Assembly: GCA_963775955.1 (NCBI GenBank)
Contig: CAVZKT010000001.1
Coordinates: forward strand, 85,437-149,436
Length of the DNA stretch: 64,000 nt
Direction: 5' to 3'
Origin: Candidatus Moraniibacteriota bacterium
GTDB lineage: Bacteria > Patescibacteriota > Minisyncoccia > Moranbacterales > UBA2206
In this document: positions 1 through 64,000 of the stretch, one piece after another
Layout: each line of letters starts with the position of its first letter
Numbering within the stretch: position 1 is the first letter of the stretch
Translations under genes and position numbers: made by a program
Notes under the pieces: model-generated
Told to the model about the DNA's origin: nothing
Database searches by the model: none
What the model saw: only the letters and a program-made list of their open reading frames with translations

Positions 1-894
1 AGCAGTCTTAGTGTTAAATCCGGGGACACGCTTAGATTTGAAATAGCTTACAAAAACGAGAGTAATATTGGTTATCGCGACGCCATAGTCACAGAAAAAA
101 TAGACAGTCCTGTTTTAGATTATTCAACTCTGCGCTTGGATCAAGGAGCATTTAATTCCGACAGCAAAACTATAACCTGGAAAGCGGCCGATCTTTCTAA
201 TCTGCGATTCCTTGGCCCGGGGCAGAGTGGAATAATTCGTTTTAGCATAAAAGTCAAGGACGTGATTCCTGTTTCCAGTTCAACTGACAAAAATTTTATT
301 ATTTCTGCGCTAGCCAAAATTGACAGTCCGGATATTCCCACGCCAATAAAAACAAATAAAATCATTGCCGGCAATGAAATAGATATGAAACTAATTTCCA
401 AACTTGTTATCAATACTGGGGGATTTTACTATGATCCGATCATTCCCAATTCCGGACCGATTCCGGCGCAAGTCGGAAAAGAAACAACTTATACGGCGCA
501 TTGGATGGTTGGGAATGTCTCTAATGACGTGACCGGAGCCAGAGTTGAAACGGTTTTGCCGACTGGAGTTTCCATGACTGGAAAAATTTATCCGGAAGAT
601 GCGCGATTAACTTATAATGAAAGAAATAATACAATCATTTGGGAAATCGGAAATTTAGGCGCGGGAACCGGCATCATATCTTCTCCGAAAGAAGTGGCTT
701 TTCAAATAAAATTTGTTCCTTCGCCGGAACAGGGCGGAGCCTCTTCGGGCGATATTTTAGGAGTATCAACTTTTTCGGCCAGGGATACTTTTACGGGGAA
801 AGATCTTTCCGCAGCATCAGAAAAAAAGTCAACAATTTTAATGGAAGACACAAAAATGGACTCATCCGGCTATCGAATTTTACCAGCTTCATAG
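1..894 (+). CDS. Repeat-domain (DUF11-like) surface protein, C-terminal part; 5' end lies outside the window
   Basis: Frame 1 is open from nt 1 through the listed Met at 136 to TAG 892-894. Composition is T/S/N/G/I-rich, beta-type. Family assignment is weak. Confidence 0.4.
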   Translation, partial: SSLSVKSGDTLRFEIAYKNESNIGYRDAIVTEKIDSPVLDYSTLRLDQGAFNSDSKTITWKAADLSNLRFLGPGQSGIIRFSIKVKDVIPVSSSTDKNFIISALAKIDSPDIPTPIKTNKIIAGNEIDMKLISKLVINTGGFYYDPIIPNSGPIPAQVGKETTYTAHWMVGNVSNDVTGARVETVLPTGVSMTGKIYPEDARLTYNERNNTIIWEIGNLGAGTGIISSPKEVAFQIKFVPSPEQGGASSGDILGVSTFSARDTFTGKDLSAASEKKSTILMEDTKMDSSGYRILPAS

Positions 895-897
895 AAA

Positions 898-2142
898 ATG
901 TTTGAATTAATAGAAAAAAAACCTGCCCGCAATGCTTCGCATAGCGATGCAGGCAGGGAAAAGGCCAGAACCGGCAAAATAGAAACAAAGAGCGGAGAAA
1001 TAAAAACTCCGTTTTTTATGCCGGACGCGACACGGGGATTTGTAAAATCTTTGGGTCGCGAAGATCTGTTGGAGGCGGGGGTCGGTCCGCTGGTTGTAAA
1101 TGCTTATCATTTATATTTGCAACCGGGGACAAAGCTTATTAAAAAGGCCGGTGGAATCCGCAAATTTATGAACTGGGACGCGCCGCTGCTTTCTGACTCC
1201 GGAGGCTATCAAATTTTTTCTCTGATCCACAAAAATCCGCAAAACGGAAAAATTACGGATGAAAAAGCGATATTTAAATCTCCCTTAGACGGTTCGCTTC
1301 ATGAAATAACTCCCGAAAAGTCCATTCAGATTCAGTTTGATTTGGGCGTGGATATGATGGTGGTTTTGGATGATGTGCCGCCGAATGATTATTCCAAGGA
1401 AAAAATTAGAGACGCAGTTGAGCGGACAATCCGCTGGGCGGAGCGGTGTATGGCTGAATACAAAAAGCAGTTGAAAATCAGAAAAATAAAAAATGAAGAT
1501 CGGCCGCTGATTTTTTGCGTTATTCAAGGAGGAAAATATCCGGATTTAAGAAAAATGTGTGCGGAGGAATTAAAAAAGATTGGATTTTCCGCCAAGGGCG
1601 GACCAGCCTTAGGCTGGGATGGCTATGGTTTCGGTGCAAGGCATATTGATACTGAAGGAAACTTAATGGAGGAAGTGGTGCGCGAAACAGCTGATCTAAT
1701 TCCGGAGGATTCTTTGCGGTTTGCGCTGGGAGTGGGAACGCCGGAGGATATAGTTCGCTGTTTTAATTTAGGCTGGGATATGTTTGATTGCGTAATTCCG
1801 ACAAGAGAAGGCCGCCACGGCCGATTGTTTGTGTGGAAAAACCTCACTCCGACCCTCTCCTTTAAAAGGAGAGGGAGTAACATTGAGAATGGTTTCTATG
1901 AAACCATTAACATTAATAACGAAAAGTTTAAAGAAGATTTTTTACCAGTTGATCCAAATTGTGATTGTGAACTCTGCCAAAATCATTCCCGCGCATATCT
2001 CAAGCATCTTTTCGCGACGGGCGATCCGCTGGCCATGCGCCTGGCCTCAATTCACAATTTAAAATTTTATATGGAACTAATGGAAAAAATAAAATTGACG
2101 TCTTTTCTGCGGAGGGTTGTAAAAATAGCAAAAGCGGGTTAA
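898..2142 (+). CDS. tgt: tRNA-guanine transglycosylase (queuine tRNA-ribosyltransferase)
   Basis: 414-aa ORF with LSDSGGYQIFSL, MMVVLDDV and the Zn site CDCELCQNHSRAYLKHL. Carries two palindromic in-frame extras (922-960, 1853-1875). Confidence 0.93.
   Translation: MFELIEKKPARNASHSDAGREKARTGKIETKSGEIKTPFFMPDATRGFVKSLGREDLLEAGVGPLVVNAYHLYLQPGTKLIKKAGGIRKFMNWDAPLLSDSGGYQIFSLIHKNPQNGKITDEKAIFKSPLDGSLHEITPEKSIQIQFDLGVDMMVVLDDVPPNDYSKEKIRDAVERTIRWAERCMAEYKKQLKIRKIKNEDRPLIFCVIQGGKYPDLRKMCAEELKKIGFSAKGGPALGWDGYGFGARHIDTEGNLMEEVVRETADLIPEDSLRFALGVGTPEDIVRCFNLGWDMFDCVIPTREGRHGRLFVWKNLTPTLSFKRRGSNIENGFYETININNEKFKEDFLPVDPNCDCELCQNHSRAYLKHLFATGDPLAMRLASIHNLKFYMELMEKIKLTSFLRRVVKIAKAG
922..960. repeat. 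Hairpin element P1 (CCTGCCC-GCAATGCTTCGCATAGCGATGC-AGGCAGGG) translated in frame within tgt
   Basis: Flanking inverted repeat CCTGCC/GGCAGG. The 22-nt core recurs as an exact reverse complement at 21518-21539 inside glmS. Confidence 0.85.
1853..1875. repeat. 23-nt perfect palindrome CCCTCTCCTTT-A-AAAGGAGAGGG inside the tgt ORF
   Basis: Read directly from the sequence. It encodes part of an extra segment, LTPTLSFKRRGSNIENG. Confidence 0.85.
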
Positions 2143-2163
2143 GATTGAATAAATTGTAATACC

Positions 2164-3601
2164 ATGGCAATAAAACAGGCCAATTCTATGGATAAAATCG
2201 TCTCCCTTTGCAAAAGGCGAGGGTTTGTGTTTCCGGGAAGCGAGATTTACGGTGGGCTGGCCAATAGCTGGGATTTCGGGCCATATGGAACGGAATTAAA
2301 AAATAATATCAAGCAAGACTGGTGGAAAAATTTTGTGCAAAACCGCGAAGATATAGTTGGATTGGACGCGGCGATTATTATGAATCCAAAAGTGTGGGAA
2401 GCTAGCGGGCATGTTGTTAATTTTTATGATTATTTAATTGAATGTAAAAAGTGTCACAATAGAATAAGGCCAGATACTTTATTAAGCGATGAAGATAAAT
2501 TTAATTCTCGCATCCAAAATAAAAGAAATTAATGCTTTAATAGAAAAAGAAGAAACTAGCGCAACTGCTCAATTAGATAATGTTGAGAAAATTCACAAAG
2601 AAATTCAACAAATATACAAAAAGATAAAATGTCCTACTTGCTCTGAATCCAATTGGACGATGCCGGCAATGTTTAATTTAATGTTTCAGACCAGCATTGG
2701 CCCTAATCGAGAATTAGCTTCAGTCGCATATCTCCGTCCCGAAACGGCGCAGGGAATTTTCGTCAATTTTAAAAATATTTTGGATACCACACGGCAAAAA
2801 TTGCCGTTTGGAATCGCGCAAATAGGCAAAGCTTTTCGCAATGAAATTACGCCTGGAAATTTTATTTTTCGCACGCGCGAATTTGAGCAGATGGAAATCG
2901 AATATTTTTTTAATTCGGAAAAAACAAAATGGGAAGAAAAATTTGACCAGTGGTTGGAAGATTTTAAAATATGGATGAATAAAATCGGAATTGATTCTAA
3001 AAAATTATTTTTTCACAACATAGAAAAAGAAGAACTGGCGCATTATTCCCAAAAAACTATAGATGTAGAATTTGATTTTCCCTTTGGAAGAGAAGAATTG
3101 TTTGGACTGGCTTATCGTACGGATTTTGATTTAAAAAGCCATAAATTAAATTATAGGGATCCAGAAACGCAAAAAGAAATTATTCCCCACGTGATTGAGC
3201 CGAGTTTAGGAGTAGAGAGAATGGCGCTGGCGGTGATGCTTTCGGCTTACATTGAAGAAAAAATTGGAGATGAGATGCGGGTAGTGATGAAATTTAAGAA
3301 TGATCTGGCGCCGATCAAAGTTGCGATTTTTCCGCTTCTGCGCAATAAACCGGAGCTTGTAAAAATTGCCAAAAAGATATATGATGATCTGAAAACTCAA
3401 TTTACGTGTGAGTTTGACGACAACGGGAATATAGGCAAGCGTTATCGCCGGCAGGACGAAATCGGAACGCCCTATTGCGTCACAATTGATTTTGACACTC
3501 TGAAAGATAAGGCGGTAACAGTGCGAGATCGGGATACGATGAAACAGGAGAGGGTTAAGATTGATGATTTGGTAAAATATTTAACCAACAAACTTAAATA
3601 A
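2164..3601 (+). CDS. glyQS: Glycine--tRNA ligase (alpha2 type), frame change within 2489-2532
   Basis: ORFs 2164-2532 (frame 1) and 2489-3601 (frame 2) join into one GlyRS. Motifs: [42 protein letters not shown], plus an anticodon-binding C-terminus. Confidence 0.9.
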
Positions 3602-3604
3602 AAA

Positions 3605-4156
3605 ATGGTCAGTTTTTTTGAAAAAATTTTATCTGGTCAAGCGGGAAGCATTAGCTTTAATAAGAGTCCCGAAAAAATTGTTAAAGAAAAAGAAAATCTT
3701 GAAGGGATATTCAATAAGCTTTTAGCAAGCTTAAACAGTTCTGAAAATCAAGAAAATATTGACAATATTGTCGGTTCAAATTCTGCCAGCGAATTGGCTA
3801 AAAACATTCAAATGGCCAAAGATATTTTAGAAAAAACGGGACTGTTGGCCAGAAGCCACTCAAACGGCAAGGAAATTTTAAGAAATATAGAAGTTTCATT
3901 TAATGGTTTCTTGCGAAGGGATGCTGGAGCTAAAGAAAAAGGATTGGCAGGGTATGCGGATATTATAAAAGAAAACTATAATGAATTGAAAGATTTTGCC
4001 GATTTAATTATTGAATGTGGGGATTACAGAGAAAAAGAATTTGGAGATTATTCCGGATATTTAGCTGAGGACGAAGAAGAAGGTGCAAAGTTGCGGTCAA
4101 ACATGCGCGATTATATAGAAAAGTGCAAGCAAAAAATAAGAAGTCGGAGTAACTAA
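3605..4156 (+). CDS. Hypothetical protein (183 aa, helical, acidic C-terminus)
   Basis: Clean ORF tightly packed between glyQS and the next gene. No motif recognised. Confidence 0.5.
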   Translation: MVSFFEKILSGQAGSISFNKSPEKIVKEKENLEGIFNKLLASLNSSENQENIDNIVGSNSASELAKNIQMAKDILEKTGLLARSHSNGKEILRNIEVSFNGFLRRDAGAKEKGLAGYADIIKENYNELKDFADLIIECGDYREKEFGDYSGYLAEDEEEGAKLRSNMRDYIEKCKQKIRSRSN

Positions 4157-4175
4157 ATTTATAAATATTTATTTT

Positions 4176-5149
4176 ATGACCATCCAACAAATCTACAAGC
4201 TGGCGATTGAATTGGGAATCAAAAATGATTTCCGGCCGAAAACACAAATAGAGAAACAATTAAAAAGGATTAAAGAAAAATATGAGAAACTTTCCAAAGA
4301 CGAGAAAGCTTTATTCGACACGGAGAAGCTCGCCAGTCCATACACTGATTCGCGCATTCATTTTGACAACGGAGTGAAAAATATAAAAAAAGTTATGGCG
4401 GGAATAGATATTGATAGCGCAGAACTGATGATGGCAAAATACTTAACTGATCATAATTCCAAAAAACCGATTGATCTGGTGGTTGCGCATCATCCGGTCG
4501 GGAAAGGGCCTCGCGGATCTCACGGGAGTAATGCACCTCCAGGCGGATGTCCTGGCGCAATACGGCGTGCCGATCAATATTGCCGAAAGTTTGATAAAAA
4601 TAAGAATTGAAGAAGTAACCCGGGGAGTTGATCCGATTAATCATTACAAGCCAGTGGATGCGGCCAGAATTTTAAACTTAAGTTTCATGAATGTCCATAC
4701 GCCGGCGGACAATATGATGGCCAAATTTGTTGAGGCTAAATTAAAAAAAGACAAGCCGGAATATGTCGGCGAAATTTTGAAGTCGCTTTTGGAAATTCCG
4801 GAATATAGAGAAGCGGCCAGGCTGGGAGCTGGGCCGCGGCTTTTTACCGGTTCGGCAGAAAATCGGGCGGGAAAAATTGCTGCTCACGGAGCTTACCGGA
4901 GGAACAGAGGGAAGTCCAAAAATTTATGAAAAAATGTCCCAGGCCGGAATTGGTACGGTCATTTCCATGCACCAAAGCGAAGAGCACAAGAAAGCAGCGG
5001 AAAAAGCGCACATCAATGTCGTCATCGCCGGGCATATTTCTTCCGATTCCATTGGGATGAATTTATTTTTGGACGAGCTGGAGAAAAGAGGAATTGAAAT
5101 TGTGTCATGCTCGGGGCTAATAAGATATAGCCGGGTTAAAAAGAAATGA
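4176..5149 (+). CDS. NIF3/DUF34-like metal-binding protein (tentative), at least 2 frame changes
   Basis: Fragments 4176-4610, 4471-4929 and 4877-5149 join colinearly. AHHP, NVHTPADN and AGHISSDS motifs resemble the NIF3 family. Confidence 0.45.
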
Positions 5150-5150
5150 A

Positions 5151-5184
5151 CCCCGTTAGAATTTTAATCAAAGTTCTCATGGGG
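5151..5184. repeat. Short hairpin of the CCCCGTTAGAA family (CCCCGTTAGAA...TTCTCATGGGG)
   Basis: Imperfect inverted repeat immediately after the TGA stop at 5147-5149. It shares a terminus with the elements at 11278, 29853 and 61149. Confidence 0.6.
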
Positions 5185-5248
5185 CTTGAAGCTAATTTTT
5201 TATATTTTTAATACTTATTATTTTAATAGTAGTATTAATTCTAATGGG

Positions 5249-6523
5249 GTGAAATTCAAAAAAACTACGCTAAAAAATGGCTTGCGCATTCTGACTGTGC
5301 CGATGAAAGATACGCAAACAGCGACAGTGGTTGTTATGGTGGGCGTCGGTTCGCGCTATGAAACTGAAAAAGAAGCCGGAATTTCCCATTTTCTGGAGCA
5401 TATGTTTTTTAAGGGAACGGAAAAGCGGCCGACGACGCTGGATATTTCTTCGGAGCTGGATGCTATTGGCGGAGAATTCAACGCTTTTACGGCTAAAGAT
5501 AAGACCGGATATTATGCCAAAGTGGATTCAAAGCATACAAGCGTTGCATTGGACATTATCTCCGGACATATTTTTAAATTCAAAAATGGAAGCAAAGGAA
5601 ATTGAAAAAGAAAAGGGTACGATTATTCAGGAGATAAATATGTATGAAGATACGCCGAGAATGAAAATAGGGGACGTGTTTGAAAATTTAATTTTTACGG
5701 ACAGTTCTCTGGGAAGGGAAATAATTGGAAATAAAAAGACAGTAAAAAATTTTCAGAGAAAAGAGTTTGTTGGATTATAAAAATAAATTTTATGTGTCCA
5801 ATGATACGGTGGTTTGTGTTGCCGGAAATTTTAATGAAAAGAAAAATATAAAAAGCTTGAGGAATATTTTTCCAGAATGACAAAAAGGGAAAAAACCTGC
5901 ATTTAAAAAGGTCAAGGAAAATCAAAAACAAGCCGCAGGCTATAATGCGAAATTTAAAGAGAACAGATCAAACTCATTTAATACTGGGAAATCTGGCTTA
6001 TCATCATAATCACAAAGACCGTTTTATACTGGGACTTTTGGCCATTATTCTGGGCGGGAATATGAGCAGCCGGCTATTTTCGGAAATACGCGAGAAAAGA
6101 GGTTTGGCATACAGTGTCCATACCGGTGTTGAAGCTTATTCAGATTGCGGCTATATAGCTACGCAAGCCGGAGTAGAACATGGAAATCTTGAAAAAACAG
6201 TTGGAATTATTCTGAAGGAATATAAAAAAATATCAACAGAAAAAGTCAGTGAAAATGAATTAAAAAAAGCCAAAGATTATATTAAAGGGCAGAGTGTGAT
6301 GAATTTTGAATCGTCAGATGAAGTAGCTATGTTTTACATAGATCAGGAATTAATCAGGAAAAAGATAATGAATATGGAGGAGATATTCGCCAAGATTGAC
6401 AAAGTGACGGCAGATGACATACTAAAAGTAGCCAAGGATATTTTCAAAGAAAAAACGCTCAATCTAGCCGTTATTGGACCGCACCAGGACGGCAAAAAAT
6501 TGAAAAGAATACTTAAATTATAA
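5249..6523 (+). CDS. M16 (pitrilysin/insulinase) family zinc peptidase, at least 4 frame changes
   Basis: Contains the HFLEH inverted zincin motif in GISHFLEHMFFKGT. Fragments are 5186-5605, 5331-5780, unlisted frames at 5760-5940, and 5945-6523. The start (GTG 5249 or TTG 5186) is uncertain. Confidence 0.8.
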
Positions 6524-6527
6524 ATTT

Positions 6528-7556
6528 ATGGAAAATAAAAAAACCGTTGATATTTCCACTGGCATTGTTTTCAGAACGGTTTTGATTTTAATCGGCCTGT
6601 GGTTTTTGTATTTCGTCCGCGACATAATCGCCTTGCTTTTTATTTCCATAATTTTGGTGGCGGCCATGGACCCGATTGTTTACCGGCTGCGCCGCAGGCG
6701 AGTGCCGAGATCAATCGGAGTTTTAATTGTTTATGGCTGCCTTTTTGCGGTAATCAGTCTGGCTGTTTCTTTCCTGATTCCTCCGTTGGTCCAACAAATT
6801 AAAGACTTTACCCAGAAACTGCCCGATATCATCCGCAGTTTTGAGAATTCATTTCAGGGAATCAATACCTTTTTTCAAGCCCAGCACATAGCGGTAAGCA
6901 CTCAAGACCTGCTTTCAAGCATTGGAAATACGCTAGCTGGGTCTTCGGGAAATGTTTTCACGGCTACGATCGGCGTATTTTCCGGATTTGTTTCGGTCAT
7001 AATTGTTTTAGTCATGACTTTTTATATGGCGGTCAAAGAAGATGGGATAAAAAATTTCATTGTTTCCATAACGCCGCAAAAGCACAAAGATTATGCCGGC
7101 TCTTTAGTTTTGCGTGTTCAGAAAAAAATCAGCCGCTGGGTTTTGGGACAACTGGCTCTGATGTTTATTATTTTCGCTATGGATTTTATAGGGCTTTCTC
7201 TCTTGAAAGTTCCCTACGCCTTATCTTTGGCGATATTTGCCGGGCTTATGGAAATAATTCCTTTTATCGGACCGATTGTCTCACTGATCCCGGCGGTGCT
7301 GGTGGGGCTCACAATTTCTCCGCTTTCCGGGCTTTTGGTTTTTTTGCTTTATATTCTCGTTCAGCAATTTGAAGGCCATATCATTATTCCGCAGGTTATG
7401 AAAAAGGCGGTAGGACTGCATCCGATCGCGGTGATCCTGGCCTTGCTTGTCGGTTTGAAATTGGGCGGGGTGCTAGGCGCGCTTTTGGCTATTCCAGTGG
7501 CAACCGCCATTAGTGTCTTTGTTGGCGACCTTTTTGAAAAACCAAAAGAAGCGTAA
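6528..7556 (+). CDS. AI-2E family transporter (PerM/YhhT-like, UPF0118)
   Basis: 342 aa, polytopic membrane protein with the typical EIIPFIGPIVS segment. Confidence 0.75.
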   Translation: MENKKTVDISTGIVFRTVLILIGLWFLYFVRDIIALLFISIILVAAMDPIVYRLRRRRVPRSIGVLIVYGCLFAVISLAVSFLIPPLVQQIKDFTQKLPDIIRSFENSFQGINTFFQAQHIAVSTQDLLSSIGNTLAGSSGNVFTATIGVFSGFVSVIIVLVMTFYMAVKEDGIKNFIVSITPQKHKDYAGSLVLRVQKKISRWVLGQLALMFIIFAMDFIGLSLLKVPYALSLAIFAGLMEIIPFIGPIVSLIPAVLVGLTISPLSGLLVFLLYILVQQFEGHIIIPQVMKKAVGLHPIAVILALLVGLKLGGVLGALLAIPVATAISVFVGDLFEKPKEA

Positions 7557-7566
7557 CAAAGTTCCA

Positions 7567-7632
7567 CTTTCTTTTGTCAGCAAAGTATAAGCCTTACTTT
7601 TCTTGTCCCACAAGAAAAGTAACAAAAGAAAG
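7567..7632. repeat. Nested hairpin: outer CTTTCTTTTG/CAAAAGAAAG enclosing perfect TTACTTTTCTTGT-CCC-ACAAGAAAAGTAA
   Basis: Read directly. The inner stem is 13 bp perfect (7594-7622). Confidence 0.8.
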
Positions 7633-7682
7633 GGCCACCCGAAGCTCATCCACTAAAAAATTTTCAACTTTCTCACTAAAAA

Positions 7683-7717
7683 ATACCGGTTGCCCCGAGG
7701 CGGACCGGTATTTTTTT
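7683..7717. terminator. Bidirectional rho-independent terminator
   Basis: ATACCGGT...ACCGGTAT stem with an A-run upstream and T7 downstream. It sits between convergent genes. Confidence 0.75.
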
Positions 7718-7769
7718 ACGCTCGAAAGTCTTAATTTGTAATAGTGTCTGAGCCAGGGTGGGCTATCGG

Positions 7770-8240
7770 TTATTTTATAAATAAAATTATTATAGCGATA
7801 AGGGAAATGACAATATCATTCACGCCATTTCGCAGATTCCAGGCGCAATCGGGAGAAAGAGAAGGATACTTATGGCACCACAAATGGAATTCATAGAGTT
7901 TTTTAAGTAATGGAAAATTAAATTTCCAATATAAAAATGTTAGAGAATCGGGGAATATTGAAGCAAAGATCCCAAGAAAAATGTATTTTATTTGGAGCGC
8001 GCTAAATTGATTAAAATAAATAAGCAGAAGTATAGCAAGAAAACCAACAGAAAAATCCAAAGCCACTTTCCACCAAGTATTTTTAAAAGTGACATTACTG
8101 TCAAAACCTTCCACATATTCCCCGTGGCGGAAAGTGTCCAGAATAAAATGCATGGCCAATGAAAAAATAACAATCAGCCAGGGGTTATGGATTTTTTCGC
8201 CGATGGCGGCGCCGACAAGGGCGTGAGTGGCTAATATCAT
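7770..8240 (-). CDS. Membrane protein, possibly a DUF457/YdjM-like metal-dependent hydrolase
   Basis: 156 aa, 4-5 TM segments. N-terminal MILATHALVGAAIG and HFILDTFRHG His motifs. Confidence 0.45.
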   Translation of the reverse strand: MILATHALVGAAIGEKIHNPWLIVIFSLAMHFILDTFRHGEYVEGFDSNVTFKNTWWKVALDFSVGFLAILLLIYFNQFSALQIKYIFLGIFASIFPDSLTFLYWKFNFPLLKKLYEFHLWCHKYPSLSPDCAWNLRNGVNDIVISLIAIIILFIK

Positions 8241-8348
8241 AATTTTAAATTTTTAATTTCAGATTTTAAAACAATTTCCAATTACTAAATTTTCAAAATT
8301 CTTAAAAGTCGGGTTGATAAACTTTATGTTTTAGGCTAGGATTAATTC

Positions 8349-9019
8349 ATGGATACAGGCATATTATACATCGTCGCCACGCCCATTGGCAATCTGGGAG
8401 ATATTACCTTGCGGGCGCTGGAAACTCTCAAAAAAGCCGATTTGATCGCCTGTGAGGACACGCGGGTGGCTAGAAAGCTACTTGATCGTTATGAAGTCAA
8501 AACTCCGGTCACAAGCTTCTTCCAGCACTCAAAAACGCCTAAAATAGCCAGTATTATTGGGGCTTTAAAAAGCGGACAGAATGTAGCGCTGGTAACGGAC
8601 GCCGGCACGCCGGGCATATCCGACCCGGGAAACAGGCTGGTGGAACAGGCCGTCCTGGAAAATATCGCCGTGATTCCGATTCCGGGTTCCTCGGCGCTGA
8701 CTGCGCTCATCAGCGTGGCCGGAATTGATATGCAGAAGTTTATATTTCTCGGATTTCCTCCGCACAAAAAAGGCAGAGAAACTTTTTTTAAAGAAGTGAT
8801 CGCGCAAAATTATCCGGTCGTGTATTATGAATCTCCGCATCGCGTTCTCAAAAATCTGGAACTTTTGGAAATCTGGGAGCGGGAAAAAATATAATCCTCG
8901 GCCGGGAACTGACAAAAATGTTTGAAGAGACTGTCCGGGGAAATACGGAGGAAGTTTTAAAATATTTTCAAGATAATCCTAGAAAAGTAAAAGGAGAATT
9001 TACGATTATTGTTTATTAA
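8349..9019 (+). CDS. rsmI: 16S rRNA (cytidine1402-2'-O)-methyltransferase, frame change near 8885
   Basis: GILYIVATPIGNLGDITLRALETLKKADLIACEDTR. The C-terminus (GRELTKMFEE...GEFTIIVY) continues in another frame to TAA 9017-9019. Confidence 0.88.
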
Positions 9020-9024
9020 ATTTT

Positions 9025-10437
9025 ATGAAAAATAATTTTATATCACAACCCCAATCTATTATGCCAATGCTAAACCGCATATCGGGCACGCCTACACGAC
9101 CATTGCGGCGGATGTTTTGGCGCGGTTTCACAAACTGCAAAATGAAGAAGTTTTCTTCTTGACCGGCATGGATGAGCACGGAGCTAAAATTCAAAAAGCG
9201 GCCGAAGCGCAAGGCAAAGATCCGCAAAAATTTGTGGACGAGATCGGAGAAGAATTCAAAGATCTCTGGGAAAAGCTTAATATAAAATACGATAATTTTA
9301 TTTGTACCACCAATTCAAAGCACAAGGAGGCGGTGCAAAAAGTTTTGCAAACTCTTTATGACAAGGGCGCGATTTATAAAGGCGAATATAAAGGATTGTA
9401 TTGTGTGGGATGCGAGCAGTTCAAAAATGAAAATGAGCTGGTTGAGGGTAAATGCCCGGATCACAATACTGTTCCAGAAAAAACACGGGAAGAGTGTTAT
9501 CTTTTGAAACTGACTGAAATACAGCCAAAATTGATTGAAAAAATTGAAAAGAACGAATTTGAGATTGCCCCGGAAAGATACAAGAATGAAATACTCTCTT
9601 TTCTTAAAAGCCAGGAACTCAAAGATATTTCTGTTTCCAGGAAGAATGTTGAAATGGGGAGTGCCGCTTCCATTTGACTCGGAGCATACAACCTATGTTT
9701 GGGTGGACGCGTTTTTAAATTATCTCACCGGACTTGGCTGGGATGGCGATATGAATAATATTCCAAAACAATGGCCGGCCGATGTGCAGTTAATCGGCAA
9801 AGATATTTTGCGTGTTCATGCGACTATTTGGCCGGCGATTCTTTTGCATTTAGGGATTGGCCTCCCCAAAATACTTTTTACTCACGGGCATATTCTTTCC
9901 GGCGGGAAAAAAATGAGCAAAACTTTAGGCAATGTGATTAGTATTGATGAAATGCTGGAAAAATTCGGGACGGATGGGACGCGCTATCTTTTGCTTAGCG
10001 CCGGAACATTTGGAGACGATGTGAATGTGACAATGGAAAGAATGATTGAGAAATATAATGCTGATTTGGCGAATGGATTGGGAAATTTAATTTCGCGAGT
10101 TATAAAACTCGCTCAGAATTTCCAATTTCCAATTTCCAATTTCCAATCAATTTCCAATGACCAATTTTTAAATTTTATAAAAAATATAGAAATTGATAAA
10201 GCATTGGATTACGTATGGAATATTATTCAGGCTGATAATAAATACATTGAAGAAAATAAACCATGGGAACTTGTGAAAACCGATAAGAAAAAATTTGAGG
10301 AAGTAATGCGAAAGTTAATTATGGATTTACTTAATATTGCCGATTTAGTATTGCCTTTCATGCCTGAAACTTCGGAGAAAATCAAGAAAGCGCTAGAAAC
10401 CAAAAAAGTTGAACCGCTTTTTCAAAGAATAAAATAA
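9025..10437 (+). CDS. metG: Methionine--tRNA ligase (short form), frame changes near 9035 and 9535-9677
   Basis: ITTPIYYANAKPHIGHAYTTIAAD (HIGH) is readable just after ATG 9025 in a shifted frame. Also FLTGMDEHG, a Zn knuckle CVGCEQF...CPDH, and KMSKTLGN (KMSKS). Confidence 0.88.
10117..10170. repeat. Tandem heptamer array (AATTTCC x4 plus degenerate copies) inside metG
   Basis: Read directly. Translated as NFQFPISNFQSISNDQ. The same word array is in leuS at 19572-19637. Confidence 0.9.
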
Positions 10438-11264
10438 TGTTAATCGATACCCACGCTCATGTCAACTTCGCCGCCTATAAAGACGATGCGGATGAAGTGC
10501 TGAAACGAACGCTTGAAGCGGGCGTTTTTGTCGTGAATGTCGGGTCGCAGTATTCAACCAGCGCGAGAGCCGTAAAGATGGCGGAAAAATATCCGGAGGG
10601 AATATATGCGGCAGTCGGATTGCATCCAATACATCTCGTCAAAAGAAAAATAAATCCCGATGATTCAGAACTTAATGAAAATGATTTTGAAACTACCGGT
10701 GAGATTTTCAATAATCAAAAATATTTGGAACTGGCCAGAAATCCGAAAGTTGTGGCCATCGGCGAAATGGGGCTGGATTATCATCACTTTGAAGAAGGGG
10801 ATAATATAGAAGAATTAAAAAAGAAACAGAAAGAAACTTTTCTTGCGGGTATAAAATTAGCTAATGAAATTAAAAAACCGATAATTATCCATTGCTGGGA
10901 TGCCTATGACGATTTGCTTGAAATTCTTAAAAATAATCCGGTGGAAAAAGAAGGAGTCATTCACAGCTTTATCGGCGGTTACAAAACAGCGCGCAAATTT
11001 ACGGAACTCGGCTACAAAATCGGACTTAATGGCGTTGTGACTTACGCTGAAGATTTTAATCGTTTAATCAAAGAATTGGATATAAGAGATATTGTGCTGG
11101 AAACAGACTGTCCATATCTCACGCCGGTTCCGCATAAAGGCGAAAGAAATGAGCCGCTTTATGTAAAACTAGTAGCTGAAAAAGTGGCTAAAGTAAGAGA
11201 AATTTCAGTTGAAGAGGTGGCGAGTGTTACTACTCAAAATGCGAAAACAATATTTAACTTATAA
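10437..11264 (+). CDS. tatD: TatD family metal-dependent hydrolase
   Basis: MLIDTHAHVNF start, GEMGLDYH, IIHCWDA. The start overlaps the metG stop by 1 nt (TAATG). Confidence 0.88.
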   Translation: MLIDTHAHVNFAAYKDDADEVLKRTLEAGVFVVNVGSQYSTSARAVKMAEKYPEGIYAAVGLHPIHLVKRKINPDDSELNENDFETTGEIFNNQKYLELARNPKVVAIGEMGLDYHHFEEGDNIEELKKKQKETFLAGIKLANEIKKPIIIHCWDAYDDLLEILKNNPVEKEGVIHSFIGGYKTARKFTELGYKIGLNGVVTYAEDFNRLIKELDIRDIVLETDCPYLTPVPHKGERNEPLYVKLVAEKVAKVREISVEEVASVTTQNAKTIFNL

Positions 11265-11277
11265 AAAATTTGATATA

Positions 11278-11394
11278 TTGACCCCGTTAGAAATTCATCT
11301 ATAGCCAGTGCTTTCAGTAAGAACTCGAGTGAAGCGGCTTTGCCTTAGTGTTTAAATATTAGTAGCTATTTGCAAAATTTCTAACGGGGTTGAC
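11278..11394. mobile_element. MITE-like element, termini CCCCGTTAGAAATT / AATTTCTAACGGGG, flanked by direct TTGAC
   Basis: 14-nt terminal inverted repeats. TTGAC at 11278-11282 and 11390-11394. The internal GTGAAGCGGCTTTGCC module is shared with the copy at 61149-61266. Confidence 0.7.
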
Positions 11395-11452
11395 TTTTTT
11401 GCATTTTTAAGAGAAAATAGACAGTGATGTTATAAACATCAATCCTTTATTT

Positions 11453-11677
11453 ATGGCCAATAAAAACCAAAACGAACGACCCTGGAGCGCTCTCGGATTT
11501 GCCTGGCAATTGGGCTATTCCATAACTGTTCCGATAGTAATATTTGCCCTGGCCGGAAGATTTTTAGACAAAAAAATGGGCACTTCGCCCTGGCTTTTAC
11601 TAGGAGGAATATTGATATCAATAATCGTTTCATCATATATGGTCTATAAAAAAACGACAGAAGTGATGAAAGAATAA
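11453..11677 (+). CDS. atpZ: ATP synthase protein I/AtpZ-like small membrane protein
   Basis: 74 aa, two TM helices, first gene of the atp cluster. Confidence 0.7.
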   Translation: MANKNQNERPWSALGFAWQLGYSITVPIVIFALAGRFLDKKMGTSPWLLLGGILISIIVSSYMVYKKTTEVMKE

Positions 11678-11683
11678 TAAAAA

Positions 11684-12436
11684 ATGGAAATTTCACTTGC
11701 CGCGGAACCGATATTTCATATAGGAACTTTTCCGGTCACTAACACTCTTTTGATGACTTTGATTCTGAGCGTTTTGATCATTATCATATCTTTTTTCCTT
11801 AAGAATAAAATCAAGCTTATTCCCAGGGGCTTTCAGAACATTATTGAATCAATTCTGGAAGCTCTTTTAAATTTGGTTGACAGCGTGACGCAGGACAGGA
11901 AGCAGTCGCAAAAGTTTTTTCCGCTAGTCGCGACCATTTTTATTTTTGTCATCCTTTCCAATTGGATTGAAATTATGCCGGGGTTGGGGACAATCGGAAT
12001 AAACGAAATGCATGCGGGAAAAATGACACTGGTGCCGTTTATCCGGAGCGCTTCAGCGGACTTGAATGTCACTCTGGCGATTGCCCTTATTTCCGTTTTT
12101 GCCATCCAGTTTATGGGAATCGCGGCGATTGGCTTGGCGAAATATGCCGGAAAATTTTTCGTAAATCCCTTCCACAAACCGTACTTCATCGGGACCTTTG
12201 TTGGAGCGCTTGAAATAATCAGTGAAATTGCTAAAATAATATCATTCTCCTTCCGTTTATTCGGAAATATTTTCGCGGGAGAGGTGCTGCTGATAGTAAT
12301 GCTTAATCTCGTTCCATATGTCGTGCCTCTGCCGTTTTTATTTTTGGAATTGTTCGTCGGATTTATCCAGGCGCTGGTATTCTCCATGTTAACACTGGTG
12401 TTTCTTAAAATGGCGGTGACGGAAACAGCGCACTAG
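11684..12436 (+). CDS. atpB: F0F1 ATP synthase subunit a
   Basis: 250 aa, FSFRLFGNIFAGE motif. Confidence 0.93.
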   Translation: MEISLAAEPIFHIGTFPVTNTLLMTLILSVLIIIISFFLKNKIKLIPRGFQNIIESILEALLNLVDSVTQDRKQSQKFFPLVATIFIFVILSNWIEIMPGLGTIGINEMHAGKMTLVPFIRSASADLNVTLAIALISVFAIQFMGIAAIGLAKYAGKFFVNPFHKPYFIGTFVGALEIISEIAKIISFSFRLFGNIFAGEVLLIVMLNLVPYVVPLPFLFLELFVGFIQALVFSMLTLVFLKMAVTETAH

Positions 12437-12519
12437 AAAAATTAATTAATTTTATTTAAAATATTTTTCTCCCGATGACCATGAAGCAAATACGTGGGTC
12501 AGGCGAAAAACAAAACATT

Positions 12520-12747
12520 ATGGATGCGGAAGCAGCAAAATCAATCGGAGCGGCCATTGCCATAGCGGTCGGAGCCATAGGCCCGGGCCTGGGCATTGGA
12601 ATCCTGGCCTCAAAAGCCATGGAATCAATCGGGCGCAACCCGGAGGCGACTTCAAAAGTGCAAACCGCGATGATTCTGGCGATTGCTTTCACTGAAGCTA
12701 TCGCGATTTACGCGCTGGTGGTGGCACTGATAATAAAATTTGTTTAA
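12520..12747 (+). CDS. atpE: F0F1 ATP synthase subunit c
   Basis: GAIGPGLGIG loop and the AFTEAIAIYALVVALII helix. ATG 12520 preferred over the upstream 12475 start. Confidence 0.9.
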   Translation: MDAEAAKSIGAAIAIAVGAIGPGLGIGILASKAMESIGRNPEATSKVQTAMILAIAFTEAIAIYALVVALIIKFV

Positions 12748-12804
12748 TACTTTCTCTAAAGTTTAATCTAAAACATTAAGCTTTAGGATAAACTATTAAA
12801 ATTC

Positions 12805-12937
12805 ACCCTGTTAAATAAATTTTGCTAAAGCAAAATTAGATTTGAGAAAAACCGGGTGGATGGGTAAATCAAAAGTAATCATTAGAAAAATAAGGCGATT
12901 CTATAAAAGAATAGACTCAAATCTTATTTAACAGGGT
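12805..12937. mobile_element. MITE-like element (ACCCTGTTAAATAA ... TTATTTAACAGGGT) between atpE and atpF
   Basis: 14-nt perfect terminal inverted repeats. Related to the CCCCGTTAGAA family. The right end is 2 nt from the atpF ATG. Confidence 0.65.
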
Positions 12938-12939
12938 AA

Positions 12940-13425
12940 ATGGAACTACTAAATAATTTGGGAATAAACGGAAAGCTGTTGCTGGCGCAAATGGTCAATT
13001 TTTTGATCCTGCTTTTTGTGTTGCACCGCTTTGCCTACAAGCCCATTCTCAAAATGCTGAACGACCGGACGAATAAAATTGAGAAGGGACTGAAAAATGC
13101 GGAAGAATCGCACAAAAAATTGGCGGAAATTGCCAAAAAAGAAAAAGAAATTATTACAAAAGCCCGCAAAGATGCTCAGGAGATTTTGAAAAAAACCGAA
13201 GATATGGCGAAAAAATCAAAAGATGAAATGGCGCAGGATGCCAAAGCGCAGGCGGAAAAAATAATTTCTGACGCCAAAGCCAGCATTGAATCGGAAAAAA
13301 CCAAGATGTTGCGCGAAGTCAAAGCCGAAGTGGCGGATTTGGTAATTATGGCGACGGAGAAAGTTATTGGAGAAAAAATTGACGATAAAAAAGATAGAGA
13401 ACTAATTGAGAAGAGCATTAAATAA
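12940..13425 (+). CDS. atpF: F0F1 ATP synthase subunit b
   Basis: N-terminal TM helix then a long K/E-rich helix; operon position. Confidence 0.88.
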   Translation: MELLNNLGINGKLLLAQMVNFLILLFVLHRFAYKPILKMLNDRTNKIEKGLKNAEESHKKLAEIAKKEKEIITKARKDAQEILKKTEDMAKKSKDEMAQDAKAQAEKIISDAKASIESEKTKMLREVKAEVADLVIMATEKVIGEKIDDKKDRELIEKSIK

Positions 13426-13827
13426 ATGAAAGTTACAGCCACACAATATGCAAATACTCTGTATGAACTAACTGACGGAAAATCAAAGCAGAAGATTGAT
13501 GATGTTGTTGTTGGATTTTTGAGAGTTTTGCAAAAAAACAATCAGCTGAAAATGGCGGGTAAAATTATTGAAAAATTCAACGGGATTTATAATCAGAAAA
13601 AAGGAATCATAGAAGCGGAAGTTACAAGCCGGGAAGAGCTATGCGGCGAAGTACGTACTAAAGTACTTACTTATGTAAGTAATAAATATAAGGCGAAAGA
13701 AGTTGTGTTGAATAATAAGATTGATGTAAATATAAAAGGCGGAATAATTATCAAAGTCGGAGATGAAATAATAGATGCAAGTATTAAAACACATTTAATA
13801 AATTTGAATAAATTATTAAGAGCTTAA
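13426..13827 (+). CDS. atpH: F0F1 ATP synthase subunit delta (short OSCP)
   Basis: Position between b and alpha. C-terminal [16 protein letters not shown] motif. Confidence 0.85.
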
Positions 13828-13835
13828 TAAAGATT

Positions 13836-15347
13836 ATGAACTCTAAAGATTACGTAGTAAACCAGCTTAAAAAACAAATTGAAGGCTTTGAGGCCGAGGC
13901 GAAAACCGAAAAAGTCGGGACTGTTTTGGAAGTGGGGGATGGCGTGGCGAGGGTTTCGGGACTGTCGGATATTATGGCTTCAGAGATGGTGGAATTCAGC
14001 GATGGTACGATGGGAGTAGTGCTTAATCTTGAAGAAGACCGCATCGGCGTCGTGGTTTTAGGCGAAGATAAAAATATTAAAGAAGGCGACATGGTAAAAT
14101 CCACTGGAAGAATTTTGTCGGTGCCGGTGGGAGAAAACATGATCGGGAGGGTTATCAATCCATTAGGGCAGGCCATTGATGGCAAGGAAGAAATAAAAAC
14201 TGATAAATTTTATCCGATTGAAAAAATTGCTCCCGGTGTTATTACCAGGCAATCAGTCAGCCAGCCGGTGCAGACTGGAATAAAAGCCATTGATGCCATG
14301 ATTCCCATCGGGCGGGGCCAGAGGGAACTTATTATCGGTGACCGGCAAACCGGAAAAACAGCAGTAGCGATTGATACGATTATCAATCAAAAAGGCCAAA
14401 GCATTATTTGCATTTATGTCGCTATCGGGCAGAAGGAATCAAAAATTGCCCGCATTGTGGCAGAATTGCAAAAAAGAGGGGCAATGGATTACACGATCGT
14501 CGTTGTGGCGGGAGCAAGCGATCCGGCGGCATTTTCATATATTGCCCCGTATTCAGGCTGCGCCATCGGCGAATATTTTATGGATCAGGGCAAAGATGTT
14601 CTGGTAATTTACGATGATCTCTCTAAACACGCCTGGGCGTACCGGCAAATTTCTTTGATTTTAAAACGGCCGCCAGGGCGCGAAGCTTATCCCGGAGATA
14701 TTTTTTATTTGCACTCACGGCTTCTGGAGCGCAGCGCCAAACTCAATAAAGATTTTGGAGGCGGATCGCTCACCGCGTTGCCAATTATTGAAACGCAAGC
14801 CGGTGATGTTTCGGCGTATATCCCGACCAATGTTATTTCCATTACTGACGGGCAAATATATCTGGAAGCCGATTTATTTTACAAAGGCATCAGGCCGGCG
14901 CTTAATGTGGGTCTTTCGGTTTCCCGCGTCGGATCGGCGGCGCAAATCAAAGCCATGAAAAAAGTGGCGGGGAAATTGCGCTTGGATCTGGCGCAATTCC
15001 GGGAACTGGAAGCTTTCGCCCAGTTCGGCTCGGATTTGGATGAGAAAACCCGGGCGCAGATTGAACGCGGACGCAGGACGGTGGAAATTTTGAAACAGGA
15101 CCAATATTCTCCGATGCCGGTGGAAAACCAAGTGGCAATTCTTTATGCTCTCACTAATGGATTTTTGGATGATGTGGCGGTGGAAAAAATAAAAAATTGG
15201 GAAAATGATTTTCAAAAATTTATGAAAGCGGAAAAGAAAGAAGTATTGAAATTGATTGCTGATAAAAAAGAGTTAACGGATGATATGGCAATGAAATTAG
15301 AGAAGGCGATCAAGGAATTTAAAGAAATCTATCAGAATGGGAATTAA
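13836..15347 (+). CDS. atpA: F0F1 ATP synthase subunit alpha
   Basis: 503 aa, GDRQTGKT P-loop, intact. Confidence 0.97.
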
Positions 15348-15353
15348 AAATTT

Positions 15354-16312
15354 ATGGCCAGCTCAAAAGACATCAGACGTCGCATAAAGTCTATCAATAA
15401 CACCAAAAAAATAACCCGCGCGATGGAGATGGTTTCGGCTGCCAAAATGAGAAAAGCAGTAGCTTCGGTTTTCGCTATCCGCGCTTATGCGCATAGCGCC
15501 TGGAGCGTGCTCACGAACTTGGCGCGCGCGTTTGCGGAATATAATGTTGGGCTTTTGGAAAAGCGGCCGGTAAAAGCGGTGCTTATAGTAGTCGTTACTT
15601 CCAATAAAGGACTATGCGGATCATTCAATTCCAAATATCCAAAAAAATTATTGAGCAAATAAAAAATCCGGAGAGATTAAAGCTTAACAGGATAAATAAC
15701 AAAAATATTGAATCACCGGTATCTGATAAGGACTTGGTTATCGATTTTATTACTGTCGGCAAAAAAGGCGAAGCGGTGGTGAGGAAAATGGAAAAAAAGA
15801 TTGTTGCCAGTTTTCCGGAACTTACTTATCTTCCCGGGGTTGAAAGCGTGGGAGTTTTGGCGAAAATTGTGATGAATGAATATCTGGCGAAAAAATATGA
15901 CAAAGTGGTGATAATTTATACCGACTATATTTCCACTATTACCCAGCAGACGAAAGTGAGGCAACTTTTGCCAGTTTCCAAAATTGATCTGGAAAAACAA
16001 ATCGCCGAAATGGACAATATGGCCAAGGAATACGGACTCGCGCAGCCGAAAGTGGAATATAAAATTGAACCGAGTCCGGAAATTGTGCTTACCCATATTT
16101 TGCCGAGGCTTCTGGAGATGCAGATTTATCACGCGATTCTGGAATCAAACGCGTCCAAGGAATCGGCGCGCATGATGGCAATGCGCAATGCCACCGACGC
16201 GGCCGGGGAAATGTCAGACGAATTAACATTTGTTTACAACCAATTGCGGCAAATGAAGATCACGCAGGAAATCGCGGAGATTTCAGCAGGCAGAGCAGCG
16301 TTGGAAAATTAA
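15354..16312 (+). CDS. atpG: F0F1 ATP synthase subunit gamma, frame change within 15614-15662
   Basis: KKITRAMEMVSAAKMRKA at the N-terminus and ITQEIAEISAGRAAL at the C-terminus, in two overlapping ORFs. Confidence 0.9.
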
Positions 16313-16342
16313 AATTTAAAAAATTTAAAGCTTAATAAATAT

Positions 16343-17756
<1,414 letters not shown>

Positions 17757-17757
17757 A

Positions 17758-18200
17758 ATGAAAATTAACTTTAAAATTGTTACTCCCGAGAAAACAGTTT
17801 TTGAATCTGAAATTGATCAGGCGACTTTACCCGTGGCCGACGGGGAAGTGACAATTTTGCCCAATCACCGGTCATATATAGCGGCGCTGAAAGCCGGGGA
17901 AATAATGCTGAAAATCGGCAAAGAAGAAATTATCTGGCGATTTCCGGAGGCTTTATTGAATTTAATAAAAATAATCTGGTGGTTTTGGCGGATACGGCGG
18001 AAAGGGCGGAAGAAATTGATTTGAAACGCGCGGAAGAAGCCAAAGCGAGAGCCGAAAAGGTGATGAAAGAAAGGGTCAGAATGGACGATTCTGAATACGC
18101 ACGCGTGGCCGCGGCGATTGAAAAAGAAATGGCGCGGCTTCGGGTCGGTCGAAAACATAGAACAAGAGGGAGTATTAACCTTGGCAATTTTTCAGAATAA
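17758..18200 (+). CDS. atpC: F0F1 ATP synthase subunit epsilon, frame change near 17940-18000
   Basis: IVTPEKTVFESEIDQATLPVADGEVTILPNH plus the helical C-terminus AERAEEIDLKRAEEAKARAE in a second frame. Confidence 0.88.
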
Positions 18201-18209
18201 TTATTCTTC

Positions 18210-18238
18210 TTGACATTTCGCCGAGCCGGAAGTACGAT
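18210..18238 (+). promoter_or_regulatory. Sigma70-type promoter (TTGACA-17-TACGAT)
   Basis: Hexamers at 18210-18215 and 18233-18238, upstream of the ORF at 18281, which has an AAGGAGG RBS. Confidence 0.55.
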
Positions 18239-18280
18239 TTAGGCTGGTGTTAATTTTTAACCAAGGAGGAAAATAATAGC

Positions 18281-18715
18281 ATGCACTATTGCGAAGGAAC
18301 GCTTATTACTTGTGAGGATTTCCGCCTACATCAGCGGAAAGACGGACGCAACTGCGTCGCCAAATTTGTAAAAAACCTTGGCATTGATTGCGATCTGATT
18401 ACCCGGGGAGGAGGCGTGCAGGATATAGTGCGGCCGCCAAGAGAAGACTTTCGTATTTCAATTTTCAGGGACGAAAAAGTTTCCGACAAAATCCACAGTG
18501 CCGGAACGATTATTCTCTTAAACCATGAAGATTGCGGCGCGTACGCGGGCTTAAAGTTTTCTTCAAGGGAGGAGGAATTTGCCCAGCATTACAATGATCT
18601 TAGAGAAGCAAGAAAAATACTTCTTGAAAATTTTCCCGGGAAAGCAGTAATGCTTTATTTCGCGAAGCTTAAGCCCGGAACAAGCGACGCGTTTATTATT
18701 AAAGAAGTGCTATAA
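18281..18715 (+). CDS. Hypothetical protein with beta-carbonic-anhydrase-like CxDxR ... HxxCG motif pair
   Basis: 144 aa. TCEDFRLH and NHEDCGAY motifs, strong RBS. Family call is speculative. Confidence 0.4.
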   Translation: MHYCEGTLITCEDFRLHQRKDGRNCVAKFVKNLGIDCDLITRGGGVQDIVRPPREDFRISIFRDEKVSDKIHSAGTIILLNHEDCGAYAGLKFSSREEEFAQHYNDLREARKILLENFPGKAVMLYFAKLKPGTSDAFIIKEVL

Positions 18716-18877
18716 TCATTTTTTAAGGATTTTAGACAGCAGGACTGCGTTCCTGCCTTTTATTTTTTAATAATTTTAAAGTTTATATTCAAACGCTATC
18801 GCAGACAAATGTTGAAATGCGCGAAGGTTGAAAAAAAAGCGAAAATAGGCTAAAGTTATGGAGTAAACGACACTTTT

Positions 18878-21328
18878 ATGGAAAAATACGATCCAAAGAA
18901 AATAGAACCGAAATGGCAGGAATTTTGGCTTAAAGAAGGCATTTATAAGGATTATGGAAAATCCAAGAAGTTCTACGCTTTGGATATGTTTCCCTATATT
19001 TCCGGCTCCGGCATCCATGTGGGGCATCCGAAGGGGTATATTGCCACTGACGTAGTGTCCCGCTTTAAAATACTCCAAGGATACAGCGTGCTTCATCCGA
19101 TGGGCTGGGACGCTTTCGGGCTGCCAGCGGAAAATTATGCCATTAAAAATAAAATAAATCCCAATATCTTTGTTAAGGAAAATATCATCAGGTTTAAAAA
19201 ACAATTGGAAATGTTCGGCTTTACCTATGATTGGGACAGGGAACTTAGCACTACCGACCCGGATTATTATAAATGGACGCAATGGATATTCCTGAAATTA
19301 TTTGAAAAAAGATTGGCGTATGAATCCAATGAGCCGGTTAATTGGTGTTCCAGCTGTAAAACCGTATTGGCCAACGAAGATTTAGAAGGAGGAAAATGCG
19401 AACGTTGCGGAACCCAAGTAGTCCAAAAGAAGATGAGGCAGTGGGTCCTAAAAATGACCGATTACGCCGACCGTTTGCTTTATGATTTGGATACGGAGGA
19501 TCTGGATTGGGAGGAGCAAATCCTTGAACAGCAGAGAAATTGGATCGGCCGATCAGAAGGAGCCTTGATAGAATTTCCAATTCCCAATTTCCAATTTCCA
19601 AATAAATCCCAAAATCTAAATTCCAAAAATCAAAACTATCTAGAGGTGTTTACCACAAGATTGGACACTATTTACGGCTGCACCTATTGCGTGATCGCGC
19701 CAGAGCACGAAATAATTGAAAAATTGAAAGATAAAATTGAAAATTATGAGGAAGTAAAAAAATATATTATTGCCGCGCAGAATAAAACGGAATTGGAAAG
19801 AATGGAAATGAAAGAAAAAAGCGGAGTAGAACTTAAGGGCATAAAAGTTACCAATCCTTTTAATAATAAAGAAATACCGTTATTCGTGGCGGATTATGTT
19901 TTGGCGCATTACGGCACCGGCGCAGTGATGGCAGTCCCGGCGCACGATGAAAGGGATTTTGAATTCGCCAAGAAGAATAATCTTAAGGTCAAAGAAGCTA
20001 TTAAAAGCGAAGACAGTAAATCTTCCATAGAAAAAGAAGCCTTTATCAATGATGGAGTTTTAGTAAATTCTGAAAAATATTCAGGCTTAACCTCTAAAAA
20101 AGCCCGCGAAAAAATGACCAAGTGGCTGGAAAAAGAAAAGGTCGGCAAGAAAAAAGTAAATTACAAAATGCGCGACTGGGTATTTTCAAGGCAAAGATAT
20201 TGGGGGGAGCCGATTCCCATAATCCACTGCGAAAAATGCGGAACGGTGGCGGTTCCGGAAAAAGAGCTGCCTCTGAAATTGCCGGAGGTCAAAAATTATG
20301 AGCCGACTGGAACGGGCGAAAGTCCGCTAGCCAACATAAAAGATTGGGTTAATACGGTTTGTCCCAAATGCGGCGATCCGGCTAAGCGTGAAACCAACAC
20401 TATGCCGCAATGGGCTGGATCTTCCTGGTATTATCTGCGCTACATCGATCCAAAAAATGACAAAGCTCTGGTTGATAAAGAAAAAGAAAAAAAATGGATG
20501 CCGGTGGATCTGTATGTAGGCGGAGCGGAACATGCCACGCGCCACTTGCTGTATGCCAGATTCTGGCACAAATTTCTCTACGATATTAAAGTGGTTTCCA
20601 CCAAGGAACCTTTTAAAAGATTAATTCATGTCGGTTTGGTTGATGGAGAAGACGGAAAAAAAATGAGCAAGCGCTGGGGGAATGTGATAAATCCTGACGA
20701 TGTGATAAATGAATTCGGAGCCGATTCGCTGCGCCTTTATGAAATGTTTATGGGACCTTTCAGCCAGAACATTGCCTGGAGCACGGATGGCGTAAAAGGA
20801 GTGAGAAGATTTTTAGAAAAAGTTTGGAAATTACATGAAAAAATTAACAAAAATAAATTAGATAATAAAAAAACAGAAGCACTTATCCATAAGACCATTA
20901 AAAAAGTCACGGAAGATATTGAAAATTTCCGGTTCAATACGGCCATCAGCCAGATGATGATATTAGTTAATGAAATGGAAAAAGAAAAAGAGTTACAAGT
21001 TGCAAGTTATGAGTTGCTAATTATTATTTTAAGTTCTTTTGCTCCGCATATTGCCGAAGAGCTTTGGAATAAATTAGGCCGCAAGGAATCAATATTCCTG
21101 CAAAAATGGCCGGAGTATGATCCGGAGATCATTAAAGACGAAAAAATAACTCTAGTGATTCAGGTCAATGGCAAGGTGCGCGATTCAATTGAAGCGGATG
21201 CCGGAATTTCCGAAGCCGAAGCGAAGGAACTGGCCATGCAAAGCGAGAAAATAAAAACCCGGACAGCAGGCAAGGAAATTAAAAAAATCATTTTTGTCAA
21301 AGGCAAATTAATAAATATTGTGCTGTAA
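18878..21328 (+). CDS. leuS: Leucine--tRNA ligase
   Basis: 816 aa, intact. HVGHPKGY (HIGH), KMSKRWGN (KMSKS), CP1 editing domain TTRLDT. Confidence 0.97.
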   Translation: MEKYDPKKIEPKWQEFWLKEGIYKDYGKSKKFYALDMFPYISGSGIHVGHPKGYIATDVVSRFKILQGYSVLHPMGWDAFGLPAENYAIKNKINPNIFVKENIIRFKKQLEMFGFTYDWDRELSTTDPDYYKWTQWIFLKLFEKRLAYESNEPVNWCSSCKTVLANEDLEGGKCERCGTQVVQKKMRQWVLKMTDYADRLLYDLDTEDLDWEEQILEQQRNWIGRSEGALIEFPIPNFQFPNKSQNLNSKNQNYLEVFTTRLDTIYGCTYCVIAPEHEIIEKLKDKIENYEEVKKYIIAAQNKTELERMEMKEKSGVELKGIKVTNPFNNKEIPLFVADYVLAHYGTGAVMAVPAHDERDFEFAKKNNLKVKEAIKSEDSKSSIEKEAFINDGVLVNSEKYSGLTSKKAREKMTKWLEKEKVGKKKVNYKMRDWVFSRQRYWGEPIPIIHCEKCGTVAVPEKELPLKLPEVKNYEPTGTGESPLANIKDWVNTVCPKCGDPAKRETNTMPQWAGSSWYYLRYIDPKNDKALVDKEKEKKWMPVDLYVGGAEHATRHLLYARFWHKFLYDIKVVSTKEPFKRLIHVGLVDGEDGKKMSKRWGNVINPDDVINEFGADSLRLYEMFMGPFSQNIAWSTDGVKGVRRFLEKVWKLHEKINKNKLDNKKTEALIHKTIKKVTEDIENFRFNTAISQMMILVNEMEKEKELQVASYELLIIILSSFAPHIAEELWNKLGRKESIFLQKWPEYDPEIIKDEKITLVIQVNGKVRDSIEADAGISEAEAKELAMQSEKIKTRTAGKEIKKIIFVKGKLINIVL
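19572..19637. repeat. AATTTCC/CCAAA word array inside leuS
   Basis: GAATTTCCAATTCCCAATTTCCAATTTCCAAATAAATCCCAAAATC... translated as FPIPNFQFPNKSQNLNSKNQ, between WIGRSEGA and the editing domain. Confidence 0.88.
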
Positions 21329-21331
21329 TAA

Positions 21332-23197
21332 ATGTGCGGAATCGTGGGTTATATCGGCAAACAAAAAGCGGTGCCGATCCTTATTGAAGGGCTAAAAAGA
21401 CTGGAATACCGGGGCTATGACAGCGCCGGTTTAGCCGTAATTGGAAAGAATAAAATTACAAATGTTAAAGCTGTCGGAAGAGTGGCGGAACTTGAAAATA
21501 AAATCAACGGCCTGCCCGCATCGCTATGCGAAGCATTGCAGGCGGGGAAAAATATTTCAGGAACAATTGGCATAGCGCACACCCGTTGGGCGACGCACGG
21601 AAAACCAAGTGACAGAAATTCCCATCCCCACTCCGATTGCAAAAAAGAAATATACCTTGTCCACAATGGAATCATAGAAAATTATAAAGAACTGAAAGAA
21701 CGGTTAACTAAAAAAGGCCATAAATTTACTTCTGAAACCGACAGTGAAGTTATTGCGCATCTCATTGAAGAATTTAATAAAAAATTAGATTTTAAAAATT
21801 CAGTCATTGAAGCGCTGGAACTGCTTAAAGGAACTTATGGCTTGGCCATTATCAGCAAGCGGGAGCCGGACAAAATAATCGCCGCGCGAATGGGCAGTCC
21901 TTTGGTAATCGGGCTCGGGCGCGATGAAAATATCATTGCTTCCGATGTTTCGGCGATTGTGCGGCACACCGGTCAGGTGATATACCTTGATGACGGAGAA
22001 GTGGCGATTGTCGCGCCGGAAAACTACGAAGTGATAAATATCAAAAAGAAAAAAGTTGAAAAGAAAATCACTAGGCTTGACTGGTCTGTTGAAAAGGCGG
22101 AAAAGGGAGGCTGCGCCCATTTTATGCTCAAGGAAATTTTTGAACAGCCGCATACGATTGAAGATGCAATTCGGGGAAGGTTGGTTGTGCCCGAAGGAAT
22201 GGCAAAATTAGGAGGACTGCGAGATGTCGCAGAACGCTTAAGAGATATTAAAAAAATTATTATTGTCAGCTGCGGAACTTCGTATTATGCCGGGCTTATT
22301 GGCGAATATATGATTGAAGAATACGCTGGAATTCCAGTGGAAGTGGAATATGCCAGCGAATTCCGCTACCGAAAACCAATACTGGGTAAAAATACCGCAG
22401 TGATTGCCATCTCCCAATCCGGTGAAACAGCGGATACTTTGGAAGCGGTGCGAGAGGCAAAAAATAAAGGCGCGCTGGCCCTGGGAATAGTGAATACAGT
22501 CGGATCTACGATTGCCCGGGAAACTGACGCCGGGGTTTACAATTATGCCGGGCCGGAAATTGGGGTGGCTTCAACCAAATCTTTCACTTCGCAGCTTAGC
22601 ATTTTTGTTTTGATAACTCTGATGCTCGGACGACAGCGGGAAATGTCATTTGTGATGGGTAAAAGAATCGCCGGCGAAATGGCAAAAATTCCGAAATTAA
22701 TAAATGTCGTGCTAGAAAAAAGTAGCGACATTAAAAAAATCGCAGCTAAATATCTGAAATATGAAAATTTTTTGTATCTGGGAAGAAAATATAATTTTCC
22801 CATTGCCTGCGAAGGAGCGCTAAAGATAAAAGAAATTTCCTATGTCCACGCGGAAAGATATCCGACGGGCGAAATGAAGCACGGGCCCATCGCCCTGATT
22901 TCCAAAAATTTTCCTTCCATTTTTATTGCTCCACGGGACAGCGTGTATGAAAAAAATATTTCGGGCATGCAGGAAATAAAAGCGCGAGGCGGAAAAATAA
23001 TTGCCATTGCCACCAAGGGGGACAAGGAAATAAAGAAACTGGCCGATGATGTGATTTATATCCCCAAAACCCTGGAGATGCTCACGCCGTTGTTGTCCGT
23101 CGTGCCGTTGCAACTTTTCGCGTATTATGTCGGAACATTAAAAGGCTTTGATGTGGATAAACCCCGTAACCTGGCAAAGTCAGTAACAGTAGAATAG
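21332..23197 (+). CDS. glmS: Glutamine--fructose-6-phosphate aminotransferase
   Basis: MCGIVGY start, GIAHTRWATHG, two SIS domains, C-terminal DVDKPRNLAKSVTVE. Confidence 0.97.
   Translation: MCGIVGYIGKQKAVPILIEGLKRLEYRGYDSAGLAVIGKNKITNVKAVGRVAELENKINGLPASLCEALQAGKNISGTIGIAHTRWATHGKPSDRNSHPHSDCKKEIYLVHNGIIENYKELKERLTKKGHKFTSETDSEVIAHLIEEFNKKLDFKNSVIEALELLKGTYGLAIISKREPDKIIAARMGSPLVIGLGRDENIIASDVSAIVRHTGQVIYLDDGEVAIVAPENYEVINIKKKKVEKKITRLDWSVEKAEKGGCAHFMLKEIFEQPHTIEDAIRGRLVVPEGMAKLGGLRDVAERLRDIKKIIIVSCGTSYYAGLIGEYMIEEYAGIPVEVEYASEFRYRKPILGKNTAVIAISQSGETADTLEAVREAKNKGALALGIVNTVGSTIARETDAGVYNYAGPEIGVASTKSFTSQLSIFVLITLMLGRQREMSFVMGKRIAGEMAKIPKLINVVLEKSSDIKKIAAKYLKYENFLYLGRKYNFPIACEGALKIKEISYVHAERYPTGEMKHGPIALISKNFPSIFIAPRDSVYEKNISGMQEIKARGGKIIAIATKGDKEIKKLADDVIYIPKTLEMLTPLLSVVPLQLFAYYVGTLKGFDVDKPRNLAKSVTVE
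21511..21549. repeat. Hairpin element P1 (inverted copy) translated in frame within glmS
   Basis: CCTGCCC-GCATCGCTATGCGAAGCATTGC-AGGCGGGG. The core is the exact reverse complement of the tgt copy. Confidence 0.85.
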
Positions 23198-23215
23198 CAA
23201 GGGATATGATGCCTG

Positions 23216-23246
23216 CCCCGCACCAAGCGAAGCTTTGGTGCCGGGG
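23216..23246. repeat. Hairpin element P2 (CCCCGCACCAAGC-GAA-GCTTTGGTGCCGGGG)
   Basis: Read directly. A second copy with a flipped loop is at 30921-30951. Confidence 0.85.
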
Positions 23247-23290
23247 TGGATAAGCCTCGGAATCTGGCAAAAAGTGTGACAGTTGAATAG
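23246..23290 (+). other. Second, untranslated copy of the last 14 glmS codons plus stop
   Basis: Encodes VDKPRNLAKSVTVE*, identical to 23153-23197, with 10 nt differences in 8 codons, all synonymous. It is 48 nt downstream of the real stop and in the same frame. Confidence 0.9.
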
Positions 23291-23305
23291 GAAAAGAAAA
23301 TATTT

Positions 23306-23338
23306 AAGTACGTACCCGAGTACGTACTTTTTCTTTTT
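23306..23338 (+). terminator. Rho-independent terminator after the duplicated glmS end
   Basis: AAGTACGTAC-CCGA-GTACGTACTT stem-loop followed by a T-run. Confidence 0.75.
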
Positions 23339-23391
23339 AATAAAAAATTCTGCGTTTTTCCGCGCATAACTCCGCGCCCCTCGGCGGTTAT

Positions 23392-23403
23392 AGTTATCCA
23401 CAG
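23392..23403 (+). promoter_or_regulatory. AGTTATCCACAG motif containing a perfect DnaA box (TTATCCACA)
   Basis: Exact 9-mer consensus. The same 12-mer recurs at 53327-53338 and, reverse-complemented, at 57235-57246. Confidence 0.5.
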
Positions 23404-23419
23404 CCAAGAAAACTCCTTA

Positions 23420-23447
23420 TTGACACCCTTTTAAATTGTTGTATAAT
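23420..23447 (+). promoter_or_regulatory. Sigma70-type promoter (TTGACA-16-TATAAT)
   Basis: Consensus hexamers at 23420-23425 and 23442-23447, in a spacer between convergent genes. Confidence 0.65.
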
Positions 23448-23453
23448 TATATT

Positions 23454-23621
23454 ATCTCAATCTTAGTTTTTAGCTGTTTAACAATAAACCAAAACAGATC
23501 AATGTATCTGATTGGCTCTCCAGGAAAGGAGGTGAAAAGCCATATTATAGTTTCACAAAACGCAAGACCCCTGGGTTAGATCATAGATTTCTATGATTCT
23601 AATCCGGGGGTTACTTATTTT
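23454..23621 (+). ncRNA. Candidate small RNA (unknown class) bounded by a consensus promoter and a long terminator hairpin
   Basis: No ORF. Contains GAAAGGAGGTGA (23524-23535). Has a 20-bp imperfect stem at 23567-23611 followed by a T-rich tail. Confidence 0.4.
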
Positions 23622-23634
23622 AAAATAATAAAAA

Positions 23635-23656
23635 CAGGCTTTTAGCCTGCTTTTTT
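23635..23656. terminator. Bidirectional terminator (CAGGCT-TTT-AGCCTG, A-run / T-run)
   Basis: Read directly. Lies just downstream of the minus-strand gene ending at 23678. Confidence 0.75.
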
Positions 23657-23677
23657 AATTCGTATTGCGGAATTTTG

Positions 23678-24121
23678 TTATTTTCCCATTATCTGCAAGG
23701 CAATTTGCCTGGGACGCGAACGGTCAAGTTCAATGGCGAAAATTCTCTGCCAAGTTCCCAATTGGAGTTGGTTTTTGACGATATTAAGAAAGGTTGAAGT
23801 GGGAAGATGAATGGCTTTGTTGTGAGAATGGCCATTTTTGCATTCCCCATCGCACATATTGACAGTTCTAATTTCAAAGTTATCGTGAAGATATTTGTAA
23901 CTTCTGGGAGCCAGCTTTTCCAGAAAAACTTTCATATCCTGGATGAGAAGCGGCTCGGCCTCGTTAACGAGAATGGCCATAGTGGTGTGCAATGACTGGA
24001 TATTGATCACGCCATTTTTAACTCCGGCTTCTTTTATTTTCCTCTGTATTTTTTCGGTGATGTCTATAAAATCCAAAGTCGTCGCAGTCTTGAGTTTGAT
24101 AATATGGTTTATTATTTTCAT
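23678..24121 (-). CDS. YjbQ/UPF0047 family protein (secondary thiamine-phosphate synthase-like)
   Basis: 147 aa. ITEKIQ...GVINIQSLHTTMAILVNE and NGHSHNKA motifs. Confidence 0.8.
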   Translation of the reverse strand: MKIINHIIKLKTATTLDFIDITEKIQRKIKEAGVKNGVINIQSLHTTMAILVNEAEPLLIQDMKVFLEKLAPRSYKYLHDNFEIRTVNMCDGECKNGHSHNKAIHLPTSTFLNIVKNQLQLGTWQRIFAIELDRSRPRQIALQIMGK

Positions 24122-24207
24122 AGTTTTTTTAATTGTTATTTTGCCTTCCTATTATAGTCTTTTTGGATAAAATTAAAAGGCTCTGTAAAGCAAGAGCCCC
24201 TTTGTCA

Positions 24208-24603
24208 TTATTTTATAAACCCAAAATGTTTCAGAACAGGGACAATATTTGGCGCTAGATTTTTAGGAAGACTCTTAAGATCAATCCAATCCCATTTACG
24301 GATATCTGCGCCAGGCTTGATTTCCCCAATGCGTTTGGCCAAAAAATGAACCAAAATAATATCAATTTTGCCCTCCGGCGTATCTTTGTGGGCAAAAGTG
24401 ATAAAAGGATTTTCATCAAGTAGCTCAATATCAATTCCCATTTCTTCTTTCACTTCCCGCCGAGCATTTTCAATTAAATTAGTTTCGTAATCTTCAACTT
24501 GCCCGCCGCAAAACTTCCAGAAGGTCGTATCCCCGTGCTGGTTAAGTAAAACTTTATTATTTTCCACAATAGCCGGCCCTGATGCGATTATAATCCTTGG
24601 CAT
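24208..24603 (-). CDS. NUDIX hydrolase
   Basis: Nudix box GGQVEDYETNLIENARREVKEEMGI. Confidence 0.88.
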   Translation of the reverse strand: MPRIIIASGPAIVENNKVLLNQHGDTTFWKFCGGQVEDYETNLIENARREVKEEMGIDIELLDENPFITFAHKDTPEGKIDIILVHFLAKRIGEIKPGADIRKWDWIDLKSLPKNLAPNIVPVLKHFGFIK

Positions 24604-24611
24604 AATAATAT

Positions 24612-26184
24612 TTATAAATATTTAACCATATAAGTATCTTTCAGTCTATATCCCAATTTTCGATAATATTCCCTAACTCCCACTCCTGATATTACTACAA
24701 TTTTATTTAAATTAAATTCCTCTTTGGCGATTTGTTCCGCTTTTTGCATTAATTTTTTGCCAAGCCCGATGTGCTGGGGAGAATCCTTACTTTTTTTGCT
24801 TATTTGCGCCATTTTTCCGTAAGTATGAACTTCACGGACAAGGGCAGTATTATTAGAGATGCGGAGGCGGAAGAAGAGCGAATAATTTTCTTTTGTCCGG
24901 CGAAACATATTGTAAAAATATTTCCTTGCCGTCAGAAGCTTCATAATTAATCCTATCCAAAACAATCTTCTCATTAATTTTATAATCCGCTCCAACTTCC
25001 CGGCAGCGGATGCATTGGCACTTTGATTTTTTAGCGATCATCTGGCGGAGGTTTGAAAGCGCTGGTCCGGCAACAATAGAAGTGGCCGGAATGTCTCTTA
25101 CTAACCGCGAAATCCTGGCATAAGGCGGGATAATTTCATTTTTCACCTGCAAAATAAATTTTTCAAACGGTTTGTCATTTAGCGGATTATACCTCCCTTT
25201 TTTCCAAAAATTATATAGAGCGCTGTTTTTCACGACAACAGTCGGGTAAATTTTAAGCATATCAGGCTGAAAGTCCGGATTGGAAAATAATTCCTTGAAC
25301 ATTTCATAATCTTTTTTCAGATTTGATCCCGGAAGTCCGGGCATGATGTGATAATTAATTTTAAATCCTGCGTCTTTCAGTAATTTTGTAGCGCGTATAA
25401 TTTCAACTACACCATGTCCGCGCCTGTTTAATTTCAAAACATCATCAAGAATATTCTGCACTCCCAGCTCCACCCGGGTGCATCCCAATCTCCGGAAATT
25501 CAAAATTTCCTTTTCATCAATATAGTCGGGACGAGTTTCCAGTGTAATTCCCACAATCCGACGTTTTGCTTTCTCGTTTTTTCTTTGCTCGCGTAAAAGT
25601 AAATTATTTAATTTCTTTATAGGCTTTATAAACTTTCTAACTTTATAAACTTTGGGGTATTCATTGCATGCCCTAAAACATTCTTTAATGAACCAAGCTT
25701 GGTAATTTTTTAGCAGATGCGAAAAGGTTCCTCCCATAACGATAAGTTCAATTTTATCGGTTTTGTGCCCGTTAAGTTCCAGCGATCGCAAGCGATTCCA
25801 AACTTGAAGATAGGGATCGAATTTTGAAGCGATAGCGCGCATTACGGCAGGTTCGTTGGAAAGGTAGCTTTTGGGCATATTTTTTTCAGTGGGACAGTAC
25901 AGGCATTTTCCGGGGCAGGGATAAGATTTGGCAAGCACTGCCACGACCGCCACGCCAGATTGGGTTCTCACGCGCCGGCTCAACATTATTTCTTCGAATT
26001 TTAGATCGCGCCTGATTTCTTTCTGTTTTACAAGTTTTTCATATATTTCGCGCAGATCAGCGTTAGTTGGAATAGGCAGTTCCAGCTTTCCTGAAATTTC
26101 CTTTTTTTGAGCCAAAAAATCCTCGCCAGATTTAGGGCGAAATTTGATTGCCAGCTTTACAAAATTGTCGTAAGCTTTAATCAT
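24612..26184 (-). CDS. elp3: Elp3-like radical SAM / GNAT acetyltransferase fusion, frame change within 24853-24995
   Basis: CPGKCLYCP cluster, LETRPDYI, GCTRVELGVQ, HIMPGLPG, and a C-terminal GNAT (QHIGLGKKLMQKAE). Preferred start is MIKAYDNF at 26184. Confidence 0.8.
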
Positions 26185-26887
26185 GGATAAATATGAAGCC
26201 AATAAGATACTGCAAGAAATTGAGTCAGGATATAATTTAATGGCTGACAAATTTTCGGAGACCCGGAAGCATTTTTGGCGGGATTTGGAATTTATCGGAG
26301 ATTGCGCGAAAAATGGGGACAAAGTTTTAGATTATGGATGCGGCAACGGCAGACTCCTTGATTTATTACATGAAAAAAATATCAGCTATACGGGGGTTGA
26401 TGTTTCCCAGAAATTAATTGATATTGCCAGAAACAAATATAAATCGGAAAACAATAGCTTTTACAAAATTAACGCCAGTCAATCCAGTCTACCATTTGAA
26501 AGCAATTATTTCAATACCATTTATTCCATTGCCGTTCTTCACCATATGCCGTCTGAAGAATTAAGAGGTGAAATAACGAGAGAACTGTATCGGGTTTTAA
26601 AGCCCGGAGGGCAAATCATAATTACCGTCTGGAATTTGTGGCAGGGGAGGTATTTAAAAAATATATTTGAGAATTGGCTCAATAAGGTAGTTAAAAAGAA
26701 TAATTTGGATTGGAATGATTGCTACATCGCCTTCAAAAACAATAAAGGAGAATGTTTTAGCCGTTACCATCATGCTTTTACGGGGGATGAGCTGATTAAT
26801 TTATTTCTAAAAACGGGATTTTTCATAGAAAAATGCGAAGTAATTAATAAAAGAAATATAGTTTTGGTTGGAAAAAAGGCGAGATAA
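26183..26887 (+). CDS. Class I SAM-dependent methyltransferase
   Basis: VLDYGCGNGRL motif I and LKPGGQIIITVWN. The ATG overlaps the divergent elp3 start codon. Confidence 0.85.
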   Translation: MDKYEANKILQEIESGYNLMADKFSETRKHFWRDLEFIGDCAKNGDKVLDYGCGNGRLLDLLHEKNISYTGVDVSQKLIDIARNKYKSENNSFYKINASQSSLPFESNYFNTIYSIAVLHHMPSEELRGEITRELYRVLKPGGQIIITVWNLWQGRYLKNIFENWLNKVVKKNNLDWNDCYIAFKNNKGECFSRYHHAFTGDELINLFLKTGFFIEKCEVINKRNIVLVGKKAR

Positions 26888-27062
26888 CGCCTTACCATCG
26901 GCGTTCGTTAAGAGGCATTTAAACATAGAAAAGCTCTCTTTTCAAGAATGGCGAGCTGTGGTATTATTAATTCAAAGAAAAATGAATAACATGCGGGAAA
27001 AATAAATTTGCTTATTATTCTTTGCCGCAAAATAATCCACCAAAATAAAATGGAATATTGTT

Positions 27063-28373
27063 ATGTCGGAGCCAATAATTGATATCAAAAAACTGCAGGT
27101 TGCCTACAATAGGGGCAAAGCCAATGAAATCCGCGCGCTGGATGGCATTGATGTCAAGATCTATCCCGAAGAATATGTTATTATCTGCGGCCCTTCCGGC
27201 TGCGGCAAGTCGACGTTGCTTTATACTATCGCCGGCCTGCAGCCTGCGACCTCCGGCGAGGTGGTCATTGAGAGCAAGGATTTAGCCAGGATGAGCAAAG
27301 AAGAAATGGTTGAACTTCATCAGATGAAAATCGGCATGATTTTTCAGGCTTTCTACCTTATCCCCTCAATCCATGTTCTTTTTAATGTCTGCCTCCCCAA
27401 GATTTTCCGGGGGATAGACAAAAAAACCAGGCAAGAAGGGGGAATGAAGCTTCTTCGCCGTTTTAGCATCGCGGAACAAGCCAGAAAGTTTCCCAGCCAG
27501 CTTTCCGGCGGACAAAAACAAAGAGTGGCTATCGCCAGATCTTTAGTAAATAATCCCGGCATAATTTTGGCTGATGAACCGGTAGGGAACCTGGATAGCG
27601 AATCCGCGGAAAATGTTTTGAATATATTAAAAGAATTGAATGAAGTGGACAAAAAGACAATTATTTTAGTTACTCACAACGCAGAGCACCTTCATTATGC
27701 CGATCGCATATTACACATGAGGGACGGAAAAATTGTCAGCGAGGAAGTAAATAAGGATAAGCGTCCGAAAGACGCGCTAAAAGAAGAAATTGCCAAAGAG
27801 CCGGATGTGATTTCCAGCGAGCTAAAGCTTTTAATGAGAACGTTCAGAAACTTTTCTCCCCAGCAAATTGGAGGGCTTTTAATTCCCTATAAAGCCAAAC
27901 AACTAATCAATCATATTATTATGGAACTGACTGAAGAGCAAATTGCCGCGGCGGAAAATTTTTTGAAAGATCTGCTGTTTAAGAATATTGAAATGGAAGC
28001 TTTTGAAAAAAACATAGATCTAGACCTCAATGAAGGCGGGGGCGGGTGGAACAAGCTGAGAGCAAAATCTTTTTCGGCTAAAGTCAGCGATATTACGGGC
28101 CAGGCAAAGGCTTTGGACAAAGATTACGAAAAAGCCTTACCGGGTTTTGCCGATTATCTTTTGCGTGTTTTTGATCTGAAAATGCAGCCGGAAATTAAAG
28201 CGCGCCTGATTACATTTTTAAAGCTAAGGCTGGAGAATAAAATTGACGCCTTCGGCGTGCAGGAACGCCTAGACGCGCCAATATCTGTTGGTGGAGTGGG
28301 GCTCTATAAAAATACATCTGAAAAAATGATGAGGGAAATAGAGATGGTGATGCTATTAAAATATTCAGCATAG
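27063..28373 (+). CDS. ABC transporter ATP-binding protein (MacB/FtsE-like) with a ~200-aa C-terminal extension
   Basis: [35 protein letters not shown]. The extension is of unknown fold. Confidence 0.9.
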
Positions 28374-28390
28374 ATTAAATTCATCTGGTT

Positions 28391-28547
28391 ATCCCGCACT
28401 AAATTCCGAGTACAATCCGGGGTAATCCAGGGCGTCATTCACGGAATCGCCTGCGGCTTAGATGGTTATTAATAAAAATTTATATTGCGAATTAGTGCGG
28501 GATGCTCAATTTTGTAGCCGCTCGCATAGCTCGCAGACAAAATTGGC
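28391..28547 (+). promoter_or_regulatory. Conserved structured leader/repeat (copy A) abutting the permease start codon
   Basis: Arms are ATCCCGCACTAAATT / AATTAGTGCGGGAT. Blocks shared with copy B (51855-52007): ATTCCGA, CGGAATCGCCTG, GGCTTAG, GGGATGCTCA, GACAAAA. Confidence 0.65.
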
Positions 28548-29762
28548 ATGAGATTTGCGGATCTATTCAAATTATCAACCAGAATGTTTAAAGCGAGGAC
28601 TTCGCGGACACTTTTGACAATTCTCGGCATGAGTATTGGCATTGGGGCCATTCTCTTTTTAGTTTCCTTTGGCGAGGGTTTGCGCAAGACTCTTCTGGAA
28701 AGAATTACAACATCTGAATCCCTGTTGACATTAGACGTGACAGAGGCGAAGGCCGGAATAGTTTTACTCAATGGGGATATGATTAAAAGCATTGAGCAGA
28801 TGAATGGCGTATCAGAAGTAAGCCCGGCGTCGCATCTTACCGCGCAGGGCCTTATGGGCGATATTTCAGCAGACTTAAGCGCGATTTCTGTTAAGCCCTC
28901 CTTTCTCCGGCTGGGCGGAATTAAAATTTTAGAGGGGGAAGCGCTGAATGACGCCAACCCCGAAGGGGTGGTTATGACTTCAGCAATGGCCCAGGTTTTT
29001 GGGAAAAAGGATGCTGCGGAAATGATCGGAAAAGAAATCACCTTTGTTTTCTTTATGCCCAAAAAAATGGAAACTGAAAGCGGGGAAGATTTACAGAATA
29101 ATCTTGAAAAAATGGATTTTGACAAGAAATACAAAATCATCGGAGCAATGGAGGGAGAGGATAATGTGATTTACATCAACTCAAGCTCATTGGATGATTT
29201 GCAACTCAATAGTTTTGTCCAAGCGAAAGTGAAATGTTCATCGCAGCAAGCGATGGGAACAGTGCGTGATACAATTTTGAATCAAGGGCTTTCAGTCTCT
29301 TCTCTTTCGGATACTGTTGACCAAGCTAATCAGATTTTTAGCATCGTCCGCATCGTGCTGATGCTTTTTGGCCTGGTCGCCCTGGTAGTCAGCGCCATTG
29401 GAATGTTTAACACGATGACCATCGCGCTTCTTGAGCGAACCGAAGAAATCGGAATTATGAAATCCATTGGTGCTTCCGATGGCGCAGTGTCCGTGATGTT
29501 TATTATGGAGTCCACCATCATGGGATTTTTGGGCGGGCTGGCCGGAATAGTAATCGGACTTTTGGGCGGCGTGGTTTTCAATCAATTAATTAATTTTATT
29601 GCGTCCCGTTTTGGCGGACAGGCAGTGAGCCTGTTTCACAGCCCGCTTTTATATATTATTGTGATAGTCGTTTTTTCCGGCGTGGTTGGTTTGCTCACTG
29701 GTTTTGTGCCGGCCAGGCGTGCCAGCAAAATCGATCCCCTGGATGCGTTGAGATATAAGTAG
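28548..29762 (+). CDS. ABC transporter permease, FtsX/MacB family
   Basis: 404 aa. N-terminal TM, periplasmic domain, then the C-terminal 3-TM FtsX domain ending RRASKIDPLDALRY. Confidence 0.9.
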   Translation: MRFADLFKLSTRMFKARTSRTLLTILGMSIGIGAILFLVSFGEGLRKTLLERITTSESLLTLDVTEAKAGIVLLNGDMIKSIEQMNGVSEVSPASHLTAQGLMGDISADLSAISVKPSFLRLGGIKILEGEALNDANPEGVVMTSAMAQVFGKKDAAEMIGKEITFVFFMPKKMETESGEDLQNNLEKMDFDKKYKIIGAMEGEDNVIYINSSSLDDLQLNSFVQAKVKCSSQQAMGTVRDTILNQGLSVSSLSDTVDQANQIFSIVRIVLMLFGLVALVVSAIGMFNTMTIALLERTEEIGIMKSIGASDGAVSVMFIMESTIMGFLGGLAGIVIGLLGGVVFNQLINFIASRFGGQAVSLFHSPLLYIIVIVVFSGVVGLLTGFVPARRASKIDPLDALRYK

Positions 29763-29805
29763 AAAGTTTATAAAGTCTGTAAAGTTTAAAGTTCATAAAG
29801 TTTGC

Positions 29806-29831
29806 CGCTGCGTTGCAGCGCTTTTTGTTTT
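29806..29831 (+). terminator. Rho-independent terminator
   Basis: CGCTGC-GTT-GCAGCG followed by CTTTTTGTTTT. Confidence 0.65.
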
Positions 29832-29852
29832 GTGATAGTTTAAAATATATTA

Positions 29853-29948
29853 ACCCTGTTAGAAATTAAGCAGAATTTTTTGCGGGGAGATTTTAATTAT
29901 TTATGTAATTTTGCTGTTTTTAACAGACGGCAGAATTTCTAACGGGGT
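29853..29948. mobile_element. MITE-like element (ACCCTGTTAGAAATT ... GAATTTCTAACGGGGT) abutting folD
   Basis: Terminal inverted repeats of the CCCCGTTAGAA family. The right end overlaps the probable GTG start of folD (29947). Confidence 0.65.
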
Positions 29949-30787
29949 GAAACTACTTAAGGGCAGAAAAATTGCCGATAAAATTTTGGCGGACTTGAAA
30001 AGGGCCGTAAAAAAACAAAAAAGTAAGCCAGCGCTAGCGGTTGTTTTAGTTGGAAAAAATGGGGCGTCCGAAATATATGTTAAGCTAAAAAAACAAGCCG
30101 CCAAAAAAGTCGGCATCAATTTCTCTCTGCATCGATTTTTCAGAAATTCCGGTGAAAGAGAAATTGTCGGAAAAATAAAAGAACTCAATGGGGATAAAAA
30201 AATAAGCGGCATTATCGTCCAATTGCCGCTTCCGAAAAATTTGAGAATGCAGAAAATTATCAACGCCATTTCGCCCGGGAAAGACGCAGACGGATTCCAC
30301 CCGGAAAATTTGAAAAAATTTATGGCCGGGAAAAATGGAGTTGAACCAGTTTTTCCCAAGGCGATTATAAAAATCCTGGAAGCTATTCCAGAATCCGGGA
30401 TTTTGAGAAGGTAAAAAGGCGGCGATTATTACTAATTCCAAAGAATTTGGAAATACTATGCAAGCCGCGCTTAAACAAAAAGGAATTGAGGGACAGTATA
30501 TTCTACACAAAAATTATAAAAAAAGTTTATCCGCCATTGGGCGGACGGACATAGTAATTACTGCTGTTGGAAAACCAGATCTGATTACCAGTGACATGAT
30601 AAAAAAGAATGTGGTAATTATTGACGGAGGAATTGTCAAAAAAGGCAAAAAAGTTTTGGGCGATGTTGATTTTGAGTCAGTAAAAAATAAAGTTTCTTAC
30701 ATAACTCCCGTTCCCGGGGGCGTGGGCCCGGTAACTATTGCATGCCTCCTGGAAAATGTTTTTCTTTTAAGCAAAAAATCCCGGTAA
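29947..30787 (+). CDS. folD: Bifunctional methylenetetrahydrofolate dehydrogenase/cyclohydrolase, frame change near 30403-30407
   Basis: IIVQLPLPKN, GKDADGFHP, TPVPGGVGPVTIACLLEN. GTG start inferred from the alignment pattern MKLLKGRKIA. Confidence 0.88.
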
Positions 30788-30799
30788 AACGGGATTTTT
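30778..30799. terminator. Bidirectional terminator (ATCCCG-GTAAAA-CGGGAT) containing the folD stop codon in its loop
   Basis: A-run upstream and T-run downstream. Serves folD (+) and the tRNA (-). Confidence 0.7.
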
Positions 30800-30806
30800 A
30801 TGGATG

Positions 30807-30889
30807 TGCCCGAGGAGAGAGTCGAACTCTCATGAGATTGCTCTCACACGATTTTGAGTCGTGCGTGTCTGCCATTCCACCACTCGGGC
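30807..30889 (-). tRNA. tRNA-Leu (anticodon CAA)
   Basis: Folded by hand. Acceptor GCCCGAG/CUCGGGC, anticodon stem CACGA/UCGUG with loop CUCAAAA, long variable arm, T arm GAGAG-UUCGACU-CUCUC, discriminator A. CCA is not encoded. Confidence 0.9.
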
Positions 30890-30920
30890 ACCATTTGTGC
30901 GGGGTAAATCTGCCAGCTTG

Positions 30921-30951
30921 CCCCGCACCAAGCTTCGCTTTGGTGCGCGGG
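30921..30951. repeat. Hairpin element P2 (CCCCGCACCAAGC-TTC-GCTTTGGTGCGCGGG)
   Basis: Same stem as 23216-23246 with the loop reverse-complemented. An additional GCGGGG (30899-30904) pairs with CCCCGC. Confidence 0.85.
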
Positions 30952-30990
30952 TTCCGCCATCTCGGCAAATATGATATACTGGAGTTAATT

Positions 30991-31780
30991 ATGGCGAAAA
31001 TTATTTCTTTAGTCAACCAAAAAGGGGGAGTAGGAAAAACCACTTCGGCGATTAATCTGGCGACGTATTTGGCGGCAGCGGGAAAATTTGTACTGTTAGT
31101 CGATCTGGATCCGCAGGGCAATGCTTCTTCCGGGCTAGGCATAGACATCCGCGGCCTTGAGAAAAATCTGTATCATTCAATGATAAATGGCGAGCATCCG
31201 AAAAATATTATTATCAAAACGGAAACTTTGGGGCATGATCTTATTCCATCGTCCCAGGATTTGGCCGGAGCGAGCATTGAACTGGTGCAAATGGAAAATC
31301 GCGAGTTCCGCCTGTATAATGTGCTCCGTGAAATCAGGACTGATTATGATTACATCATTATTGATTCGCCGCCCAGCCTGGGGCTGCTTACGATCAATGG
31401 ATTGGTAGCCAGCGACGAAGTGATAATCCCCGTGCAGACGGAATATTACGCACTGGAGGGATTGAGCCAGCTTCTGAATACCATAAATTTAGTAAAAGAA
31501 AATTTGCAGCCGGATCTCAAAGTAATGGGGGCGGTGCTGACGATGTATGACAAAAGAAACCGGCTGGCGCGCCAGGTCATCAAGGAAGTACAGGATCATT
31601 TCCCGGGGCATGTTTTTGACAGCATTGTTCCGCGCTCGGTACGACTTGGCCGAAGCTCCCGGTTTTGGCAAATCAATTTTAAACTTTGATGCTTTTTCCA
31701 AGGGTGCGCGCGCCTACAAAAATCTGGCGCGGGAGATTATTGAAATGGAAAAAGAAAATAAAAAAGATTTTTCAATTTAA
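30991..31780 (+). CDS. parA: Chromosome partitioning ATPase ParA/Soj, frame change near 31648
   Basis: MAKIISLVNQKGGVGKTT. The C-terminus AEAPGFGKSILNFD... continues in ORF 31547-31780. Extended -10 TGATATACT at 30972-30980. Confidence 0.9.
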
Positions 31781-31786
31781 AAAATC

Positions 31787-31864
31787 CTACAAAATTACAA
31801 AAAAATACAAAAGTGCAAAATTTTGTATTTTTGTAAAAATTCGTAATTTTGTAGAATGATAATT
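31787..31864. repeat. Long imperfect hairpin built from TACAAAA/TTTTGTA words between parA and parB
   Basis: CTACAAAATTAC...GTAATTTTGTAG outer arms, and AAATACAAAA...TTTTGTATTT inner arms. Confidence 0.8.
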
Positions 31865-31888
31865 TATTTTTAAAACGCAAATTTATTT

Positions 31889-32785
31889 ATGACTGCACAA
31901 AACCATGGCCTTGGCCGGGGATTATCCTCGCTCATCCCTAAAAAAACGGACTTACGCAGAACCAGTGCGGACTCGGGCGGAAATATGAACACAGAGAATG
32001 GTTCTCTGTATAAAACTGTCAACAGGACACTGGAAGTTGAAATTGTAAAAATTTCATCCAATCCCCATCAGCCGAGAATGCATTTTGATGAAGAGAAGCT
32101 CAAGGAACTGGCCGACTCTATAAAGGTGCATGGCATTATCCAGCCGATAGTCGCGACTAAAGCTAATAATGGTTACGAAATTATTGTGGGAGAGCGCCGT
32201 TTCCAGGCCGCCAAGCTGGCGGGACTTAAAACAGTGCCGATAATTGTGAGAGACGCGACGGAGCAGCAAAAACTGGAGATGGCCATTGTTGAAAATATCC
32301 AACGGCATGATTTGAATGTTATCGAGGAAGCGAAAGCCTATCAGGAACTGGCCGCGGAGTTTGATTTGAGCCAGGAAGCTATCGCGCAAAAAGTCGGCAA
32401 AAGCCGCAGCGCCGTGGCTAATAAAATCAGGCTTTTAAATTTGCCGGTGGAAATTCAAAGAGCGCTGATTAACGGGCAAATTACTGAAGGGCATGCCAAA
32501 GCGATTTTGGCGATTCCCAATTTGGAAAAACAGAGAGCGCTTTTTGAAATGATATTAAAAAGCAATTTAACGGTTCGCCAAACAGAAGATAAGACCAAAG
32601 AAATTTCCGTGCGCACTCACAAGCGCGTAATTCATATTGATCCAGAAATGAAAGAAGTAGAAAATAAATTAGTGGAAATTTTGGGAACCAGGGTCAAGGT
32701 GGTGAAATCAGGCGGCGGAGGAAAAATTGTGATTGAATATTATTCTCAGGAAGAATTAAATAATATACTTAGCAAAATTTTTTAG
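31889..32785 (+). CDS. parB: Chromosome partitioning protein ParB/Spo0J
   Basis: ISSNPHQPR, IVGERRFQAAKLAG, HTH region. Confidence 0.93.
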   Translation: MTAQNHGLGRGLSSLIPKKTDLRRTSADSGGNMNTENGSLYKTVNRTLEVEIVKISSNPHQPRMHFDEEKLKELADSIKVHGIIQPIVATKANNGYEIIVGERRFQAAKLAGLKTVPIIVRDATEQQKLEMAIVENIQRHDLNVIEEAKAYQELAAEFDLSQEAIAQKVGKSRSAVANKIRLLNLPVEIQRALINGQITEGHAKAILAIPNLEKQRALFEMILKSNLTVRQTEDKTKEISVRTHKRVIHIDPEMKEVENKLVEILGTRVKVVKSGGGGKIVIEYYSQEELNNILSKIF

Positions 32786-32788
32786 AAT

Positions 32789-32939
32789 CTGTTTGAATAG
32801 TCTCTTTCGTCGCGAAATCGTCAAATTTCAAGCGAAAAAAATGAAACGCGAGAAGGCATACTAAAGATATGGCGACGAGCGATGAATTTTTTGCAGCCGA
32901 AATTTGGAGATTGCAGCAGAATATGGACTATTCAAACAG
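32789..32939. repeat. Element with perfect 14-bp terminal inverted repeats CTGTTTGAATAGTC / GACTATTCAAACAG
   Basis: Fills the spacer between convergent parB and relA. There is an inner TCGTCGC/GCGACGA pairing. Confidence 0.8.
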
Positions 32940-32941
32940 GT

Positions 32942-34423
32942 TCACAGCACCCCTTCCCTTTTTAAAGCTTTCTTGATGTGGCTTTTAGCCAAGGTTGTGC
33001 GCACGAAGCGCAGCCAATCCTGGCTGGGTGATTTGTGCTCTTTAGTGGTGATAATTTCAATCACTTCTCCGTTTCTGATTTTATAGTCCAGAGGGACCAT
33101 TTTTCTGTTGGCTTTGGCGCCTACAGCCCGGTCTCCGATTTCGCTATGAACCTTATAGGCAAAATCAACTGGTGTGGCTTCTTCCGGAAGGTCAATAACA
33201 TCCCCATGCGGCGTAAAAGCAAAGATATGGTTTTTAAAAAAATCGATTTTTAACCCTTCAATAAATTCTTCATTGTCCTTTCCTAGTTCACCCTGCCATT
33301 CCTGAAGCTGGCGCACCCAGACTAGTTCTTCATCCGGTACTTTTTCTTTTTTGCCAAAACCAAAAAACGATTTCCACTTTTTGGATTGTTCGCTGTAAAT
33401 CCAGTGGGCGGCGATTCCAAACTCCGCTTCGTCATGCATCTTTTGAGTTCTAATCTGAACCTCCATTATTTTTCCTTCCGGTCCAAAAACTGTGGTATGA
33501 ATGGACTGGTAGCCATTGGGCTTGGGCAGTGATATGTAGTCTTTTATTCTCCCGACCAATGGGCGATATTTTTTGTGGACGATACCCAGAGTTTCATAGC
33601 AATCAGCAACTTCAGGAACAATGATTCTAATGCCGGCTAAATCATAAATTTTATTAATATCCATATCATGCCGCTGCAGTTTTAAAAAGAGCCGGTAGAT
33701 GCGCTTGGTGCGCCCGTAAATGTCGAGAACTTCAATTTTGGATTTTCCTAACTCTTTTTTAAGTTCGCCTACCATTTTTTCCAAATTCTTTTTGCGTATT
33801 CCAAATTCTTTTTCCTCCAGATTTTTTACAAGTTCGTAATTTTTCGGATCCAGGTATTTAAAAGCCAGATCTTCAAGGCGTCCTTTTATTTCTCCGATTC
33901 CCAAGCGGTTGGCGATAGGAACATAAACATCAAGAGTTTCGCGCGCAATGCGTGTTCGTTTTTCGGGCGGGAGCGCTCCCAGGGTTTCCATATTATGCAG
34001 GCGGTCAGCCAATTTTATAATCACCACGCGTATATCTTCCGCCATGGCCAAAAACATTTTGCGCAGATTTTCAAGATAAAGCTCTTCCTTGGTTCCGCGC
34101 AATTTTATTTTTCCCAGCTTTGTGACTCCATCAACCAAAAAAGCGATTTCACGGCCGAATTTATCTTCAATTTCTTTAAGGGTTACATTAGTGTCTTCGG
34201 GAATGTCATGCAAGAGTCCGACTGAAATAGTTTTTGAGCCCATGCCAATATGGGCGATGTTTAGCGCGGTATGCAGGGAATGCTGGATATATTCCTCGCC
34301 GGATTTCCTTTTTTGTCCCTTATGGGCGCGCTCGGCAAATTCAAAAGCGCTGCGAATCAGTTTTTCGCGTTCCGGCGTGTGGGCGCCCCGCAGGTTTTTT
34401 AACACGGTTTCAATGGTAATCAT
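32942..34423 (-). CDS. relA: Bifunctional (p)ppGpp synthetase/hydrolase (RelA/SpoT homologue)
   Basis: HD domain (HDIPEDT), synthetase domain (YQSIHTTV), and TGS (FTPHGDVIDLPEEATPVDFAY). Confidence 0.93.
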   Translation of the reverse strand: MITIETVLKNLRGAHTPEREKLIRSAFEFAERAHKGQKRKSGEEYIQHSLHTALNIAHIGMGSKTISVGLLHDIPEDTNVTLKEIEDKFGREIAFLVDGVTKLGKIKLRGTKEELYLENLRKMFLAMAEDIRVVIIKLADRLHNMETLGALPPEKRTRIARETLDVYVPIANRLGIGEIKGRLEDLAFKYLDPKNYELVKNLEEKEFGIRKKNLEKMVGELKKELGKSKIEVLDIYGRTKRIYRLFLKLQRHDMDINKIYDLAGIRIIVPEVADCYETLGIVHKKYRPLVGRIKDYISLPKPNGYQSIHTTVFGPEGKIMEVQIRTQKMHDEAEFGIAAHWIYSEQSKKWKSFFGFGKKEKVPDEELVWVRQLQEWQGELGKDNEEFIEGLKIDFFKNHIFAFTPHGDVIDLPEEATPVDFAYKVHSEIGDRAVGAKANRKMVPLDYKIRNGEVIEIITTKEHKSPSQDWLRFVRTTLAKSHIKKALKREGVL

Positions 34424-34428
34424 ATTTT

Positions 34429-36656
34429 TTACTTTTCAAACTTACACTCTTTGTTTGAACATTTGATTTTGCCTTTGGCGGCGAAGACAAGAAGGGACTT
34501 GCATTGCGGGCAGATTTCGCCGTTAGGTTTGTTCCAGAGCGCGAAGTCGCATTTGGGATAAGTATTGCAGCCGTAAAACAGACGGCCGCGTTTGGATTTT
34601 CGCTCAACAATATCCCCAACATTGCATTTAGGGCAAGTAATGCCCGTTTTCTTTTCAATTTTTTTAATGCCTTTGCATTGGGGATAATTGGAACAGCCGA
34701 GAAAAGTTCCAAATTTGCCGCGCTTCACCGCCATCGGCGCGCCGCAAATTTCGCAAATTTCGCCCCTATGTTCTTCATCCACTTTTTTTTCCGCGTCTGT
34801 TTTTTCCGTATGCTTGCAATTCGGATAGTTGGAGCAGGCGATGAATTTTCCAAAGCGCCCGAACTTCATGATCAAATCCCCGCCGCAATCGGGGCAGGCG
34901 CGGTCAAGTTTTTCCTGAAAATCTTCCTTTTTCACTTCTTTGGTTTTGGCCTCCAGATTTTTTTGGAAGGGCTTGTAAAATTCGCGGATTACCGGAACCC
35001 ACTTTCTTTTGCCTTCGGCAATTTCGTCAAAATCCATTTCAATGGTGGCGGTGAATTTAATATCCACTATTTCCGGAAAATGAGCGACCAAAAGATCATT
35101 GACTAAGGCGCCGATTTCCAGGGGATATAATCTTTTTTCTTCATTTTTATCGACATATTTTCTTTCAATAATAGTGGAAATTGTCGGCGCGTAAGTTGAC
35201 GGCCGGCCGATGCCGTTTTCTTCCATAACTTTTACCAGGGTGGCCTCATTGTAGCGCGGAGGCGCGGCTGTTTCTTTTTGGGCGGCCAGGATTCCGACCA
35301 AATCCAGATTTTCGCCGATTTTCATTTTTGGCAAAAGATTTTCGCCGTTGGCTTTGCCGTCCGTAGACTTTTGAGATAACCGTCAAATTTAACAGTGGAT
35401 CCATTAGCCTGCAATAAATATTTGTTTTTACCAGTAGCATCCACTTCGAGTTTTACTGAATCGAAAATTGCCGGCTGCATCTGGGAAGCAAGCATCTTTT
35501 TCCAGATGAGGCTGTATAATTTATATTCGCTTGGATCAATTTTGGCTTTCAGGTCATCCGGAGTTTTGTCGGGATAGGCCGGACGGATGGCCTCATGTGC
35601 TTCCTGGGCGCCTTTAGATTTGGTTTTATAAAATTTCGGATCAGGGAGAGCGTAATTTTTTCCGAATAACCGCGCGATGGTTTTTTGCGCGGAAAGCATT
35701 GACTCTAAAGAAAGATTCAGGCTGTCGGTGCGCATATAGGTGATATATCCTTTTTCGTAAAGTTTCTGCGCCTTGCTCATGGTGAACTTGGCGGAAAATC
35801 CCAGATTGCTGATAGCCGCCTGCTGCAGGGAAGAAGTGGTGAAAGGAGGGGAGGGATAACGCAGAGTTTCTTTTTCAGTTATATTACTGACTTTGAATTT
35901 AGCGCGCTTAAGATCGGCCACAATTTCGTCAGCCTTTTTCTGGCTGTCGATTAAAGTCTTTTTAATTTTATAATCGCCGGCGAATAATTTTAAGATTGCG
36001 GCTTGTTCAATTTTCTCACCGTTTTTTTCCGTGAGATTGGCCGTAAAATCCTGCTTTGAGCTCTGAACTTTGAACTTTGAATTTATAGCGTAGTATTTTT
36101 CAGACTTGAATTTTTCGATTTCTCTTTCTCTTTCAACGATCAGGCGCAGAGCTACCGATTGCACGCGCCCGGCGGAAAGTCCGCGGCGGATTTTTTTCCA
36201 GAGGAACGGGGAAAGTTCAAAACCGACCAGACGGTCCAAAATTCTTCTGGCTTGCTGGGCGTCCACCAGATTAAGATCAATCGCGCGCGGATTGTCTAAT
36301 GCTTTTTCAATGGCGCTTTTGGTAATTTCGTGAAAAACAATGCGCTTTGCTTCTTTGGGATTTAAATCCAAGGCTGAAACCAAATGCCAGGAAATAGCTT
36401 CTCCTTCGCGGTCTTCGTCAGTGGCGAGAATCACGTCTTCAGATTTTTTGGCCAGTTCTTTGAGTTCCTCTACTCTCTCGGCGGATTTGGCCGGAATAAC
36501 ATATTCCGGCGCAAAGTTATTCTCAATATCAATGCCCATTTTTTTGGCGGGCAGATCGCGGATATGGCCGTAGGAAGATTTAACGGTAAAAGCCTTCCCT
36601 AAAAATTTGGAAATAGTTTTGGCTTTAGTGGGGGACTCAACTATAACTAGCTTCAT
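34429..36656 (-). CDS. topA: DNA topoisomerase I, frame change near 35322-35334
   Basis: KLVIVESPTKAKTI, TOPRIM DEDREGE, and four C-terminal Cys4 zinc ribbons. Start at MKLVIVES (36656); an alternative is 36677. Confidence 0.92.
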
Positions 36657-36728
36657 GGAGCATGGAACATGGAACATGGAACAATTTTTCTTTAAATTGT
36701 TTTATGTTCTATGTTATGTGTTATGTGA
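36654..36728. repeat. Hairpin built from CATGGAA words (left) and GTTCTATG/GTTATGTG words (right)
   Basis: CATGGAGCATGGAACATGGAACATGGAAC ... GTTCTATGTTATGTGTTATGTG. It overlaps the topA start and the dprA stop. Confidence 0.75.
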
Positions 36729-37809
36729 TTATATAATTCTGTCCTCCGATATTTTTTACCCAGCCTTTTATTTCCATCAAAGCGAGCGTGGAAGAAACGG
36801 ACACTGCTCCCAGTTTAGACAGTTTGGAAATATTGTCAATATGAATGGGATCGCCGGACAAATATTTTAATAAAATTTCTTCTTCTTTATTTTCGGGAAT
36901 TTTGGGAAGCGGACTGGTTTTTTCCCGGCCTTCGTTTAAGTTTAATTCTTCCAGAATATCTTTGACGCCAGTGGCGATTTTCGCGCCCTGGCGCAAAAGA
37001 TTATTGGTGCCGGCCGATTGCGGAGAAAATATCGAACCGGGGACGGAAAAAACTTCGCGGTTATATTCCAGCGCGCAACTGGCGGTAATGAGCGTTCCAC
37101 TTTCTTCGCCCGCCTCAACGACCAAAGTTCCCAGGGATAGCCCGGCGATGATCCGGTTTCTGGCCGGAAAATTTCCCGGCAGCCCCGCCGGTGTTTCAAT
37201 TGGATAGTCTGAGATAAGCGCGCCGTTTTCCATAATCTCGCGCGCCAAATTGAAATTCACGCGCGGATAAATATTGGCATCGTCCAGGCTTCCTCCCAAA
37301 ACGGCGATTGTTTTTCCGCCGCCATCAAGCGCGCCGCGGTGGGCGATGGCGTCAATACCAATAGCCATTCCACTCACTACTGTTACGCCGGCACCGGCCA
37401 AGTCTTTGGCAAAAGAACTGGCGGCTTGCGCGCCATAAGAAGTATATTTTCTGGAACCGACAATGGAAATCATAGGACGCGCGTTCAGGTCCAAAGTTTC
37501 GTCATTTGACTTCATGTATATAATATAAGGCGGATTGGAGGTTTCTTTGAGAAGCGCAGGATAATTGGGGCTGGGAAAGGTAATCATTTTAACATTTTCT
37601 TTTTGCATTTTTTTCCACTCAGCGTCCGGGTCAATGATTTTTCTTTGCTCGCAAATCTTTTCCGCTATTTTTTCACCGACTTTGCTCGCCAAAAGCGTGT
37701 TAAAATCGGCCTGCCAGATATTTTCCGGCTCGCCGAAATAAGAAAGCAAGGCGCGCATTTTCTGCGAGCCCAGTCCCTGGATTTTATTGAGAGCGTTTAA
37801 GTATTTCAA
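36721..37809 (-). CDS. dprA: DNA processing protein DprA
   Basis: 362 aa, SGMAIGIDAIAHRGAL Rossmann-like core, C-terminal wHTH. Confidence 0.92.
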   Translation of the reverse strand: MKYLNALNKIQGLGSQKMRALLSYFGEPENIWQADFNTLLASKVGEKIAEKICEQRKIIDPDAEWKKMQKENVKMITFPSPNYPALLKETSNPPYIIYMKSNDETLDLNARPMISIVGSRKYTSYGAQAASSFAKDLAGAGVTVVSGMAIGIDAIAHRGALDGGGKTIAVLGGSLDDANIYPRVNFNLAREIMENGALISDYPIETPAGLPGNFPARNRIIAGLSLGTLVVEAGEESGTLITASCALEYNREVFSVPGSIFSPQSAGTNNLLRQGAKIATGVKDILEELNLNEGREKTSPLPKIPENKEEEILLKYLSGDPIHIDNISKLSKLGAVSVSSTLALMEIKGWVKNIGGQNYIIT

Positions 37810-37867
37810 GTTTTTTTATTGATAATTGAGGCTTGATTTTTCTCTTGTTTTATGATATCATTATCTT

Positions 37868-38116
37868 ATGAGAAAGAAAAATTTAAAACCGATTAAGTTC
37901 CGCCAGGAGCTTTTTTGGGACGTTAATCTCAAGACAATTGATCCCAAAAAACACGCTGAATATATCATCGAGCGGATTTTGGATTTTGGGAGAGATAATG
38001 AAGTGAGGTGGATGAATAAATTTTATTCAAGAGTAATTATCAAAAGAACTCTAGATGGTTCCAGGGTTTTACACAATAAGACAAGAGCTTTATGGCAACT
38101 ACTGCTAAAAAACTAG
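37868..38116 (+). CDS. Small protein paired with AbiEii-type nucleotidyltransferase (putative antitoxin/partner)
   Basis: 82 aa, overlaps the next ORF by 25 nt. No HTH recognised. Confidence 0.5.
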   Translation: MRKKNLKPIKFRQELFWDVNLKTIDPKKHAEYIIERILDFGRDNEVRWMNKFYSRVIIKRTLDGSRVLHNKTRALWQLLLKN

Positions 38117-38778
38117 AAAACACGGAATTAAAATTTGAAATCTTGCCATCAAAAACAAAAAAAGCTTTTTTGTATTGCGCGGAAAGTTTTTTCTGGTTGA
38201 ATAAGTATGGATTATATCTTGCTGGTGGAACAGCACTGGCCTTGCAGACTGGCCACAGACAATCAGTGGATCTTGATTTTTTTACAAGAAAAGATGACTT
38301 TAACAATGTATCTTTGGAAAGAAAATTATTATCTACTAAAAATTGGGAAACAACATACGCTGAAGAAGGAACGATTTACGGAAAACTAGCCGGCGCAAAA
38401 ATGAGCCTTATCGCTTATCCTTTTTTTATTCCTGCCAGGCCGTTTTTAAAATTTGGAAAGTTAAGAATTTTAGCCAAAGAAGATATCGCAGTTATGAAAA
38501 TAATCGCAATTAGCCAGAGAGGTCGTAAACGTGATTTTGTGGACTTGTATTGGTATTTTAGAAACTGTGAACCGCTTATAGATGTGCTTCGGCGGGTAAA
38601 AAAACAATATCCTCAACAGAAACACAATATGCATCATTTTTTAAAAAGTCTGGTATACTTTGACGATGCAGAAAAAGATCCGATGCCATCTCTGTTTTTT
38701 TCTGTTTCATGGAAAGAGATCAAAAGTTATTTTCAAAAAGAAATTAAGCAGGTTTCGGAATCTTTAAATTTATTATAA
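38092..38778 (+). CDS. Nucleotidyltransferase, AbiEii/AbiGii toxin family (DUF1814-like)
   Basis: LAGGTALALQTGHRQSVDLDFFT motif. Confidence 0.75.
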   Translation: MATTAKKLENTELKFEILPSKTKKAFLYCAESFFWLNKYGLYLAGGTALALQTGHRQSVDLDFFTRKDDFNNVSLERKLLSTKNWETTYAEEGTIYGKLAGAKMSLIAYPFFIPARPFLKFGKLRILAKEDIAVMKIIAISQRGRKRDFVDLYWYFRNCEPLIDVLRRVKKQYPQQKHNMHHFLKSLVYFDDAEKDPMPSLFFSVSWKEIKSYFQKEIKQVSESLNLL

Positions 38779-38817
38779 TTTTAAATCTTAGGTAAGCACC
38801 ACCTTCCTGGGCAGCGC

Positions 38818-38846
38818 TTGACAAGAGGGCTGTTTTTTGATACGCT
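38818..38846 (+). promoter_or_regulatory. Sigma70-type promoter (TTGACA-17-TACGCT)
   Basis: Hexamers at 38818-38823 and 38841-38846, in a gene-free region. Confidence 0.55.
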
Positions 38847-38852
38847 CTAATG

Positions 38853-38980
38853 TCGTTATAAAATTGGTTTTCACGGTCCCGTTCGTAAGTTTGAATGCAA
38901 GCCTCCTCCTTGGTTTGCGTTTGAGTAAGCGCAACTCAAAGTGATAATTCACCGCGGGATGCCGCTTGCGCGCGGGACCG
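38853..38980 (+). ncRNA. Candidate structured RNA (unknown class)
   Basis: 13-bp closing helix TTTCACGGTCCCG/CGGGACCGTGAAA (38869-38881 / 38963-38975). Internal hairpins are GCAAGCC-TCCTCCTT-GGTTTGC and TTTGAGT-AAGCGCA-ACTCAAA. No ORF. Confidence 0.45.
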
Positions 38981-39188
38981 TGAAAGGCAAGGGAGAAAAT
39001 AAAAAAACATTATACCAGGCAAGTATGATCATACTTTAAAATGGCATAATGCATTTTTATAAAAGCTTTTTGATCCTCCTTCGCCAAAGCTATGGAAGGA
39101 TTTCACTCAATTTATTTTTGTAGGAGTTGTTCAATTTCATTTAAGATATCAGGTGATATCTTTTTTACCCCAGCACTTTTTTGTTTTC

Positions 39189-39776
39189 TTAATTCGTATT
39201 TAGAATTAATTTTGGCAGCTCGTTTTCAATTATTTGCAAAAGTGCGGGGTAAATTTTTTCAGATTCATCTTCGGTAAATTTATCTAATACATAATCTTGT
39301 GCGCCCAACCTGCATTTTTTAGAGTCCTCGATAGAATCCTCTTTAGAGGCCTCTACTCCGATGCCGATGCGGATGCGTTTGAATTTTTGCGTGCCTAAGT
39401 TTTCAATAATATTCTCAACTCCGTGATGACCGGCGGAAGAGGAATCGGTCGCGATTTTATATTTTTCAACAGCAATGTCCAGATCGTCGTGGATGACGAT
39501 AATATCATCAGCCGTTAATTTATAAAAATCCAAAATATTTTTTACAGTGGTGCCGGAGAGATTCATATATGTTGCTGGCTTAATCAAGAGAAGTTTGTAG
39601 TTTGTAGTTTGTAGTTTGTAGTTTCCTTCGGATATTTTAGAATTAAATTTTTTATTGTATGCAAATGGAGGAAAATCCCAAAGCTCGCGCAACTTATCCG
39701 TAAAGAAAAAGCCGACATTGTGGCGGGTGTTTTCATATTCTTTGCCGGGATTACCTAAACCAAAAATTATTTTCAT
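39189..39776 (-). CDS. pth: Peptidyl-tRNA hydrolase
   Basis: MKIIFGLGNPGKEYENTRHNVGF, YMNLSG, HDDLD. Confidence 0.93.
   Translation of the reverse strand: MKIIFGLGNPGKEYENTRHNVGFFFTDKLRELWDFPPFAYNKKFNSKISEGNYKLQTTNYKLLLIKPATYMNLSGTTVKNILDFYKLTADDIIVIHDDLDIAVEKYKIATDSSSAGHHGVENIIENLGTQKFKRIRIGIGVEASKEDSIEDSKKCRLGAQDYVLDKFTEDESEKIYPALLQIIENELPKLILNTN
39592..39626. repeat. Tandem heptamer AGTTTGT x4.7 inside pth
   Basis: Read directly. Translated on the minus strand as NYKLQTTNYKL. Confidence 0.9.
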
Positions 39777-39778
39777 AA

Positions 39779-41284
39779 TTAATTTTTATTAAATTCTAAA
39801 TTATCCTGATTGTCCCTCTCGCTGTTCAAATCTTGAATCGTTCCTTCTTCCATATTATACCTTTCCACCAGATCTTTTCCAATCACCAAAATCATATCGG
39901 TTTTTTGGTTGCCGGCCAATTTTTGGATCTCCGGCGCAACAGAATATGAAACAACCGCCGGCAGCCTGGTCGCCAGCTCATCAAGCGTAAAAGGCTTGGC
40001 GCCATTTTTCAAATCATAAGCCATAGTTTTGTCAGCAACAAAATTTCCAATGCCGGCCACCGCCACGTTTTTATAATTCAAATTCACGCTCAAAAGTTTT
40101 TTAAGGGCATTTAAAATTTTGTAATCCCCGCTGGCGTTTATGAGAGTGATGCTCGCGTCTTCCTTTTCAATTTCAGCGCGCCGCCTCTTGAGGACATTCA
40201 AATCAAAAACATTCTGGGCCAGCTCCTGGATTTCGCTTAAGTTTCCCACCCTCGGCACCAGCGCGGAAAATTGTGAATTGTTTCCATTGATATGAACTAT
40301 TTTTAAAAGGCTGTCTTTGTTCCAAGCGTCCAAAACAACATTATTGATATTTTGCGTATCCATTTTTCGGGCAAGTTCCAAAAAGCTTACAATTTCAGCG
40401 GGAGTGACATTGGTAATGATGTTGTCTCCCAGCGCGTCAAAAAGATTATTAATTGCGATCGGATTGAAAAAAATTCCGGCGGAAAATATTTTGTTTTTGG
40501 CGGACTGTAAAACTTGCTGCTGCCTTTTGGCCCGGCCGAAATCGCCTTCGGGATCATTATGCCTTTCGCGGGCATATTTGAGCGCCGTGGCTCCATCCAG
40601 ATGATGAAAGCCCTTTTCCAATTTAAAAGGCGCGTAACTATAATTAGGTCCGGGATAACTGGGGTCGCTTATATCTCTTTCATTCACGATGTTAATTCCG
40701 CCGATGGTGTCGATTATTTTTTCAAAACCGCCAAAATTCAAAATCGCGTAATAATTTATTTTCTGCGCGGTTAGCTCCTCAATTGTCTTCACGATTAAAT
40801 CCGCTCCGGGGGCGGAATCATTCTTGCCACTGTTTAATCCCGCCTGATAGACCGTATTAATTTTCGCCGAGAAATTCCAGCCGGGAATTTCAACATACAT
40901 ATCCCGGGGAATGGAATAAAGCGCTACCTGATTTGTTTTGGTATTGAGGCTTACGAGCATGATAGTGTCGGTGAGATTTTGGCCGGGGTGCCCCTTGCCG
41001 CCGATGCCGAGAAGCAGGATATTGATCCGGCCGTCTTCGTATCCTTTCAAATCAAAAGAAGAAGCCGAAGTGAGGGATTTCGCGGTTTGCAAAAATGACG
41101 GCGGGCTCGCGTTTTCAATATTTATTTTTTTGCCGACGGAATAAATCTTATAAGTCAGAAAAGATCCGTAAATCGAGCCGGCAATAATTAAAAACAAAAA
41201 CAGCCAAAGAGCCAGCTTTTTTAGAAAAGCCGACCCGGGAGCTTTGTTTGTGTATGGGTAAGAGATCTCATCCATCCTTTTCAT
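39779..41284 (-). CDS. LytR-CpsA-Psr (LCP) family cell-envelope phosphotransferase
   Basis: N-terminal TM, NILLLGIGG...TDTIMLVSLN, ARERH motif, LytR_C-like tail. Confidence 0.88.
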   Translation of the reverse strand: MKRMDEISYPYTNKAPGSAFLKKLALWLFLFLIIAGSIYGSFLTYKIYSVGKKINIENASPPSFLQTAKSLTSASSFDLKGYEDGRINILLLGIGGKGHPGQNLTDTIMLVSLNTKTNQVALYSIPRDMYVEIPGWNFSAKINTVYQAGLNSGKNDSAPGADLIVKTIEELTAQKINYYAILNFGGFEKIIDTIGGINIVNERDISDPSYPGPNYSYAPFKLEKGFHHLDGATALKYARERHNDPEGDFGRAKRQQQVLQSAKNKIFSAGIFFNPIAINNLFDALGDNIITNVTPAEIVSFLELARKMDTQNINNVVLDAWNKDSLLKIVHINGNNSQFSALVPRVGNLSEIQELAQNVFDLNVLKRRRAEIEKEDASITLINASGDYKILNALKKLLSVNLNYKNVAVAGIGNFVADKTMAYDLKNGAKPFTLDELATRLPAVVSYSVAPEIQKLAGNQKTDMILVIGKDLVERYNMEEGTIQDLNSERDNQDNLEFNKN

Positions 41285-41411
41285 TTTACTATAATATTGG
41301 AGATACTAAAAATCGGGCTTTAATACGGGTTAAATTGCTCTTGCCAAGGGCTGAAAATTATGATAAGCTGGTAAAGTCAAATGATTTTCAAGGGTCTTTT
41401 AAAGATAAATT

Positions 41412-42035
41412 ATGGATTTTGAACCAAAAAAGAACACAAAAGAAGAGCAATACTATGGCATTGGCGGTTTTATTTTGGAAATAATCAAAGTTTTTGTTTT
41501 GGCGCTGGTCATTATTTTACCAATCAGGGTTTTTTTGTTTCAGCCTTTTTTTGTGCAGGGCGCTTCCATGGAGCCGAATTTTGAAGACAGCCAATATCTC
41601 ATCATCAATGAACTTGGCTATAAACAAACCGCGGTGGATATAAGTAATTTTCATTTGTTTACTGTAAGTCCTTTTCGGGAACTGGAAAGGCAAGAAGTCG
41701 CAGTTTTTCGCTATCCGAAAAATCGCAGCCAATTTTTCATTAAAAGAATAATCGGCCTGCCGGGAGAAAAGGTGCAAATAAAAGAAGGAGTAGTGACTAT
41801 ATTTAACAAAGAAAATGCAGATGGTTTTCTTCTGGATGAAAGCGCCTATCTTTCTTCCAAAGTGAAAACTCAGGGAGAGATGGCGCTTGCCCTCAAGGAT
41901 GATGAATATTTCGTCATGGGAGATAACCGCGGCGCCAGTTCAGATTCCCGCTCCTGGGGTCCGGTAAAGGAAAATAATATTATTGGAAAAGTATTATTGC
42001 GGGCGTGGCCGCTTGATCAGCTATCGCTGTATTAA
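41412..42035 (+). CDS. lepB: Signal peptidase I
   Basis: GASMEPNF (Ser box), RIIGLPGE, GDNRGASSDSR. Confidence 0.92.
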   Translation: MDFEPKKNTKEEQYYGIGGFILEIIKVFVLALVIILPIRVFLFQPFFVQGASMEPNFEDSQYLIINELGYKQTAVDISNFHLFTVSPFRELERQEVAVFRYPKNRSQFFIKRIIGLPGEKVQIKEGVVTIFNKENADGFLLDESAYLSSKVKTQGEMALALKDDEYFVMGDNRGASSDSRSWGPVKENNIIGKVLLRAWPLDQLSLY

Positions 42036-42160
42036 ATCCAAAATCCAAAATCTCAAATTCCAAATAAATAATAAATTCAAAAACCAAAATACAAAACTCT
42101 CTATATTTTAAAAATTATAATTTTAAATTTGTTTGTGATTTGTAATTTTGTATTTGTAAT
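42036..42160. repeat. Word-hairpin element (CCAAAAT words / ATTTGTAATTTTG words) abutting hisS
   Basis: Shares a ~60-nt core (AAATTATAATTTTRAATTT...GATTTGTAATTTTGWATTTGTAATTT) with 60205-60336. Confidence 0.8.
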
Positions 42161-42169
42161 TTAAGCAGT

Positions 42170-43576
42170 ATGGCAAAGAAAAAAATTAAGCTAAAGAGAA
42201 AGGTTAAAATTAAATTCAAATCAGTAAAAAAGCTGAAACTTAAAAAAAGCGGAGAAACTATTGAAACGATTATTTTGCAGCCGCCACGGGGCATGAAAGA
42301 TATTTTGCCGGAAGAACAGCCCTATTGGGATCAAGTCAGAAGAACGACAGAAAGACTGGCGCGCGAATACGGTTTTTCCCGGATTGACGTTCCGGTGGTT
42401 GAGTATGCCAATCTTTTCAATCGCAGTATCGGGGAAGGAACTGATATAGTCAGCAAGGAAATGTATGCCTTTGTCACTAAGGGCGGGGATAAGGTAGCGT
42501 TGCGCCCCGAATTTACAGCCGGCATTGCTCGCGCCTACATCCAGCATGGAATGAGCGTTTGGCCGAAGCCGATCAAGCTTTTTTCCACAGGATCAGCCTA
42601 TCGCTATAATCGCCCGCAAGAAGGCAGATACCGGGAATTTTTTCAGGTTAATTATGATATTTTGGGGGAGCAAGATCCGATTTTGGACGCGCAGATAATC
42701 CAGGTGGCGCATCGCGTCGTCCAAAGTCTAGGCATTAAGTCGGTGCAAATCCAAGTCAACTCAATCGGCTGTCCCGGTTGCCGCAAGGAATATAAAGAAT
42801 TGCTGGTGAATTATCTGGAATCGAAAAAACAAAAACTTTGCCAGGATTGCAAAAATCGCCTGGAAAAAAATCCGCTACGAGTTTTGGATTGCAAAGAGGA
42901 TAAGTGCGCGCAAGTGGCGGCCACGGCGCCGCAATCCATTGATCATCTTTGCGATGAATGCCGGGTGCATTTCAAACATGTTTTGGAGTATCTGGATGAG
43001 TTGGAATTGAACTATGTTATCAACCCGCAAATGGTGCGCGGACTGGATTATTATACCAAGACGGTTTTTGAAGTCTGGTCGGGTTCGGAAGAAGGCAGAA
43101 AGAGCTCCTTGGGTGGAGGCGGAAGATATGACGGGCTCGTGAAAATGCTGGGAGGAGAACTGACGCCGGCCATTGGTTTTGGTTTTGGCGTGGAAAGGCT
43201 GATTTTGGAAATGAAGCGGGTGCAGGCCAAGCCGTACCGCATGCCGCGGCCCAAAGTCTTTTTGGCGCAGCTGGGGGAATTGGCCAAGAAAAAAAGTCTG
43301 AAGCTTTTTTCCGAATTGGAAAAAAATGGAATTCTCACCGCTGAAAGTTTCGGGCGCGGAAGCCTGAAATCGCAGCTGCGCGAGGCGGACAGGCTGGGCG
43401 TGGAAATAACTTTGATTCTGGGCCAGAAAGAAGCGCTGGACAAAACTGTAATAATAAAAAATATGACATCGGGCGTGCAGGAAATTGTGAGTGTGGATAA
43501 GTTGGTTGATTTGGTGAAAAGAAAACTTAAGGCGGACAATGTGGTCGTATACCACGAAAATTCGCATAACACATAA
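42170..43576 (+). CDS. hisS: Histidine--tRNA ligase with Lys-rich N-terminal extension
   Basis: GMKDILPEE, ALRPEFT, RYDGL, and an anticodon-binding C-terminus. About 35 extra K-rich residues at the N-terminus. Confidence 0.93.
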   Translation: MAKKKIKLKRKVKIKFKSVKKLKLKKSGETIETIILQPPRGMKDILPEEQPYWDQVRRTTERLAREYGFSRIDVPVVEYANLFNRSIGEGTDIVSKEMYAFVTKGGDKVALRPEFTAGIARAYIQHGMSVWPKPIKLFSTGSAYRYNRPQEGRYREFFQVNYDILGEQDPILDAQIIQVAHRVVQSLGIKSVQIQVNSIGCPGCRKEYKELLVNYLESKKQKLCQDCKNRLEKNPLRVLDCKEDKCAQVAATAPQSIDHLCDECRVHFKHVLEYLDELELNYVINPQMVRGLDYYTKTVFEVWSGSEEGRKSSLGGGGRYDGLVKMLGGELTPAIGFGFGVERLILEMKRVQAKPYRMPRPKVFLAQLGELAKKKSLKLFSELEKNGILTAESFGRGSLKSQLREADRLGVEITLILGQKEALDKTVIIKNMTSGVQEIVSVDKLVDLVKRKLKADNVVVYHENSHNT

Positions 43577-43592
43577 CAGAAAGGGGGTCTTT

Positions 43593-43853
43593 ATGATTGA
43601 AGTAAAAAAGAAGGACAGGGAAACCAGTGAAAGCTTGATCAGACGTTTTAGCCGCCGGATTCAACAAAGCGGTGTTTTGGTGCACGCCAGAAAAACGCGC
43701 TTTCGCCAGGAAGAAAAAAGCAAGCGGGAAATCAGAGAGGGAGCGATGTATAAAGCCAAAGTCAAAAAAGTCGTGGACCGGCTCAAAAAAATGGGCAAGT
43801 TTGACGAAGGAACTTTTAGAAACGTAAAAAAGAAATTAATTCCGAAAGAGTAA
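43593..43853 (+). CDS. rpsU: 30S ribosomal protein S21
   Basis: MIEVKKKDRETSESLIRRFSRRIQQSGVL. ATG 43593 follows an AAAGGGGG RBS. Confidence 0.85.
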   Translation: MIEVKKKDRETSESLIRRFSRRIQQSGVLVHARKTRFRQEEKSKREIREGAMYKAKVKKVVDRLKKMGKFDEGTFRNVKKKLIPKE

Positions 43854-43854
43854 T

Positions 43855-43934
43855 CATATAACATACAACATGAAACATGTAACAAAAACTACTAATTAGA
43901 AAATTGTTACATGCTATATGCTTCATGCTTCATG
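43855..43934. repeat. Hairpin built from ACATG/CATGA words
   Basis: CATATAACATACAACATGAAACATGTAACAA ... TTGTTACATGCTATATGCTTCATGCTTCATG. The right arm runs into the next ORF's start. Confidence 0.75.
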
Positions 43935-44390
43935 AGTATTTCTTTAAAACAAAAAATATTTTCCGATCTAAAAGAAGCGATGAAGGCGGGGGACGCGTTG
44001 AAGCGCGATACTCTGCGGATGCTGGATGCAATGATAAAAAACACGGAAATAGAAAAAATGAAAAAGGAAGATGGGCTGACTGACGCGGAAACTGTTGAAG
44101 TTTTGTCGCGCGCGGTAAAGCAGAGGCGCGACAGCGTAGAGCAATTTGAAAAAGGCGGCCGGCAGGATTTAGCCGAAAAAGAAAAAAAAGAAATAGAAAT
44201 CATTTCCGCCTATCTTCCGGAACAACTGGGCGAGGATAAAATCAGGGAAATTATCAAAGAAGTTATCACGGCCGCCGGAGCCAGCTCCAAAGCTGACATC
44301 GGAAAAGTTATGGGGCAGGCGATGGGCAAATTAAAAGGCCAGGCGGACGGGAACATGGTGAAAAAAATTGCGGAAGAAGAATTGCCGTAA
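43932..44390 (+). CDS. yqeY: GatB/YqeY domain protein
   Basis: LKEAMKAGDALKRDTLRML and GKVMGQAMGKLKGQADG motifs. Confidence 0.88.
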   Translation: MSISLKQKIFSDLKEAMKAGDALKRDTLRMLDAMIKNTEIEKMKKEDGLTDAETVEVLSRAVKQRRDSVEQFEKGGRQDLAEKEKKEIEIISAYLPEQLGEDKIREIIKEVITAAGASSKADIGKVMGQAMGKLKGQADGNMVKKIAEEELP

Positions 44391-44449
44391 TTACCAGAGA
44401 AATATAGAAAAGCGGCTCTTTCGGGAGCTGTTTTTTTACATAAAAACGC

Positions 44450-44478
44450 TTGACAAAATAAGAATCACATGATAATAT
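44450..44478 (+). promoter_or_regulatory. Sigma70-type promoter (TTGACA-17-TAATAT)
   Basis: Upstream of ORF 44534 (RBS AAAAGGAGGG, GTG start). Confidence 0.55.
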
Positions 44479-44533
44479 TTTCTGATTTGCATATTAACAA
44501 AAGAAAAGAAAAAATATAAAAAGGAGGGATCTA

Positions 44534-44833
44534 GTGGAGAGTTATTTAATTACCGAAATAAAAAAATTAGCGGAAGAGCTCGTTAAAAATTTGAAACAAA
44601 AAAGAGTGGATGAAGTTGAAATATCAGCGGACATCAATTTTTTTATAATGCCGCTATGCGAGCTATGGGGCCATGGTGTGGCGGTAAAAATAGAGAAAAA
44701 AGTGTTCGTTTATATTATTGTCGAAAAAGCTTGTTCCCGCATCTATATCAGAAAAAGCAAACTTTATGAAAAATATCCTTGGGAATATAGAAAAACAGTA
44801 GAGGAGATTATGCAAAAATATGATATTTTTTAA
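44534..44833 (+). CDS. Hypothetical protein (99 aa)
   Basis: ORF with strong RBS, own promoter and own terminator. No motif recognised. Confidence 0.55.
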   Translation: MESYLITEIKKLAEELVKNLKQKRVDEVEISADINFFIMPLCELWGHGVAVKIEKKVFVYIIVEKACSRIYIRKSKLYEKYPWEYRKTVEEIMQKYDIF

Positions 44834-44851
44834 AAGTCCGAAAAAAATAGC

Positions 44852-44882
44852 AGGGCCGAAGATAACTTCGGCCCTTTGTTTT
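44852..44882 (+). terminator. Rho-independent terminator
   Basis: AGGGCCGAAG-ATAA-CTTCGGCCCT then TTTGTTTT. A second hairpin TCCCGG-CAC-CCGGGA plus T-run follows at about 44915-44940. Confidence 0.8.
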
Positions 44883-44955
44883 AATAATACGACAAAGATG
44901 CAAATTTCCCGGCACCCGGGATTTTTCTTTTTAAATTTGCTTTTTACCCGCTTAT

Positions 44956-44976
44956 TTGCTACGATAAAATACTTTG
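44956..44976 (+). promoter_or_regulatory. Shared 21-nt motif TTGCTACGATAAAATACTTTG (copy 1)
   Basis: Identical to the copy at 48541-48561 and 20/21 to the copy at 46467-46487. Followed by a GATCTTTGACA block. 51 nt upstream of ATG 45027. Confidence 0.7.
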
Positions 44977-45026
44977 AAAAGAGCGGATCTTTGACAATTT
45001 AAATTTGAAAAAGAAAGGAAGGCAAT

Positions 45027-45641
45027 ATGAATATTTTTTTGTTTCTCTATCCAATTATTCCTTATATGGATTTTCTGGTTAAAGAGTATGATTATCCTTT
45101 TAAGAGAAAACGTTGCGATGTTAATTGGTTAAATAATATCATAGAAAAACGTTATCGGAGCAAAAAATTTCAAATTGCATGGGTATATTTTTCGGAAAAT
45201 GGCAAAGTCTCGCCTGATATTACAATGCATTACGGTCTGATTAAAAAGAAAACAGACGATTTAAATATTAATGCAGGGTTGAGTTTTATGCGGCATATGC
45301 AGGAAAAAATATATTCTGATCCAGCATGCATTATTGGCCAGCTTCCACAGCCAATTGAAAATCTTGTAGTCGGCGGATTTCATCGTTCTGATTGCGTTGA
45401 CCGTGTTGCAGAATACGCGCATAAGAAGGGAATCTCAGTGGCAGTTGACGAAGACACAACAGAATTTTTCTTTGTAATTACTTCGCTTCATGGGAAAATA
45501 CCCCTTAGAAGAAATACTCGTTTCTTACCAAAATATTTAATTCGGTTTGCTTATGATAAGGCGGGCGGAAAATCTCTAATTTTGGAACATATAAAGAAAC
45601 ATCGCGAAGAACGTCCATGGCTTGCGCAAATCAGATTGTAA
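45027..45641 (+). CDS. Divergent isochorismatase-like (cysteine hydrolase fold) protein
   Basis: LVVGGFHRSDCVDRVAEYAHKKGISVAVDEDTT matches the G-x5-CV...G..V.V.ED pattern of the family. The N-terminal catalytic Asp is not evident. Confidence 0.45.
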   Translation: MNIFLFLYPIIPYMDFLVKEYDYPFKRKRCDVNWLNNIIEKRYRSKKFQIAWVYFSENGKVSPDITMHYGLIKKKTDDLNINAGLSFMRHMQEKIYSDPACIIGQLPQPIENLVVGGFHRSDCVDRVAEYAHKKGISVAVDEDTTEFFFVITSLHGKIPLRRNTRFLPKYLIRFAYDKAGGKSLILEHIKKHREERPWLAQIRL

Positions 45642-45659
45642 TACGAATTTAAAATATTC

Positions 45660-45689
45660 CTGGCAGGGAACCAACCTGCCAGTTTTTTT
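45660..45689 (+). terminator. Rho-independent terminator
   Basis: CTGGCAGG-GAACCAA-CCTGCCAG followed by T7. Confidence 0.85.
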
Positions 45690-45701
45690 ATGACAAAATT
45701 T

Positions 45702-45723
45702 AATACGTATTATAATACGTATT
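45702..45723. promoter_or_regulatory. Tandem perfect palindromes AATACGTATT-AT-AATACGTATT (candidate operator)
   Basis: Read directly, followed by a half-site AATAC. Located where a -35 element would sit for the -10 at 45747. Confidence 0.55.
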
Positions 45724-45743
45724 TTAATACTTACCCTTTTTAG

Positions 45744-45752
45744 TGGTATAAT
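45744..45752 (+). promoter_or_regulatory. Extended -10 (TGGTATAAT), 6 nt upstream of ATG 45759 (leaderless geometry)
   Basis: TATAAT at 45747-45752. No room for an SD. Confidence 0.55.
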
Positions 45753-45758
45753 TATTTT

Positions 45759-46415
45759 ATGAGTCTGAAGAATATTCTGCCTAAAAAAGAATATAGGATT
45801 TTGAAAAAATTAAAGACTCCGGCTAGGATCCAGGATTTTTTAGATACCATGCCGATGAATTTTGAAGAAGATGACGACACTTGTTTTTCTCCCAGGACAG
45901 TTTTGGAAAAAGGAACTTGCCATTGCATCGAGGGCGCCATATTAGCCGCCTTGGCCTTGCGAGTGAACGGCTACCCGCCGCTTCTTTTGGATTTGACGGC
46001 AGATAAAACTGATTATGACCATGTGGTGGCTGTTTTCAAAATTGATGGCAAGTGGGGAGCTATTTCCAAAACCAATCATTCTGTTTTGCGCTATCGCGAA
46101 CCAATTTACAGCTCCATCCGGGAATTGGCCATGAGCTATTTCCACGATTATGTGAATATTAACACTGGTAAGAAAACTTTGCGCAGTTTCGCGCGGCCGG
46201 TAAATTTGAAGCGTTTTGATTCTTTGGGCTGGATGACAACCAAGGAAGAAGTTTTTTATATCCCCGCGCACTTGGCTGACGTTAAGCACTACAAAATTTT
46301 GAATCGGAAACAAATTCGGAATTTACGTCCAGCCGATGCGGTTGAGGTCAAAGGCGGCAGTATTCAGGAGTGGCAAGACTCGCAGGGCAGCGCGCCCAAG
46401 TATCCATCCTGCTGA
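45759..46415 (+). CDS. Transglutaminase-like (papain-fold) cysteine peptidase family protein
   Basis: GTCHCIEGAILAALALRVNGYP (Cys), DHVVAVFKIDGKWGAISKTN (His/Asn). Confidence 0.55.
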   Translation: MSLKNILPKKEYRILKKLKTPARIQDFLDTMPMNFEEDDDTCFSPRTVLEKGTCHCIEGAILAALALRVNGYPPLLLDLTADKTDYDHVVAVFKIDGKWGAISKTNHSVLRYREPIYSSIRELAMSYFHDYVNINTGKKTLRSFARPVNLKRFDSLGWMTTKEEVFYIPAHLADVKHYKILNRKQIRNLRPADAVEVKGGSIQEWQDSQGSAPKYPSC

Positions 46416-46466
46416 AAAAAAGTTTACATGCGGGAAGCTGTTTGCACTTGCCTTTCTGGGTAATAC

Positions 46467-46487
46467 TTGCTACGATTAAATACTTTG
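46467..46487 (+). promoter_or_regulatory. Shared 21-nt motif TTGCTACGATTAAATACTTTG (copy 2)
   Basis: 20/21 identity to copies 1 and 3. A GGTCTTTAACA block lies 18 nt downstream. Confidence 0.7.
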
Positions 46488-46612
46488 AAATGGAGGGCAA
46501 AGCTGGTCTTTAACATCTGAATATATATAAATCCAAAATTTTTGGAAAATGGATGGAATATGAAACTCACGGAAAATCAGCCGTAAAAATTCAAAAAAGA
46601 AAGGAGATTAGT

Positions 46613-46921
46613 ATGGCAAAGGAAAAAATGATAATTTATCTGGAAACGCTAGGACTATGCGAACATTGCGGTCAGTTAATTACTTTACAAGACATGCCGG
46701 CGGATTCCATGGATGCTGAATGGAAATGTCCGAAGTGTGAAAAAATACTTGGCAATAATACATTCGGATACGAAAAAGTTGGAAAAGAGGGGAACCGGGA
46801 AAAATATGAGAAAACGCGGTGGGTTGGTCCTGGAAAAAAATGGGTTGAACAAAAACCAACTAAAGATTTTGATTTGGGCAACTGGCACATTATGATAAAT
46901 GTTCCACGCCATTATTTTTGA
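46613..46921 (+). CDS. Small zinc-ribbon protein
   Basis: CEHCGQ...CPKCEK. ATG 46613 follows AAAGGAG; an alternative upstream start is 46553. Confidence 0.55.
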   Translation: MAKEKMIIYLETLGLCEHCGQLITLQDMPADSMDAEWKCPKCEKILGNNTFGYEKVGKEGNREKYEKTRWVGPGKKWVEQKPTKDFDLGNWHIMINVPRHYF

Positions 46922-46951
46922 AAAAATCAGTACCATAAAAGGAGATAGAAT

Positions 46952-48232
46952 ATGAAAGTTTTAGTGATTGGAGGCGGAGGAAGAGAACACGCGATTTGCG
47001 AAAAAGTAGCCGAGTCCAATTTTGCGGATATATGTTTTTGGGCGCCGGGAAACAAAACGCTGGATGCGAGGGGTAAAATCAAACCAATTAATATCCCCGT
47101 AAAGGACACTGAAAGCCTGATTAGGTTTTCCAAAGACAATGGCATTGACCTTATAATTCCCGGTCCGGAAGATCCGTTATGCAATGGCTTTGTTAATAAA
47201 GCGAGAGAAGCAGGGATAAAAATTTTCGGGCCGACCAAGGAGGCAGCTATTCTTGAGGGATCTAAAGTATTTGCAAAACGATTCATGAAAAGGAACGGAA
47301 TCCCAACAGCCGCTTTTAAGGTTTTTGATAACGCGCCGAATGCAATCAACTATGCCTATCTGGCAAAATATCCTCTGGTTATCAAGGCCGATGGTCTGGC
47401 TGCCGGGAAGGGCGTTTACATTTGCGAATCAACTGATGAAGCAATTGGTGCCATAACGGAAATAATGATAATCCGCAAATATGGGAAGGCGGGGGACAAG
47501 ATTGTTATTGAAGATTTTATTCCTGGCGAGGAAGCATCGCACATTGAAATGGTTGATGTTAAGGGGAATGATCGTCCGTTAGCCTCATCCCAGGATCACA
47601 AGCGTGTGCTTGACGGCGACAAGGGACCGAACACCGGCGGAATGGGCGCTTATTCGCCGGCACCGATAGTAACTCCCGAGGTGGAAGAAAAAATTCTTTC
47701 CCGAATTGTTTATCCGACAATCAAAGGAATGAAAAAAGAAGGGAGGCCATATGTCGGGTTTCTCTATTTCGGACTAATGATTGATGAAAATGGAAATCCG
47801 CAGCTGCTGGAATACAATGTGCGGCTGGGAAACCCGGAAACTCAAGCAATATTGCCCAGAATGAAAACCGATTTCGTATGGCTTGTAAACCAAGCCCTTA
47901 TCGGCAACCTGAACAGTGTCAGGATCAAATGGGATCCTCGTCCGGCCGTGTGTGTGGTTATGGCTTCTGAAGGATATCCGGCTTCTTCCACAAAAGGCGC
48001 GGTTATCAACGGAATTAAGTACGCTAAAAAAATTGGCGCTAGCGTATATTTTGCGGGAACTACCCTAAATGAAAAGGGACAAATCGTCACGGCCGGCGGC
48101 AGGATTCTCAATATAACCGCCAAGGGAAATAATTTCGCCGAAGCCCAGCGCAATGCTTACGCGGCGGTCAAAGCAATCCGTTGCGATAAGCTTTTCTATA
48201 GGACTGATATCGCCAACCGGGCGATAATATAG
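46952..48232 (+). CDS. purD: Phosphoribosylamine--glycine ligase
   Basis: MKVLVIGGGGREHAI, ATP-grasp core, PNTGGMGAYSP, RLGNPE. Confidence 0.9.
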   Translation: MKVLVIGGGGREHAICEKVAESNFADICFWAPGNKTLDARGKIKPINIPVKDTESLIRFSKDNGIDLIIPGPEDPLCNGFVNKAREAGIKIFGPTKEAAILEGSKVFAKRFMKRNGIPTAAFKVFDNAPNAINYAYLAKYPLVIKADGLAAGKGVYICESTDEAIGAITEIMIIRKYGKAGDKIVIEDFIPGEEASHIEMVDVKGNDRPLASSQDHKRVLDGDKGPNTGGMGAYSPAPIVTPEVEEKILSRIVYPTIKGMKKEGRPYVGFLYFGLMIDENGNPQLLEYNVRLGNPETQAILPRMKTDFVWLVNQALIGNLNSVRIKWDPRPAVCVVMASEGYPASSTKGAVINGIKYAKKIGASVYFAGTTLNEKGQIVTAGGRILNITAKGNNFAEAQRNAYAAVKAIRCDKLFYRTDIANRAII

Positions 48233-48250
48233 ATATGAGGTCAAAACAAT

Positions 48251-48305
48251 GAGGCAACATTAATTGCGCCAGCGAGCGTGAAAAAGTGTTGCCTCTTTTA
48301 TTTTT
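48251..48305 (+). terminator. Terminator-like hairpin after purD
   Basis: GAGGCAACA...TGTTGCCTC (27-nt loop) followed by a T-rich tract. Confidence 0.55.
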
Positions 48306-48325
48306 AGGGCAATATTTTTTGGAGC

Positions 48326-48363
48326 AGTGTGATTTTTTCCGCATATGCGGAAAAAATCACACT
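48326..48363. repeat. 38-nt perfect palindrome AGTGTGATTTTTTCCGCAT|ATGCGGAAAAAATCACACT
   Basis: Read directly. Confidence 0.95.
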
Positions 48364-48388
48364 TGGTAAATAATTATTTCTTTTATGT

Positions 48389-48420
48389 CTGTTATTTTCT
48401 GCGTAAGCAAAAAATAACAG
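48389..48420. repeat. Hairpin CTGTTATTTTCTGC-GTAA-GCAAAAAATAACAG
   Basis: 14-bp stem with one mismatch and a GTAA loop. Confidence 0.9.
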
Positions 48421-48457
48421 GTTTTTGAGATTTTTGTTTTAAGAAATTATTCAGTGG

Positions 48458-48485
48458 CGATGTAAGTAATTAATTACTTACATCG
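48458..48485. repeat. 28-nt perfect palindrome CGATGTAAGTAATT|AATTACTTACATCG
   Basis: Read directly. Confidence 0.95.
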
Positions 48486-48540
48486 AATTTTTATTACAGC
48501 ATAATTTTAAATTTCCGCAAGTTGCGGATTGGGCGGAAAA

Positions 48541-48561
48541 TTGCTACGATAAAATACTTTG
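48541..48561 (+). promoter_or_regulatory. Shared 21-nt motif TTGCTACGATAAAATACTTTG (copy 3)
   Basis: Identical to copy 1. Overlaps the hairpin CTTTGCG-AAGT-CGCAAAG. A GATCTTTAAAA block lies 15 nt downstream. Confidence 0.7.
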
Positions 48562-48652
48562 CGAAGTCGCAAAGCGATCTTTAAAAACTGAAAAAGATTA
48601 GCGTAAAAACAATAAAAATCGGCTAAAAAAACCGGAAAGGAAAGGGTGATAT

Positions 48653-49037
48653 ATGCTAGTTCTTGCGATTGATGACGATTTACATTTTCAAAGAATTTTC
48701 AAAGAAGAATTTGAAGACAGAGGGCATGAAGTTTTGCTGGCCATAGACGGTCAGGAAGCTTTGGAAATTTATGAGCGAGAACAGAATCGCATTGATGTTG
48801 TGACTATTGATATTATACTGCCCGATATAGACGGCATCCGGCTGCTTAGGAGGTTTGTAGAAATAAACAAAAAGATTCCGAAGATTATGCTGAGCGCCTA
48901 CGACTACCGGGATGACTTTGCGATTTGGGCATCGGATGCATATATAGTTAAGAGCAGTGATTTCGAAGAAATCATTATCACGGTCAGAAAAACTGGCTGC
49001 GGGATATGGGGAGCAACGAGCAAAAAACAAACTGTAA
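48653..49037 (+). CDS. Stand-alone response-regulator receiver domain protein, probable frame change in the A-run near 48988
   Basis: LAIDDD, DIILPDIDG and IMLSAY motifs. The listed ORF runs to 49129 with an implausible C/W/R-rich tail. Shifting one base gives ...VRKLAAGYGEQRAKNKL* ending at TAA 49035-49037, just before the next RBS. Confidence 0.75.
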
Positions 49038-49050
49038 AAGGAGGAATAAG

Positions 49051-49368
49051 ATGGAGAAGAGGAAAGATCAATATGTTCCAGTTTCTCGGGAAATGCACGA
49101 CTTTTTGTTGCAGATGTATGATGCAGTAATGACAAAGTCTCCAGAGGAAAGTAAATTGTGGTGTGAAAGGCTCAAAGGAGCCCTGGAAGGATGGCGGGCT
49201 GCGAGAATGGGCGGAATGTTTCCTGTATTTCTGATCAGTGAGTTCCACAAAGATATCACCCATGTCATGGGAGTAGTCCATAAAAAGGTGAAAGTTGAAA
49301 AACTGGCTGAGCATCAGAAAGTCTTTACTTTCAATATGGCTACTCTGCAAAACGAGTTCAGGGATTAA
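49051..49368 (+). CDS. Hypothetical protein (105 aa)
   Basis: ATG 49051 is preceded by AAAGGAGGAATAAG. No motif recognised. Confidence 0.55.
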   Translation: MEKRKDQYVPVSREMHDFLLQMYDAVMTKSPEESKLWCERLKGALEGWRAARMGGMFPVFLISEFHKDITHVMGVVHKKVKVEKLAEHQKVFTFNMATLQNEFRD

Positions 49369-49386
49369 TAGTTGTGAAATATAGTC

Positions 49387-49418
49387 GGCCGTGGTCTTTG
49401 TGATCACGGCCTTTTTTT
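49387..49418 (+). terminator. Rho-independent terminator
   Basis: GGCCGTGGTC-TTTGT-GATCACGGCC followed by T7. Confidence 0.85.
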
Positions 49419-49419
49419 G

Positions 49420-49428
49420 TGCTATAAT
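49420..49428 (+). promoter_or_regulatory. Extended -10 (TGCTATAAT), 6 nt upstream of the ybeY ATG (leaderless geometry)
   Basis: TATAAT at 49423-49428, ATG at 49435. Confidence 0.5.
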
Positions 49429-49434
49429 TTATCT

Positions 49435-49886
49435 ATGCCGATTAATATTGAATTCAACAACACCACCAAAAACCCGATTCGGAAAAAGTTTTTGGAAGAC
49501 GCGGTGAAAAAAACGCTCAAGGCCAGCGGGCTGGATTTTTTGGCGCGGAAAAGCATAACTTTAAGCATTGCGGTAGTCAGCGCGCGGGAAATAAAAAGGC
49601 TGAATAAAATTTATCGCAAGACTGACGCGGTGACGGATGTGTTGTCATTCGCGGAATATAAAAATGTGGAAGCCCTAAGGGAGGCTATGGACAAACCGCC
49701 CAAGGGCGAGTCGGCGGAATATTTCTCGGCGAGCTGATTTTGTGCTATACTGATATCAGGGAATATGCCCGAAAAAACAAGATTGGTCTTGCGCAAGAAT
49801 TAGCCAATGTTGTTTCTCATGGTGTTCTGCACCTTTTGGGAATGAAGCATGGGAAAAAAATGTTTGAAATACAAAAAAGGTTATAA
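49435..49886 (+). CDS. ybeY: Endoribonuclease YbeY, frame change near 49725
   Basis: TDVLSF in the first frame, and HGVLHLLGMKHG (H-x3-H-x5-H) in the second. Confidence 0.85.
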
Positions 49887-49933
49887 ATTCATCCCATGGA
49901 GTAATTTTTCCTCCGGAAAAATAATTTCGTTCT

Positions 49934-50338
49934 ATGAAATTTACCCCACGGGGTAAAAAAACAAAAATGCCTGACGATATTAGAAAATTAGGGAAAAGCT
50001 GCCGGCATGCCTGCCGGGGCATCAAGTATGTGCTGGCCAATGAAAGAAATTTTCAAATCGAACTGATAATCGGATTTTTCGTGGTCATTCTGATTTTTAT
50101 TTTCAAAATTAAGAACTGGGAGGCCGTGATTCTGATGCTCATAATTATGTGGGTGCTGATCGCGGAACTTACCAATACCGTAGTTGAGCGCGTGGTGGAT
50201 ATTTTAAAACCCCGCATCCATCCCTATGCCCGCCTGGTCAAAGACATTATGGCAGCCGTAGTGCTCATCTCGGCCGTCATGGCCGTGGTTGTCGGCGTAA
50301 TTATTTTCTATCCTTATTTTAGAAGCCTTATTAATTAG
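49934..50338 (+). CDS. dgkA: Diacylglycerol/undecaprenol kinase family protein
   Basis: ERNFQIEL, and AELTNTVVERVVD (E..NT..E..VD). Confidence 0.85.
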   Translation: MKFTPRGKKTKMPDDIRKLGKSCRHACRGIKYVLANERNFQIELIIGFFVVILIFIFKIKNWEAVILMLIIMWVLIAELTNTVVERVVDILKPRIHPYARLVKDIMAAVVLISAVMAVVVGVIIFYPYFRSLIN

Positions 50339-50343
50339 AAGCT

Positions 50344-51609
50344 ATGGCAAAAAACGAAATTATTGTCGGCATCGATGTGGGTTCGGCGAATGTCCGGACA
50401 GTGATCGTTCAAATTTTTCCCGAGGAAGAACTCCCGCGGGTTATTGGCGTGGGTGTTTCCGAGTCGGCCGGCATCAGAAAGGGCATAATCGTTGATTTGG
50501 AAGAAGCGATTAAAGCAGTCAATGACTCGGTGGAGAAAGCGGAAAGAAGCGCCGGCGTTTCAGTGAAGAGCGCGGTCGTGAGCATTGGAGGAAATCATAT
50601 TATTTCCCAGAACTCAAAAGGCGTGATCGCGGTGGGGCGCGCCGACGGAGAAGTGACTGAAGACGATATAGAGCGGGTGATCAACGCAGCGCAGGCCATT
50701 TCCATCCCGCCCAACAAAGAAATAATCCATATCATTCCGCGCAGCTATTCCCTGGACGACCAAAAAAATATCAAAGATCCGCTGAGCATGAATGGGGTGC
50801 GCCTGGAGGTGGACGCCATGATTATTGAAGGATCTGCTCCGGTTATCAAAAATCTCCAGAAATCCATTGAACAGGCCGGCATAGAAATCGGGGAATTTGT
50901 GCTGGCGCCCCTGGCCGCGGCCAAGGCTACCCTTTCCAAACGGCAAAAAGAATTGGGAGTCGTTTTGGTGGATATTGGCGGAGGGACGACATCCATCGCG
51001 GTTTATGAAGAGAACGATCTTTTGCATACGGCCATTTTACCGGTGGGCGGCAATCATATTACCAATGATCTGGCGATAGGCCTGCGCACCTCCATCGACG
51101 TGGCGGAAAAAGTGAAGATAGAATTCGGCAACGCTCTGCCGCGCGATATTAACAAAAAAGAAGATATTAATCTGGCGGAAATTGATCCCAATGAAGAAGG
51201 CATGGTATCGCGGCATCATGTGGCAGAAATTATTGAGGCCAGACTGGAAGAAATTTTGAATATGGTGAATAAGGAATTAAAAATGATCGCCCGTGACAAG
51301 CTTCTGCCGGGCGGAGTCGTGCTGGCAGGCGGAACCGCCAAACTTCCGGGAGTGGTTGATTTGGCAAAAAATATTTTGGGGCTTCCTGCGCAAACCGGAT
51401 TTCCGGTGCGGCTCGGCGGGCTGGTTGACAAAGTTGACGAGCCGTCATTCGTGACGGCGGTCGGCCTGGTGCTTTGGGGGGTGGAGAACGCAAGCCGGGG
51501 ATCGCATGGGGGCGGATTTTTCGGAAAAAAAATAGCCGGGCATATTGGAGGCAGTGTGGGAGGCTCAGTGGAGCATATGAAAAAATGGCTGGGCAAATTT
51601 CTGCCGTAA
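50344..51609 (+). CDS. ftsA: Cell division protein FtsA
   Basis: 421 aa, actin-like. VGIDVGSANV, VDIGGGTTSIAVY. Confidence 0.93.
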   Translation: MAKNEIIVGIDVGSANVRTVIVQIFPEEELPRVIGVGVSESAGIRKGIIVDLEEAIKAVNDSVEKAERSAGVSVKSAVVSIGGNHIISQNSKGVIAVGRADGEVTEDDIERVINAAQAISIPPNKEIIHIIPRSYSLDDQKNIKDPLSMNGVRLEVDAMIIEGSAPVIKNLQKSIEQAGIEIGEFVLAPLAAAKATLSKRQKELGVVLVDIGGGTTSIAVYEENDLLHTAILPVGGNHITNDLAIGLRTSIDVAEKVKIEFGNALPRDINKKEDINLAEIDPNEEGMVSRHHVAEIIEARLEEILNMVNKELKMIARDKLLPGGVVLAGGTAKLPGVVDLAKNILGLPAQTGFPVRLGGLVDKVDEPSFVTAVGLVLWGVENASRGSHGGGFFGKKIAGHIGGSVGGSVEHMKKWLGKFLP

Positions 51610-51854
51610 AAAAGGGGTAAAACTTGATTTTCCGTAACGCATTTGACAGGATAGACAGCCATATGATAGATTTAGATACTGAGAAAGCGGGGATTCTTTA
51701 GGTGAAAATCAGGCGTTTTTCAAAACCAAAACCAAAAGTCTAAAACAAAAAATATTAAAAACTGATTGATAGAAACAGGTTTTTGATTTTTATTTTTAGG
51801 CTTATTTTTTTTGAATTTTTTAAATTTTCAAGTATATTAAAGAAATAGTAAGGC

Positions 51855-52007
51855 ATCCCAGTACCGATTCCGACTGAGATTTGCCAAATATAATAATTTT
51901 TCTGCGGAATCGCCTGATGGCTTAGTCAGGGTATAATTTAAAGATTTAATTTAGAATCGGTACGGGATGCTCATTTTTGCAGCTTCTCGCTATCGCTCAA
52001 GACAAAA
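51855..52007 (+). promoter_or_regulatory. Conserved structured leader/repeat (copy B) abutting the ftsZ start codon
   Basis: Arms are ATCCCAGTACCGATTC / GAATCGGTACGGGAT. Same conserved blocks as copy A (28391-28547). An internal GGGTATAAT is present. Confidence 0.65.
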
Positions 52008-53214
52008 ATGGCAGAAATCAAACCACCCGTAGAAACATTCGCGCGCATTAAAGTCGTGGGCGTTGGCGGTTCTGGAGGAAGCGCGATCAGCCGGATGATT
52101 GAATCAAAACTGCGCGGCGTTGAATTCGTGGCGATCAATACTGACGCGCAGGCCCTGCATCACAATAAAGCCACGGAAAAAGTGCATATCGGAAAAAATC
52201 TGACCAAGGGACTGGGGGCCGGGATGAATCCGGATATCGGACGGCAGGCGGCCGAAGAGAACCGCGAAGAAATTCAGGAGGTGCTTAAAGGGCTCGGATA
52301 TGGTTTTTGTCACTTGCGGATTAGGCGGCGGAACCGGGACAGGCGCGGCGCCGATTGTGGCGGAAACTGCCAAAGAACTGGGAGCTCTCACGGTCGCGGT
52401 GGTAACTAAGCCGTTTGCTTTTGAAGGCGCGCAAAGAAGGGCGATTGCGGAAGAGGGACTGGAAAATTTGCGCGAACGAGTAGATACTCTCATTATTATT
52501 CCCAACGACAAGCTGCTGCAGATTATCGACAAGAAAACGACGCTTATAAATTCCTTTCAAGATTGTGGATGATGTCCTGCGCCAGGGCGTGCAGGGGATT
52601 TCGGATCTTATTACCAAGCCAGGAGTGGTGAATGTTGACTTTGCCGACGTGAAAGCGATTATGGCAAGACAGCGGGTCAGCTCTTATGGGGATTGGCGTG
52701 GGACCGGGGGAAAATCGCGCGGCGGACGCGGCCAAGGCGGCCATCAACAGCCCGCTTTTGGAACTTTCCATTGACGGCGCCAAAGGCGTGCTTTTCAATG
52801 TCAGCGGGATCCAATGATCTGACAATGCTGGAAATCAATGAAGCGGCCAATATTATCACTGAATCCATTGACCCGAACGCCAAAGTCATTTTCGGCGCGG
52901 TGGTGGAGGAAACTATCAGAAAAGGGGAGGTGCAGATTACAGTAGTCGCGACCGGATTTGACGCGGAAAGAGTGAAGGAATCTCCAATAGAAAAAATGTC
53001 GCGGCTTTCCATTGAGCGCGGTAAAAATCAGGAAAGCGAAGGAAAAGAAAAGTCAAAAATTACTTTTCCGGCGCAGGGCGAGCACAAAATGATTATCGAG
53101 GAAAAGGTCCAGCCGAAACCGCAAAGAACTTTCACGCAGGTGGAAAAATCTTTAGAGGATGAGGATGACGAACTGGAAATCCCGGCGTTCATCCGGAGGA
53201 AGATGGGGAAGTAG
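52008..53214 (+). CDS. ftsZ: Cell division protein FtsZ, 4 frame changes
   Basis: [42 protein letters not shown], and C-terminal [12 protein letters not shown]. Junctions near 52295, 52560, 52665 and 52812 each look like one extra base in a GG/GGG or AA run. Confidence 0.93.
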
Positions 53215-53225
53215 ATTCACGTGGC

Positions 53226-53318
53226 ACATAACTCGTAACTCATAACGCATATTTATTAAAATAACCTTGAGAAATCAGGGTTATTTTTTTAGTGTCGAGT
53301 TATGGGTTACGAGAGTTG
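53226..53318. repeat. Word hairpin (CATAACTCGTAACTCATAAC / GTTATGGGTTACGAG) enclosing the ftsZ terminator
   Basis: The inner AATAACCTTGA-GAAA-TCAGGGTTATT hairpin plus T7 (53260-53290) is a rho-independent terminator. Confidence 0.75.
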
Positions 53319-53326
53319 AGGTAAAA

Positions 53327-53338
53327 AGTTATCCACAG
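53327..53338 (+). promoter_or_regulatory. AGTTATCCACAG motif with a perfect DnaA box; part of 17-mer AAAAGTTATCCACAGGC (53324-53340)
   Basis: Exact consensus TTATCCACA. The 17-mer recurs inverted at 57233-57249. Confidence 0.55.
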
Positions 53339-53346
53339 GCGGGAGT

Positions 53347-53374
53347 TTGACAGGATATTGCTTAGTGATATAAT
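53347..53374 (+). promoter_or_regulatory. Sigma70-type promoter (TTGACA-16-TGATATAAT) for lexA
   Basis: Consensus hexamers with an extended -10. Confidence 0.65.
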
Positions 53375-53404
53375 AACACTATAATCAACTAACAATATAA
53401 ACCT

Positions 53405-54070
53405 ATGGAACAATTAACATCAAAGCAAAATACGGTTTTGGAAACTATCCGGGAAATTATTGAGGCGGAAAAAGAAAATCCGACGACTTATCGCGTGCAT
53501 AAATTTTTGGAAGAAAGGGGGGTGGAAGTCGGCAGCCTCAAGGGAACAGTCCAAGTCATTGAAGCGCTGGAGAAAAAAGATCTGCTTAAGCGCGATAAAA
53601 GCAAAAAAATATATCTGGTGGAAAATGATAATTATGCCAACCTGGGAAATATTTTTTCCATTCCGATGTATGGCCTGGCTTCCTGTGGAGAAGCGCTGGC
53701 TTATGCCGAAGGCAATGTGGATGGATATCTCCAAATTTCCGAAAGCCTTTTCAGAAAGGCCGATCCGGCCAAACTTTTTGCCGTAAAAGCTTTGGGTGAT
53801 TCCATGGACAAAGAGGAAATCGGCGACGGTGATTATGTAGTTTTTGAAAAATGCGAACTGGACCAGGATTTTGAAAATAAAATAGTGGTGGCAGTCATCA
53901 ACGGCATGGCGACGATCAAGAGATATAAAAAACTCAAGCACGGCATCATCGGACTTTTTCCGCAATCGCGAAATCCCATCCACCAGCCGATTTATTTGGA
54001 TGAATCAGACTCCATTCTCATTGCCGGAATTTTCCGCAAAGTCCTGCCGGTGGCGTATGTGAGCTTGTAA
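53405..54070 (+). CDS. lexA: LexA-type repressor (wHTH plus S24 peptidase)
   Basis: N-terminal LTSKQNTVLETIRE wHTH, an ASCGEALAYAEG cleavage-site region, GDSM (Ser) and ATIKRY (Lys). Confidence 0.88.
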   Translation: MEQLTSKQNTVLETIREIIEAEKENPTTYRVHKFLEERGVEVGSLKGTVQVIEALEKKDLLKRDKSKKIYLVENDNYANLGNIFSIPMYGLASCGEALAYAEGNVDGYLQISESLFRKADPAKLFAVKALGDSMDKEEIGDGDYVVFEKCELDQDFENKIVVAVINGMATIKRYKKLKHGIIGLFPQSRNPIHQPIYLDESDSILIAGIFRKVLPVAYVSL

Positions 54071-54104
54071 AAGACGGGGTAAAAACCAATAAAAAGCTGA
54101 AATT

Positions 54105-54929
54105 ATGGAAACAACAAAAATAGTTTTATTTAGAAATCGAAAAATCAGGAAAACTTTGCATAATAATGAGTGGTGGTTTGTGGTTGAAGATGTTGTATTT
54201 GCGCTTACGGATTCAGTTAATCCCAAGGATTATATAAATAAGATGAGGACCAGAGATAAAGAATTAAACAAGGGGTATGGACAAATTGTCCATACCCTTG
54301 AGGTTCCAACTGGGGGAGGAAAACAAAAAATGAATTGTGCGGATACGGAAGGCATTTTTCGCATTATTCAATCAATCCCGTCATCCAAAGCCGAACCATT
54401 TAAGCGCTGGCTGGCGAAAGTTGGGTATGAACGAGTGCAAGAAATTAAAAACCCGGAACTGGCAACTAAAAGAACAAGGATACTTTATAAGCTCAAAGGA
54501 TATAGCGATGACTGGATTGAAAAACGGATGCGCGGAATCGCTGTCCGCGAAGAATTGACGGACGAATGGCAAAAGCGAGGCGCGCGCGAACAAAAAAATT
54601 ATGAAATTCTGACGGCGGAAATTTCCAGGGCGACTTTCGGAATGACCCCGGGCAAATACAAAAAATATAAAAACCTGAAGCGCGAAAATTTGCGGGATCA
54701 CATGGATGATTTGGAACTGATTTTCACTATGCTGGGAGAAAGGGCAACAACGGAAATTCATCGCGACGAAAATTCTTATGGTATGCCAAAATTAAAAACT
54801 GATGCCAGGGAAGGCGGCGATATTGCCGGCGGAGCAAGGAGAAAATTGGAAAAAAGGCTAGGGAGACCTGTTACGACCAGGAGCAATTATAAGAAAATAA
54901 AACCGGGGAAGATTATAGAACGGCGATAG
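54105..54929 (+). CDS. Bro-N domain protein with DinD-like C-terminal region (DNA-damage-inducible protein D-like / antirepressor-like)
   Basis: WWFVVEDVVFALTD...GGGKQKMNCADTEGIFRIIQSIPSSKAEPFKRWLAKV (Bro-N pattern). The C-terminus KNLKRENLRDHMDDLELIF resembles DinD as recalled from memory. Confidence 0.65.
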   Translation: METTKIVLFRNRKIRKTLHNNEWWFVVEDVVFALTDSVNPKDYINKMRTRDKELNKGYGQIVHTLEVPTGGGKQKMNCADTEGIFRIIQSIPSSKAEPFKRWLAKVGYERVQEIKNPELATKRTRILYKLKGYSDDWIEKRMRGIAVREELTDEWQKRGAREQKNYEILTAEISRATFGMTPGKYKKYKNLKRENLRDHMDDLELIFTMLGERATTEIHRDENSYGMPKLKTDAREGGDIAGGARRKLEKRLGRPVTTRSNYKKIKPGKIIERR

Positions 54930-55087
54930 TATTCTTTTTCGGAAAGTTATGCTGGAAGTGTACGTGAATTTGTAAAATTGCTTTAGTGCGTTAAAAAGAC
55001 TATAATTATAAAAGAAACAGTAAAATAAAAAAATAACACTTACAGTATGTCGCAAATCAATATTGTAAATAATAATTTTATTAAAAT

Positions 55088-55285
55088 ATGATTGATGCCA
55101 GAAAGCCAAATTATTCAGAAACAGTAGACCAAACTCAAGAATTAATTTTTCTAATTGAAAAGCTCGAGAAAAATGTTTTGTTTCAGCTTCCACAAGGCAT
55201 TGCTAATAATTTTATCGCAACAAAAAATATTTTTTTGAATTGGATCGAAGAAGTCGAGTTCACTTTGGAAAATTATAAAAAATAA
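55088..55285 (+). CDS. Hypothetical small protein (65 aa) in AT-rich islet
   Basis: ORF only. No RBS, no motif. Confidence 0.35.
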   Translation: MIDARKPNYSETVDQTQELIFLIEKLEKNVLFQLPQGIANNFIATKNIFLNWIEEVEFTLENYKK

Positions 55286-55298
55286 TAAAAAATCAAAT

Positions 55299-55805
55299 AT
55301 GATTAAGTATCAATTTTTTCCAAGATCAGTTGGAATAAATAAACAAGTCCAAAAAATTATTGATTGCTTTTTAGCTGTTAATGATAGAATTTGTTCGCCA
55401 GAGCACACTCTTTCAAGTAATGAGGTCCTGTCAATTTTAAGATTGCAGTTGCTTAAAGTGCCAATGAGAGTTGAACAAGGGAAAGCTAGGGGATCAAAAA
55501 TTCCTGTCCCTGTCTTATTTGGTCTTGATAATAAAATTGATCAGCATTTCGATGCTGATGCATTAAGTTCTGATGGAACAATTGTTTTAGAAGTAGAAGC
55601 AGGAAGAGCGGTTGATAATTATCAGTTTTTAAAAGATATATTTCAAGCCTCAATGATGTATGGAGTTGAATACTTAGTTTTAGCTGTAAGAAATAATTAT
55701 CGCGGGCATGATGATTTTAAGAAAATATATACTTTTTTAGAAACACTTTATATTAGCAATAGGCTCCATCTACCACTAAAAGGTGTTTTGTTGGTAGGGT
55801 ATTGA
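55299..55805 (+). CDS. Hypothetical protein with PD-(D/E)xK-like D...ExE signature (BamHI-like arrangement)
   Basis: FDADALSSDGTIVLEVEAGRAVDNYQFLKD. Compare the BamHI D94...E111-F-E113 layout recalled from memory. AT-rich and lacks an SD. Confidence 0.4.
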   Translation: MIKYQFFPRSVGINKQVQKIIDCFLAVNDRICSPEHTLSSNEVLSILRLQLLKVPMRVEQGKARGSKIPVPVLFGLDNKIDQHFDADALSSDGTIVLEVEAGRAVDNYQFLKDIFQASMMYGVEYLVLAVRNNYRGHDDFKKIYTFLETLYISNRLHLPLKGVLLVGY

Positions 55806-55927
55806 TTTTTTGGATATTTTAAAATTTATCTAAATAGTATCTCCAATTTTTTAAATGAAAACAATCAAACCAAAACCAAGCGACAAGGAATATATTTTTA
55901 AAATAGAGTTACTTTTGAAGAATAACT

Positions 55928-57244
55928 ATGAACCAAAAAACCGCGTTGGAAATTTTAAAGCTGGGGCATAATGTTTTTTTGACCGGGGCGGCGGGAAGCG
56001 GGAAAACCTATCTTTTAAACCAATATATCCAATATCTTAAAAGTAAAAATATCAAAACAGCGGTGACAGCTTCCACCGGCATTGCGGCCACGCATATGAG
56101 CGGCATCACGATTCATTCATGGTCGGGCATGGGCATTAAAGATAAAATTACGGAGATTGATTTGCGCAAGCTTTCCCGCAACCGGCGCGTGCAAAAGCGG
56201 ATGGAAAAAACCAAAGTCTTGATTATCGATGAGATCTCAATGCTCCATGCCCATCAGTTGGACAATGTAGACAAAATTTGCCGATATCTGAAAGAAGAAA
56301 CCTTCTTGCCCTTTGGCGGCTTGCAAGTTGTGTTGTGCGGTGATTTTTTTCAACTTCCGCCGGTACAAAAAAACAGAAGTGAAAAAGTAAAATTTGCCCA
56401 TACTTCTCAAGTCTGGCAAGAAATGAAACTCAAGGTGTGTTATCTGGATGAACAGCACCGGCAAGAGGATGATCGCATGCTGGAGCTGCTAAATGATATC
56501 CGAGGCGCTAGGGTGAGCGAAAGAACTTGGGAAATAATATTGTCGCGCGGAAACAAGGAAATTTCAGAAATTAGCCAACCGACAAAACTTTTTACGCACA
56601 ATGTTGATGTTGACGGGATTAATAATCGCGAGTTGGAAAAAATTAAAGAAAAATCACTGGGCTATGAAATGCAAGCCAGGGGCAATAAAAAATTGATTGA
56701 ATTTCTCAAGCAAAGCTGTTTGGCGCCGGAGAAGTTGGTTCTCAAAAAAGGCGCGCGGGTAATGTTTGTCAAAAATAATTTTGATGAAGGATATGTTAAT
56801 GGAACAGTTGGAGATATAATCGGTTTTAATCCGGAAAACAATTTTCCGGTGGTCAAGACCTTGCAGGGAAGAAAAATAATTGTTTCTCCGGCGACCTGGG
56901 AAGTGCTGGAAGATGATGTGGCGCTGGCTAGAATAAAGCAAATCCCGTTGCGCCTGGCTTGGGCGATTACGGTGCATAAAAGCCAAGGCATGAGTTTGGA
57001 CGCGGCTGAAATTGATTTAGGAAAATCATTTGAATATGGAATGGGTTATGTGGCGTTGTCGCGCGTCAGAAAACTTTCCGGTATAAAGCTTTTAGGAATT
57101 AATGAAATGGCTTTGGAAATAAGCGAAGAAATATATAAACTGGATAATGAGTTGCAAAAGTTATCAGAGGATGCCAAACAAGAACTGGAAAAAATAGATT
57201 GGTTTGAAAAAAGAGAAAAACAAAGAAAGTTTGCCTGTGGATAA
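55928..57244 (+). CDS. pif1: PIF1/RecD-family SF1 DNA helicase
   Basis: FLTGAAGSGKT (Walker A), LIIDEISM (Walker B), LCGDFFQLPPV, ITVHKSQGMSLD. Confidence 0.88.
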   Translation: MNQKTALEILKLGHNVFLTGAAGSGKTYLLNQYIQYLKSKNIKTAVTASTGIAATHMSGITIHSWSGMGIKDKITEIDLRKLSRNRRVQKRMEKTKVLIIDEISMLHAHQLDNVDKICRYLKEETFLPFGGLQVVLCGDFFQLPPVQKNRSEKVKFAHTSQVWQEMKLKVCYLDEQHRQEDDRMLELLNDIRGARVSERTWEIILSRGNKEISEISQPTKLFTHNVDVDGINNRELEKIKEKSLGYEMQARGNKKLIEFLKQSCLAPEKLVLKKGARVMFVKNNFDEGYVNGTVGDIIGFNPENNFPVVKTLQGRKIIVSPATWEVLEDDVALARIKQIPLRLAWAITVHKSQGMSLDAAEIDLGKSFEYGMGYVALSRVRKLSGIKLLGINEMALEISEEIYKLDNELQKLSEDAKQELEKIDWFEKREKQRKFACG

Positions 57245-57246
57245 CT
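57235..57246 (-). promoter_or_regulatory. AGTTATCCACAG motif (reverse strand) with a perfect DnaA box; part of the inverted 17-mer 57233-57249
   Basis: The + strand reads GCCTGTGGATAACTTTT. It overlaps the pif1 stop codon. Confidence 0.55.
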
Positions 57247-57344
57247 TTTCCAGAGGATTTAAAAATAGCTTTAAAAGGGGCTGTTTTTAAAACTCTTGCC
57301 AAAGCTTGGCGGATTTTGTAGTTGTGGTATAATAGTATTTACAT

Positions 57345-57360
57345 ACACAATATGTGGTAT
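57345..57360. promoter_or_regulatory. Candidate NrdR box (ACACAATATGTGGTAT)
   Basis: 13/16 match to the recalled consensus acaCwAtATaTwGtgt. Lies 12 nt downstream of the extended -10 TGGTATAAT (57325-57333), upstream of nrdR-nrdD. Confidence 0.3.
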
Positions 57361-57367
57361 ATACTAG

Positions 57368-57456
57368 TTATAAAGTTTATAAAGTTAGAAAGTTTATAAA
57401 AAAAATAGTTAGAAAGAATAATCTTTACGAACTTTAAAAACTTGATAAACTTTTTT
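57368..57456. repeat. Word hairpin (ATAAAGTTT words / AAACTTT words) upstream of nrdR
   Basis: TTATAAAGTTTATAAAGTTAGAAAGTTTATAAA ... TCTTTACGAACTTTAAAAACTTGATAAACTTTTTT. Confidence 0.75.
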
Positions 57457-57467
57457 AACTTATTTTT

Positions 57468-57920
57468 ATGGATTGTCCTTTTTGCAATCATACGGAAACC
57501 AAAGTAGTTGATTCGCGCGAAACGAATGAAGGAAAAATTACCCGTCGGAGAAGGGAATGCGAAAAATGCGGTGCTCGCTTCAGCACTTATGAAGAAGTGG
57601 AGCTTTTGCGCCTCACCGTCGTGAAAAAAAACGGAGAAAAAGTGGACTATGACAAGACGAAAATAGAAACCGGAATAAGAAGAGCGCTGGTCAAGAGGCC
57701 GGTTTCTGAAGAAAAAATTGCCAAACTGGTGGGCGACATTGAATATGAAATTCAATCGCTGGAAAAACCGGAGGTGACCACGCGGGAAATAGGCAGAATT
57801 ATACTTAAAAAACTGAAAGAGCTGGATGAAGTGGCTTATGTCCGGTTCGCCAGCGTCTACAAATCATTTGGAAGCATCGAGAGTTTCAAAAAGGAACTGG
57901 ACATGCTGGAGGATAAGTAA
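57468..57920 (+). CDS. nrdR: Transcriptional repressor NrdR
   Basis: MDCPFCNHTETKVVDSRE...RRRRECEKCGARFSTYE zinc ribbon plus ATP-cone. Confidence 0.95.
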   Translation: MDCPFCNHTETKVVDSRETNEGKITRRRRECEKCGARFSTYEEVELLRLTVVKKNGEKVDYDKTKIETGIRRALVKRPVSEEKIAKLVGDIEYEIQSLEKPEVTTREIGRIILKKLKELDEVAYVRFASVYKSFGSIESFKKELDMLEDK

Positions 57921-57966
57921 GGTTAATTTGTTTTCTAATATTTAAATAATTCGGGGGAACAAGATT

Positions 57967-60138
57967 ATGGTAGGTAAATACAAAAATAAAATTACTAAAG
58001 TCATCAAAAGAAGCGGGAACGTCGTGGAGCTTGATCCGGAAAAAATTACCAAAGCGGTAATAAAAGCGTTTGCAGCCACCGGCGAAGGCAGTAAGGCGGA
58101 CGCCCAAAAAGTCAGCGACAAAGTCGTCCAGCTTCTCAATAAAAATTACAAAAAAGGCTATATTCCGGAAATTGAAGAAATCCAGGATTTAGTGGAAAGA
58201 GTGCTGATGATTTTGGATTTTGAGGAAACAGCCAAGGCCTACATTCTTTATCGCGAACAGCACCGGAAAATCCGCGAAACCGAAGAAACCTTGAAAGAGG
58301 CGGTGGATTTGGTGGATAAATATATCCAGGAAATTGACTGGAAAGTGAAAGAAAATGCCAATATGGCCTATTCCCTCCAGGGACTTAATAATTATATTTC
58401 TTCCATTGTCAGTTCCAAATATTGGATGAACAAGGTTTACACCAAAGAAATCCGCGAAGCGCACGAAAGCGGAGATTTTCATATCCATGATCTGCAGCTG
58501 GTGGCGGCTTATTGCTGCGGCTGGGATTTGCAGGATCTTATCCGCCGGGGTTTTACGGGAGTTCCCGGAAAAGTTGCCTGCAAGCCGGCCAAACATTTTG
58601 GTTCAATTTTGGGGCAGATGGTGAATTTTATCTATACTCTTCAGGGGGAAGTGGCCGGCGCGCAAGCTTTTTCCAATTTTGACACCTTGCTGGCTCCGTT
58701 TGTCCGTTATGATAAATTGACTTATGAAAAAGTAAAACAGGAGATCCAGTCTTTTGTTTTTAATATGAATGTTTCCACGCGCGTCGGATTTCAAACGCCC
58801 TTTTCCAATATCACCATGGACATCAACGCGCCCAAGACCCTGGCCAAGGAAACAGTGATAATCGGCGGAGTTCCGCAAAAAGAAACCTACGGAGAATTTC
58901 AGGAAGAAATGAATATGATCAATCGCGCTTTTGCCGAAGTGATGACCGAAGGCGATGCCAGCGGGCGAATTTTTACTTTTCCGATTCCGACTTATAACAT
59001 CGGAAAAGATTTTGACTGGAATGACGAAAAATTCAATCCGATTTGGGAAATGACGGCCAAATATGGCATTCCCTATTTTGCCAATTTCATAAATTCCGAT
59101 ATGGATCCGGATGACGCGCGTTCCATGTGTTGCCGGCTGCGGCTGGATAATCGCGAACTGCACAAGCGCGGCGGCGGACTTTTTGGCGCGAATCCTCTGA
59201 CCGGATCGGTCGGCGTGGTTACGATAAATATGCCGCGCCTGGGCTATCTGCCAAAAGCAAAAAAGATTTTTTTGCGCAGCTTAGACAAGCTGATGGATCT
59301 GGCCAAAGAAAGTTTGGAAACCAAAAGAAAAATAATGGAAACATTGACGGAAAAAGGATTATATCCATATTCCAAATTTTATCTGGATGCCATCAAGATG
59401 CGCCGGGGCGAATATTGGGCCAATCATTTTTCAACTATCGGCCTGGTCGGCATGAATGAAGCGCTGTTGAATTTGATTGGAAAAGATATAACTTCAAAAG
59501 CCGGGCAAAAATTGGCGGAGGAAATTTTATCGCATATGCGCGACAGGATAATCAAGTATCAGGAAGAAACCGGCAATATGTATAATTTGGAAGCCACGCC
59601 GGCCGAAGGAACATCCTACCGCCTGGCGCGCAAAGACCGGCTGCGATTTCCGGAAATGATTTTTGCCAACGATGAAGCGGTCAAGCATAAGGGGGCGGAA
59701 CCGTATTATACCAATTCCTCGCAGCTGCCGGTGCATTTTACGGAAGATATTTTTGAAGCGCTGGATCTGCAGGAGGATTTGCAGACAAAATATACCGGCG
59801 GGACGGTTTTGCATGGATTTCTGGGAGAGCGGATTTGGGACATTGAAACCACAAAAAAATTGGTCAGAAAAATCGCCGAAAGCTATACGTTGCCGTATTT
59901 CACGCTGACTCCGACTTTCAGCATCTGTCCGGTGCACGGCTATATCGCCGGCGAACATTACACTTGCCCGAAATGCGTAGTGGAACAAAAAACTGAAGTT
60001 TACTCCCGCGTAGTCGGCTATATCCGGCCGGTTGAACAATGGAACAGGGGCAAGCAGGCCGAATTCAACGACCGCAAAGAGTATGTGGTAAAGCAAAAAC
60101 GAAAAGCCGGACAGAAACAAAAACAGCTGGCGTTGTAA
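57967..60138 (+). CDS. nrdD: Anaerobic ribonucleoside-triphosphate reductase (class III)
   Basis: 723 aa. N-terminal ATP-cone, C-terminal Zn site CPVHG...CPKC, and the glycyl-radical motif SRVVGYIRP. Confidence 0.95.
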   Translation: MVGKYKNKITKVIKRSGNVVELDPEKITKAVIKAFAATGEGSKADAQKVSDKVVQLLNKNYKKGYIPEIEEIQDLVERVLMILDFEETAKAYILYREQHRKIRETEETLKEAVDLVDKYIQEIDWKVKENANMAYSLQGLNNYISSIVSSKYWMNKVYTKEIREAHESGDFHIHDLQLVAAYCCGWDLQDLIRRGFTGVPGKVACKPAKHFGSILGQMVNFIYTLQGEVAGAQAFSNFDTLLAPFVRYDKLTYEKVKQEIQSFVFNMNVSTRVGFQTPFSNITMDINAPKTLAKETVIIGGVPQKETYGEFQEEMNMINRAFAEVMTEGDASGRIFTFPIPTYNIGKDFDWNDEKFNPIWEMTAKYGIPYFANFINSDMDPDDARSMCCRLRLDNRELHKRGGGLFGANPLTGSVGVVTINMPRLGYLPKAKKIFLRSLDKLMDLAKESLETKRKIMETLTEKGLYPYSKFYLDAIKMRRGEYWANHFSTIGLVGMNEALLNLIGKDITSKAGQKLAEEILSHMRDRIIKYQEETGNMYNLEATPAEGTSYRLARKDRLRFPEMIFANDEAVKHKGAEPYYTNSSQLPVHFTEDIFEALDLQEDLQTKYTGGTVLHGFLGERIWDIETTKKLVRKIAESYTLPYFTLTPTFSICPVHGYIAGEHYTCPKCVVEQKTEVYSRVVGYIRPVEQWNRGKQAEFNDRKEYVVKQKRKAGQKQKQLAL

Positions 60139-60204
60139 GGTTTAGGAAAAAACAAAGAGATAAAGGGGCGGCTTTGGTTTTTAAATCAGGTCGCCCTTAA
60201 TTTA

Positions 60205-60336
60205 AAAAATCCAAAATTCGAAATCACAAATTCCAAACAAATTACAATGTTCAAAAAACAAAACCCAAAACATTTTGAATTTTGAAAATTATAATTTTGA
60301 ATTTATTTAGGATTTGTAATTTTGAATTTGTAATTT
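60205..60336. repeat. Word-hairpin element abutting the nrdG start (same family as 42036-42160)
   Basis: AATCCAAAATTCGAAATCACAAATTCCAAAC ... GATTTGTAATTTTGAATTTGTAATTTT. The shared core contains ATTATAAT. Confidence 0.8.
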
Positions 60337-60337
60337 T

Positions 60338-61041
60338 ATGGTGTTGGGCGGTTACCAAAAACTTACCCTCATTGATTATCCCGGAAAAATTGCCACCACG
60401 GTTTTTACGGTTGGCTGCAGTTTTCGCTGTCCGTTTTGCCATAATCCGGAATTAGTTAAACATGGAACATGGAACATGGAACAAAGAACAACGATGGAAA
60501 AAGAGTTTTTTGAGTTTTTGAAAAAAAGCAAAGGCAAGCTGGAAGGCGTGTGCATTACTGGAGGCGAGCCGGCGATCCAGCCTGATTTGGAAGAATTTAT
60601 CAAAAAAATAAAAAAGCTGGGTTTTTTGGTAAAGCTGGATACTAATGGCAGCCGGCCGGATGTGCTCAAGAAACTTATGGATAAAAAACTTCTGGATTTT
60701 GTGGCAATGGACATAAAAAGCAGCTCGAAAAATTATATTAAAACGACAGGATTAAAAGTGGATATCAAAAGGATAAAATTAAGCGTTAATTTGATAATGA
60801 AACAGCAAACTGCCGTATGAATTTCAGAACTACGGTTGTGCCCGGCATCCACACGGAAAAAGATTTTGAGGAAATCGCCAAATGGATCAAAGGCGCCAAG
60901 ACTTATTATCTCCAGGAATACCGCGAAATTAAAATTCTGGATCCCAAGCTTAAGAAAAAAACCAAAGGCAAAACCATTGATCTGGAAAAAATTAAGAAAA
61001 AAATCGAGAAAAATTTCGGGAAGATGGGAATCAGGAGGTAA
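60338..61041 (+). CDS. nrdG: Anaerobic RNR activating enzyme (radical SAM), 2 frame changes near 60800-60825
   Basis: CSFRCPFCHN cluster, ITGGEP. YEFRTTVVPG is readable only after removing one A (AAA run) and one base in ATTTCAG. Confidence 0.88.
60461..60482. repeat. CATGGAA x3 array inside nrdG
   Basis: The 22-mer CATGGAACATGGAACATGGAAC is identical to 36663-36684. Translated as HGTWNMEQ. Confidence 0.9.
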
Positions 61042-61051
61042 AATCATACCT

Positions 61052-61383
61052 ATGAGAATTTATATAAAAGTCCTGCCTCGTTCGTCAAAAAATGAGGTCG
61101 CGAAAGTTTCCGAAGGGGAATATAAAGTGAAGCTGACCGCCCCACCAATTGACCCCGTACGAAGTTCATCAACAATTTTGTTTTTACAAACACGCTCAAG
61201 CGAAGCGGCTTCGCCTCTATATTTTTCTGTCAGCAAGCGCTTCTCAAAACTTCTAACGGGGTTGACGGCGCGGCCAATAAAATGCTATTAGATATACTAG
61301 CGGAGTATTTTAGTATTAGCAGAAGTTCGTTAAAAATCATCGGCGGAAAAACTGCCAGGGTTAAATTAGTAGAAATTTCATAA
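61052..61383 (+). pseudogene. yggU: DUF167/YggU family gene interrupted by a 113-nt MITE-like insertion
   Basis: MRIYIKVLPRSSKNEVAKVSEGEYKVKLTAPPID (frame 2) resumes as GAANKMLLDILAEYFSISRSSLKIIGGKTARVKLVEIS* (frame 1) after the insertion. Confidence 0.8.
61149..61266. mobile_element. MITE-like element (CCCGTACGAAGTT ... AACTTCTAACGGGG) flanked by direct TTGAC, inside yggU
   Basis: TTGAC at 61149-61153 and 61262-61266. The internal CTCAAGCGAAGCGGCTTCGCC module matches the copy at 11278-11394. Confidence 0.75.
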
Positions 61384-61399
61384 ATTTAAGGAGGTTTTT

Positions 61400-61594
61400 A
61401 TGAGAGATGCGATGGAAATAGCGGGGAAAAATAAGAGATTCAGCAATCCATTAGATTGGGATATGACGACTCTTCGCATAGAACACGATCGTGAATATAC
61501 TCCTCTGGGTAGGCCTATTTACAAAGGAGAAAGACCAAGCGATATTATAAGAAAATGTCGTGAGGCGGAAAAAGAGTTAAGGAAAACTATATAG
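61400..61594 (+). CDS. Hypothetical small protein (64 aa)
   Basis: AAGGAGG RBS 7 nt upstream, followed by a terminator. Confidence 0.55.
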   Translation: MRDAMEIAGKNKRFSNPLDWDMTTLRIEHDREYTPLGRPIYKGERPSDIIRKCREAEKELRKTI

Positions 61595-61624
61595 GGGGCG
61601 GAGAAATCCACCCCTTCTTTTTTT
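61595..61624 (+). terminator. Rho-independent terminator
   Basis: GGGGCGGA-GAAA-TCCACCCC followed by a T-rich run. Confidence 0.8.
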
Positions 61625-61628
61625 AGAG

Positions 61629-61634
61629 TATAAT
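61629..61634 (+). promoter_or_regulatory. -10 box TATAAT, 6 nt upstream of the comEC ATG (leaderless geometry)
   Basis: TATAAT at 61629-61634, ATG at 61641. Confidence 0.45.
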
Positions 61635-61640
61635 AACTTT

Positions 61641-63092
61641 ATGACCAAATCCAAAATCTTCCTCGTTTTATCTTTAAGTTTTATTTCCGGAATTTTTTTA
61701 GCGTCTTTTTTCAAACTAGATGCTTTTTTATTTTACGCGCTGGCGGTAATTTCCGTCATAATTGTTACCTTGGGTTATAAAAATAAAATCGCACTGATTG
61801 TGGGGTTGGCAATTTTATTTCTGGCATTGGGAATCTGGCGGACGCAAAGCGATCTTCAAAAAATTGCGGAAAATAATCTGGACGGAAAAAATATTTCTGA
61901 AAATGTGGTGGTCGCCAAAGAGCCGGAGGAAAAAGATAATTACAAAAATATTGTGGTAAAAACAGAAGAAGGGCTAAAAGTTTTAGTACGCGCGAACATT
62001 AATTCTGACATAAATTACGGCGATGAATTAAAAATTGAATGCGCGCTGAAAATTCCGGAAAACAAGGAAGATTTTGATTATAAAATGTATTTAGCCAAGG
62101 ACAAAATTTTCTATCTTTGCCAAGGCGCCAAATTCGAGAAAACCGGAAATAATCGGGGCAACAAACTCTATGCGGGAATATTAAATTTAAAAAACAAAAT
62201 GGCGGGCAATATCAACCGCGTGGTTCCCTATCCGGAATCGGCTTTGGGAAGCGGGCTTATTTTCGGCGGAAGCGGAGATTTGCCGAAGGAACTGAAAAAT
62301 AATTTTTCCCGCACCGGCATGACCCATATCGTGGCTGTTTCCGGCTATAATGTCACAATCATCGCGGAATATCTGATTTTATTCGGCATATTTTTCGGAC
62401 TTGGGAGAAAACAAGCTTTTTGGTTCGCGATTTTCGGAATAATTTTATTTGTAACGATGATCGGCCTCCCTTCCTCGGCGGTGCGCGCCGGAGTGATGGG
62501 TTCACTTCTGCTTTGGGCGATGAAAAACGGGCGGCTCGCCAATTCCTGGAACGCCATAATTTTTGCCGGCGCGGTGATGCTTTTCATTAACCCGCTGGTT
62601 TTGCGCTGGGATATCGGGTTCCAGCTTTCATTTCTGGCGGCCATCGGCATAATCGCGCTCGCGCCTTTTTGGGAAAAGGTGTTTATTAAAAACCACAAAG
62701 CATTAGGCTTTTCCGAAATATTTTTTTTGACTTTTTCGGCTCAGATTTTTGTCCTGCCGGTGATTCTTTATAATTTTCAAACTCTGTCAGTCGTATCTCT
62801 GGCCGCCAATTTGTTGATTTTTCCCGTCATTCCCGTTTCCATGCTCCTGGTTTTCTTGACCGCGGTTGCCGGATTGATTTTTACAACCCTGTCTTTGCCC
62901 TTTGCCTGGCTGGCGTATCTTCCGCTAAAATACGAGGTGTGGATAATTGAGACTTTGGGAGGCCTGACTTGGGCCAGCAAGCCAATAAAAAGTTTTGGCT
63001 GGCAAGGATTCTTTTTATGGTATCTGGCGCTGGGTCTGGCGGTTTATCTATTAAAGAAAAAATTAAATGCTAAACCGGAAAATAATTTATAG
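61641..63092 (+). CDS. comEC: ComEC/Rec2 DNA internalisation channel (DUF4131 plus competence domain)
   Basis: 483 aa, polytopic. GMTHIVAVSGYNVTII motif. Confidence 0.88.
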   Translation: MTKSKIFLVLSLSFISGIFLASFFKLDAFLFYALAVISVIIVTLGYKNKIALIVGLAILFLALGIWRTQSDLQKIAENNLDGKNISENVVVAKEPEEKDNYKNIVVKTEEGLKVLVRANINSDINYGDELKIECALKIPENKEDFDYKMYLAKDKIFYLCQGAKFEKTGNNRGNKLYAGILNLKNKMAGNINRVVPYPESALGSGLIFGGSGDLPKELKNNFSRTGMTHIVAVSGYNVTIIAEYLILFGIFFGLGRKQAFWFAIFGIILFVTMIGLPSSAVRAGVMGSLLLWAMKNGRLANSWNAIIFAGAVMLFINPLVLRWDIGFQLSFLAAIGIIALAPFWEKVFIKNHKALGFSEIFFLTFSAQIFVLPVILYNFQTLSVVSLAANLLIFPVIPVSMLLVFLTAVAGLIFTTLSLPFAWLAYLPLKYEVWIIETLGGLTWASKPIKSFGWQGFFLWYLALGLAVYLLKKKLNAKPENNL

Positions 63093-63930
63093 CGTTCTCG
63101 CGATGCTTTTGGCGCTCGGCGTTATTCTGTTCCTGATTTTATGTTCTTTCGCGCATAGCCAGAATCTCAAAGTGATTTTTTTTGACGTCGGGCAGGGCGA
63201 CGCGATTCTCATAAGCCAGGGGCAGAATCAAGTGCTGATTGACGGCGGAAAAGACGGTAAAATAATTCTGGAAAAACTGGGGAAATACGTTCCTTTCTGG
63301 GACCGGACGATTGAAATGGTCATCGCCACTCATCCGGACGCGGATCATATCGGAGGGCTGATTGAGGTGGCGAGAAATTATAAAATCGAAACTGTTTTGG
63401 AAACTGATGCCAAGAGCGATTCGCAAACTTTCAAGACCTGGGAAGATTTAATTAATAGTAAAAATATTGAAAAAACAGAAGCCTTAAAAAATACGGCCAT
63501 CAAGTTTCCCAATGAAGCGCAAATTCAAATTTTGTATCCGTTCTCTCTGGCAAACAGTTCCGGATCCGACAGCAATGACTGGAGCGTCGCGGCCAGGTTG
63601 AATTTCGGAAAAAATAAATTCTTGTTTACCGGCGACCTGCCAAGCGCCAAAGAAGCTGAGTTGATGAACAGTAAAAGCGATGTAAGCGCGGATGTTTTAA
63701 AAGTTTCCCATCACGGGTCAAAATACGCGACCAGTGAAGAATTTTTGAACGCGGTTAGCCCCGAAGAAGCGGTGATTTCCGTCGGCAAAAATAATTCTTA
63801 CGGCCATCCGGCGCCGGAAATTATTGAAAGGTTGCTTAAAAATGGAACAAAAATTTGGCGGACAGACGAGGCGGGAGATATAAGATATACTTGTGCCAAT
63901 CCGGAAACGCGCTGCGCGATTGCCAACTGA
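63067..63930 (+). CDS. MBL-fold metallo-hydrolase (ComEC C-terminal domain encoded as a separate ORF)
   Basis: FFDVGQGDAILI, HPDADHIGG, VSHHGSK. Overlaps comEC by 26 nt. Confidence 0.88.
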   Translation: MLNRKIIYSVLAMLLALGVILFLILCSFAHSQNLKVIFFDVGQGDAILISQGQNQVLIDGGKDGKIILEKLGKYVPFWDRTIEMVIATHPDADHIGGLIEVARNYKIETVLETDAKSDSQTFKTWEDLINSKNIEKTEALKNTAIKFPNEAQIQILYPFSLANSSGSDSNDWSVAARLNFGKNKFLFTGDLPSAKEAELMNSKSDVSADVLKVSHHGSKYATSEEFLNAVSPEEAVISVGKNNSYGHPAPEIIERLLKNGTKIWRTDEAGDIRYTCANPETRCAIAN

Positions 63931-64000
63931 ATTTTTTTATGGTAAACTGTTTACGTGGCGCCTCGGAAGAGGTTTTTAATTAGCACTTATTTAATGAAAC

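Follow-up and report, generated by a model that had tools for sequence, protein, structure and literature searches.

A candidate promoter-plus-leader control module repeated through the yqeY-ybeY purine island of Parcubacteria and Moranbacteria

The 21-mer TTGCTACGATWAAATACTTTG, present in three copies on the plus strand between yqeY and ybeY, is probably the invariant core of a promoter-plus-leader module that controls the yqeY-ybeY purine island of one clade of tiny, uncultured Parcubacteria and Moranbacteria. By sequence comparison, the module stands ahead of each transcription unit of the island. We rate it as a new, clade-specific control element of a purine regulon, and no paper describing it was found. 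The first-pass annotation had described the repeat as an upstream motif; rather than an upstream operator, it appears to be a promoter core joined to the 5' end of an mRNA, with an RNA hairpin behind it.

In the 64 kb window (the whole stretch of DNA analysed here), the 21-mer is located at 44956-44976, 46467-46487 and 48541-48561, all three positions being those first reported, and it is confined to the block: no further copy was found elsewhere in the window with up to three mismatches allowed, and the number expected by chance, from 100 shuffles of the window, is 0.00. It forms the top direct-repeat family within the block (repeat length 27 nt), and a 21-mer scan and a covariance model (CM) alike recover three module copies only. 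The second motif said to follow it at 10-18 nt is indeed present (GATCTTTGACA at 44986, GGTCTTTAACA at 46505, GATCTTTAAAA at 48576), while the gaps themselves measure 9, 17 and 14 nt. The idea of a dedicated control element common to all three units is borne out, since the repeat differs from the generic promoter of the genome: elsewhere in the window, promoters with an extended -10 are TTGACA...TGnTATAAT-like. The clustering of the units lends support to the idea of a small regulon. The exact 20-mer pattern has two matches only on the 328-kb contig of a relative, both within the island of that contig, and 27 module units were found across 13 contigs of Parcubacteria and Moranbacteria.

Module 1 (44937..44999, plus strand) precedes a gene for a 204-aa protein and comprises a -35 element TTGCTT (44937-44942), an extended -10 element TGCTACGAT (44957-44965), a predicted start at A44971, a stem-loop, P1 (CUUU-GAAA-AGAG, 44972-44983), and a downstream box, box 2 (GATCTTTGACAATT, 44986-44999), with a CM match at 44971-45001 (E 0.0013). 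Module 2 (46448..46517, plus strand) has the -35 element TTGCCT (46448-46453), a P1 stem CUUUG/CAAAG (46483-46502) closing the loop AAAUGGAGGG, and box 2 GGTCTTTAACATC (46505-46517), matched by the CM at 46482-46520 (E 8.5e-7). Module 3 (48522..48588, plus strand) is composed of TTGCGG (48522-48527), P1 CUUUGCG-AAGU-CGCAAAG (48557-48574) and box 2 GATCTTTAAAAAC (48576-48588), the CM match extending over 48556-48591 (E 2.9e-5).

As read from sequence, the 21-mer is the extended -10 (TGC-TACGAT), discriminator and first transcript bases of a predicted promoter. All of the 21 aligned copies possess a TTGCnn -35, a 16-17 nt spacer and TGC-TA(C/G)GAT, and the discriminator is A-rich; the features of a sigma-70-type extended -10 promoter, namely a -35-like hexamer, a spacer of 16-18 nt, TG at -15/-14, T-12, A-11 and T-7, are thus all found in the sequence, and the distribution of variable and fixed positions matches T-12, A-11 and T-7 of TA(C/G)GAT. 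TAAAAT as the -10 was ruled out, its second position varying between A, T and G. In at least nine copies the T-run of the preceding terminator ends 1-13 nt upstream of the -35, so that there is no space for another promoter. Transcription is predicted, from spacing and from the Y-1/R+1 rule, to start at A16 of the 21-mer, just before P1. The purD genes of three related loci (L034, L036, L046) have a different promoter.

The RNA part of the module follows directly. P1 starts exactly 7 nt past the -10 hexamer, and box 2 (consensus G-N-U-Y-UUU-R-ACAAU) lies 1-3 nt past P1 whatever the size of the loop. In P1, 91.9% of cells pair and 14 are compensatory, a level equalled by none of 500 shuffles and compared with a maximum of 60% in slid controls, in an alignment that was fitted by the covariance model and is therefore biased towards structure; an independent table gives identical pairs. 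The stem occurs as GCG/CGC, AUC/GAU, AC/GU, GCA/UGC and GCCG/CGGC, and as CCCU/AGGG in a second subfamily. P1 has the compensatory changes that mark a generic structured cis-regulatory leader RNA. As to box 2, the exact 12-mer TCTTTGACAATT occurs seven times in 173 kb, every time at the box 2 position. Structure beyond P1 found no support: the whole leaders fold no better than shuffles (z = 0.24, -0.77, -1.40), and a proposed second hairpin, at 4.76 versus 4.51 +/- 0.20, is no better than chance, with 204 of 2000 shuffles reaching the same value.

The gene content of the block largely agrees with the initial calls, those of the Zn-ribbon and transglutaminase-like genes resting on sub-threshold matches. 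On the flanks, yqeY (PF09424, 166 bits), ybeY and dgkA were confirmed. A 99-aa ORF (44534..44833, plus strand) possesses an ordinary promoter, TTGACA-17-TGATAATAT (44450-44478), without the motif, and is followed by terminators at 44852-44875 and 44907-44921. The 204-aa gene behind module 1 (45027..45641, plus strand), which ends in the terminator CTGGCAGGGAACCAACCTGCCAG (45660..45682, plus strand), had been called isochorismatase-like, and this is upheld by the predicted fold, not by Pfam, in which no match was found. The AF2 model (pLDDT 86.5) has isochorismatase-type cysteine hydrolases as all of its top 50 PDB matches (E 8e-5, TM only 0.42-0.46), suggesting a distant member of this fold whose conserved nucleophile Cys lies within G-x-x-x-x-x-C-V. 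The motifs GGFHxxDCVD and VDEDTT do not vary, and GGFHxxDCV is constant in 11 homologues, whereas the Lys expected from the classical Asp-Lys-Cys triad was not seen as an invariant residue. The transglutaminase-like gene (45759..46415, plus strand; Pfam E 0.004-0.011, sub-threshold) has its own TGGTATAAT promoter (45724-45752), without the motif. Module 2 leads an operon of two genes, the first for a 102-aa protein with two CxxC pairs (46613..46921, plus strand; Pfam zinc-ribbon matches sub-threshold only) and the second purD, encoding phosphoribosylamine--glycine ligase (46952..48232, plus strand; TIGR00877, 503 bits), with a terminator at 48243..48303 (plus strand) formed by the stem GAGGCAACA...TGTTGCCTC and a T-run. 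Behind module 3 lie a stand-alone receiver domain (48653..49129, plus strand; PF00072, 61 bits), its tail overlapping the next gene by 79 nt, and a gene for a 105-aa protein with a predicted helical-bundle fold, of a small family of stand-alone proteins (49051..49368, plus strand), followed by the terminator of the unit (49387..49411, plus strand). The claim that each unit has its own terminator thus holds for the 99-aa, 204-aa, purD and 105-aa genes and fails for the transglutaminase-like gene, as none was found between its stop (46415) and the -35 of module 2 (46448).

The block had been described as an accessory island with an isolated purD; it is better seen as the purine island of the clade in remodelled form, because the yqeY-ybeY interval in relatives reads guaA-purN-purL-purD-purM, with the same modules. 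In L034 the order is yqeY-guaA-purN-purL-purD-purM-ybeY, and in L046 it is purD-purM-ybeY. It remains true within the window that no other purine gene is nearby, purD being the only tblastn match to queries for guaA, purN, purL, purM, purE, purC and PRTase from relatives. Synteny extends to purD, the transglutaminase-like gene (about 90% amino acid identity in L002, a truncated remnant in L034) and the junction modules, while other cargo varies. One example of a changed slot is the 204-aa gene, which has on its two sides the promoter module and the terminator found around guaA in relatives, the hairpin CTGGCAGGGAACCAACCTGCCAG being also present 3' of guaA in L024, L034 and L044. Another example is the junction at 48472-48642, which is 89% identical to the junction ahead of PRTase-purE-purC in L002. 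Likewise, the purD terminator shares 94% identity with a terminator that precedes a module in L002, and 85% with one in L034. Overall, the junctions are 89-94% identical to those of L002 despite different cargo, the yqeY gene being only 78% identical. Judged by sequence, the receiver and 105-aa pair and the cysteine-hydrolase-like gene thus appear to occupy old purine slots. An integron-like cassette array, which would have an integrase and attC-type sites 3' of each cassette, was considered and rejected: no recombinase-like ORF flanking the island was seen on reading, and the repeat lies 5' of the genes and contains a promoter.

By counts, the module is placed preferentially upstream of purine-pathway genes. 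Of the 24 units with visible cargo, 14 have purine genes (purD, purE, purC, purN, purL, guaA) behind the module, and among loci found by the motif alone the proportion is 9 of 16 units. The remaining ten drive unrelated ORFan genes, and the purine link could therefore be historical, not functional.

Our model for the module is as follows. As the predicted start is the A just before P1, the mRNA would begin with a 5'-terminal hairpin. A hairpin at the 5' terminus of an mRNA protects it from 5'-end-dependent decay. The single-stranded box 2 and the region from -12 to +5, which varies unusually little, may be read by one putative trans-acting factor; through it the units of the island would be regulated together, most plausibly in step with purine supply. 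Here the island has been remodelled: purD retains its module, the cysteine-hydrolase-like gene sits in the guaA slot, and the receiver and 105-aa pair lies behind the junction that in a relative drives PRTase-purE-purC. The new cargo would inherit purine-type control.

Were the module to act as DNA only, a transcription factor (repressor or activator) would bind -16..+5 (TTGCTASGATNAAAKACTTT), with the hairpin and box 2 incidental. Such an operator, which we consider unlikely, would account for the near-invariance of -16 to +5 between lineages that differ so far that their purD proteins share only about 55% identity, for the retention of the non-consensus C/G-G within the -10 and for conservation exceeding sigma-70 contact needs. 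It leaves unexplained, however, the P1 covariation and the constant P1-box distance, the predicted start-to-box 2 distance ranging from 6 to 64 nt without helical phasing; the site has neither dyad nor direct-repeat symmetry, and its neighbourhood holds no conserved gene for a candidate factor, no regulator gene having been found in the window or conserved beside the modules on 12 other contigs. In addition, subfamilies with TTGCTATAAT (a TATAAT promoter) and a different start sequence retain the hairpin and box 2, not the 21-mer. This survival of the RNA part favors a metabolite-sensing riboswitch, in which P1 and the UCUUUGACAAU box would form a small aptamer, with a possible pseudoknot to the GGAGG-rich loop, binding a purine-pathway ligand and controlling translation or stability. 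The presence of a leader RNA ahead of pur genes, repeated at every unit, the covariation of P1, the fixed RNA-level position of the box and the complementarity of the loop AGGAU to the box AUCCU in L002 point the same way. We nevertheless judge a riboswitch improbable: at cut-offs as lenient as E<=10 or E<=1, no Rfam family matched the modules in the window or those at 10 related loci, a single short helix is supported, and one copy (L034 925) has no P1 whatsoever. The loops vary from 3 to 47 nt, with GAAA and AAGU among the short ones, and therefore a loop-box pseudoknot is not universal; the leaders yielded neither a terminator/antiterminator pair nor an alternative fold that consistently sequesters the SD, and a riboswitch would not account for the invariance of the -10 and the discriminator.

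Less probable still is that there is no specific regulation, the module being a strong constitutive promoter with an mRNA-stabilizing 5' hairpin, whose loop often has an SD-like GGAGG, that multiplied inside the island through duplication and junction-to-junction recombination. The beginning of P1 at +2 relative to the predicted start, seen in both subfamilies, the GGAG or GGAGG in 12 of about 22 P1 loops, the conservation of junctions above that of cargo and the commonness of ORFan cargo would all fit, yet drift towards or around the consensus would then be expected, while TACGAT and the discriminator are fixed in >20 copies across lineages; the conservation of box 2 is unexplained, and strong confinement to one pathway island unexpected for a strong promoter of general use. 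Finally, the orphan receiver, perhaps with the 105-aa protein, had been suggested as a dedicated regulator of the three units, autoregulating via the motif. Its own gene is led by the motif, its acidic pocket and phospho-acceptor Asp, Ser and Lys appear intact by eye, and 105-aa homologues recur beside pur genes and ybeY (downstream of purN-purL-purD in L031, immediately upstream of ybeY in L039). The suggestion is hardly credible given that the receiver has no DNA-binding or output domain, that the 105-aa model shows a plain helical bundle, lacks an HTH and has no significant PDB match, that a receiver adjoins the module on none of the other 12 module-bearing contigs, and that in L031 the 105-aa homologue is preceded by two small ORFs instead. 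Beyond the promoter-plus-leader reading that we prefer, a bolder and rather unlikely one is that the hairpin and the UCUUUGACAAU box would constitute a new class of purine-responsive, Parcubacteria-specific leader RNA that binds a ligand or a protein, and that the highly conserved terminator-promoter-leader junctions would serve as fixed slots, where recombination would put ORFan genes in place of purine genes and bring them under purine control at once. If true, slot exchange would be a simple route of regulon rewiring in ultra-small genomes.

Among known systems, the PurR/PurBox regulon of Firmicutes (PurR of B. subtilis, which responds to PRPP) resembles the module in that a pathway regulon is formed by a single short cis element recurring at purine and GMP synthesis promoters. 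The sequences, however, are unrelated, and the module overlaps the -10 and predicted start and runs into a transcribed hairpin. The consensus sequences are AWWWCCGAACWWT for the Firmicute PurBox and ACGCAAACGTTTGCGT for the E. coli PurR operator; the former has 88 matches versus 80 expected, not an enrichment, with none in the three modules, and the latter has no matches at up to three mismatches. Homologues of PurR were not seen: the PRTase paralogues of L002 and L029 score best as PyrE-like enzymes, and their match to TIGR01743, confined to the PRT fold, has an E of only 3e-4. Purine-pathway riboswitches (guanine/adenine RF00167, ZTP/pfl RF01750, PRPP ykkC-2b) have in common with the module a 5' leader upstream of pur genes and covarying pairing, whereas the module, without an Rfam match, consists of one short hairpin and a single-stranded box; neither a junction nor a pseudoknot gained support, and no expression platform was found. 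The PyrR-binding leaders of the Bacillus pyr operon are alike in the repetition of a leader hairpin before successive nucleotide-biosynthesis units, but the module has no recognizable terminator/antiterminator and its loop sequence is not conserved; PRTase-fold proteins are encoded within some islands (L002, L029), and no PRTase-like gene is present in the window. Stabilizers of mRNA of the 5'-terminal stem-loop or STAB-SD type include those of E. coli ompA, B. subtilis aprE/ermC and B. thuringiensis cry3A. The module resembles them in that its hairpin starts 1-2 nt from the predicted 5' end and in that many P1 loops contain a perfect SD-like AAGGAGG, distant from start codons. These stabilizers are gene-specific and have no adjacent conserved box, whereas the hairpin of the module is tied to an invariant promoter and to the conserved UCUUUGACAAU box and is repeated across a pathway island.

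Three copies of the 21-mer TTGCTACGATWAAATACTTTG lie on the forward strand between yqeY and ybeY, at 44956, 46467 and 48541 of the window, where they form the largest direct-repeat family of the block, the repeat extending to 27 nt. The first-pass annotation had described these copies, a second motif after each of them and the genes around them, and all of this is borne out. The repeat is real and non-random, with no fourth copy in the 64 kb window at up to three mismatches and none in 100 shuffles; the second motif is present at 44986, 46505 and 48576, separated from the 21-mer by 9, 17 and 14 nt; and the gene list agrees with the genes found, which are yqeY, a 99-aa unknown, a 204-aa protein without a Pfam match, a 218-aa weakly transglutaminase-like protein, a 102-aa Zn-ribbon protein, purD (TIGR00877, 503 bits), a stand-alone receiver domain, a 105-aa unknown, ybeY and dgkA. 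The GC content across the block (36-46%) resembles that of the remainder of the window, whose gene content, read by eye, is typical for a small Parcubacteria-type genome. The window also encodes, from the translations read, a RelA/SpoT-like protein (32942-34423, reverse strand), a LexA-like repressor beside a Bro-N-like gene (53405-54070) and nrdR-nrdD-nrdG (57468-60820); these translations showed neither a sigma factor nor a PurR-like gene. Apparent splitting by a frame change is seen in ybeY (49435-49888, with the HGVLHLLGMKH motif in another frame) and, by single frame changes, in more core genes (glycyl-tRNA synthetase-like, 2164-3601; atpD, 16521-17756; folD, 29911-30787; topA, 34429-36677; ftsZ, 51700-53214), and similar splits occur in a related contig, L033 (purM in pieces, nrdD as 568 + 84 aa). 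These are probably assembly indel errors, not pseudogenes.

Alignment of the three window copies with 18 copies from other contigs reveals an invariant TTGC, 16-17 nt upstream of TGC-TA(C/G)GAT in every copy. Judged by sequence, TTGC marks a -35 element and TGC-TA(C/G)GAT an extended -10 plus hexamer, with the spacer between them, a reading in agreement with the pattern of variation, as T-12, A-11 and T-7 of TA(C/G)GAT are unchanged throughout. Other assignments were ruled out: TAAAAT as the -10, because its would-be A-11 (second position) varies between A, T and G; a sigma-28-like -10 (CGATAA), by the TAGGAT variants and the lack of TAAA at -35; and the downstream conserved element (box 2, below) as the -35 of a second promoter, as no consistent -10 is found at 16-18 nt. 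The preceding terminator comes so close in at least nine copies, its T-run stopping 1-13 nt short of the TTGC box, that another promoter would have no space. Among the extended -10 promoters of the window, TGCTACGAT is present only at the three modules, the remaining ones being TTGACA...TGnTATAAT-like. This anatomy makes the 21-mer a composite of extended -10 and -10, followed by an A-rich discriminator, the probable start (predicted at A16) and the first five bases of the transcript.

From C17 onward, exactly 7 nt past the -10 hexamer, a hairpin (P1) can form in all copies bar one. The 5' strand consists of CUUU followed by 0-4 more bases, the 3' strand is complementary, the stem pairs seen include GCG/CGC, AUC/GAU, AC/GU, GCA/UGC and GCCG/CGGC, and the loop measures 3-47 nt, an SD-like AAGGAGG being found in many of the loops. 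The window hairpins are CUUU-GAAA-AGAG, CUUUG-N10-CAAAG and CUUUGCG-AAGU-CGCAAAG, and a second subfamily, on related contigs L036 and L044, has the promoter TTGCTATAAT and CCCU/AGGG as P1, at the same 7-nt spacing. A covariance model built from 12 module copies finds 20 module copies in 173 kb at E<0.08, and no more than the three known ones in the window; on its alignment 91.9% of P1 cells pair, with 14 compensatory cells, a level of pairing reached by none of 500 shuffles, while slid controls stay at or below 60%. Box 2 (G-N-U-Y-UUU-R-ACAAU) follows 1-3 nt past P1 whatever the loop length, and all seven occurrences of the exact 12-mer TCTTTGACAATT in the loci searched have the place and orientation of box 2. 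The start and box 2 are 6 to 64 nt apart, with no helical phasing, and box 2 is therefore positioned in RNA, not on DNA. Further candidate features of the leader did not hold: a uORF from UUG to UGA in box 2 was ruled out, as neither its frame nor the G of UUG is constant; P1 with its U-run is at best a weak intrinsic terminator, given AU-rich stems, an intervening 2-3 nt linker and a U-run interrupted in many copies, with pausing as a conceivable role; and a second hairpin, of the U-rich half of box 2 with the downstream A-run (loop GACAAUU), was not better than shuffles. Folding stability of the whole leader was not significant, and Rfam scans gave no match for the module among known RNA families.

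Two CPR MAGs, a 'Parcubacteria group bacterium' (JBAZPT010000002.1) and a Candidatus Moranbacteria (MFRX01000037.1), carried the motif in an exact-pattern scan covering one genome per species; one further match, inside a gene, was due to chance. A metagenome scan returned 27 loci, about half with the full module, the rest being coding-region coincidences without a -35; false database matches (L001, L004-L007, L010-L013, L020-L023, L026, L027 and L030) fall in coding regions with no TTGC -35. A phage origin was rejected, since two viral-contig matches have no -35, hairpin or box 2 and are, in the absence of the remainder of the module, due to chance. With more relatives fetched through purD and 105-aa homologues, the total is 27 units on 13 contigs. 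Purine genes are the cargo in 14 of the 24 units with visible cargo (9 of 16 among the loci that the motif by itself retrieved): purD (window, L014, L016, L024, L028), purE-purD-purN (L015), guaA with or without purN (L009, L024, L034), purL (L009, L034), purN (L034, L044) and PRTase-purE-purC (L002). The non-purine cargo consists of unrelated small ORFan genes, and no homology was found among the small ORFs of the islands apart from orthologues.

Sequence comparison with these relatives identifies the block as a purine island that has been remodelled. The L034 interval holds yqeY, guaA, a transglutaminase-like remnant, purN, purL, purD, a purM-like gene, ybeY and dgkA, with modules ahead of guaA, purN and purL; L046 has purD-purM-ybeY, L036 has yqeY ... 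purD-ybeY, and L033 runs from purD through purM fragments, ybeY, dgkA, ftsA and ftsZ to nrdR-nrdD, as in the window. The window itself lacks guaA, purN, purL, purM, purE, purC and the PRTase. One line of evidence is the terminator CTGGCAGGGAACCAACCTGCCAG (45660-45682; hairpin CTGGCAGGGAAC(C)CAACCTGCCAG), 3' of the 204-aa gene in the window and 3' of guaA in L024, L034 and L044, so that the 204-aa gene sits between a module and a terminator that bracket guaA in relatives. The hairpin is near-identical base for base in the window, L016, L024 (9761), L034 (2652) and L044 (1180), contigs with different flanking genes. Another is the junction upstream of the receiver gene (48472-48642), 89% identical to the L002 junction that precedes PRTase-purE-purC; a terminator of L002 matches the purD terminator at 94% identity, whereas the flanking yqeY shares only 78% identity, so that the terminator-promoter-leader junctions are more conserved than the genes they frame. 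These are evidence for gene replacement within conserved regulatory slots. The first-pass reading of a small regulon or island thus stands as to a real, small set of units with a dedicated control element and is amended as to the block, which is the relatives' purine island, remodelled.

Other signals accompany these genes. Three long palindromes (48311-48378, 48390-48421 and 48458-48485; e.g., GTGTGATTTTTTCCGCATATGCGGAAAAAATCACAC and CGATGTAAGTAATTAATTACTTACATCG) occupy the 300-nt spacer between purD and the third module, the first and third partly conserved in L002 (5254-5293; 5431 onward). A separate promoter, TGGTATAAT, serves the transglutaminase-like gene, and the palindrome AATACGTATT stands ahead of it in two tandem copies, the whole spanning 45700-45752; in the L002 orthologue the -10 is retained and the palindromes are missing. 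The purD promoter differs in L034 (8440-8500), L036 (6790-6830) and L046 (1110-1165), being TTGACA-17-TACAAT or TATATT, and the arrays of ATAGTATATACTAT-like palindromes ahead of it look like a separate operator for another regulator.

As to the proteins, the 204-aa family (11 members) has invariant GGFHxxDCVD and VDEDTT, and the only matches of its predicted structure (pLDDT 86.5) are isochorismatase-type cysteine hydrolases, with modest TM values, in support of the label 'isochorismatase-like' given earlier; the family is not always in purine context, as the L038 homologue comes after a tRNA gene. The 105-aa protein is one of a family of stand-alone proteins, about 105-117 aa long and in about 25 clusters, with homologues past purN-purL-purD (L031) or directly before ybeY (L039); its model is a helical bundle without a significant PDB match, and a role as a DNA-binding output domain found no support. 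Its gene (49051-49368) is overlapped by 79 nt, in another frame, by the receiver ORF (48653-49129). The start at 49051 is real, as the N-terminus is conserved in homologues; the source annotation (P0003) appears to shorten the protein to 79 aa, and the C-terminal tail of the receiver may be a frameshift artefact. Paralogous PRTase-fold proteins of 236-247 aa lie inside purine islands of relatives (L002, 4452-5162 and 5598-6341; L029, 3932-4648); they are PyrE-like, with scores under family cut-offs, and could substitute for a missing purine PRTase step or be regulators.

By sequence comparison, the module consists of a dedicated promoter followed by a covarying hairpin, at about +2, and a conserved box whose position is fixed in the RNA. 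It is repeated ahead of each unit of the purine island, and we consider it probable that this promoter-leader module co-regulates these units. With the mRNA predicted to begin at the A before P1, P1 would be a 5'-terminal stem-loop, a geometry that guards against 5'-end-dependent decay, as known from work in E. coli and Bacillus. A constitutive promoter with such a stabiliser is a very unlikely alternative, leaving unexplained the fixed non-consensus bases and box 2. Positions -12 to +5 and box 2 are invariant across lineages whose purD proteins share only about 55% identity, beyond the need of a housekeeping promoter, and this argues for a putative trans-acting reader, with control that may be exerted at the DNA core, at box 2 of the RNA, or at both.

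A pure DNA operator seems unlikely, as it would account for neither the covariation of P1 nor the placement of box 2. A metabolite riboswitch, quite unlikely in our estimate, would have to do with no second supported helix, loops that are not conserved, one copy without P1 and no expression platform found. The receiver, proposed in the first-pass annotation as the possible regulator, has the usual phospho-acceptor residues; no output domain was found, it was not seen adjoining a module on any other module-bearing contig, and this role, being without support, is extremely improbable.

The preferred reading, of a promoter-leader module, is of significance as very little is known of gene regulation in Patescibacteria (Candidate Phyla Radiation), for which a native promoter and 5' leader are now defined. 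De novo purine synthesis is kept by some Parcubacteria in an island with co-ordinate organisation; the module presents a testable cis element for tracing its regulator and a native expression signal that could serve genetic tools, and candidates for purine-linked functions now extend to about ten ORFan families, those of the 204-aa hydrolase and the 105-aa protein among them. We found no description of the module in the literature, and a 2024 review of Patescibacteria considers riboswitches only as possible engineering tools, with promoters and transcription factors unmentioned. It is a clade-specific module for control of the purine island, not described before. PurBox and the E. coli PurR operator consensus are absent from it, and the PRTase paralogues of the relatives resemble PyrE-type enzymes instead of PurR. 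With STAB-SD elements it shares the SD-like AAGGAGG, here placed in many of the loops, and overall it may be likened to a PurR/PurBox purine regulon signal combined with a 5' stabiliser hairpin, while being a member of neither family.

Follow-up and report, generated by a model that had tools for sequence, protein, structure and literature searches.

Among described systems, the closest to the locus analyzed here are the Type IIP restriction endonucleases of the BamHI/BglII/OkrAI group, exemplified by BamHI with residues E77, D94 and E111-x-E113 and by BglII with residues D84 and E93-x-Q95. A second point of comparison is provided by free-standing homing genes, which split host genes into "genes in pieces", as mobE does in nrdA of Aeromonas phage Aeh1. 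Additionally, restriction endonuclease (REase) genes can be solitary, their methyltransferase (MTase) being unlinked, missing, truncated or frameshifted, and some of these enzymes may have changed function (Ershova et al., 2012; PMC3488263). Finally, the C5 MTases M.AquI and M.EcoHK31I naturally consist of two subunits, and fragments of GGCC MTases complement each other, according to work cited in PMC3404938.

The window, i.e., the whole 64-kb stretch of DNA that was analyzed, carries a cassette of two genes encoding an acidic 65-aa protein and a 168-aa nuclease, respectively (Table 1). We favor, with a probability of roughly 0.45, the interpretation of this cassette as an orphan restriction-type endonuclease. 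The 168-aa protein would be a metal-dependent PD-(D/E)xK endonuclease built like the Type IIP enzymes BglII, BamHI and OkrAI, and would, as a homodimer, cleave duplex DNA at a short recognition site where this is unmodified. Cytosine methylation would spare the host DNA, the MTase responsible being linked to the nuclease in some genomes and unlinked in this one, and the 65-aa hairpin protein may bind and restrain the nuclease as an extra protection.

Table 1. Coordinates of the cassette and its neighbors in the window
Feature	Position	Strand	Remarks
LexA-like repressor gene	53405..54070	+	Conserved left flank of the slot; outside the cassette
Variable cargo segment of the lexA-pif1 slot	54072..55918	.	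Missing from the sister genome (L088)
DinD-like Bro-N protein, 274 aa	54105..54929	+	Separate cargo gene; GC 0.41 (normal)
lexA 3'-end relic (last 43 nt copied)	54935..54977	+	Left edge of the AT-rich islet
AT-rich leader 5' of the 65-aa gene	54978..55087	+	GC ~0.25; promoter presumed
Partner A, 65 aa, acidic	55088..55285	+	Upstream of the nuclease; ORF intact
Predicted PD-(D/E)xK endonuclease, 168 aa	55299..55805	+	BamHI/BglII/OkrAI-like fold; ORF intact
Spacer from nuclease stop to pif1 start	55806..55927	+	Unconserved in other loci
Pif1/RecD-type SF1B helicase	55928..57244	+	PF05970, E 1e-43; conserved right flank of the slot

A sequence-only reading of this DNA had described the 168-aa product as a BamHI-like D...ExE nuclease, quoting residues 84-113 (peptide FDADALSSDGTIVLEVEAGRAVDNYQFLKD), and structure prediction agrees with that proposal. 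The AF2 model (pLDDT 95.5, pTM 0.91) has BglII as its best Foldseek match in the PDB (1es8, prob 0.99, TM 0.51), and the only PDB matches with TM >0.5 are BglII (1es8), OkrAI (3odh) and BamHI (1bhm), with TM values of 0.51-0.56. Among 53 diverse family members E100 is invariant, and conservation reaches at least 90% at E59, D87, E98, K112 and D113. Of these, E59, D87, E98, E100 and K112 are the putative catalytic residues, and the arrangement E59...D87...E98-x-E100 parallels the residues of BamHI and BglII given above. On the strength of the model, the protein belongs to the PD-(D/E)xK superfamily and, within it, to the BamHI/BglII structural group. Like the members of this group it is predicted to be a single small alpha/beta domain, in this case of 168 residues and without a separate modification-reading domain; unlike them, it is shorter than the matched chains (194-212 residues) and bears no detectable sequence relationship to the group. 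The profiles of the BamHI (PF02923) and BglII (PF09195) sequence families do not match it, queries of the PDB by sequence, whether with the protein alone or with a profile, yielded chance matches only, and hhalign against one BglII-family protein gave a probability of 0.5%, although the EVE motif was nevertheless aligned. Likewise, Pfam, NCBIfam, PHROGs and PADLOC returned nothing useful for the nuclease or the 65-aa protein, and Pfam did not match any of the 53 family members. The nuclease family is thus unnamed in these four resources.

The family is nevertheless large, with about 3,400 homologues (3,392) in 639 clusters at 50% identity, and is patchily distributed over most major bacterial phyla and archaea. 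Members from bacterial and archaeal phyla share 63-90% identity, and the dN/dS of the nuclease lies at 0.02-0.09 in all pairs tested, solitary copies included. As judged from these alignments, the family is under very strong purifying selection and, since every tested pair falls within this range, the nuclease activity has probably been retained. A dN/dS near 0.03 together with 63-90% identity across phyla appears to exceed the conservation to be expected of a restriction enzyme, setting the nuclease apart from the Type IIP norm.

The 65-aa and 168-aa ORFs listed by the sequence-only reading are both present and intact. The smaller protein, partner A, is predicted to fold as a two-helix hairpin (helices 10-33 and 36-64; AF2 pLDDT 85), for which a fold search returned generic helical hairpins only. 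It has 11 homologues of 64-69 aa (58-83% identity) and a dN/dS of 0.10-0.52, and 12 of the 82 loci carry it ahead of the nuclease. In 23 further loci its position is taken by an unrelated acidic protein, partner B, and one or the other is present in 35/82 loci (tblastn), the end of the partner gene lying between 14 nt before and 3 nt beyond the nuclease ATG. In two loci (L003 and L004) the gene of partner A is disrupted by a frameshift and two stops, whereas the nuclease is intact and 92% identical. The designation of the 65-aa product as a partner therefore needs to be narrowed: partner A, by the sequence evidence, is a genuine conserved gene in a subset of loci and is dispensable. We propose that it is a modulator or inhibitor of the nuclease. 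Its position resembles that of a controller or immunity gene, but it lacks an HTH_3 match and is not a controller (C) protein. [quoted passage not shown]

The cassette resides in an islet that had been called AT-richer than its flanks, an impression confirmed by computation: GC content is 0.286 at 54930-55927 against 0.413 over the whole window, the lowest of all 1-kb windows (scan minimum 0.294 at 54901; 1st percentile 0.330). The dip is confined to the islet, the AT-rich part of the cargo being 54935-55918. By contrast, the lack of Shine-Dalgarno (SD) sites, which had been taken as a mark of the islet, is no such thing, since SD-like cores are scarce throughout the window (5/46 long ORFs) and are also missing from the genes flanking the islet. 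A promoter scan of the leader gave a single weak sigma-70-like match (55063-55092) that did not exceed the yield of shuffled sequences, and an Rfam scan of the islet found no structured RNA match.

The borders of the acquired DNA are revealed by comparison with sister genomes. The LexA-like gene on the left (Peptidase_S24, E 2.6e-17, plus LexA_DNA_bind; 84.5 bits against TIGR00498, under the cut-off of that model) is 97% identical in the sister contig L088, where collinearity stops at 54071; blastn homology is lost after this position and returns at 55919, 9 nt before the pif1 start. In its place, L088 harbors a C5 MTase and an HNH REase, followed by pif1-nrdR-nrdD as in the window, and the slot of L089 contains an HNH gene and an N6_N4 MTase. 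The L088 MTase is only ~30% identical to the M.HaeIII group and does not constitute a link to GGCC-type systems. The relic of the lexA 3' end forms a direct repeat (D1) with 54030-54072 at 74% identity, reading FRKVMLEVYVNL before its stop where the LexA end reads FRKVLPVAYVSL before its own; the lexA 3'-end sequence is duplicated in L089 as well. Hence, the segment 54072-55918, with lexA on one side and a core pif1-type helicase gene on the other, was acquired horizontally as cargo, and the defense-like setting suggested by the sequence-only reading is real, complete R-M systems occupying the identical slot in sister genomes. The cargo also includes the DinD-like gene, whose product matches Bro-N (E 1e-12), PADLOC PDC-S13 (E 1.8e-107) and phrog_15286 (E 1e-84), and which adjoins the nuclease module in L008 too, there downstream of it; it is a candidate single-gene defense protein.

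The same reading had noted that no methyltransferase accompanies the cassette. This is true of the 64-kb window, in which tblastn with C5 and N4/N6 MTase queries found no MTase and the sole matches of a six-frame MTase-motif scan read as DprA and topoisomerase I, but it is misleading for the family, which is strongly tied to cytosine-MTase R-M operons. In 40/82 unique loci, parts of C5-type R-M systems are located within ~2 kb of the nuclease, most of them GGCC-type (HaeIII or NgoPII), and all 50 MTase or REase pieces scored are on the same strand as the nuclease. A plausibly intact MTase is nearby in only ~14 of the 82 close-family loci, many other flanking MTases being truncated, and about half of the loci, that of the window included, have no MTase nearby; among divergent members with usable context, 8/9 have one within 3.5 kb. 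The associated MTases comprise GGCC C5 enzymes, another C5 family, N4/N6 enzymes and type I enzymes. As in Type IIP systems, some relatives of the nuclease are found in C-R-M or M-R operons: in L173 and L174 the nuclease begins within the controller-like HTH_3 gene and has an N6_N4 MTase downstream, in L016 the nuclease start is overlapped by an N6_N4 MTase, and in L019, L175 and L178 an intact C5 MTase adjoins. In L042 and L053 an M.NgoPII-type MTase directly follows the nuclease with a dN/dS of 0.07, which is weaker evidence as, despite the shared junction, the flank was compared without the nuclease dS. Going by an adjacent cognate MTase, the nuclease could be classed as the R component of a Type II system in L016, L019, L042, L053, L173, L175 and L176, and not in the window.

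In contrast to the Type IIP norm, the nuclease usually lacks an intact adjacent MTase and often sits beside a second complete REase (R.HaeIII, R.NgoPII, R.HpaII or a BglII-like enzyme). In L176 the order is Vsr, nuclease, M and R.HpaII, with the Vsr stop overlapping the nuclease start and the C5 MTase intact, and in L009, L014, L015 and L028 R.NgoPII and the nuclease share an ATGA overlap. Full-length Vsr genes occur in 12/82 loci, and one locus combines the nuclease with an HhH-GPD glycosylase next to a C5 MTase. Avoidance of GGCC, NGGCCN, GGATCC or AGATCT gave no signal in the window, which has 212 GGCC sites; the observed/expected ratio of GGCC is 0.75, less depleted than TCGA, GTAC and ACGT, and GGCC-containing hexamers are not avoided. 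Within nuclease genes GGCC is ~2-fold below the mononucleotide expectation, a deficit too small to be decisive. The resemblance to the solitary REases of PMC3488263, namely an REase-like gene without a linked MTase or beside a damaged one, is limited by the fact that those belong to annotated REase families, whereas the present family is unannotated, far more widespread and equipped with dedicated small partners.

The most intimate association is seen in three species (L054, L055 and L066), where the nuclease splits an orthologue of M.HaeIII in the presence of an intact R.HaeIII. The pieces correspond to residues 1-169 and 219-320, ~50 codons being missing at the insertion, and both are under purifying selection. 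The division lies in the variable region and puts motifs I-VIII on one polypeptide and IX-X on the other, as in M.AquI; unlike in M.AquI, the halves have between them the nuclease cassette plus a Flavo-1 RNA, the only Rfam match in L054, where no intron was found, and the split belongs to related loci rather than to the window. Selection on fragments was accepted only for these shared-junction loci, in which the dS of the flank equals that of the module. Where junctions differ, low dN/dS of R-M fragments was dropped as a proof of present function because most of the divergence may predate truncation. Additionally, in P0214 the N-terminal part of a C5 MTase is fused in frame to the nuclease.

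Elsewhere, the edges of the module follow its genes. DNA homology between the window and other loci begins at 55086-55223 and ends at 55801-55813, thus comprising essentially the ORFs alone, and flanking R-M fragments start 0-5 nt past the nuclease stop, at many positions of MTase, REase and Vsr genes. Junctions fall at at least 15 different positions, with no common insertion site, and apart from the lexA 3' relic no meaningful terminal repeats or target duplications surround the module. With no bracketing repeats and inter-locus homology limited to the ORFs, the module is not a transposon, insertion sequence or MITE. Neither does it conform to a homing endonuclease with a defined site, an intron or an intein, given the variable junctions, the absence of intron RNA and the stop codons, which exclude an intein. 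The nuclease is rare on mobile replicons, being present in 1/72,556 plasmids, 0/50,697 phage records and 6/2.9 million viral contigs.

Several other explanations need to be weighed against an orphan restriction-type endonuclease. The sequence-only reading combined nuclease, small partner and helicase into a two- or three-gene anti-phage module, an idea that is now hardly credible. An SF1 helicase does follow, as stated, and is of the Pif1-type SF1B class; it is adjacent and on the same strand in the window, and weakly and partially matches helicase components of PADLOC candidate systems. However, it is a neighbor of the nuclease at one of the 82 loci, and none of 80 related helicase loci in metagenomes contains the nuclease module, so that the co-occurrence characteristic of nuclease-helicase defense systems (Gabija, Hachiman, Nhi-like) is not seen and the proposed pairing is contradicted. 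Moreover, in L088 lexA and pif1 enclose an unrelated R-M system, and the helicase gene shows no GC drop: pif1 belongs to the resident core genes and does not act as a partner to the nuclease. Very improbable, too, is a Type IV-like, modification-dependent nuclease acting on 5-methylcytosine DNA, for which broken C5-MTase neighbors would reflect incompatibility. Frequent MTase-less copies, the defense slot and the truncation of flanking C5-MTase genes are consistent with this activity, but long coexistence with MTases under selection (the split M.HaeIII of L054, L055 and L066; the M.NgoPII-type enzymes of L042 and L053), intact adjacent C5 MTases in L175, L176 and L178, and a single domain with no modification reader speak against it. 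A repair nickase, akin to the Vsr T:G mismatch endonuclease that corrects 5-methylcytosine deamination, would explain why the nuclease travels with C5 MTases and would suit a small, very strongly conserved protein whose gene has the same orientation as neighboring C5 MTases that differ in specificity (those of GGCC and CCGG systems), the glycosylase companion and the tolerance of a second REase in the operon. This role is improbable nonetheless, as it would be redundant with the full-length Vsr found in 12 loci and overlapping the nuclease in L176; N4/N6 and type I MTases also accompany the nuclease, about half of the loci have no MTase nearby, the acidic partner is left unexplained, and the nearest structural relatives are dimeric double-strand cutters rather than Vsr. 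Membership in the Vsr family itself is not supported, given the lack of a Vsr profile match (Pfam, NCBIfam) and the co-occurrence of genuine Vsr. Toxin-immunity or abortive infection, in which the acidic partner restrains the nuclease until its loss, e.g., on phage infection, frees DNA degradation, is unlikely to a similar degree. Like type II toxin-antitoxin and nuclease-immunity pairs, the cassette has a small upstream gene, closely coupled to that of the nuclease, with an acidic product where the nuclease is basic (pI 4.8 versus 8.5), draws on unrelated families A and B for this position, a common trait of immunity proteins, shows faster evolution of the partner (dN/dS 0.1-0.5 versus 0.02-0.09) and occupies a defense-type slot. 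Unlike in such pairs, most loci have a decayed partner or none beside intact, constrained nucleases, and the partner has no DNA-binding fold typical of type II antitoxins; the obligate pairing of a type II toxin-antitoxin is not observed (35/82 loci; pseudogene in L003), and PADLOC, as mentioned, has no model for either protein.

Another view, doubtful but deserving to be taken seriously, holds the nuclease to be a selfish, homing-endonuclease-like passenger of R-M operons, i.e., a mobile nuclease gene colonizing cytosine-MTase operons. It may spread by using its own cuts, or conserved R-M genes as recombination arms, and may persist since any deletion nearby would damage the R-M system, which is addictive; copies standing alone, such as that of the window, would be remnants left after the system decayed or after transfer elsewhere. 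This view draws on the ORF-precise shared unit, the sense-oriented R-M fragments immediately after the nuclease stop at varied positions, the position of the nuclease as an extra gene in otherwise complete systems (L176; L009, L014, L015 and L028), the split M.HaeIII with both pieces under selection, the in-frame fusion of P0214, and the patchy spread over bacterial and archaeal phyla. As with mobE-type genes in pieces, a compact nuclease ORF lies within a conserved gene, the halves of which are kept under selection. Unlike homing genes, however, the nuclease is chromosomal, with almost no copies on plasmids, phages or viral contigs, has no fixed target, terminal repeats, target duplications, intron or intein, and was inserted with the loss of ~50 MTase codons. 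Furthermore, homing genes usually decay after fixation, whereas the nuclease maintains a dN/dS near 0.03 over saturated synonymous divergence, a constraint that holds even in solitary, apparently vertically inherited copies of Poribacteria, and canonical C-R-M and M-R layouts do occur. A bolder and rather unlikely version would make the family a "parasite of parasites": a hyper-conserved BamHI-fold nuclease gene with interchangeable acidic partners would colonize GGCC, CCGG and other C5 R-M operons, split the MTase into a working two-piece enzyme, and persist inside the addictive system or cut uninterrupted operons, the window holding a free copy in a defense-cassette exchange site. The orphan restriction-type endonuclease, for its part, has to accommodate several awkward observations: the window has no MTase and no avoidance of GGCC-containing hexamers, few close relatives have a plausibly intact MTase nearby, the conservation appears very high for such an enzyme, sequence comparison does not place it in the BamHI or BglII families, beside a complete REase the nuclease looks like an extra gene and not like the R of that system, and it is accompanied by several kinds of MTase, although a single specificity would be expected of an enzyme so conserved.

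These findings have implications for the lineage and for the family. In this lineage of Patescibacteria (CPR), the lexA-pif1 interval is a hot spot of cassette exchange, and the neighboring Pif1 helicase should not be labeled a defense gene in annotation. As a restriction enzyme, the nuclease would be exceptional in its conservation, in living mostly apart from an MTase and in having a new kind of small partner, and would hint at an unrecognized means of keeping such a nuclease under control or of tolerating it. As a passenger targeting R-M systems, it would represent a new class of mobile element exploiting selfish defense systems, and would furnish a natural case in which a C5 methyltransferase gene is functional in two pieces.

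Profile searches with the 168-aa protein encoded by the AT-rich cassette returned no match in Pfam, NCBIfam, PADLOC or PDB sequences, and only weak ones in PHROG. Despite these blanks, sequence comparisons indicate that the protein is not an orphan: it is matched by 3,392 clusters at 90% identity, the majority exactly 168 aa long, and, in an exhaustive search, by 639 clusters at 50% identity. Across 53 diverse family members E100 is invariant and conservation reaches at least 90% at E59, D87, E98, K112 and D113, and the AlphaFold2 model built from their alignment (pLDDT 95.5, pTM 0.91) has BglII, OkrAI and BamHI as its best three PDB matches (TM 0.51-0.56; Foldseek probability 0.99 for BglII), with further BamHI chains at TM 0.47-0.56 and all other PDB matches far weaker. 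As regards its fold, the BamHI-like character proposed in the sequence-only reading is thus upheld. Sequence comparisons do not support placing the protein in the BamHI or BglII sequence families; it represents a new branch, without a name so far, of the PD-(D/E)xK restriction-fold nucleases, a known kind. Its dN/dS is 0.02-0.09 in all 19 pairs with estimable dS, solitary copies included, at synonymous sites that are often near saturation; it follows that strong constraint, and not transfer alone, underlies the 63-90% identity between phyla. Taxonomy is only partly mirrored in the nuclease tree, and mobile replicons are nearly free of the family (1 of 72,556 plasmids, 0 of 50,697 phage records and 6 of 2.9 million viral contigs).

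In the window, the cassette lies within 54930-55927, where GC content (0.286 vs 0.413 window-wide) is the lowest of all 1-kb windows, in line with the AT-rich islet originally described. Both ORFs attributed to it were found intact, and the reported absence of a methyltransferase holds for the 64-kb window, where neither tblastn with C5 and N4/N6 queries nor a scan of all six frames for motifs detected one. A lack of SD sites is no hallmark of the islet, since SD-like cores precede just 5 of the window's 46 long ORFs and are also missing from the genes flanking the islet. Frame breaks in ftsZ and nrdG are probably assembly indel errors or pseudogenes and leave the cassette ORFs unaffected. Among 4-bp palindromes, the whole-window observed/expected ratios of TCGA (0.40), GTAC (0.55) and ACGT (0.65) all fall below that of GGCC (0.75), a possible sign that other sites are under restriction pressure in this genome.

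Features of the cassette, its lexA-pif1 slot and the split M.HaeIII locus (L088 and L089, sister genomes of the window; L054, a Bacteroidota locus)
Feature	Sequence	Coordinates	Description
ftsZ	window	52008-53214	spread across at least three reading frames
Slot cargo	window	54072-55918	DinD-like Bro-N gene, then AT-rich cassette
DinD-like Bro-N gene	window	54105-54929	274 aa; directly 3' of lexA; PADLOC candidate defence family PDC-S13, E 1.8e-107; phrog_15286
lexA 3'-end repeat pair	window	54030-54072 / 54935-54977	74% identical; brackets DinD-like gene
Partner A gene	window	55088-55285	65 aa; intact ORF
Nuclease gene	window	55299-55805	168 aa; intact ORF; peptide quoted in the sequence-only reading = residues 84-113
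Pif1-type helicase gene	window	55928-57244	PF05970, E 1e-43; next gene after nuclease
nrdG	window	60338-61041	spread across two reading frames
Slot cargo	L088	2488-3991	C5 MTase (317 aa) + HNH REase (182 aa)
Slot cargo	L089	1719-4004	HNH nuclease (apparently frameshifted) + N6_N4 MTase (336 aa) + 174-aa ORF
lexA-end copies	L089	1613-1655 / 5545-5587	about 93% alike; bracket R-M cargo and pif1
Split M.HaeIII locus	L054	5228-8019	also in L055, L066
Partner B gene	L054	5765-6004	also e.g. in L047, L074
Flavo-1 RNA motif (RF01705)	L054	6502-6593	62.7 bits, above gathering score; immediately 3' of nuclease

The helicase had been read as part of a module with the nuclease, a pairing that co-occurrence does not bear out. 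Among 82 unique nuclease loci (80 species-level genome loci and a few metagenome loci, the window included), the helicase adjoins the nuclease in the window alone (1/82), and neither nuclease nor partner occurs in any of 80 metagenome loci centred on helicase relatives (0/80). The Pif1 helicase does not belong to the cassette and is not to be counted with it. The closest relative, L088 (identity 97% for LexA, 85% for Pif1, 92% for NrdR and 87% for NrdD), is collinear with the window as far as the lexA stop (54071), and collinearity resumes at 55919, 9 nt ahead of the pif1 start. Small complete restriction-modification (R-M) systems occupy this interval in both sister genomes, and such cargo between conserved flanks marks it as a variable slot accepting R-M-type cargo. 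The AT-rich part of the window's own cargo opens at 54935 with a diverged repeat of the final 43 nt of lexA that still reads FRKVMLEVYVNL*. This repeat and the copies in L089 suggest that cassettes are exchanged or stacked at the 3' end of lexA, with the repeat resembling an att-like scar of such exchange; the ORFs listed for the slot in the window, L088 and L089 include no evident recombinase gene. The window thus holds a foreign orphan copy of the cassette in a defence-cassette slot. A 67%-identical copy of the DinD-like Bro-N gene is found in L008, there downstream of the module.

The unexpected finding of the analysis is the R-M context of the nuclease across its family. Pieces of C5-methyltransferase R-M systems lie within ~2 kb of the nuclease in 40 of the 82 loci, with a C5 MTase in 29, a GGCC-specific REase (HaeIII or NgoPII family) in 21 and Vsr in 12, and all 50 MTase and REase pieces share the nuclease strand. 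Truncation is common among these neighbours and falls at many different points; their homology begins 0-5 nt past the nuclease stop codon or stops just ahead of the small ORF, and DNA similarity between the window cassette and other loci is limited to the ORFs. Divergent members (39-51% identity) are likewise R-M-linked: L173 and L174 have a textbook C-R-M layout, with an HTH_3 gene overlapping the start of the nuclease gene and an N6_N4 MTase after it, L176 reads Vsr, nuclease, C5 MTase, R.HpaII, C5 MTase, type I HsdM adjoins in L171, and C5 MTases lie nearby in L175, L178, L169 and a Bacillus plasmid. In Poribacteria and related loci (L005/L018, L020, L022, L025, L026, L029, L036, L037) the nuclease gene comes after that of a conserved 368-aa protein, which gives a weak ParB-HTH signal; L022, L025, L029 and L036 additionally have an N6_N4 methyltransferase 2-3 kb upstream. 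This arrangement is possibly a lineage-specific operon for modification or defence. In some database members in-frame fusions join the nuclease to an N-terminal C5 MTase portion (motifs I and IV), as in the 288-aa P0214, or to an N-terminal domain of unknown type (80-140 aa) in P0125 and P0153.

The 65-aa partner (A) is a real gene, as had been proposed, but not obligatory to the nuclease. It has 11 database homologues (64-69 aa, 58-83% identity), immediately precedes the nuclease in 12 of the 82 loci and is constrained (dN/dS 0.10-0.52), though less tightly than the nuclease. The protein is acidic (pI 4.8) and is modelled as a two-helix hairpin (pLDDT 85); it is not an HTH controller protein. 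It is replaced in 23 loci by B, an unrelated and even more acidic protein (77-79 aa, with a net charge of -8 to -15 and the motif IDExIFYFVEE) that carries no database annotation; B occurs mostly with HaeIII-type systems, and A goes with NgoPII-type ones. Elsewhere the nuclease start is coupled to an R.NgoPII gene, whose stop overlaps the nuclease ATG in four loci, or to an N6_N4 MTase gene, and in many loci the upstream position is empty. In L003 and L004, partner A carries a frameshift and two stop codons beside an intact nuclease (92% identical).

In three Bacteroidota species (L054, L055, L066) the gene order is M.HaeIII residues 1-169, B, nuclease, Flavo-1 RNA, M.HaeIII residues 219-320 and an intact R.HaeIII, ~50 residues being lost between the methyltransferase halves. 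Synonymous divergence is alike for all five genes (dS 0.5-1.9), and all are under purifying selection (dN/dS 0.005-0.05 for the N-terminal half, 0.09-0.21 for the C-terminal half, 0.02-0.04 for the nuclease and 0.05-0.06 for R.HaeIII). Purifying selection on both halves at equal dS argues for a methyltransferase working in two pieces; judged from these sequences, it appears to be a natural 'gene in pieces' C5 methyltransferase. Two-piece precedents are M.AquI, M.EcoHK31I and complementing fragments of GGCC MTases (PMC3404938). A Flavo-1-type repeat also follows the nuclease stop in L042, L046, L053, L055, L059, L066 and L070, all Bacteroidota; the corresponding position in Acidobacteria L033, L038, L057 and L067 holds a REP-like hairpin and a RAYT transposase gene, and in L078 the hairpin is present with RAYT ~2.2 kb further on.

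The cassette nuclease is tentatively read, with a probability of about 45%, as a restriction-type endonuclease with methylation-dependent self-protection. It would act as a BamHI-like dimer cutting unmodified DNA, the host being protected by cytosine methylation that would be linked in some genomes and unlinked in that of the window, and the small acidic partner would serve as its modulator or inhibitor. The fold and conserved active-site residues, C-R-M and M-R layouts at some loci, the overwhelming R-M context and the R-M systems in the same slot of the sister genomes speak for this activity, and solitary RE genes, as well as RE genes next to broken MTase genes, are on record (PMC3488263). 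However, loci mostly lack an intact MTase, the operon frequently contains a second REase, the MTases found with the nuclease fall into several types, its conservation appears extreme by the standards of restriction enzymes, and site avoidance is not seen in the window.

Its main rival, though on balance unlikely, is a selfish passenger colonising R-M operons. ORF-precise edges, insertion at many positions in the sense orientation only, the splitting of M.HaeIII and the 'extra gene' status of the nuclease would suit such a passenger, which has, on the other hand, no fixed target, no element ends and no decay, and is rare on mobile replicons. Lower in rank, a toxin-immunity pair is improbable: partner A is replaced or absent in many loci and decayed in L003 and L004, which disfavours a strict toxin-antitoxin relationship. 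A Vsr-like repair nickase is just as improbable, a modification-dependent nuclease is very improbable, and the nuclease-helicase module can be given hardly any weight.

Whichever activity applies, four traits place the family outside the textbook picture: its acidic partners are interchangeable and non-HTH, the nuclease is nested inside other R-M operons, a methyltransferase gene is kept in pieces around it, and the nuclease family is conserved at a housekeeping level.

Follow-up and report, generated by a model that had tools for sequence, protein, structure and literature searches.

The window analysed here, a stretch of 64,000 nucleotides from a Candidatus Moraniibacteriota bacterium, carries a yggU (DUF167) gene whose two halves are separated by 113 nt of foreign sequence (Table 1). 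On the side of codon 34 the gene reads ...ACC GCC CCA CCA ATT GAC, with GAC at 61151-61153, and on the 3' side of the 113 nt it continues as GGC GCG GCC AAT AAA ATG. An earlier note on this DNA, made from the sequence alone, had proposed that the gene is split at an exact junction, and its coordinates hold. Excising 61154-61266, as that note suggested, is equivalent to excising the element (61153-61261) together with the right-hand TTGA, and both operations give the same 72-residue protein, in which the TAPPxDGxAN junction is restored and the invariant columns are all kept.

Table 1. Features of the interrupted yggU gene, related copies in the window and in-frame family members elsewhere. Positions are those of the window; the last four rows refer to loci in other genomes.
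Feature	Position or locus	Strand	Remarks
yggU (DUF167), whole interrupted gene	61052-61383	+	ATG at 61052, TAA at 61381-61383
yggU codons 1-34, MRIYIKV...KLTAPPID	61052-61153	+	final base C 61153 now comes from the element
Left TTGA target-site duplication	61149-61152		identical flanks; family flanks
MITE, 109 nt	61153-61261	+	termini, TTGA flanks, related copies
Left terminal inverted repeat CCCCGTACGAAGTT	61153-61166	+	TACG variant of consensus TTAG
Conserved subfamily core hairpin GCGAAGCGGCTTCGC, then T-rich tract	61200-61214	+	terminator-like
Right terminal inverted repeat AACTTCTAACGGGG	61248-61261	+	
Right TTGA target-site duplication	61262-61265		C 61266 originally completed codon D34
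yggU codons 35-72 (GAANKMLLDIL...VKLVEIS) and stop	61267-61383	+	no longer in the frame of codons 1-34
Read-through ORF actually encoded, 79 aa	61052-61291	+	34 native and 45 element/out-of-frame residues
Family copy, 99 nt, duplication TGAA	5151-5249	+	between the upstream gene stop and the M16 peptidase gene start
Closest copy, 108 nt, duplication TTGA	11282-11389	+	70% identical to the yggU copy
Distant relative, 131 nt, termini CCCTGTTAAATAA / TTATTTAACAGGG	12806-12936	+	between atpE and atpF
Family copy, 94 nt	29854-29947	+	immediately upstream of folD
In-frame insert	L111		release factor 2 (prfB), Parcubacteria GW2011_GWA2_42_14
In-frame insert	L096		glutamate 5-kinase (proB)
In-frame insert	L058		Memo-family protein
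In-frame insert	L031		indolepyruvate-ferredoxin-oxidoreductase-like protein

The rejoined protein matches Pfam DUF167 far beyond chance and over its full length (residues 2-72 on profile positions 3-76 of 76; E 1.2e-20), and also matches E. coli YggU, PDB 1n91 (E 1.8e-08). An alignment was built from 40 of the 344 matches obtained at E ≤ 1e-5. These 40 orthologues, from Moranbacteria, are 65-81% identical to the rejoined protein and 72-89 aa long, most of them 72-74 aa; the named orthologues belong to Candidatus Moranbacteria or Parcubacteria. All 21 invariant and all 16 near-invariant DUF167 columns of this alignment are present in the rejoined YggU. The earlier note had also proposed that relatives be compared for an empty site, and in all 40 aligned orthologues the position between D34 and G35 is free of extra residues. 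The uninterrupted site would read ATTGACGGC. A search of JGI metagenomes for the junction between yggU and the element, using degenerate codons for K-L-T-A-P-P-[IV]-D followed by CCCGT, returned no contig.

The AlphaFold model of YggU (pLDDT 93.4) places strands at residues 2-8, 15-20 and 23-27 and a helix at 36-48. Together with the alignment, it locates the insertion point D34/G35 in the invariant loop T-A-P-P-x-D-G-x-A-N, directly before helix 1. The site is therefore not a variable, insertion-tolerant region of the protein surface. The gene is small, and no characterisation of YggU function was found in the literature searched. Directly 3' of yggU lies a 64-aa ORF (61400-61594) with a strong Shine-Dalgarno sequence, for which there is no Pfam match and no relative at 90% identity. 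At the orthologous loci L001 and L002, this ORF is apparently missing between yggU and comEC. Exact-protein look-ups of ComEC, NrdD, the C-terminal fragment of nrdG and a 183-aa ORF at 3605-4156 returned no contigs.

The 113 nt resolve into a 109-nt element and a second, 4-bp copy of TTGA. The 14-nt termini are imperfect inverted repeats, complementary at 12 of 14 positions, and the element folds, as RNA or single-stranded DNA, as a long hairpin closed by these repeats. The clean before/after footprint described previously can thus be given in full: element, termini, duplication and empty orthologous sites. The left end CCCCGTACGAA, the TACG variant, is common to three other members, L135, L141 and L146. 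As these are intergenic, the idea that the change from GTTAGA to GTACGA in the left terminus consists of synonymous changes under selection in the yggU frame was rejected.

We class the insert as a MITE on the basis of its small size (109 nt, below the limit of 300 bp) without coding capacity of its own, its terminal inverted repeats, its fixed-length duplication with TTGA on both sides, and its dispersed copies, four to five in 64 kb, combined with empty sites in 40 orthologues. Rfam gave nothing at the gathering threshold for the whole window and nothing at E ≤ 1 for 61100-61320, so a known structured RNA or ribozyme is not supported. The two open-frame peptides of the element have no relative among 5.8 billion protein clusters.

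Three further copies with termini CCCCGTTAGAA / TTCTAACGGGG and one more distant relative were found in the window, in agreement with the earlier claim that the same element recurs here. The closest one, at 11282-11389, has the central hairpin GCGAAGCGGCTTCGCC in common with the yggU copy and lies ahead of the atp operon, in a sequence (TTGACT-N17-GAAAAT) that resembles a promoter. The copy at 5151-5249 touches a gene at each end: the preceding gene takes its TGA stop from the left TGAA, and the M16 peptidase gene takes its GTG start from the element's final G plus the right TGAA; before insertion, the site would have been an ATGA stop/start overlap. Similarly, the right end of the 29854-29947 copy and its TGAA make the GTG start of folD. 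No transposase genes were found in the 64-kb window.

The likeness drawn by the earlier note to inserts in tgt and glmS does not hold, as those are a different, 36-nt GC-rich palindrome, CCTGCCCGCAATGCTTCGCATAGCGATGCAGGCAGG. It lies at 922-957 in tgt (898-2142) and at 21511-21546 in glmS (21332-23197), in frame and in opposite orientations, and adds 12 residues to each protein (PARNASHSDAGR and LPASLCEALQAG). A second pair of GC-rich hairpins, GCCTGCCCCGCACCAAGCGAAGCTTTGGTGCCGGGGT, 84% identical to each other, is located at 23211-23247, just past the glmS stop, and at 30916-30952, beside a tRNA at 30807-30889. These hairpins may be terminators or another small repeat family.

The earlier note had suggested that indel noise in the assembly might conceal a true length of 111 or 114 nt, in which case the insert would be translated as a loop of 37-38 aa and the frameshift would be an assembly error. 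The noise itself is real. Single-base indels, mostly extra bases, break housekeeping genes across the window, among them those for a class-II aminoacyl-tRNA synthetase and an M16 peptidase as well as atpG, atpD, atpC, folD and nrdG. Examples lie at about 2500, 4471-4929, about 5560, about 9600, about 30410, 60808 and 60825, and six more fall in atpG, atpD and atpC (a C missing near 15634, an A missing near 17931, and extra bases at 16676, 17357, 17420 and 17501). The two extra bases in nrdG, 18 nt apart, lie only some 330 nt upstream. Moreover, the upstream and downstream yggU frames are both open across the element, and other members of the family do form in-frame inserts in real genes (prfB, proB, the Memo-family and indolepyruvate oxidoreductase-like genes, and the yggU of L001).

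Nevertheless, several observations argue against a hidden in-frame length. A Logan contig from run ERR10755944 (L003) is 100% identical to the window over 61027-62395, that is, 1369 nt with no gap and with all 113 nt included; it is a separate assembly of that run, and the window assembly may come from the same reads. In two other Logan contigs of this run, L122 (98.5% identical) and L123 (98.2%), atpG, atpD and atpC are intact at the places of the six indels in the window, so these contigs do not copy its errors. The codon differences between the window and these two contigs are mostly synonymous (52, against 14 non-synonymous), so they represent a closely related strain, 1.5-1.8% divergent, and not copies of the window consensus. 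Along L123, the indels of the window are concentrated in 16560-18120, where window and Logan diverge, and none occurs in the nearly identical part after 18120; the yggU region belongs to the stretches that are 100% identical to Logan. Since 109 nt is also a standard length in the subfamily described below, a hidden insert of 111 or 114 nt is unlikely. The position of the insertion in the invariant motif of the family, and the lack of any protein with such an insert among the 5.8 billion clusters, point in the same direction.

The same data bear on whether the insert is an assembly join or chimera that is absent from the organism. The assembly is noisy and apparently mixes strains, which lends this idea some plausibility. 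However, both junctions are identical in the second assembly, L003, and a perfect TTGA duplication with intact termini is the signature of transposition rather than of a misjoin. We consider an artefactual join extremely improbable and take the 113 nt to be real.

A real insert of 113 nt could still be compatible with a functional YggU if the ribosome hopped from GAC to GAC or shifted by -1 inside the element. An identical in-frame GAC is found at both borders (61151-61153 and 61264-61266), produced by the TTGA duplication plus the C that follows it on each side. These are matching codons of the kind used for take-off and landing in programmed bypass, and pairing of the terminal repeats would bring them together. 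Every conserved YggU residue is retained. In addition, stop triplets are absent from all three forward frames of the 87-nt interior, compared with seven on the reverse strand. Both yggU frames, upstream and downstream, can thus be read across the entire element, which hints at translation. In this respect the copy resembles the Rickettsia palindromic elements (RPEs), which leave the host frame free of stops.

The weight of the stop-free interior is limited. Such interiors occur in 3.3% of dinucleotide shuffles, in 5 of 244 family orientations and in 1.8% of same-sized segments of this sequence, corresponding to p about 0.02-0.03 for a property that was noticed after the fact. The fewest stops in any of the 28 full-length subfamily copies is two, and a truncated one, L143, has a single stop. 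The TACG end is a subfamily trait and not a change peculiar to yggU. Programmed bypass has a stop codon or other stalling signal directly after take-off; here GAC is followed by CCC GTA CGA, and in that frame no stop is reached until 61289. The gap of 113 nt would be far longer than that of any translational bypass known to us, being more than twice the 50 nt of T4 gene 60, the longest of them. By our reading of the upstream-frame codons, there is no slippery heptamer of the form X XXY YYZ, the nearest being G TTT TTA. Recoding at this locus is therefore very unlikely. If it did occur, yggU would tolerate a frame-breaking MITE purged of stops in its three forward frames, and the locus would parallel T4 gene 60 and the mitochondrial byp elements on a bacterial chromosome, with a transposon footprint as its direct origin.

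With recoding set aside, the upstream frame runs to the stop at 61289-61291 (TAG), and the earlier statement that 113 nt breaks the frame is correct. The sum of 109 and 4 nt is not a multiple of 3, and the insert thus lacks the in-frame length of an RPE. An exact-protein look-up of the resulting 79-aa ORF returned no contigs. As a result of the +2 shift, the C-terminal 38 residues of YggU cannot be made, including A37, N38 and the G60-G61-K62 motif. The downstream frame has no start codon before M40, and no Shine-Dalgarno sequence was seen before M40. Judging from the sequence, we infer that the allele is most likely null. Even an in-frame insert of 38 aa between D34 and G35 would probably be harmful too. 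Both halves of yggU are perfectly conserved and free of decay, which suggests that the insertion is recent; undecayed halves would also fit continued selection.

One genome per GTDB species was scanned for both termini 60-90 nt apart. More than 118 loci were obtained, and they have a consensus 11-mer terminus in common. The hosts include many lineages of Patescibacteria, as well as Planctomycetota, Desulfobacterota/Thermodesulfobacteriota, Omnitrophota, Nitrospirota, Elusimicrobia, Cloacimonadota and others. The termini are constant and the interiors vary between lineages; copies other than the one in yggU are 82-131 nt long. Among the matches listed, 68 of 121 elements have identical 4-bp flanks, nearly all of the form TNNA; the duplications in these matches are TTTA (17), TAAA (16), TGAA (9), TTGA (8), TTCA (5) and TCAA (4). 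No description of the family was found in the literature searched, by terminal sequence and for MITEs in Patescibacteria.

An autonomous partner was sought in about 150 fetched loci, where paired termini at a spacing of 0.3-4 kb enclosed only ordinary genes or neighbouring MITEs. An rve-type integrase in L076 was considered as the autonomous element and rejected, as no matching pair of termini surrounds it.

Members of the family can be translated when they land in frame. Ten of 122 copies lie in frame inside ORFs that reach at least 30 codons on both sides, and four of these ten are certainly in real genes (Table 1, last four rows), in which the Pfam domains either lie around the insert or are lengthened by it. 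A yggU orthologue, P0117 on L001, carries an in-frame mini-copy of 47 + 4 = 51 nt, at a site different from that in the window. Most in-frame inserts, including those in the four confirmed genes, read PVR...SNG(V/A), which is one of the two frames per orientation with stop-free termini. The confirmed cases indicate that the family acts like RPEs when length and site allow. Thus, the earlier suggestion of a translated in-frame insertion applies to other copies in other genomes and is not supported for the yggU copy of the window. An excess of family lengths compatible with in-frame insertion was also considered; the count of 50 of 121, with 40 expected, is weak and not significant enough, and this idea was dropped.

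The yggU copy belongs to a distinct subfamily, which was retrieved from JGI metagenomes by its core hairpin and right terminus. The 28 loci returned are mainly 109 nt (10) or 110 nt (13) long, with four of 111 nt and one of 113 nt. Convincing coding sequence was found around none of them. Both flanks are available for 27 unique copies, including two in the window; the first two positions of the duplication are T-T in 22, and the third is G in 18 of these 22 (TTGA). The right flank mostly goes on as TTGAC(A/T). TTGA[CT] starts 22 of 31 right flanks, and 16 of the 31 also have a -10-like hexamer (TAGAAT, TATAAT, TAAGAT and similar) 16-18 nt downstream, compared with 3.3 for shuffled flanks. The combination of these two features indicates that the subfamily inserts in the -35 hexamer of sigma-70-type promoters. 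By duplicating TTGA, it leaves an intact -35 box on its right side. By our own count of flanks, the orientation relative to the promoter is apparently biased: most copies point one way, and four have TGTCAA or TGTCCA on the left.

On one contig, L125 (Ga0210044_10001054), three near-identical 109-nt copies form a direct tandem on the minus strand (6002-6287), with a single TTGA between them. This array suggests that the right end plus the duplication recreates the target of the element itself.

The target preference also offers an explanation for the copy in yggU. The (I/V)-D-G codons read ATTGACGG in the yggU of the window and GGTTGACGG in the relative L001. The former mimics the preferred target GGTTGACA, the sigma-70 -35 hexamer, and the yggU insertion accordingly looks like an off-target event in coding DNA.

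We propose the following course of events. A transposase acting in trans would recognise the CCCCGTTAGAA termini of the non-autonomous element. A staggered 4-bp cut would be made at TTGA within the yggU codons Ile33-Asp34 (ATTGACGG, resembling GGTTGACA), the 109-nt element would integrate there, and repair would duplicate TTGA. The added 113 nt shift the frame, and translation yields the 79-aa product without the C-terminal 38 residues. Overall, we assign a probability of about 0.8 to the reading that this is a genuine, fairly recent MITE insertion in yggU that breaks the frame and most likely leaves a null allele. At this locus, the event amounts to a commonplace disruption of a dispensable gene by a MITE. 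In practice, yggU should be annotated here as a disrupted gene, and neither as a sequencing artefact nor as a gene with a hidden in-frame loop. Of moderate interest is the element family itself, which spans many phyla, has a subfamily that targets the -35 box and occasionally persists in frame within essential genes. Its signature, 11-nt conserved termini with a 4-bp TNNA duplication, occurs in groundwater, sediment and soil MAGs that represent many phyla. It can be used for masking or annotating these repeats in candidate-phyla genomes, and the family is a candidate system for studying how a transposase chooses its target.

Several known systems can be compared with this locus. Programmed bypass, as in T4 gene 60 and the byp elements of Magnusiomyces mitochondria, has matched border codons and a hairpin, both of which are found at yggU. 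The gap here is 113 nt, as opposed to 27-55 nt in those cases, and no stop follows the take-off codon, so this is a resemblance only. A mobile-element origin has been proposed for the byp elements, with insertion creating the matched codons. A 4-bp T..A duplication (TTAA in piggyBac) and termini of the form CCC...TAGAAA recall transposons of the piggyBac or IS1380 type, a likeness that is a lead only; no transposase was found in the window or in the fetched loci.

RPEs, which to our knowledge are confined to Rickettsia, are short palindromic mobile repeats kept as translated in-frame inserts in conserved protein genes, and other members of the present family behave in the same way. Unlike RPEs, the copy in the window is out of frame, and the family shows well-defined target duplications and inverted termini, with most copies in intergenic DNA. 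The closest parallels are the bacterial MITEs, such as Correia elements in Neisseria, Nezha in cyanobacteria and ERIC/IRU in enterobacteria. Like these, the present elements are about 100 nt long, have no ORF, end in terminal inverted repeats and are flanked by a short duplication; they occur in many copies, mostly intergenic, often beside promoters and occasionally in genes. They differ from these MITEs in their termini, CCCCGTTAGAA, in the 4-bp TNNA duplication, in a distribution over many phyla rather than one genus, and in having one subfamily aimed at the -35 hexamer TTGACA.
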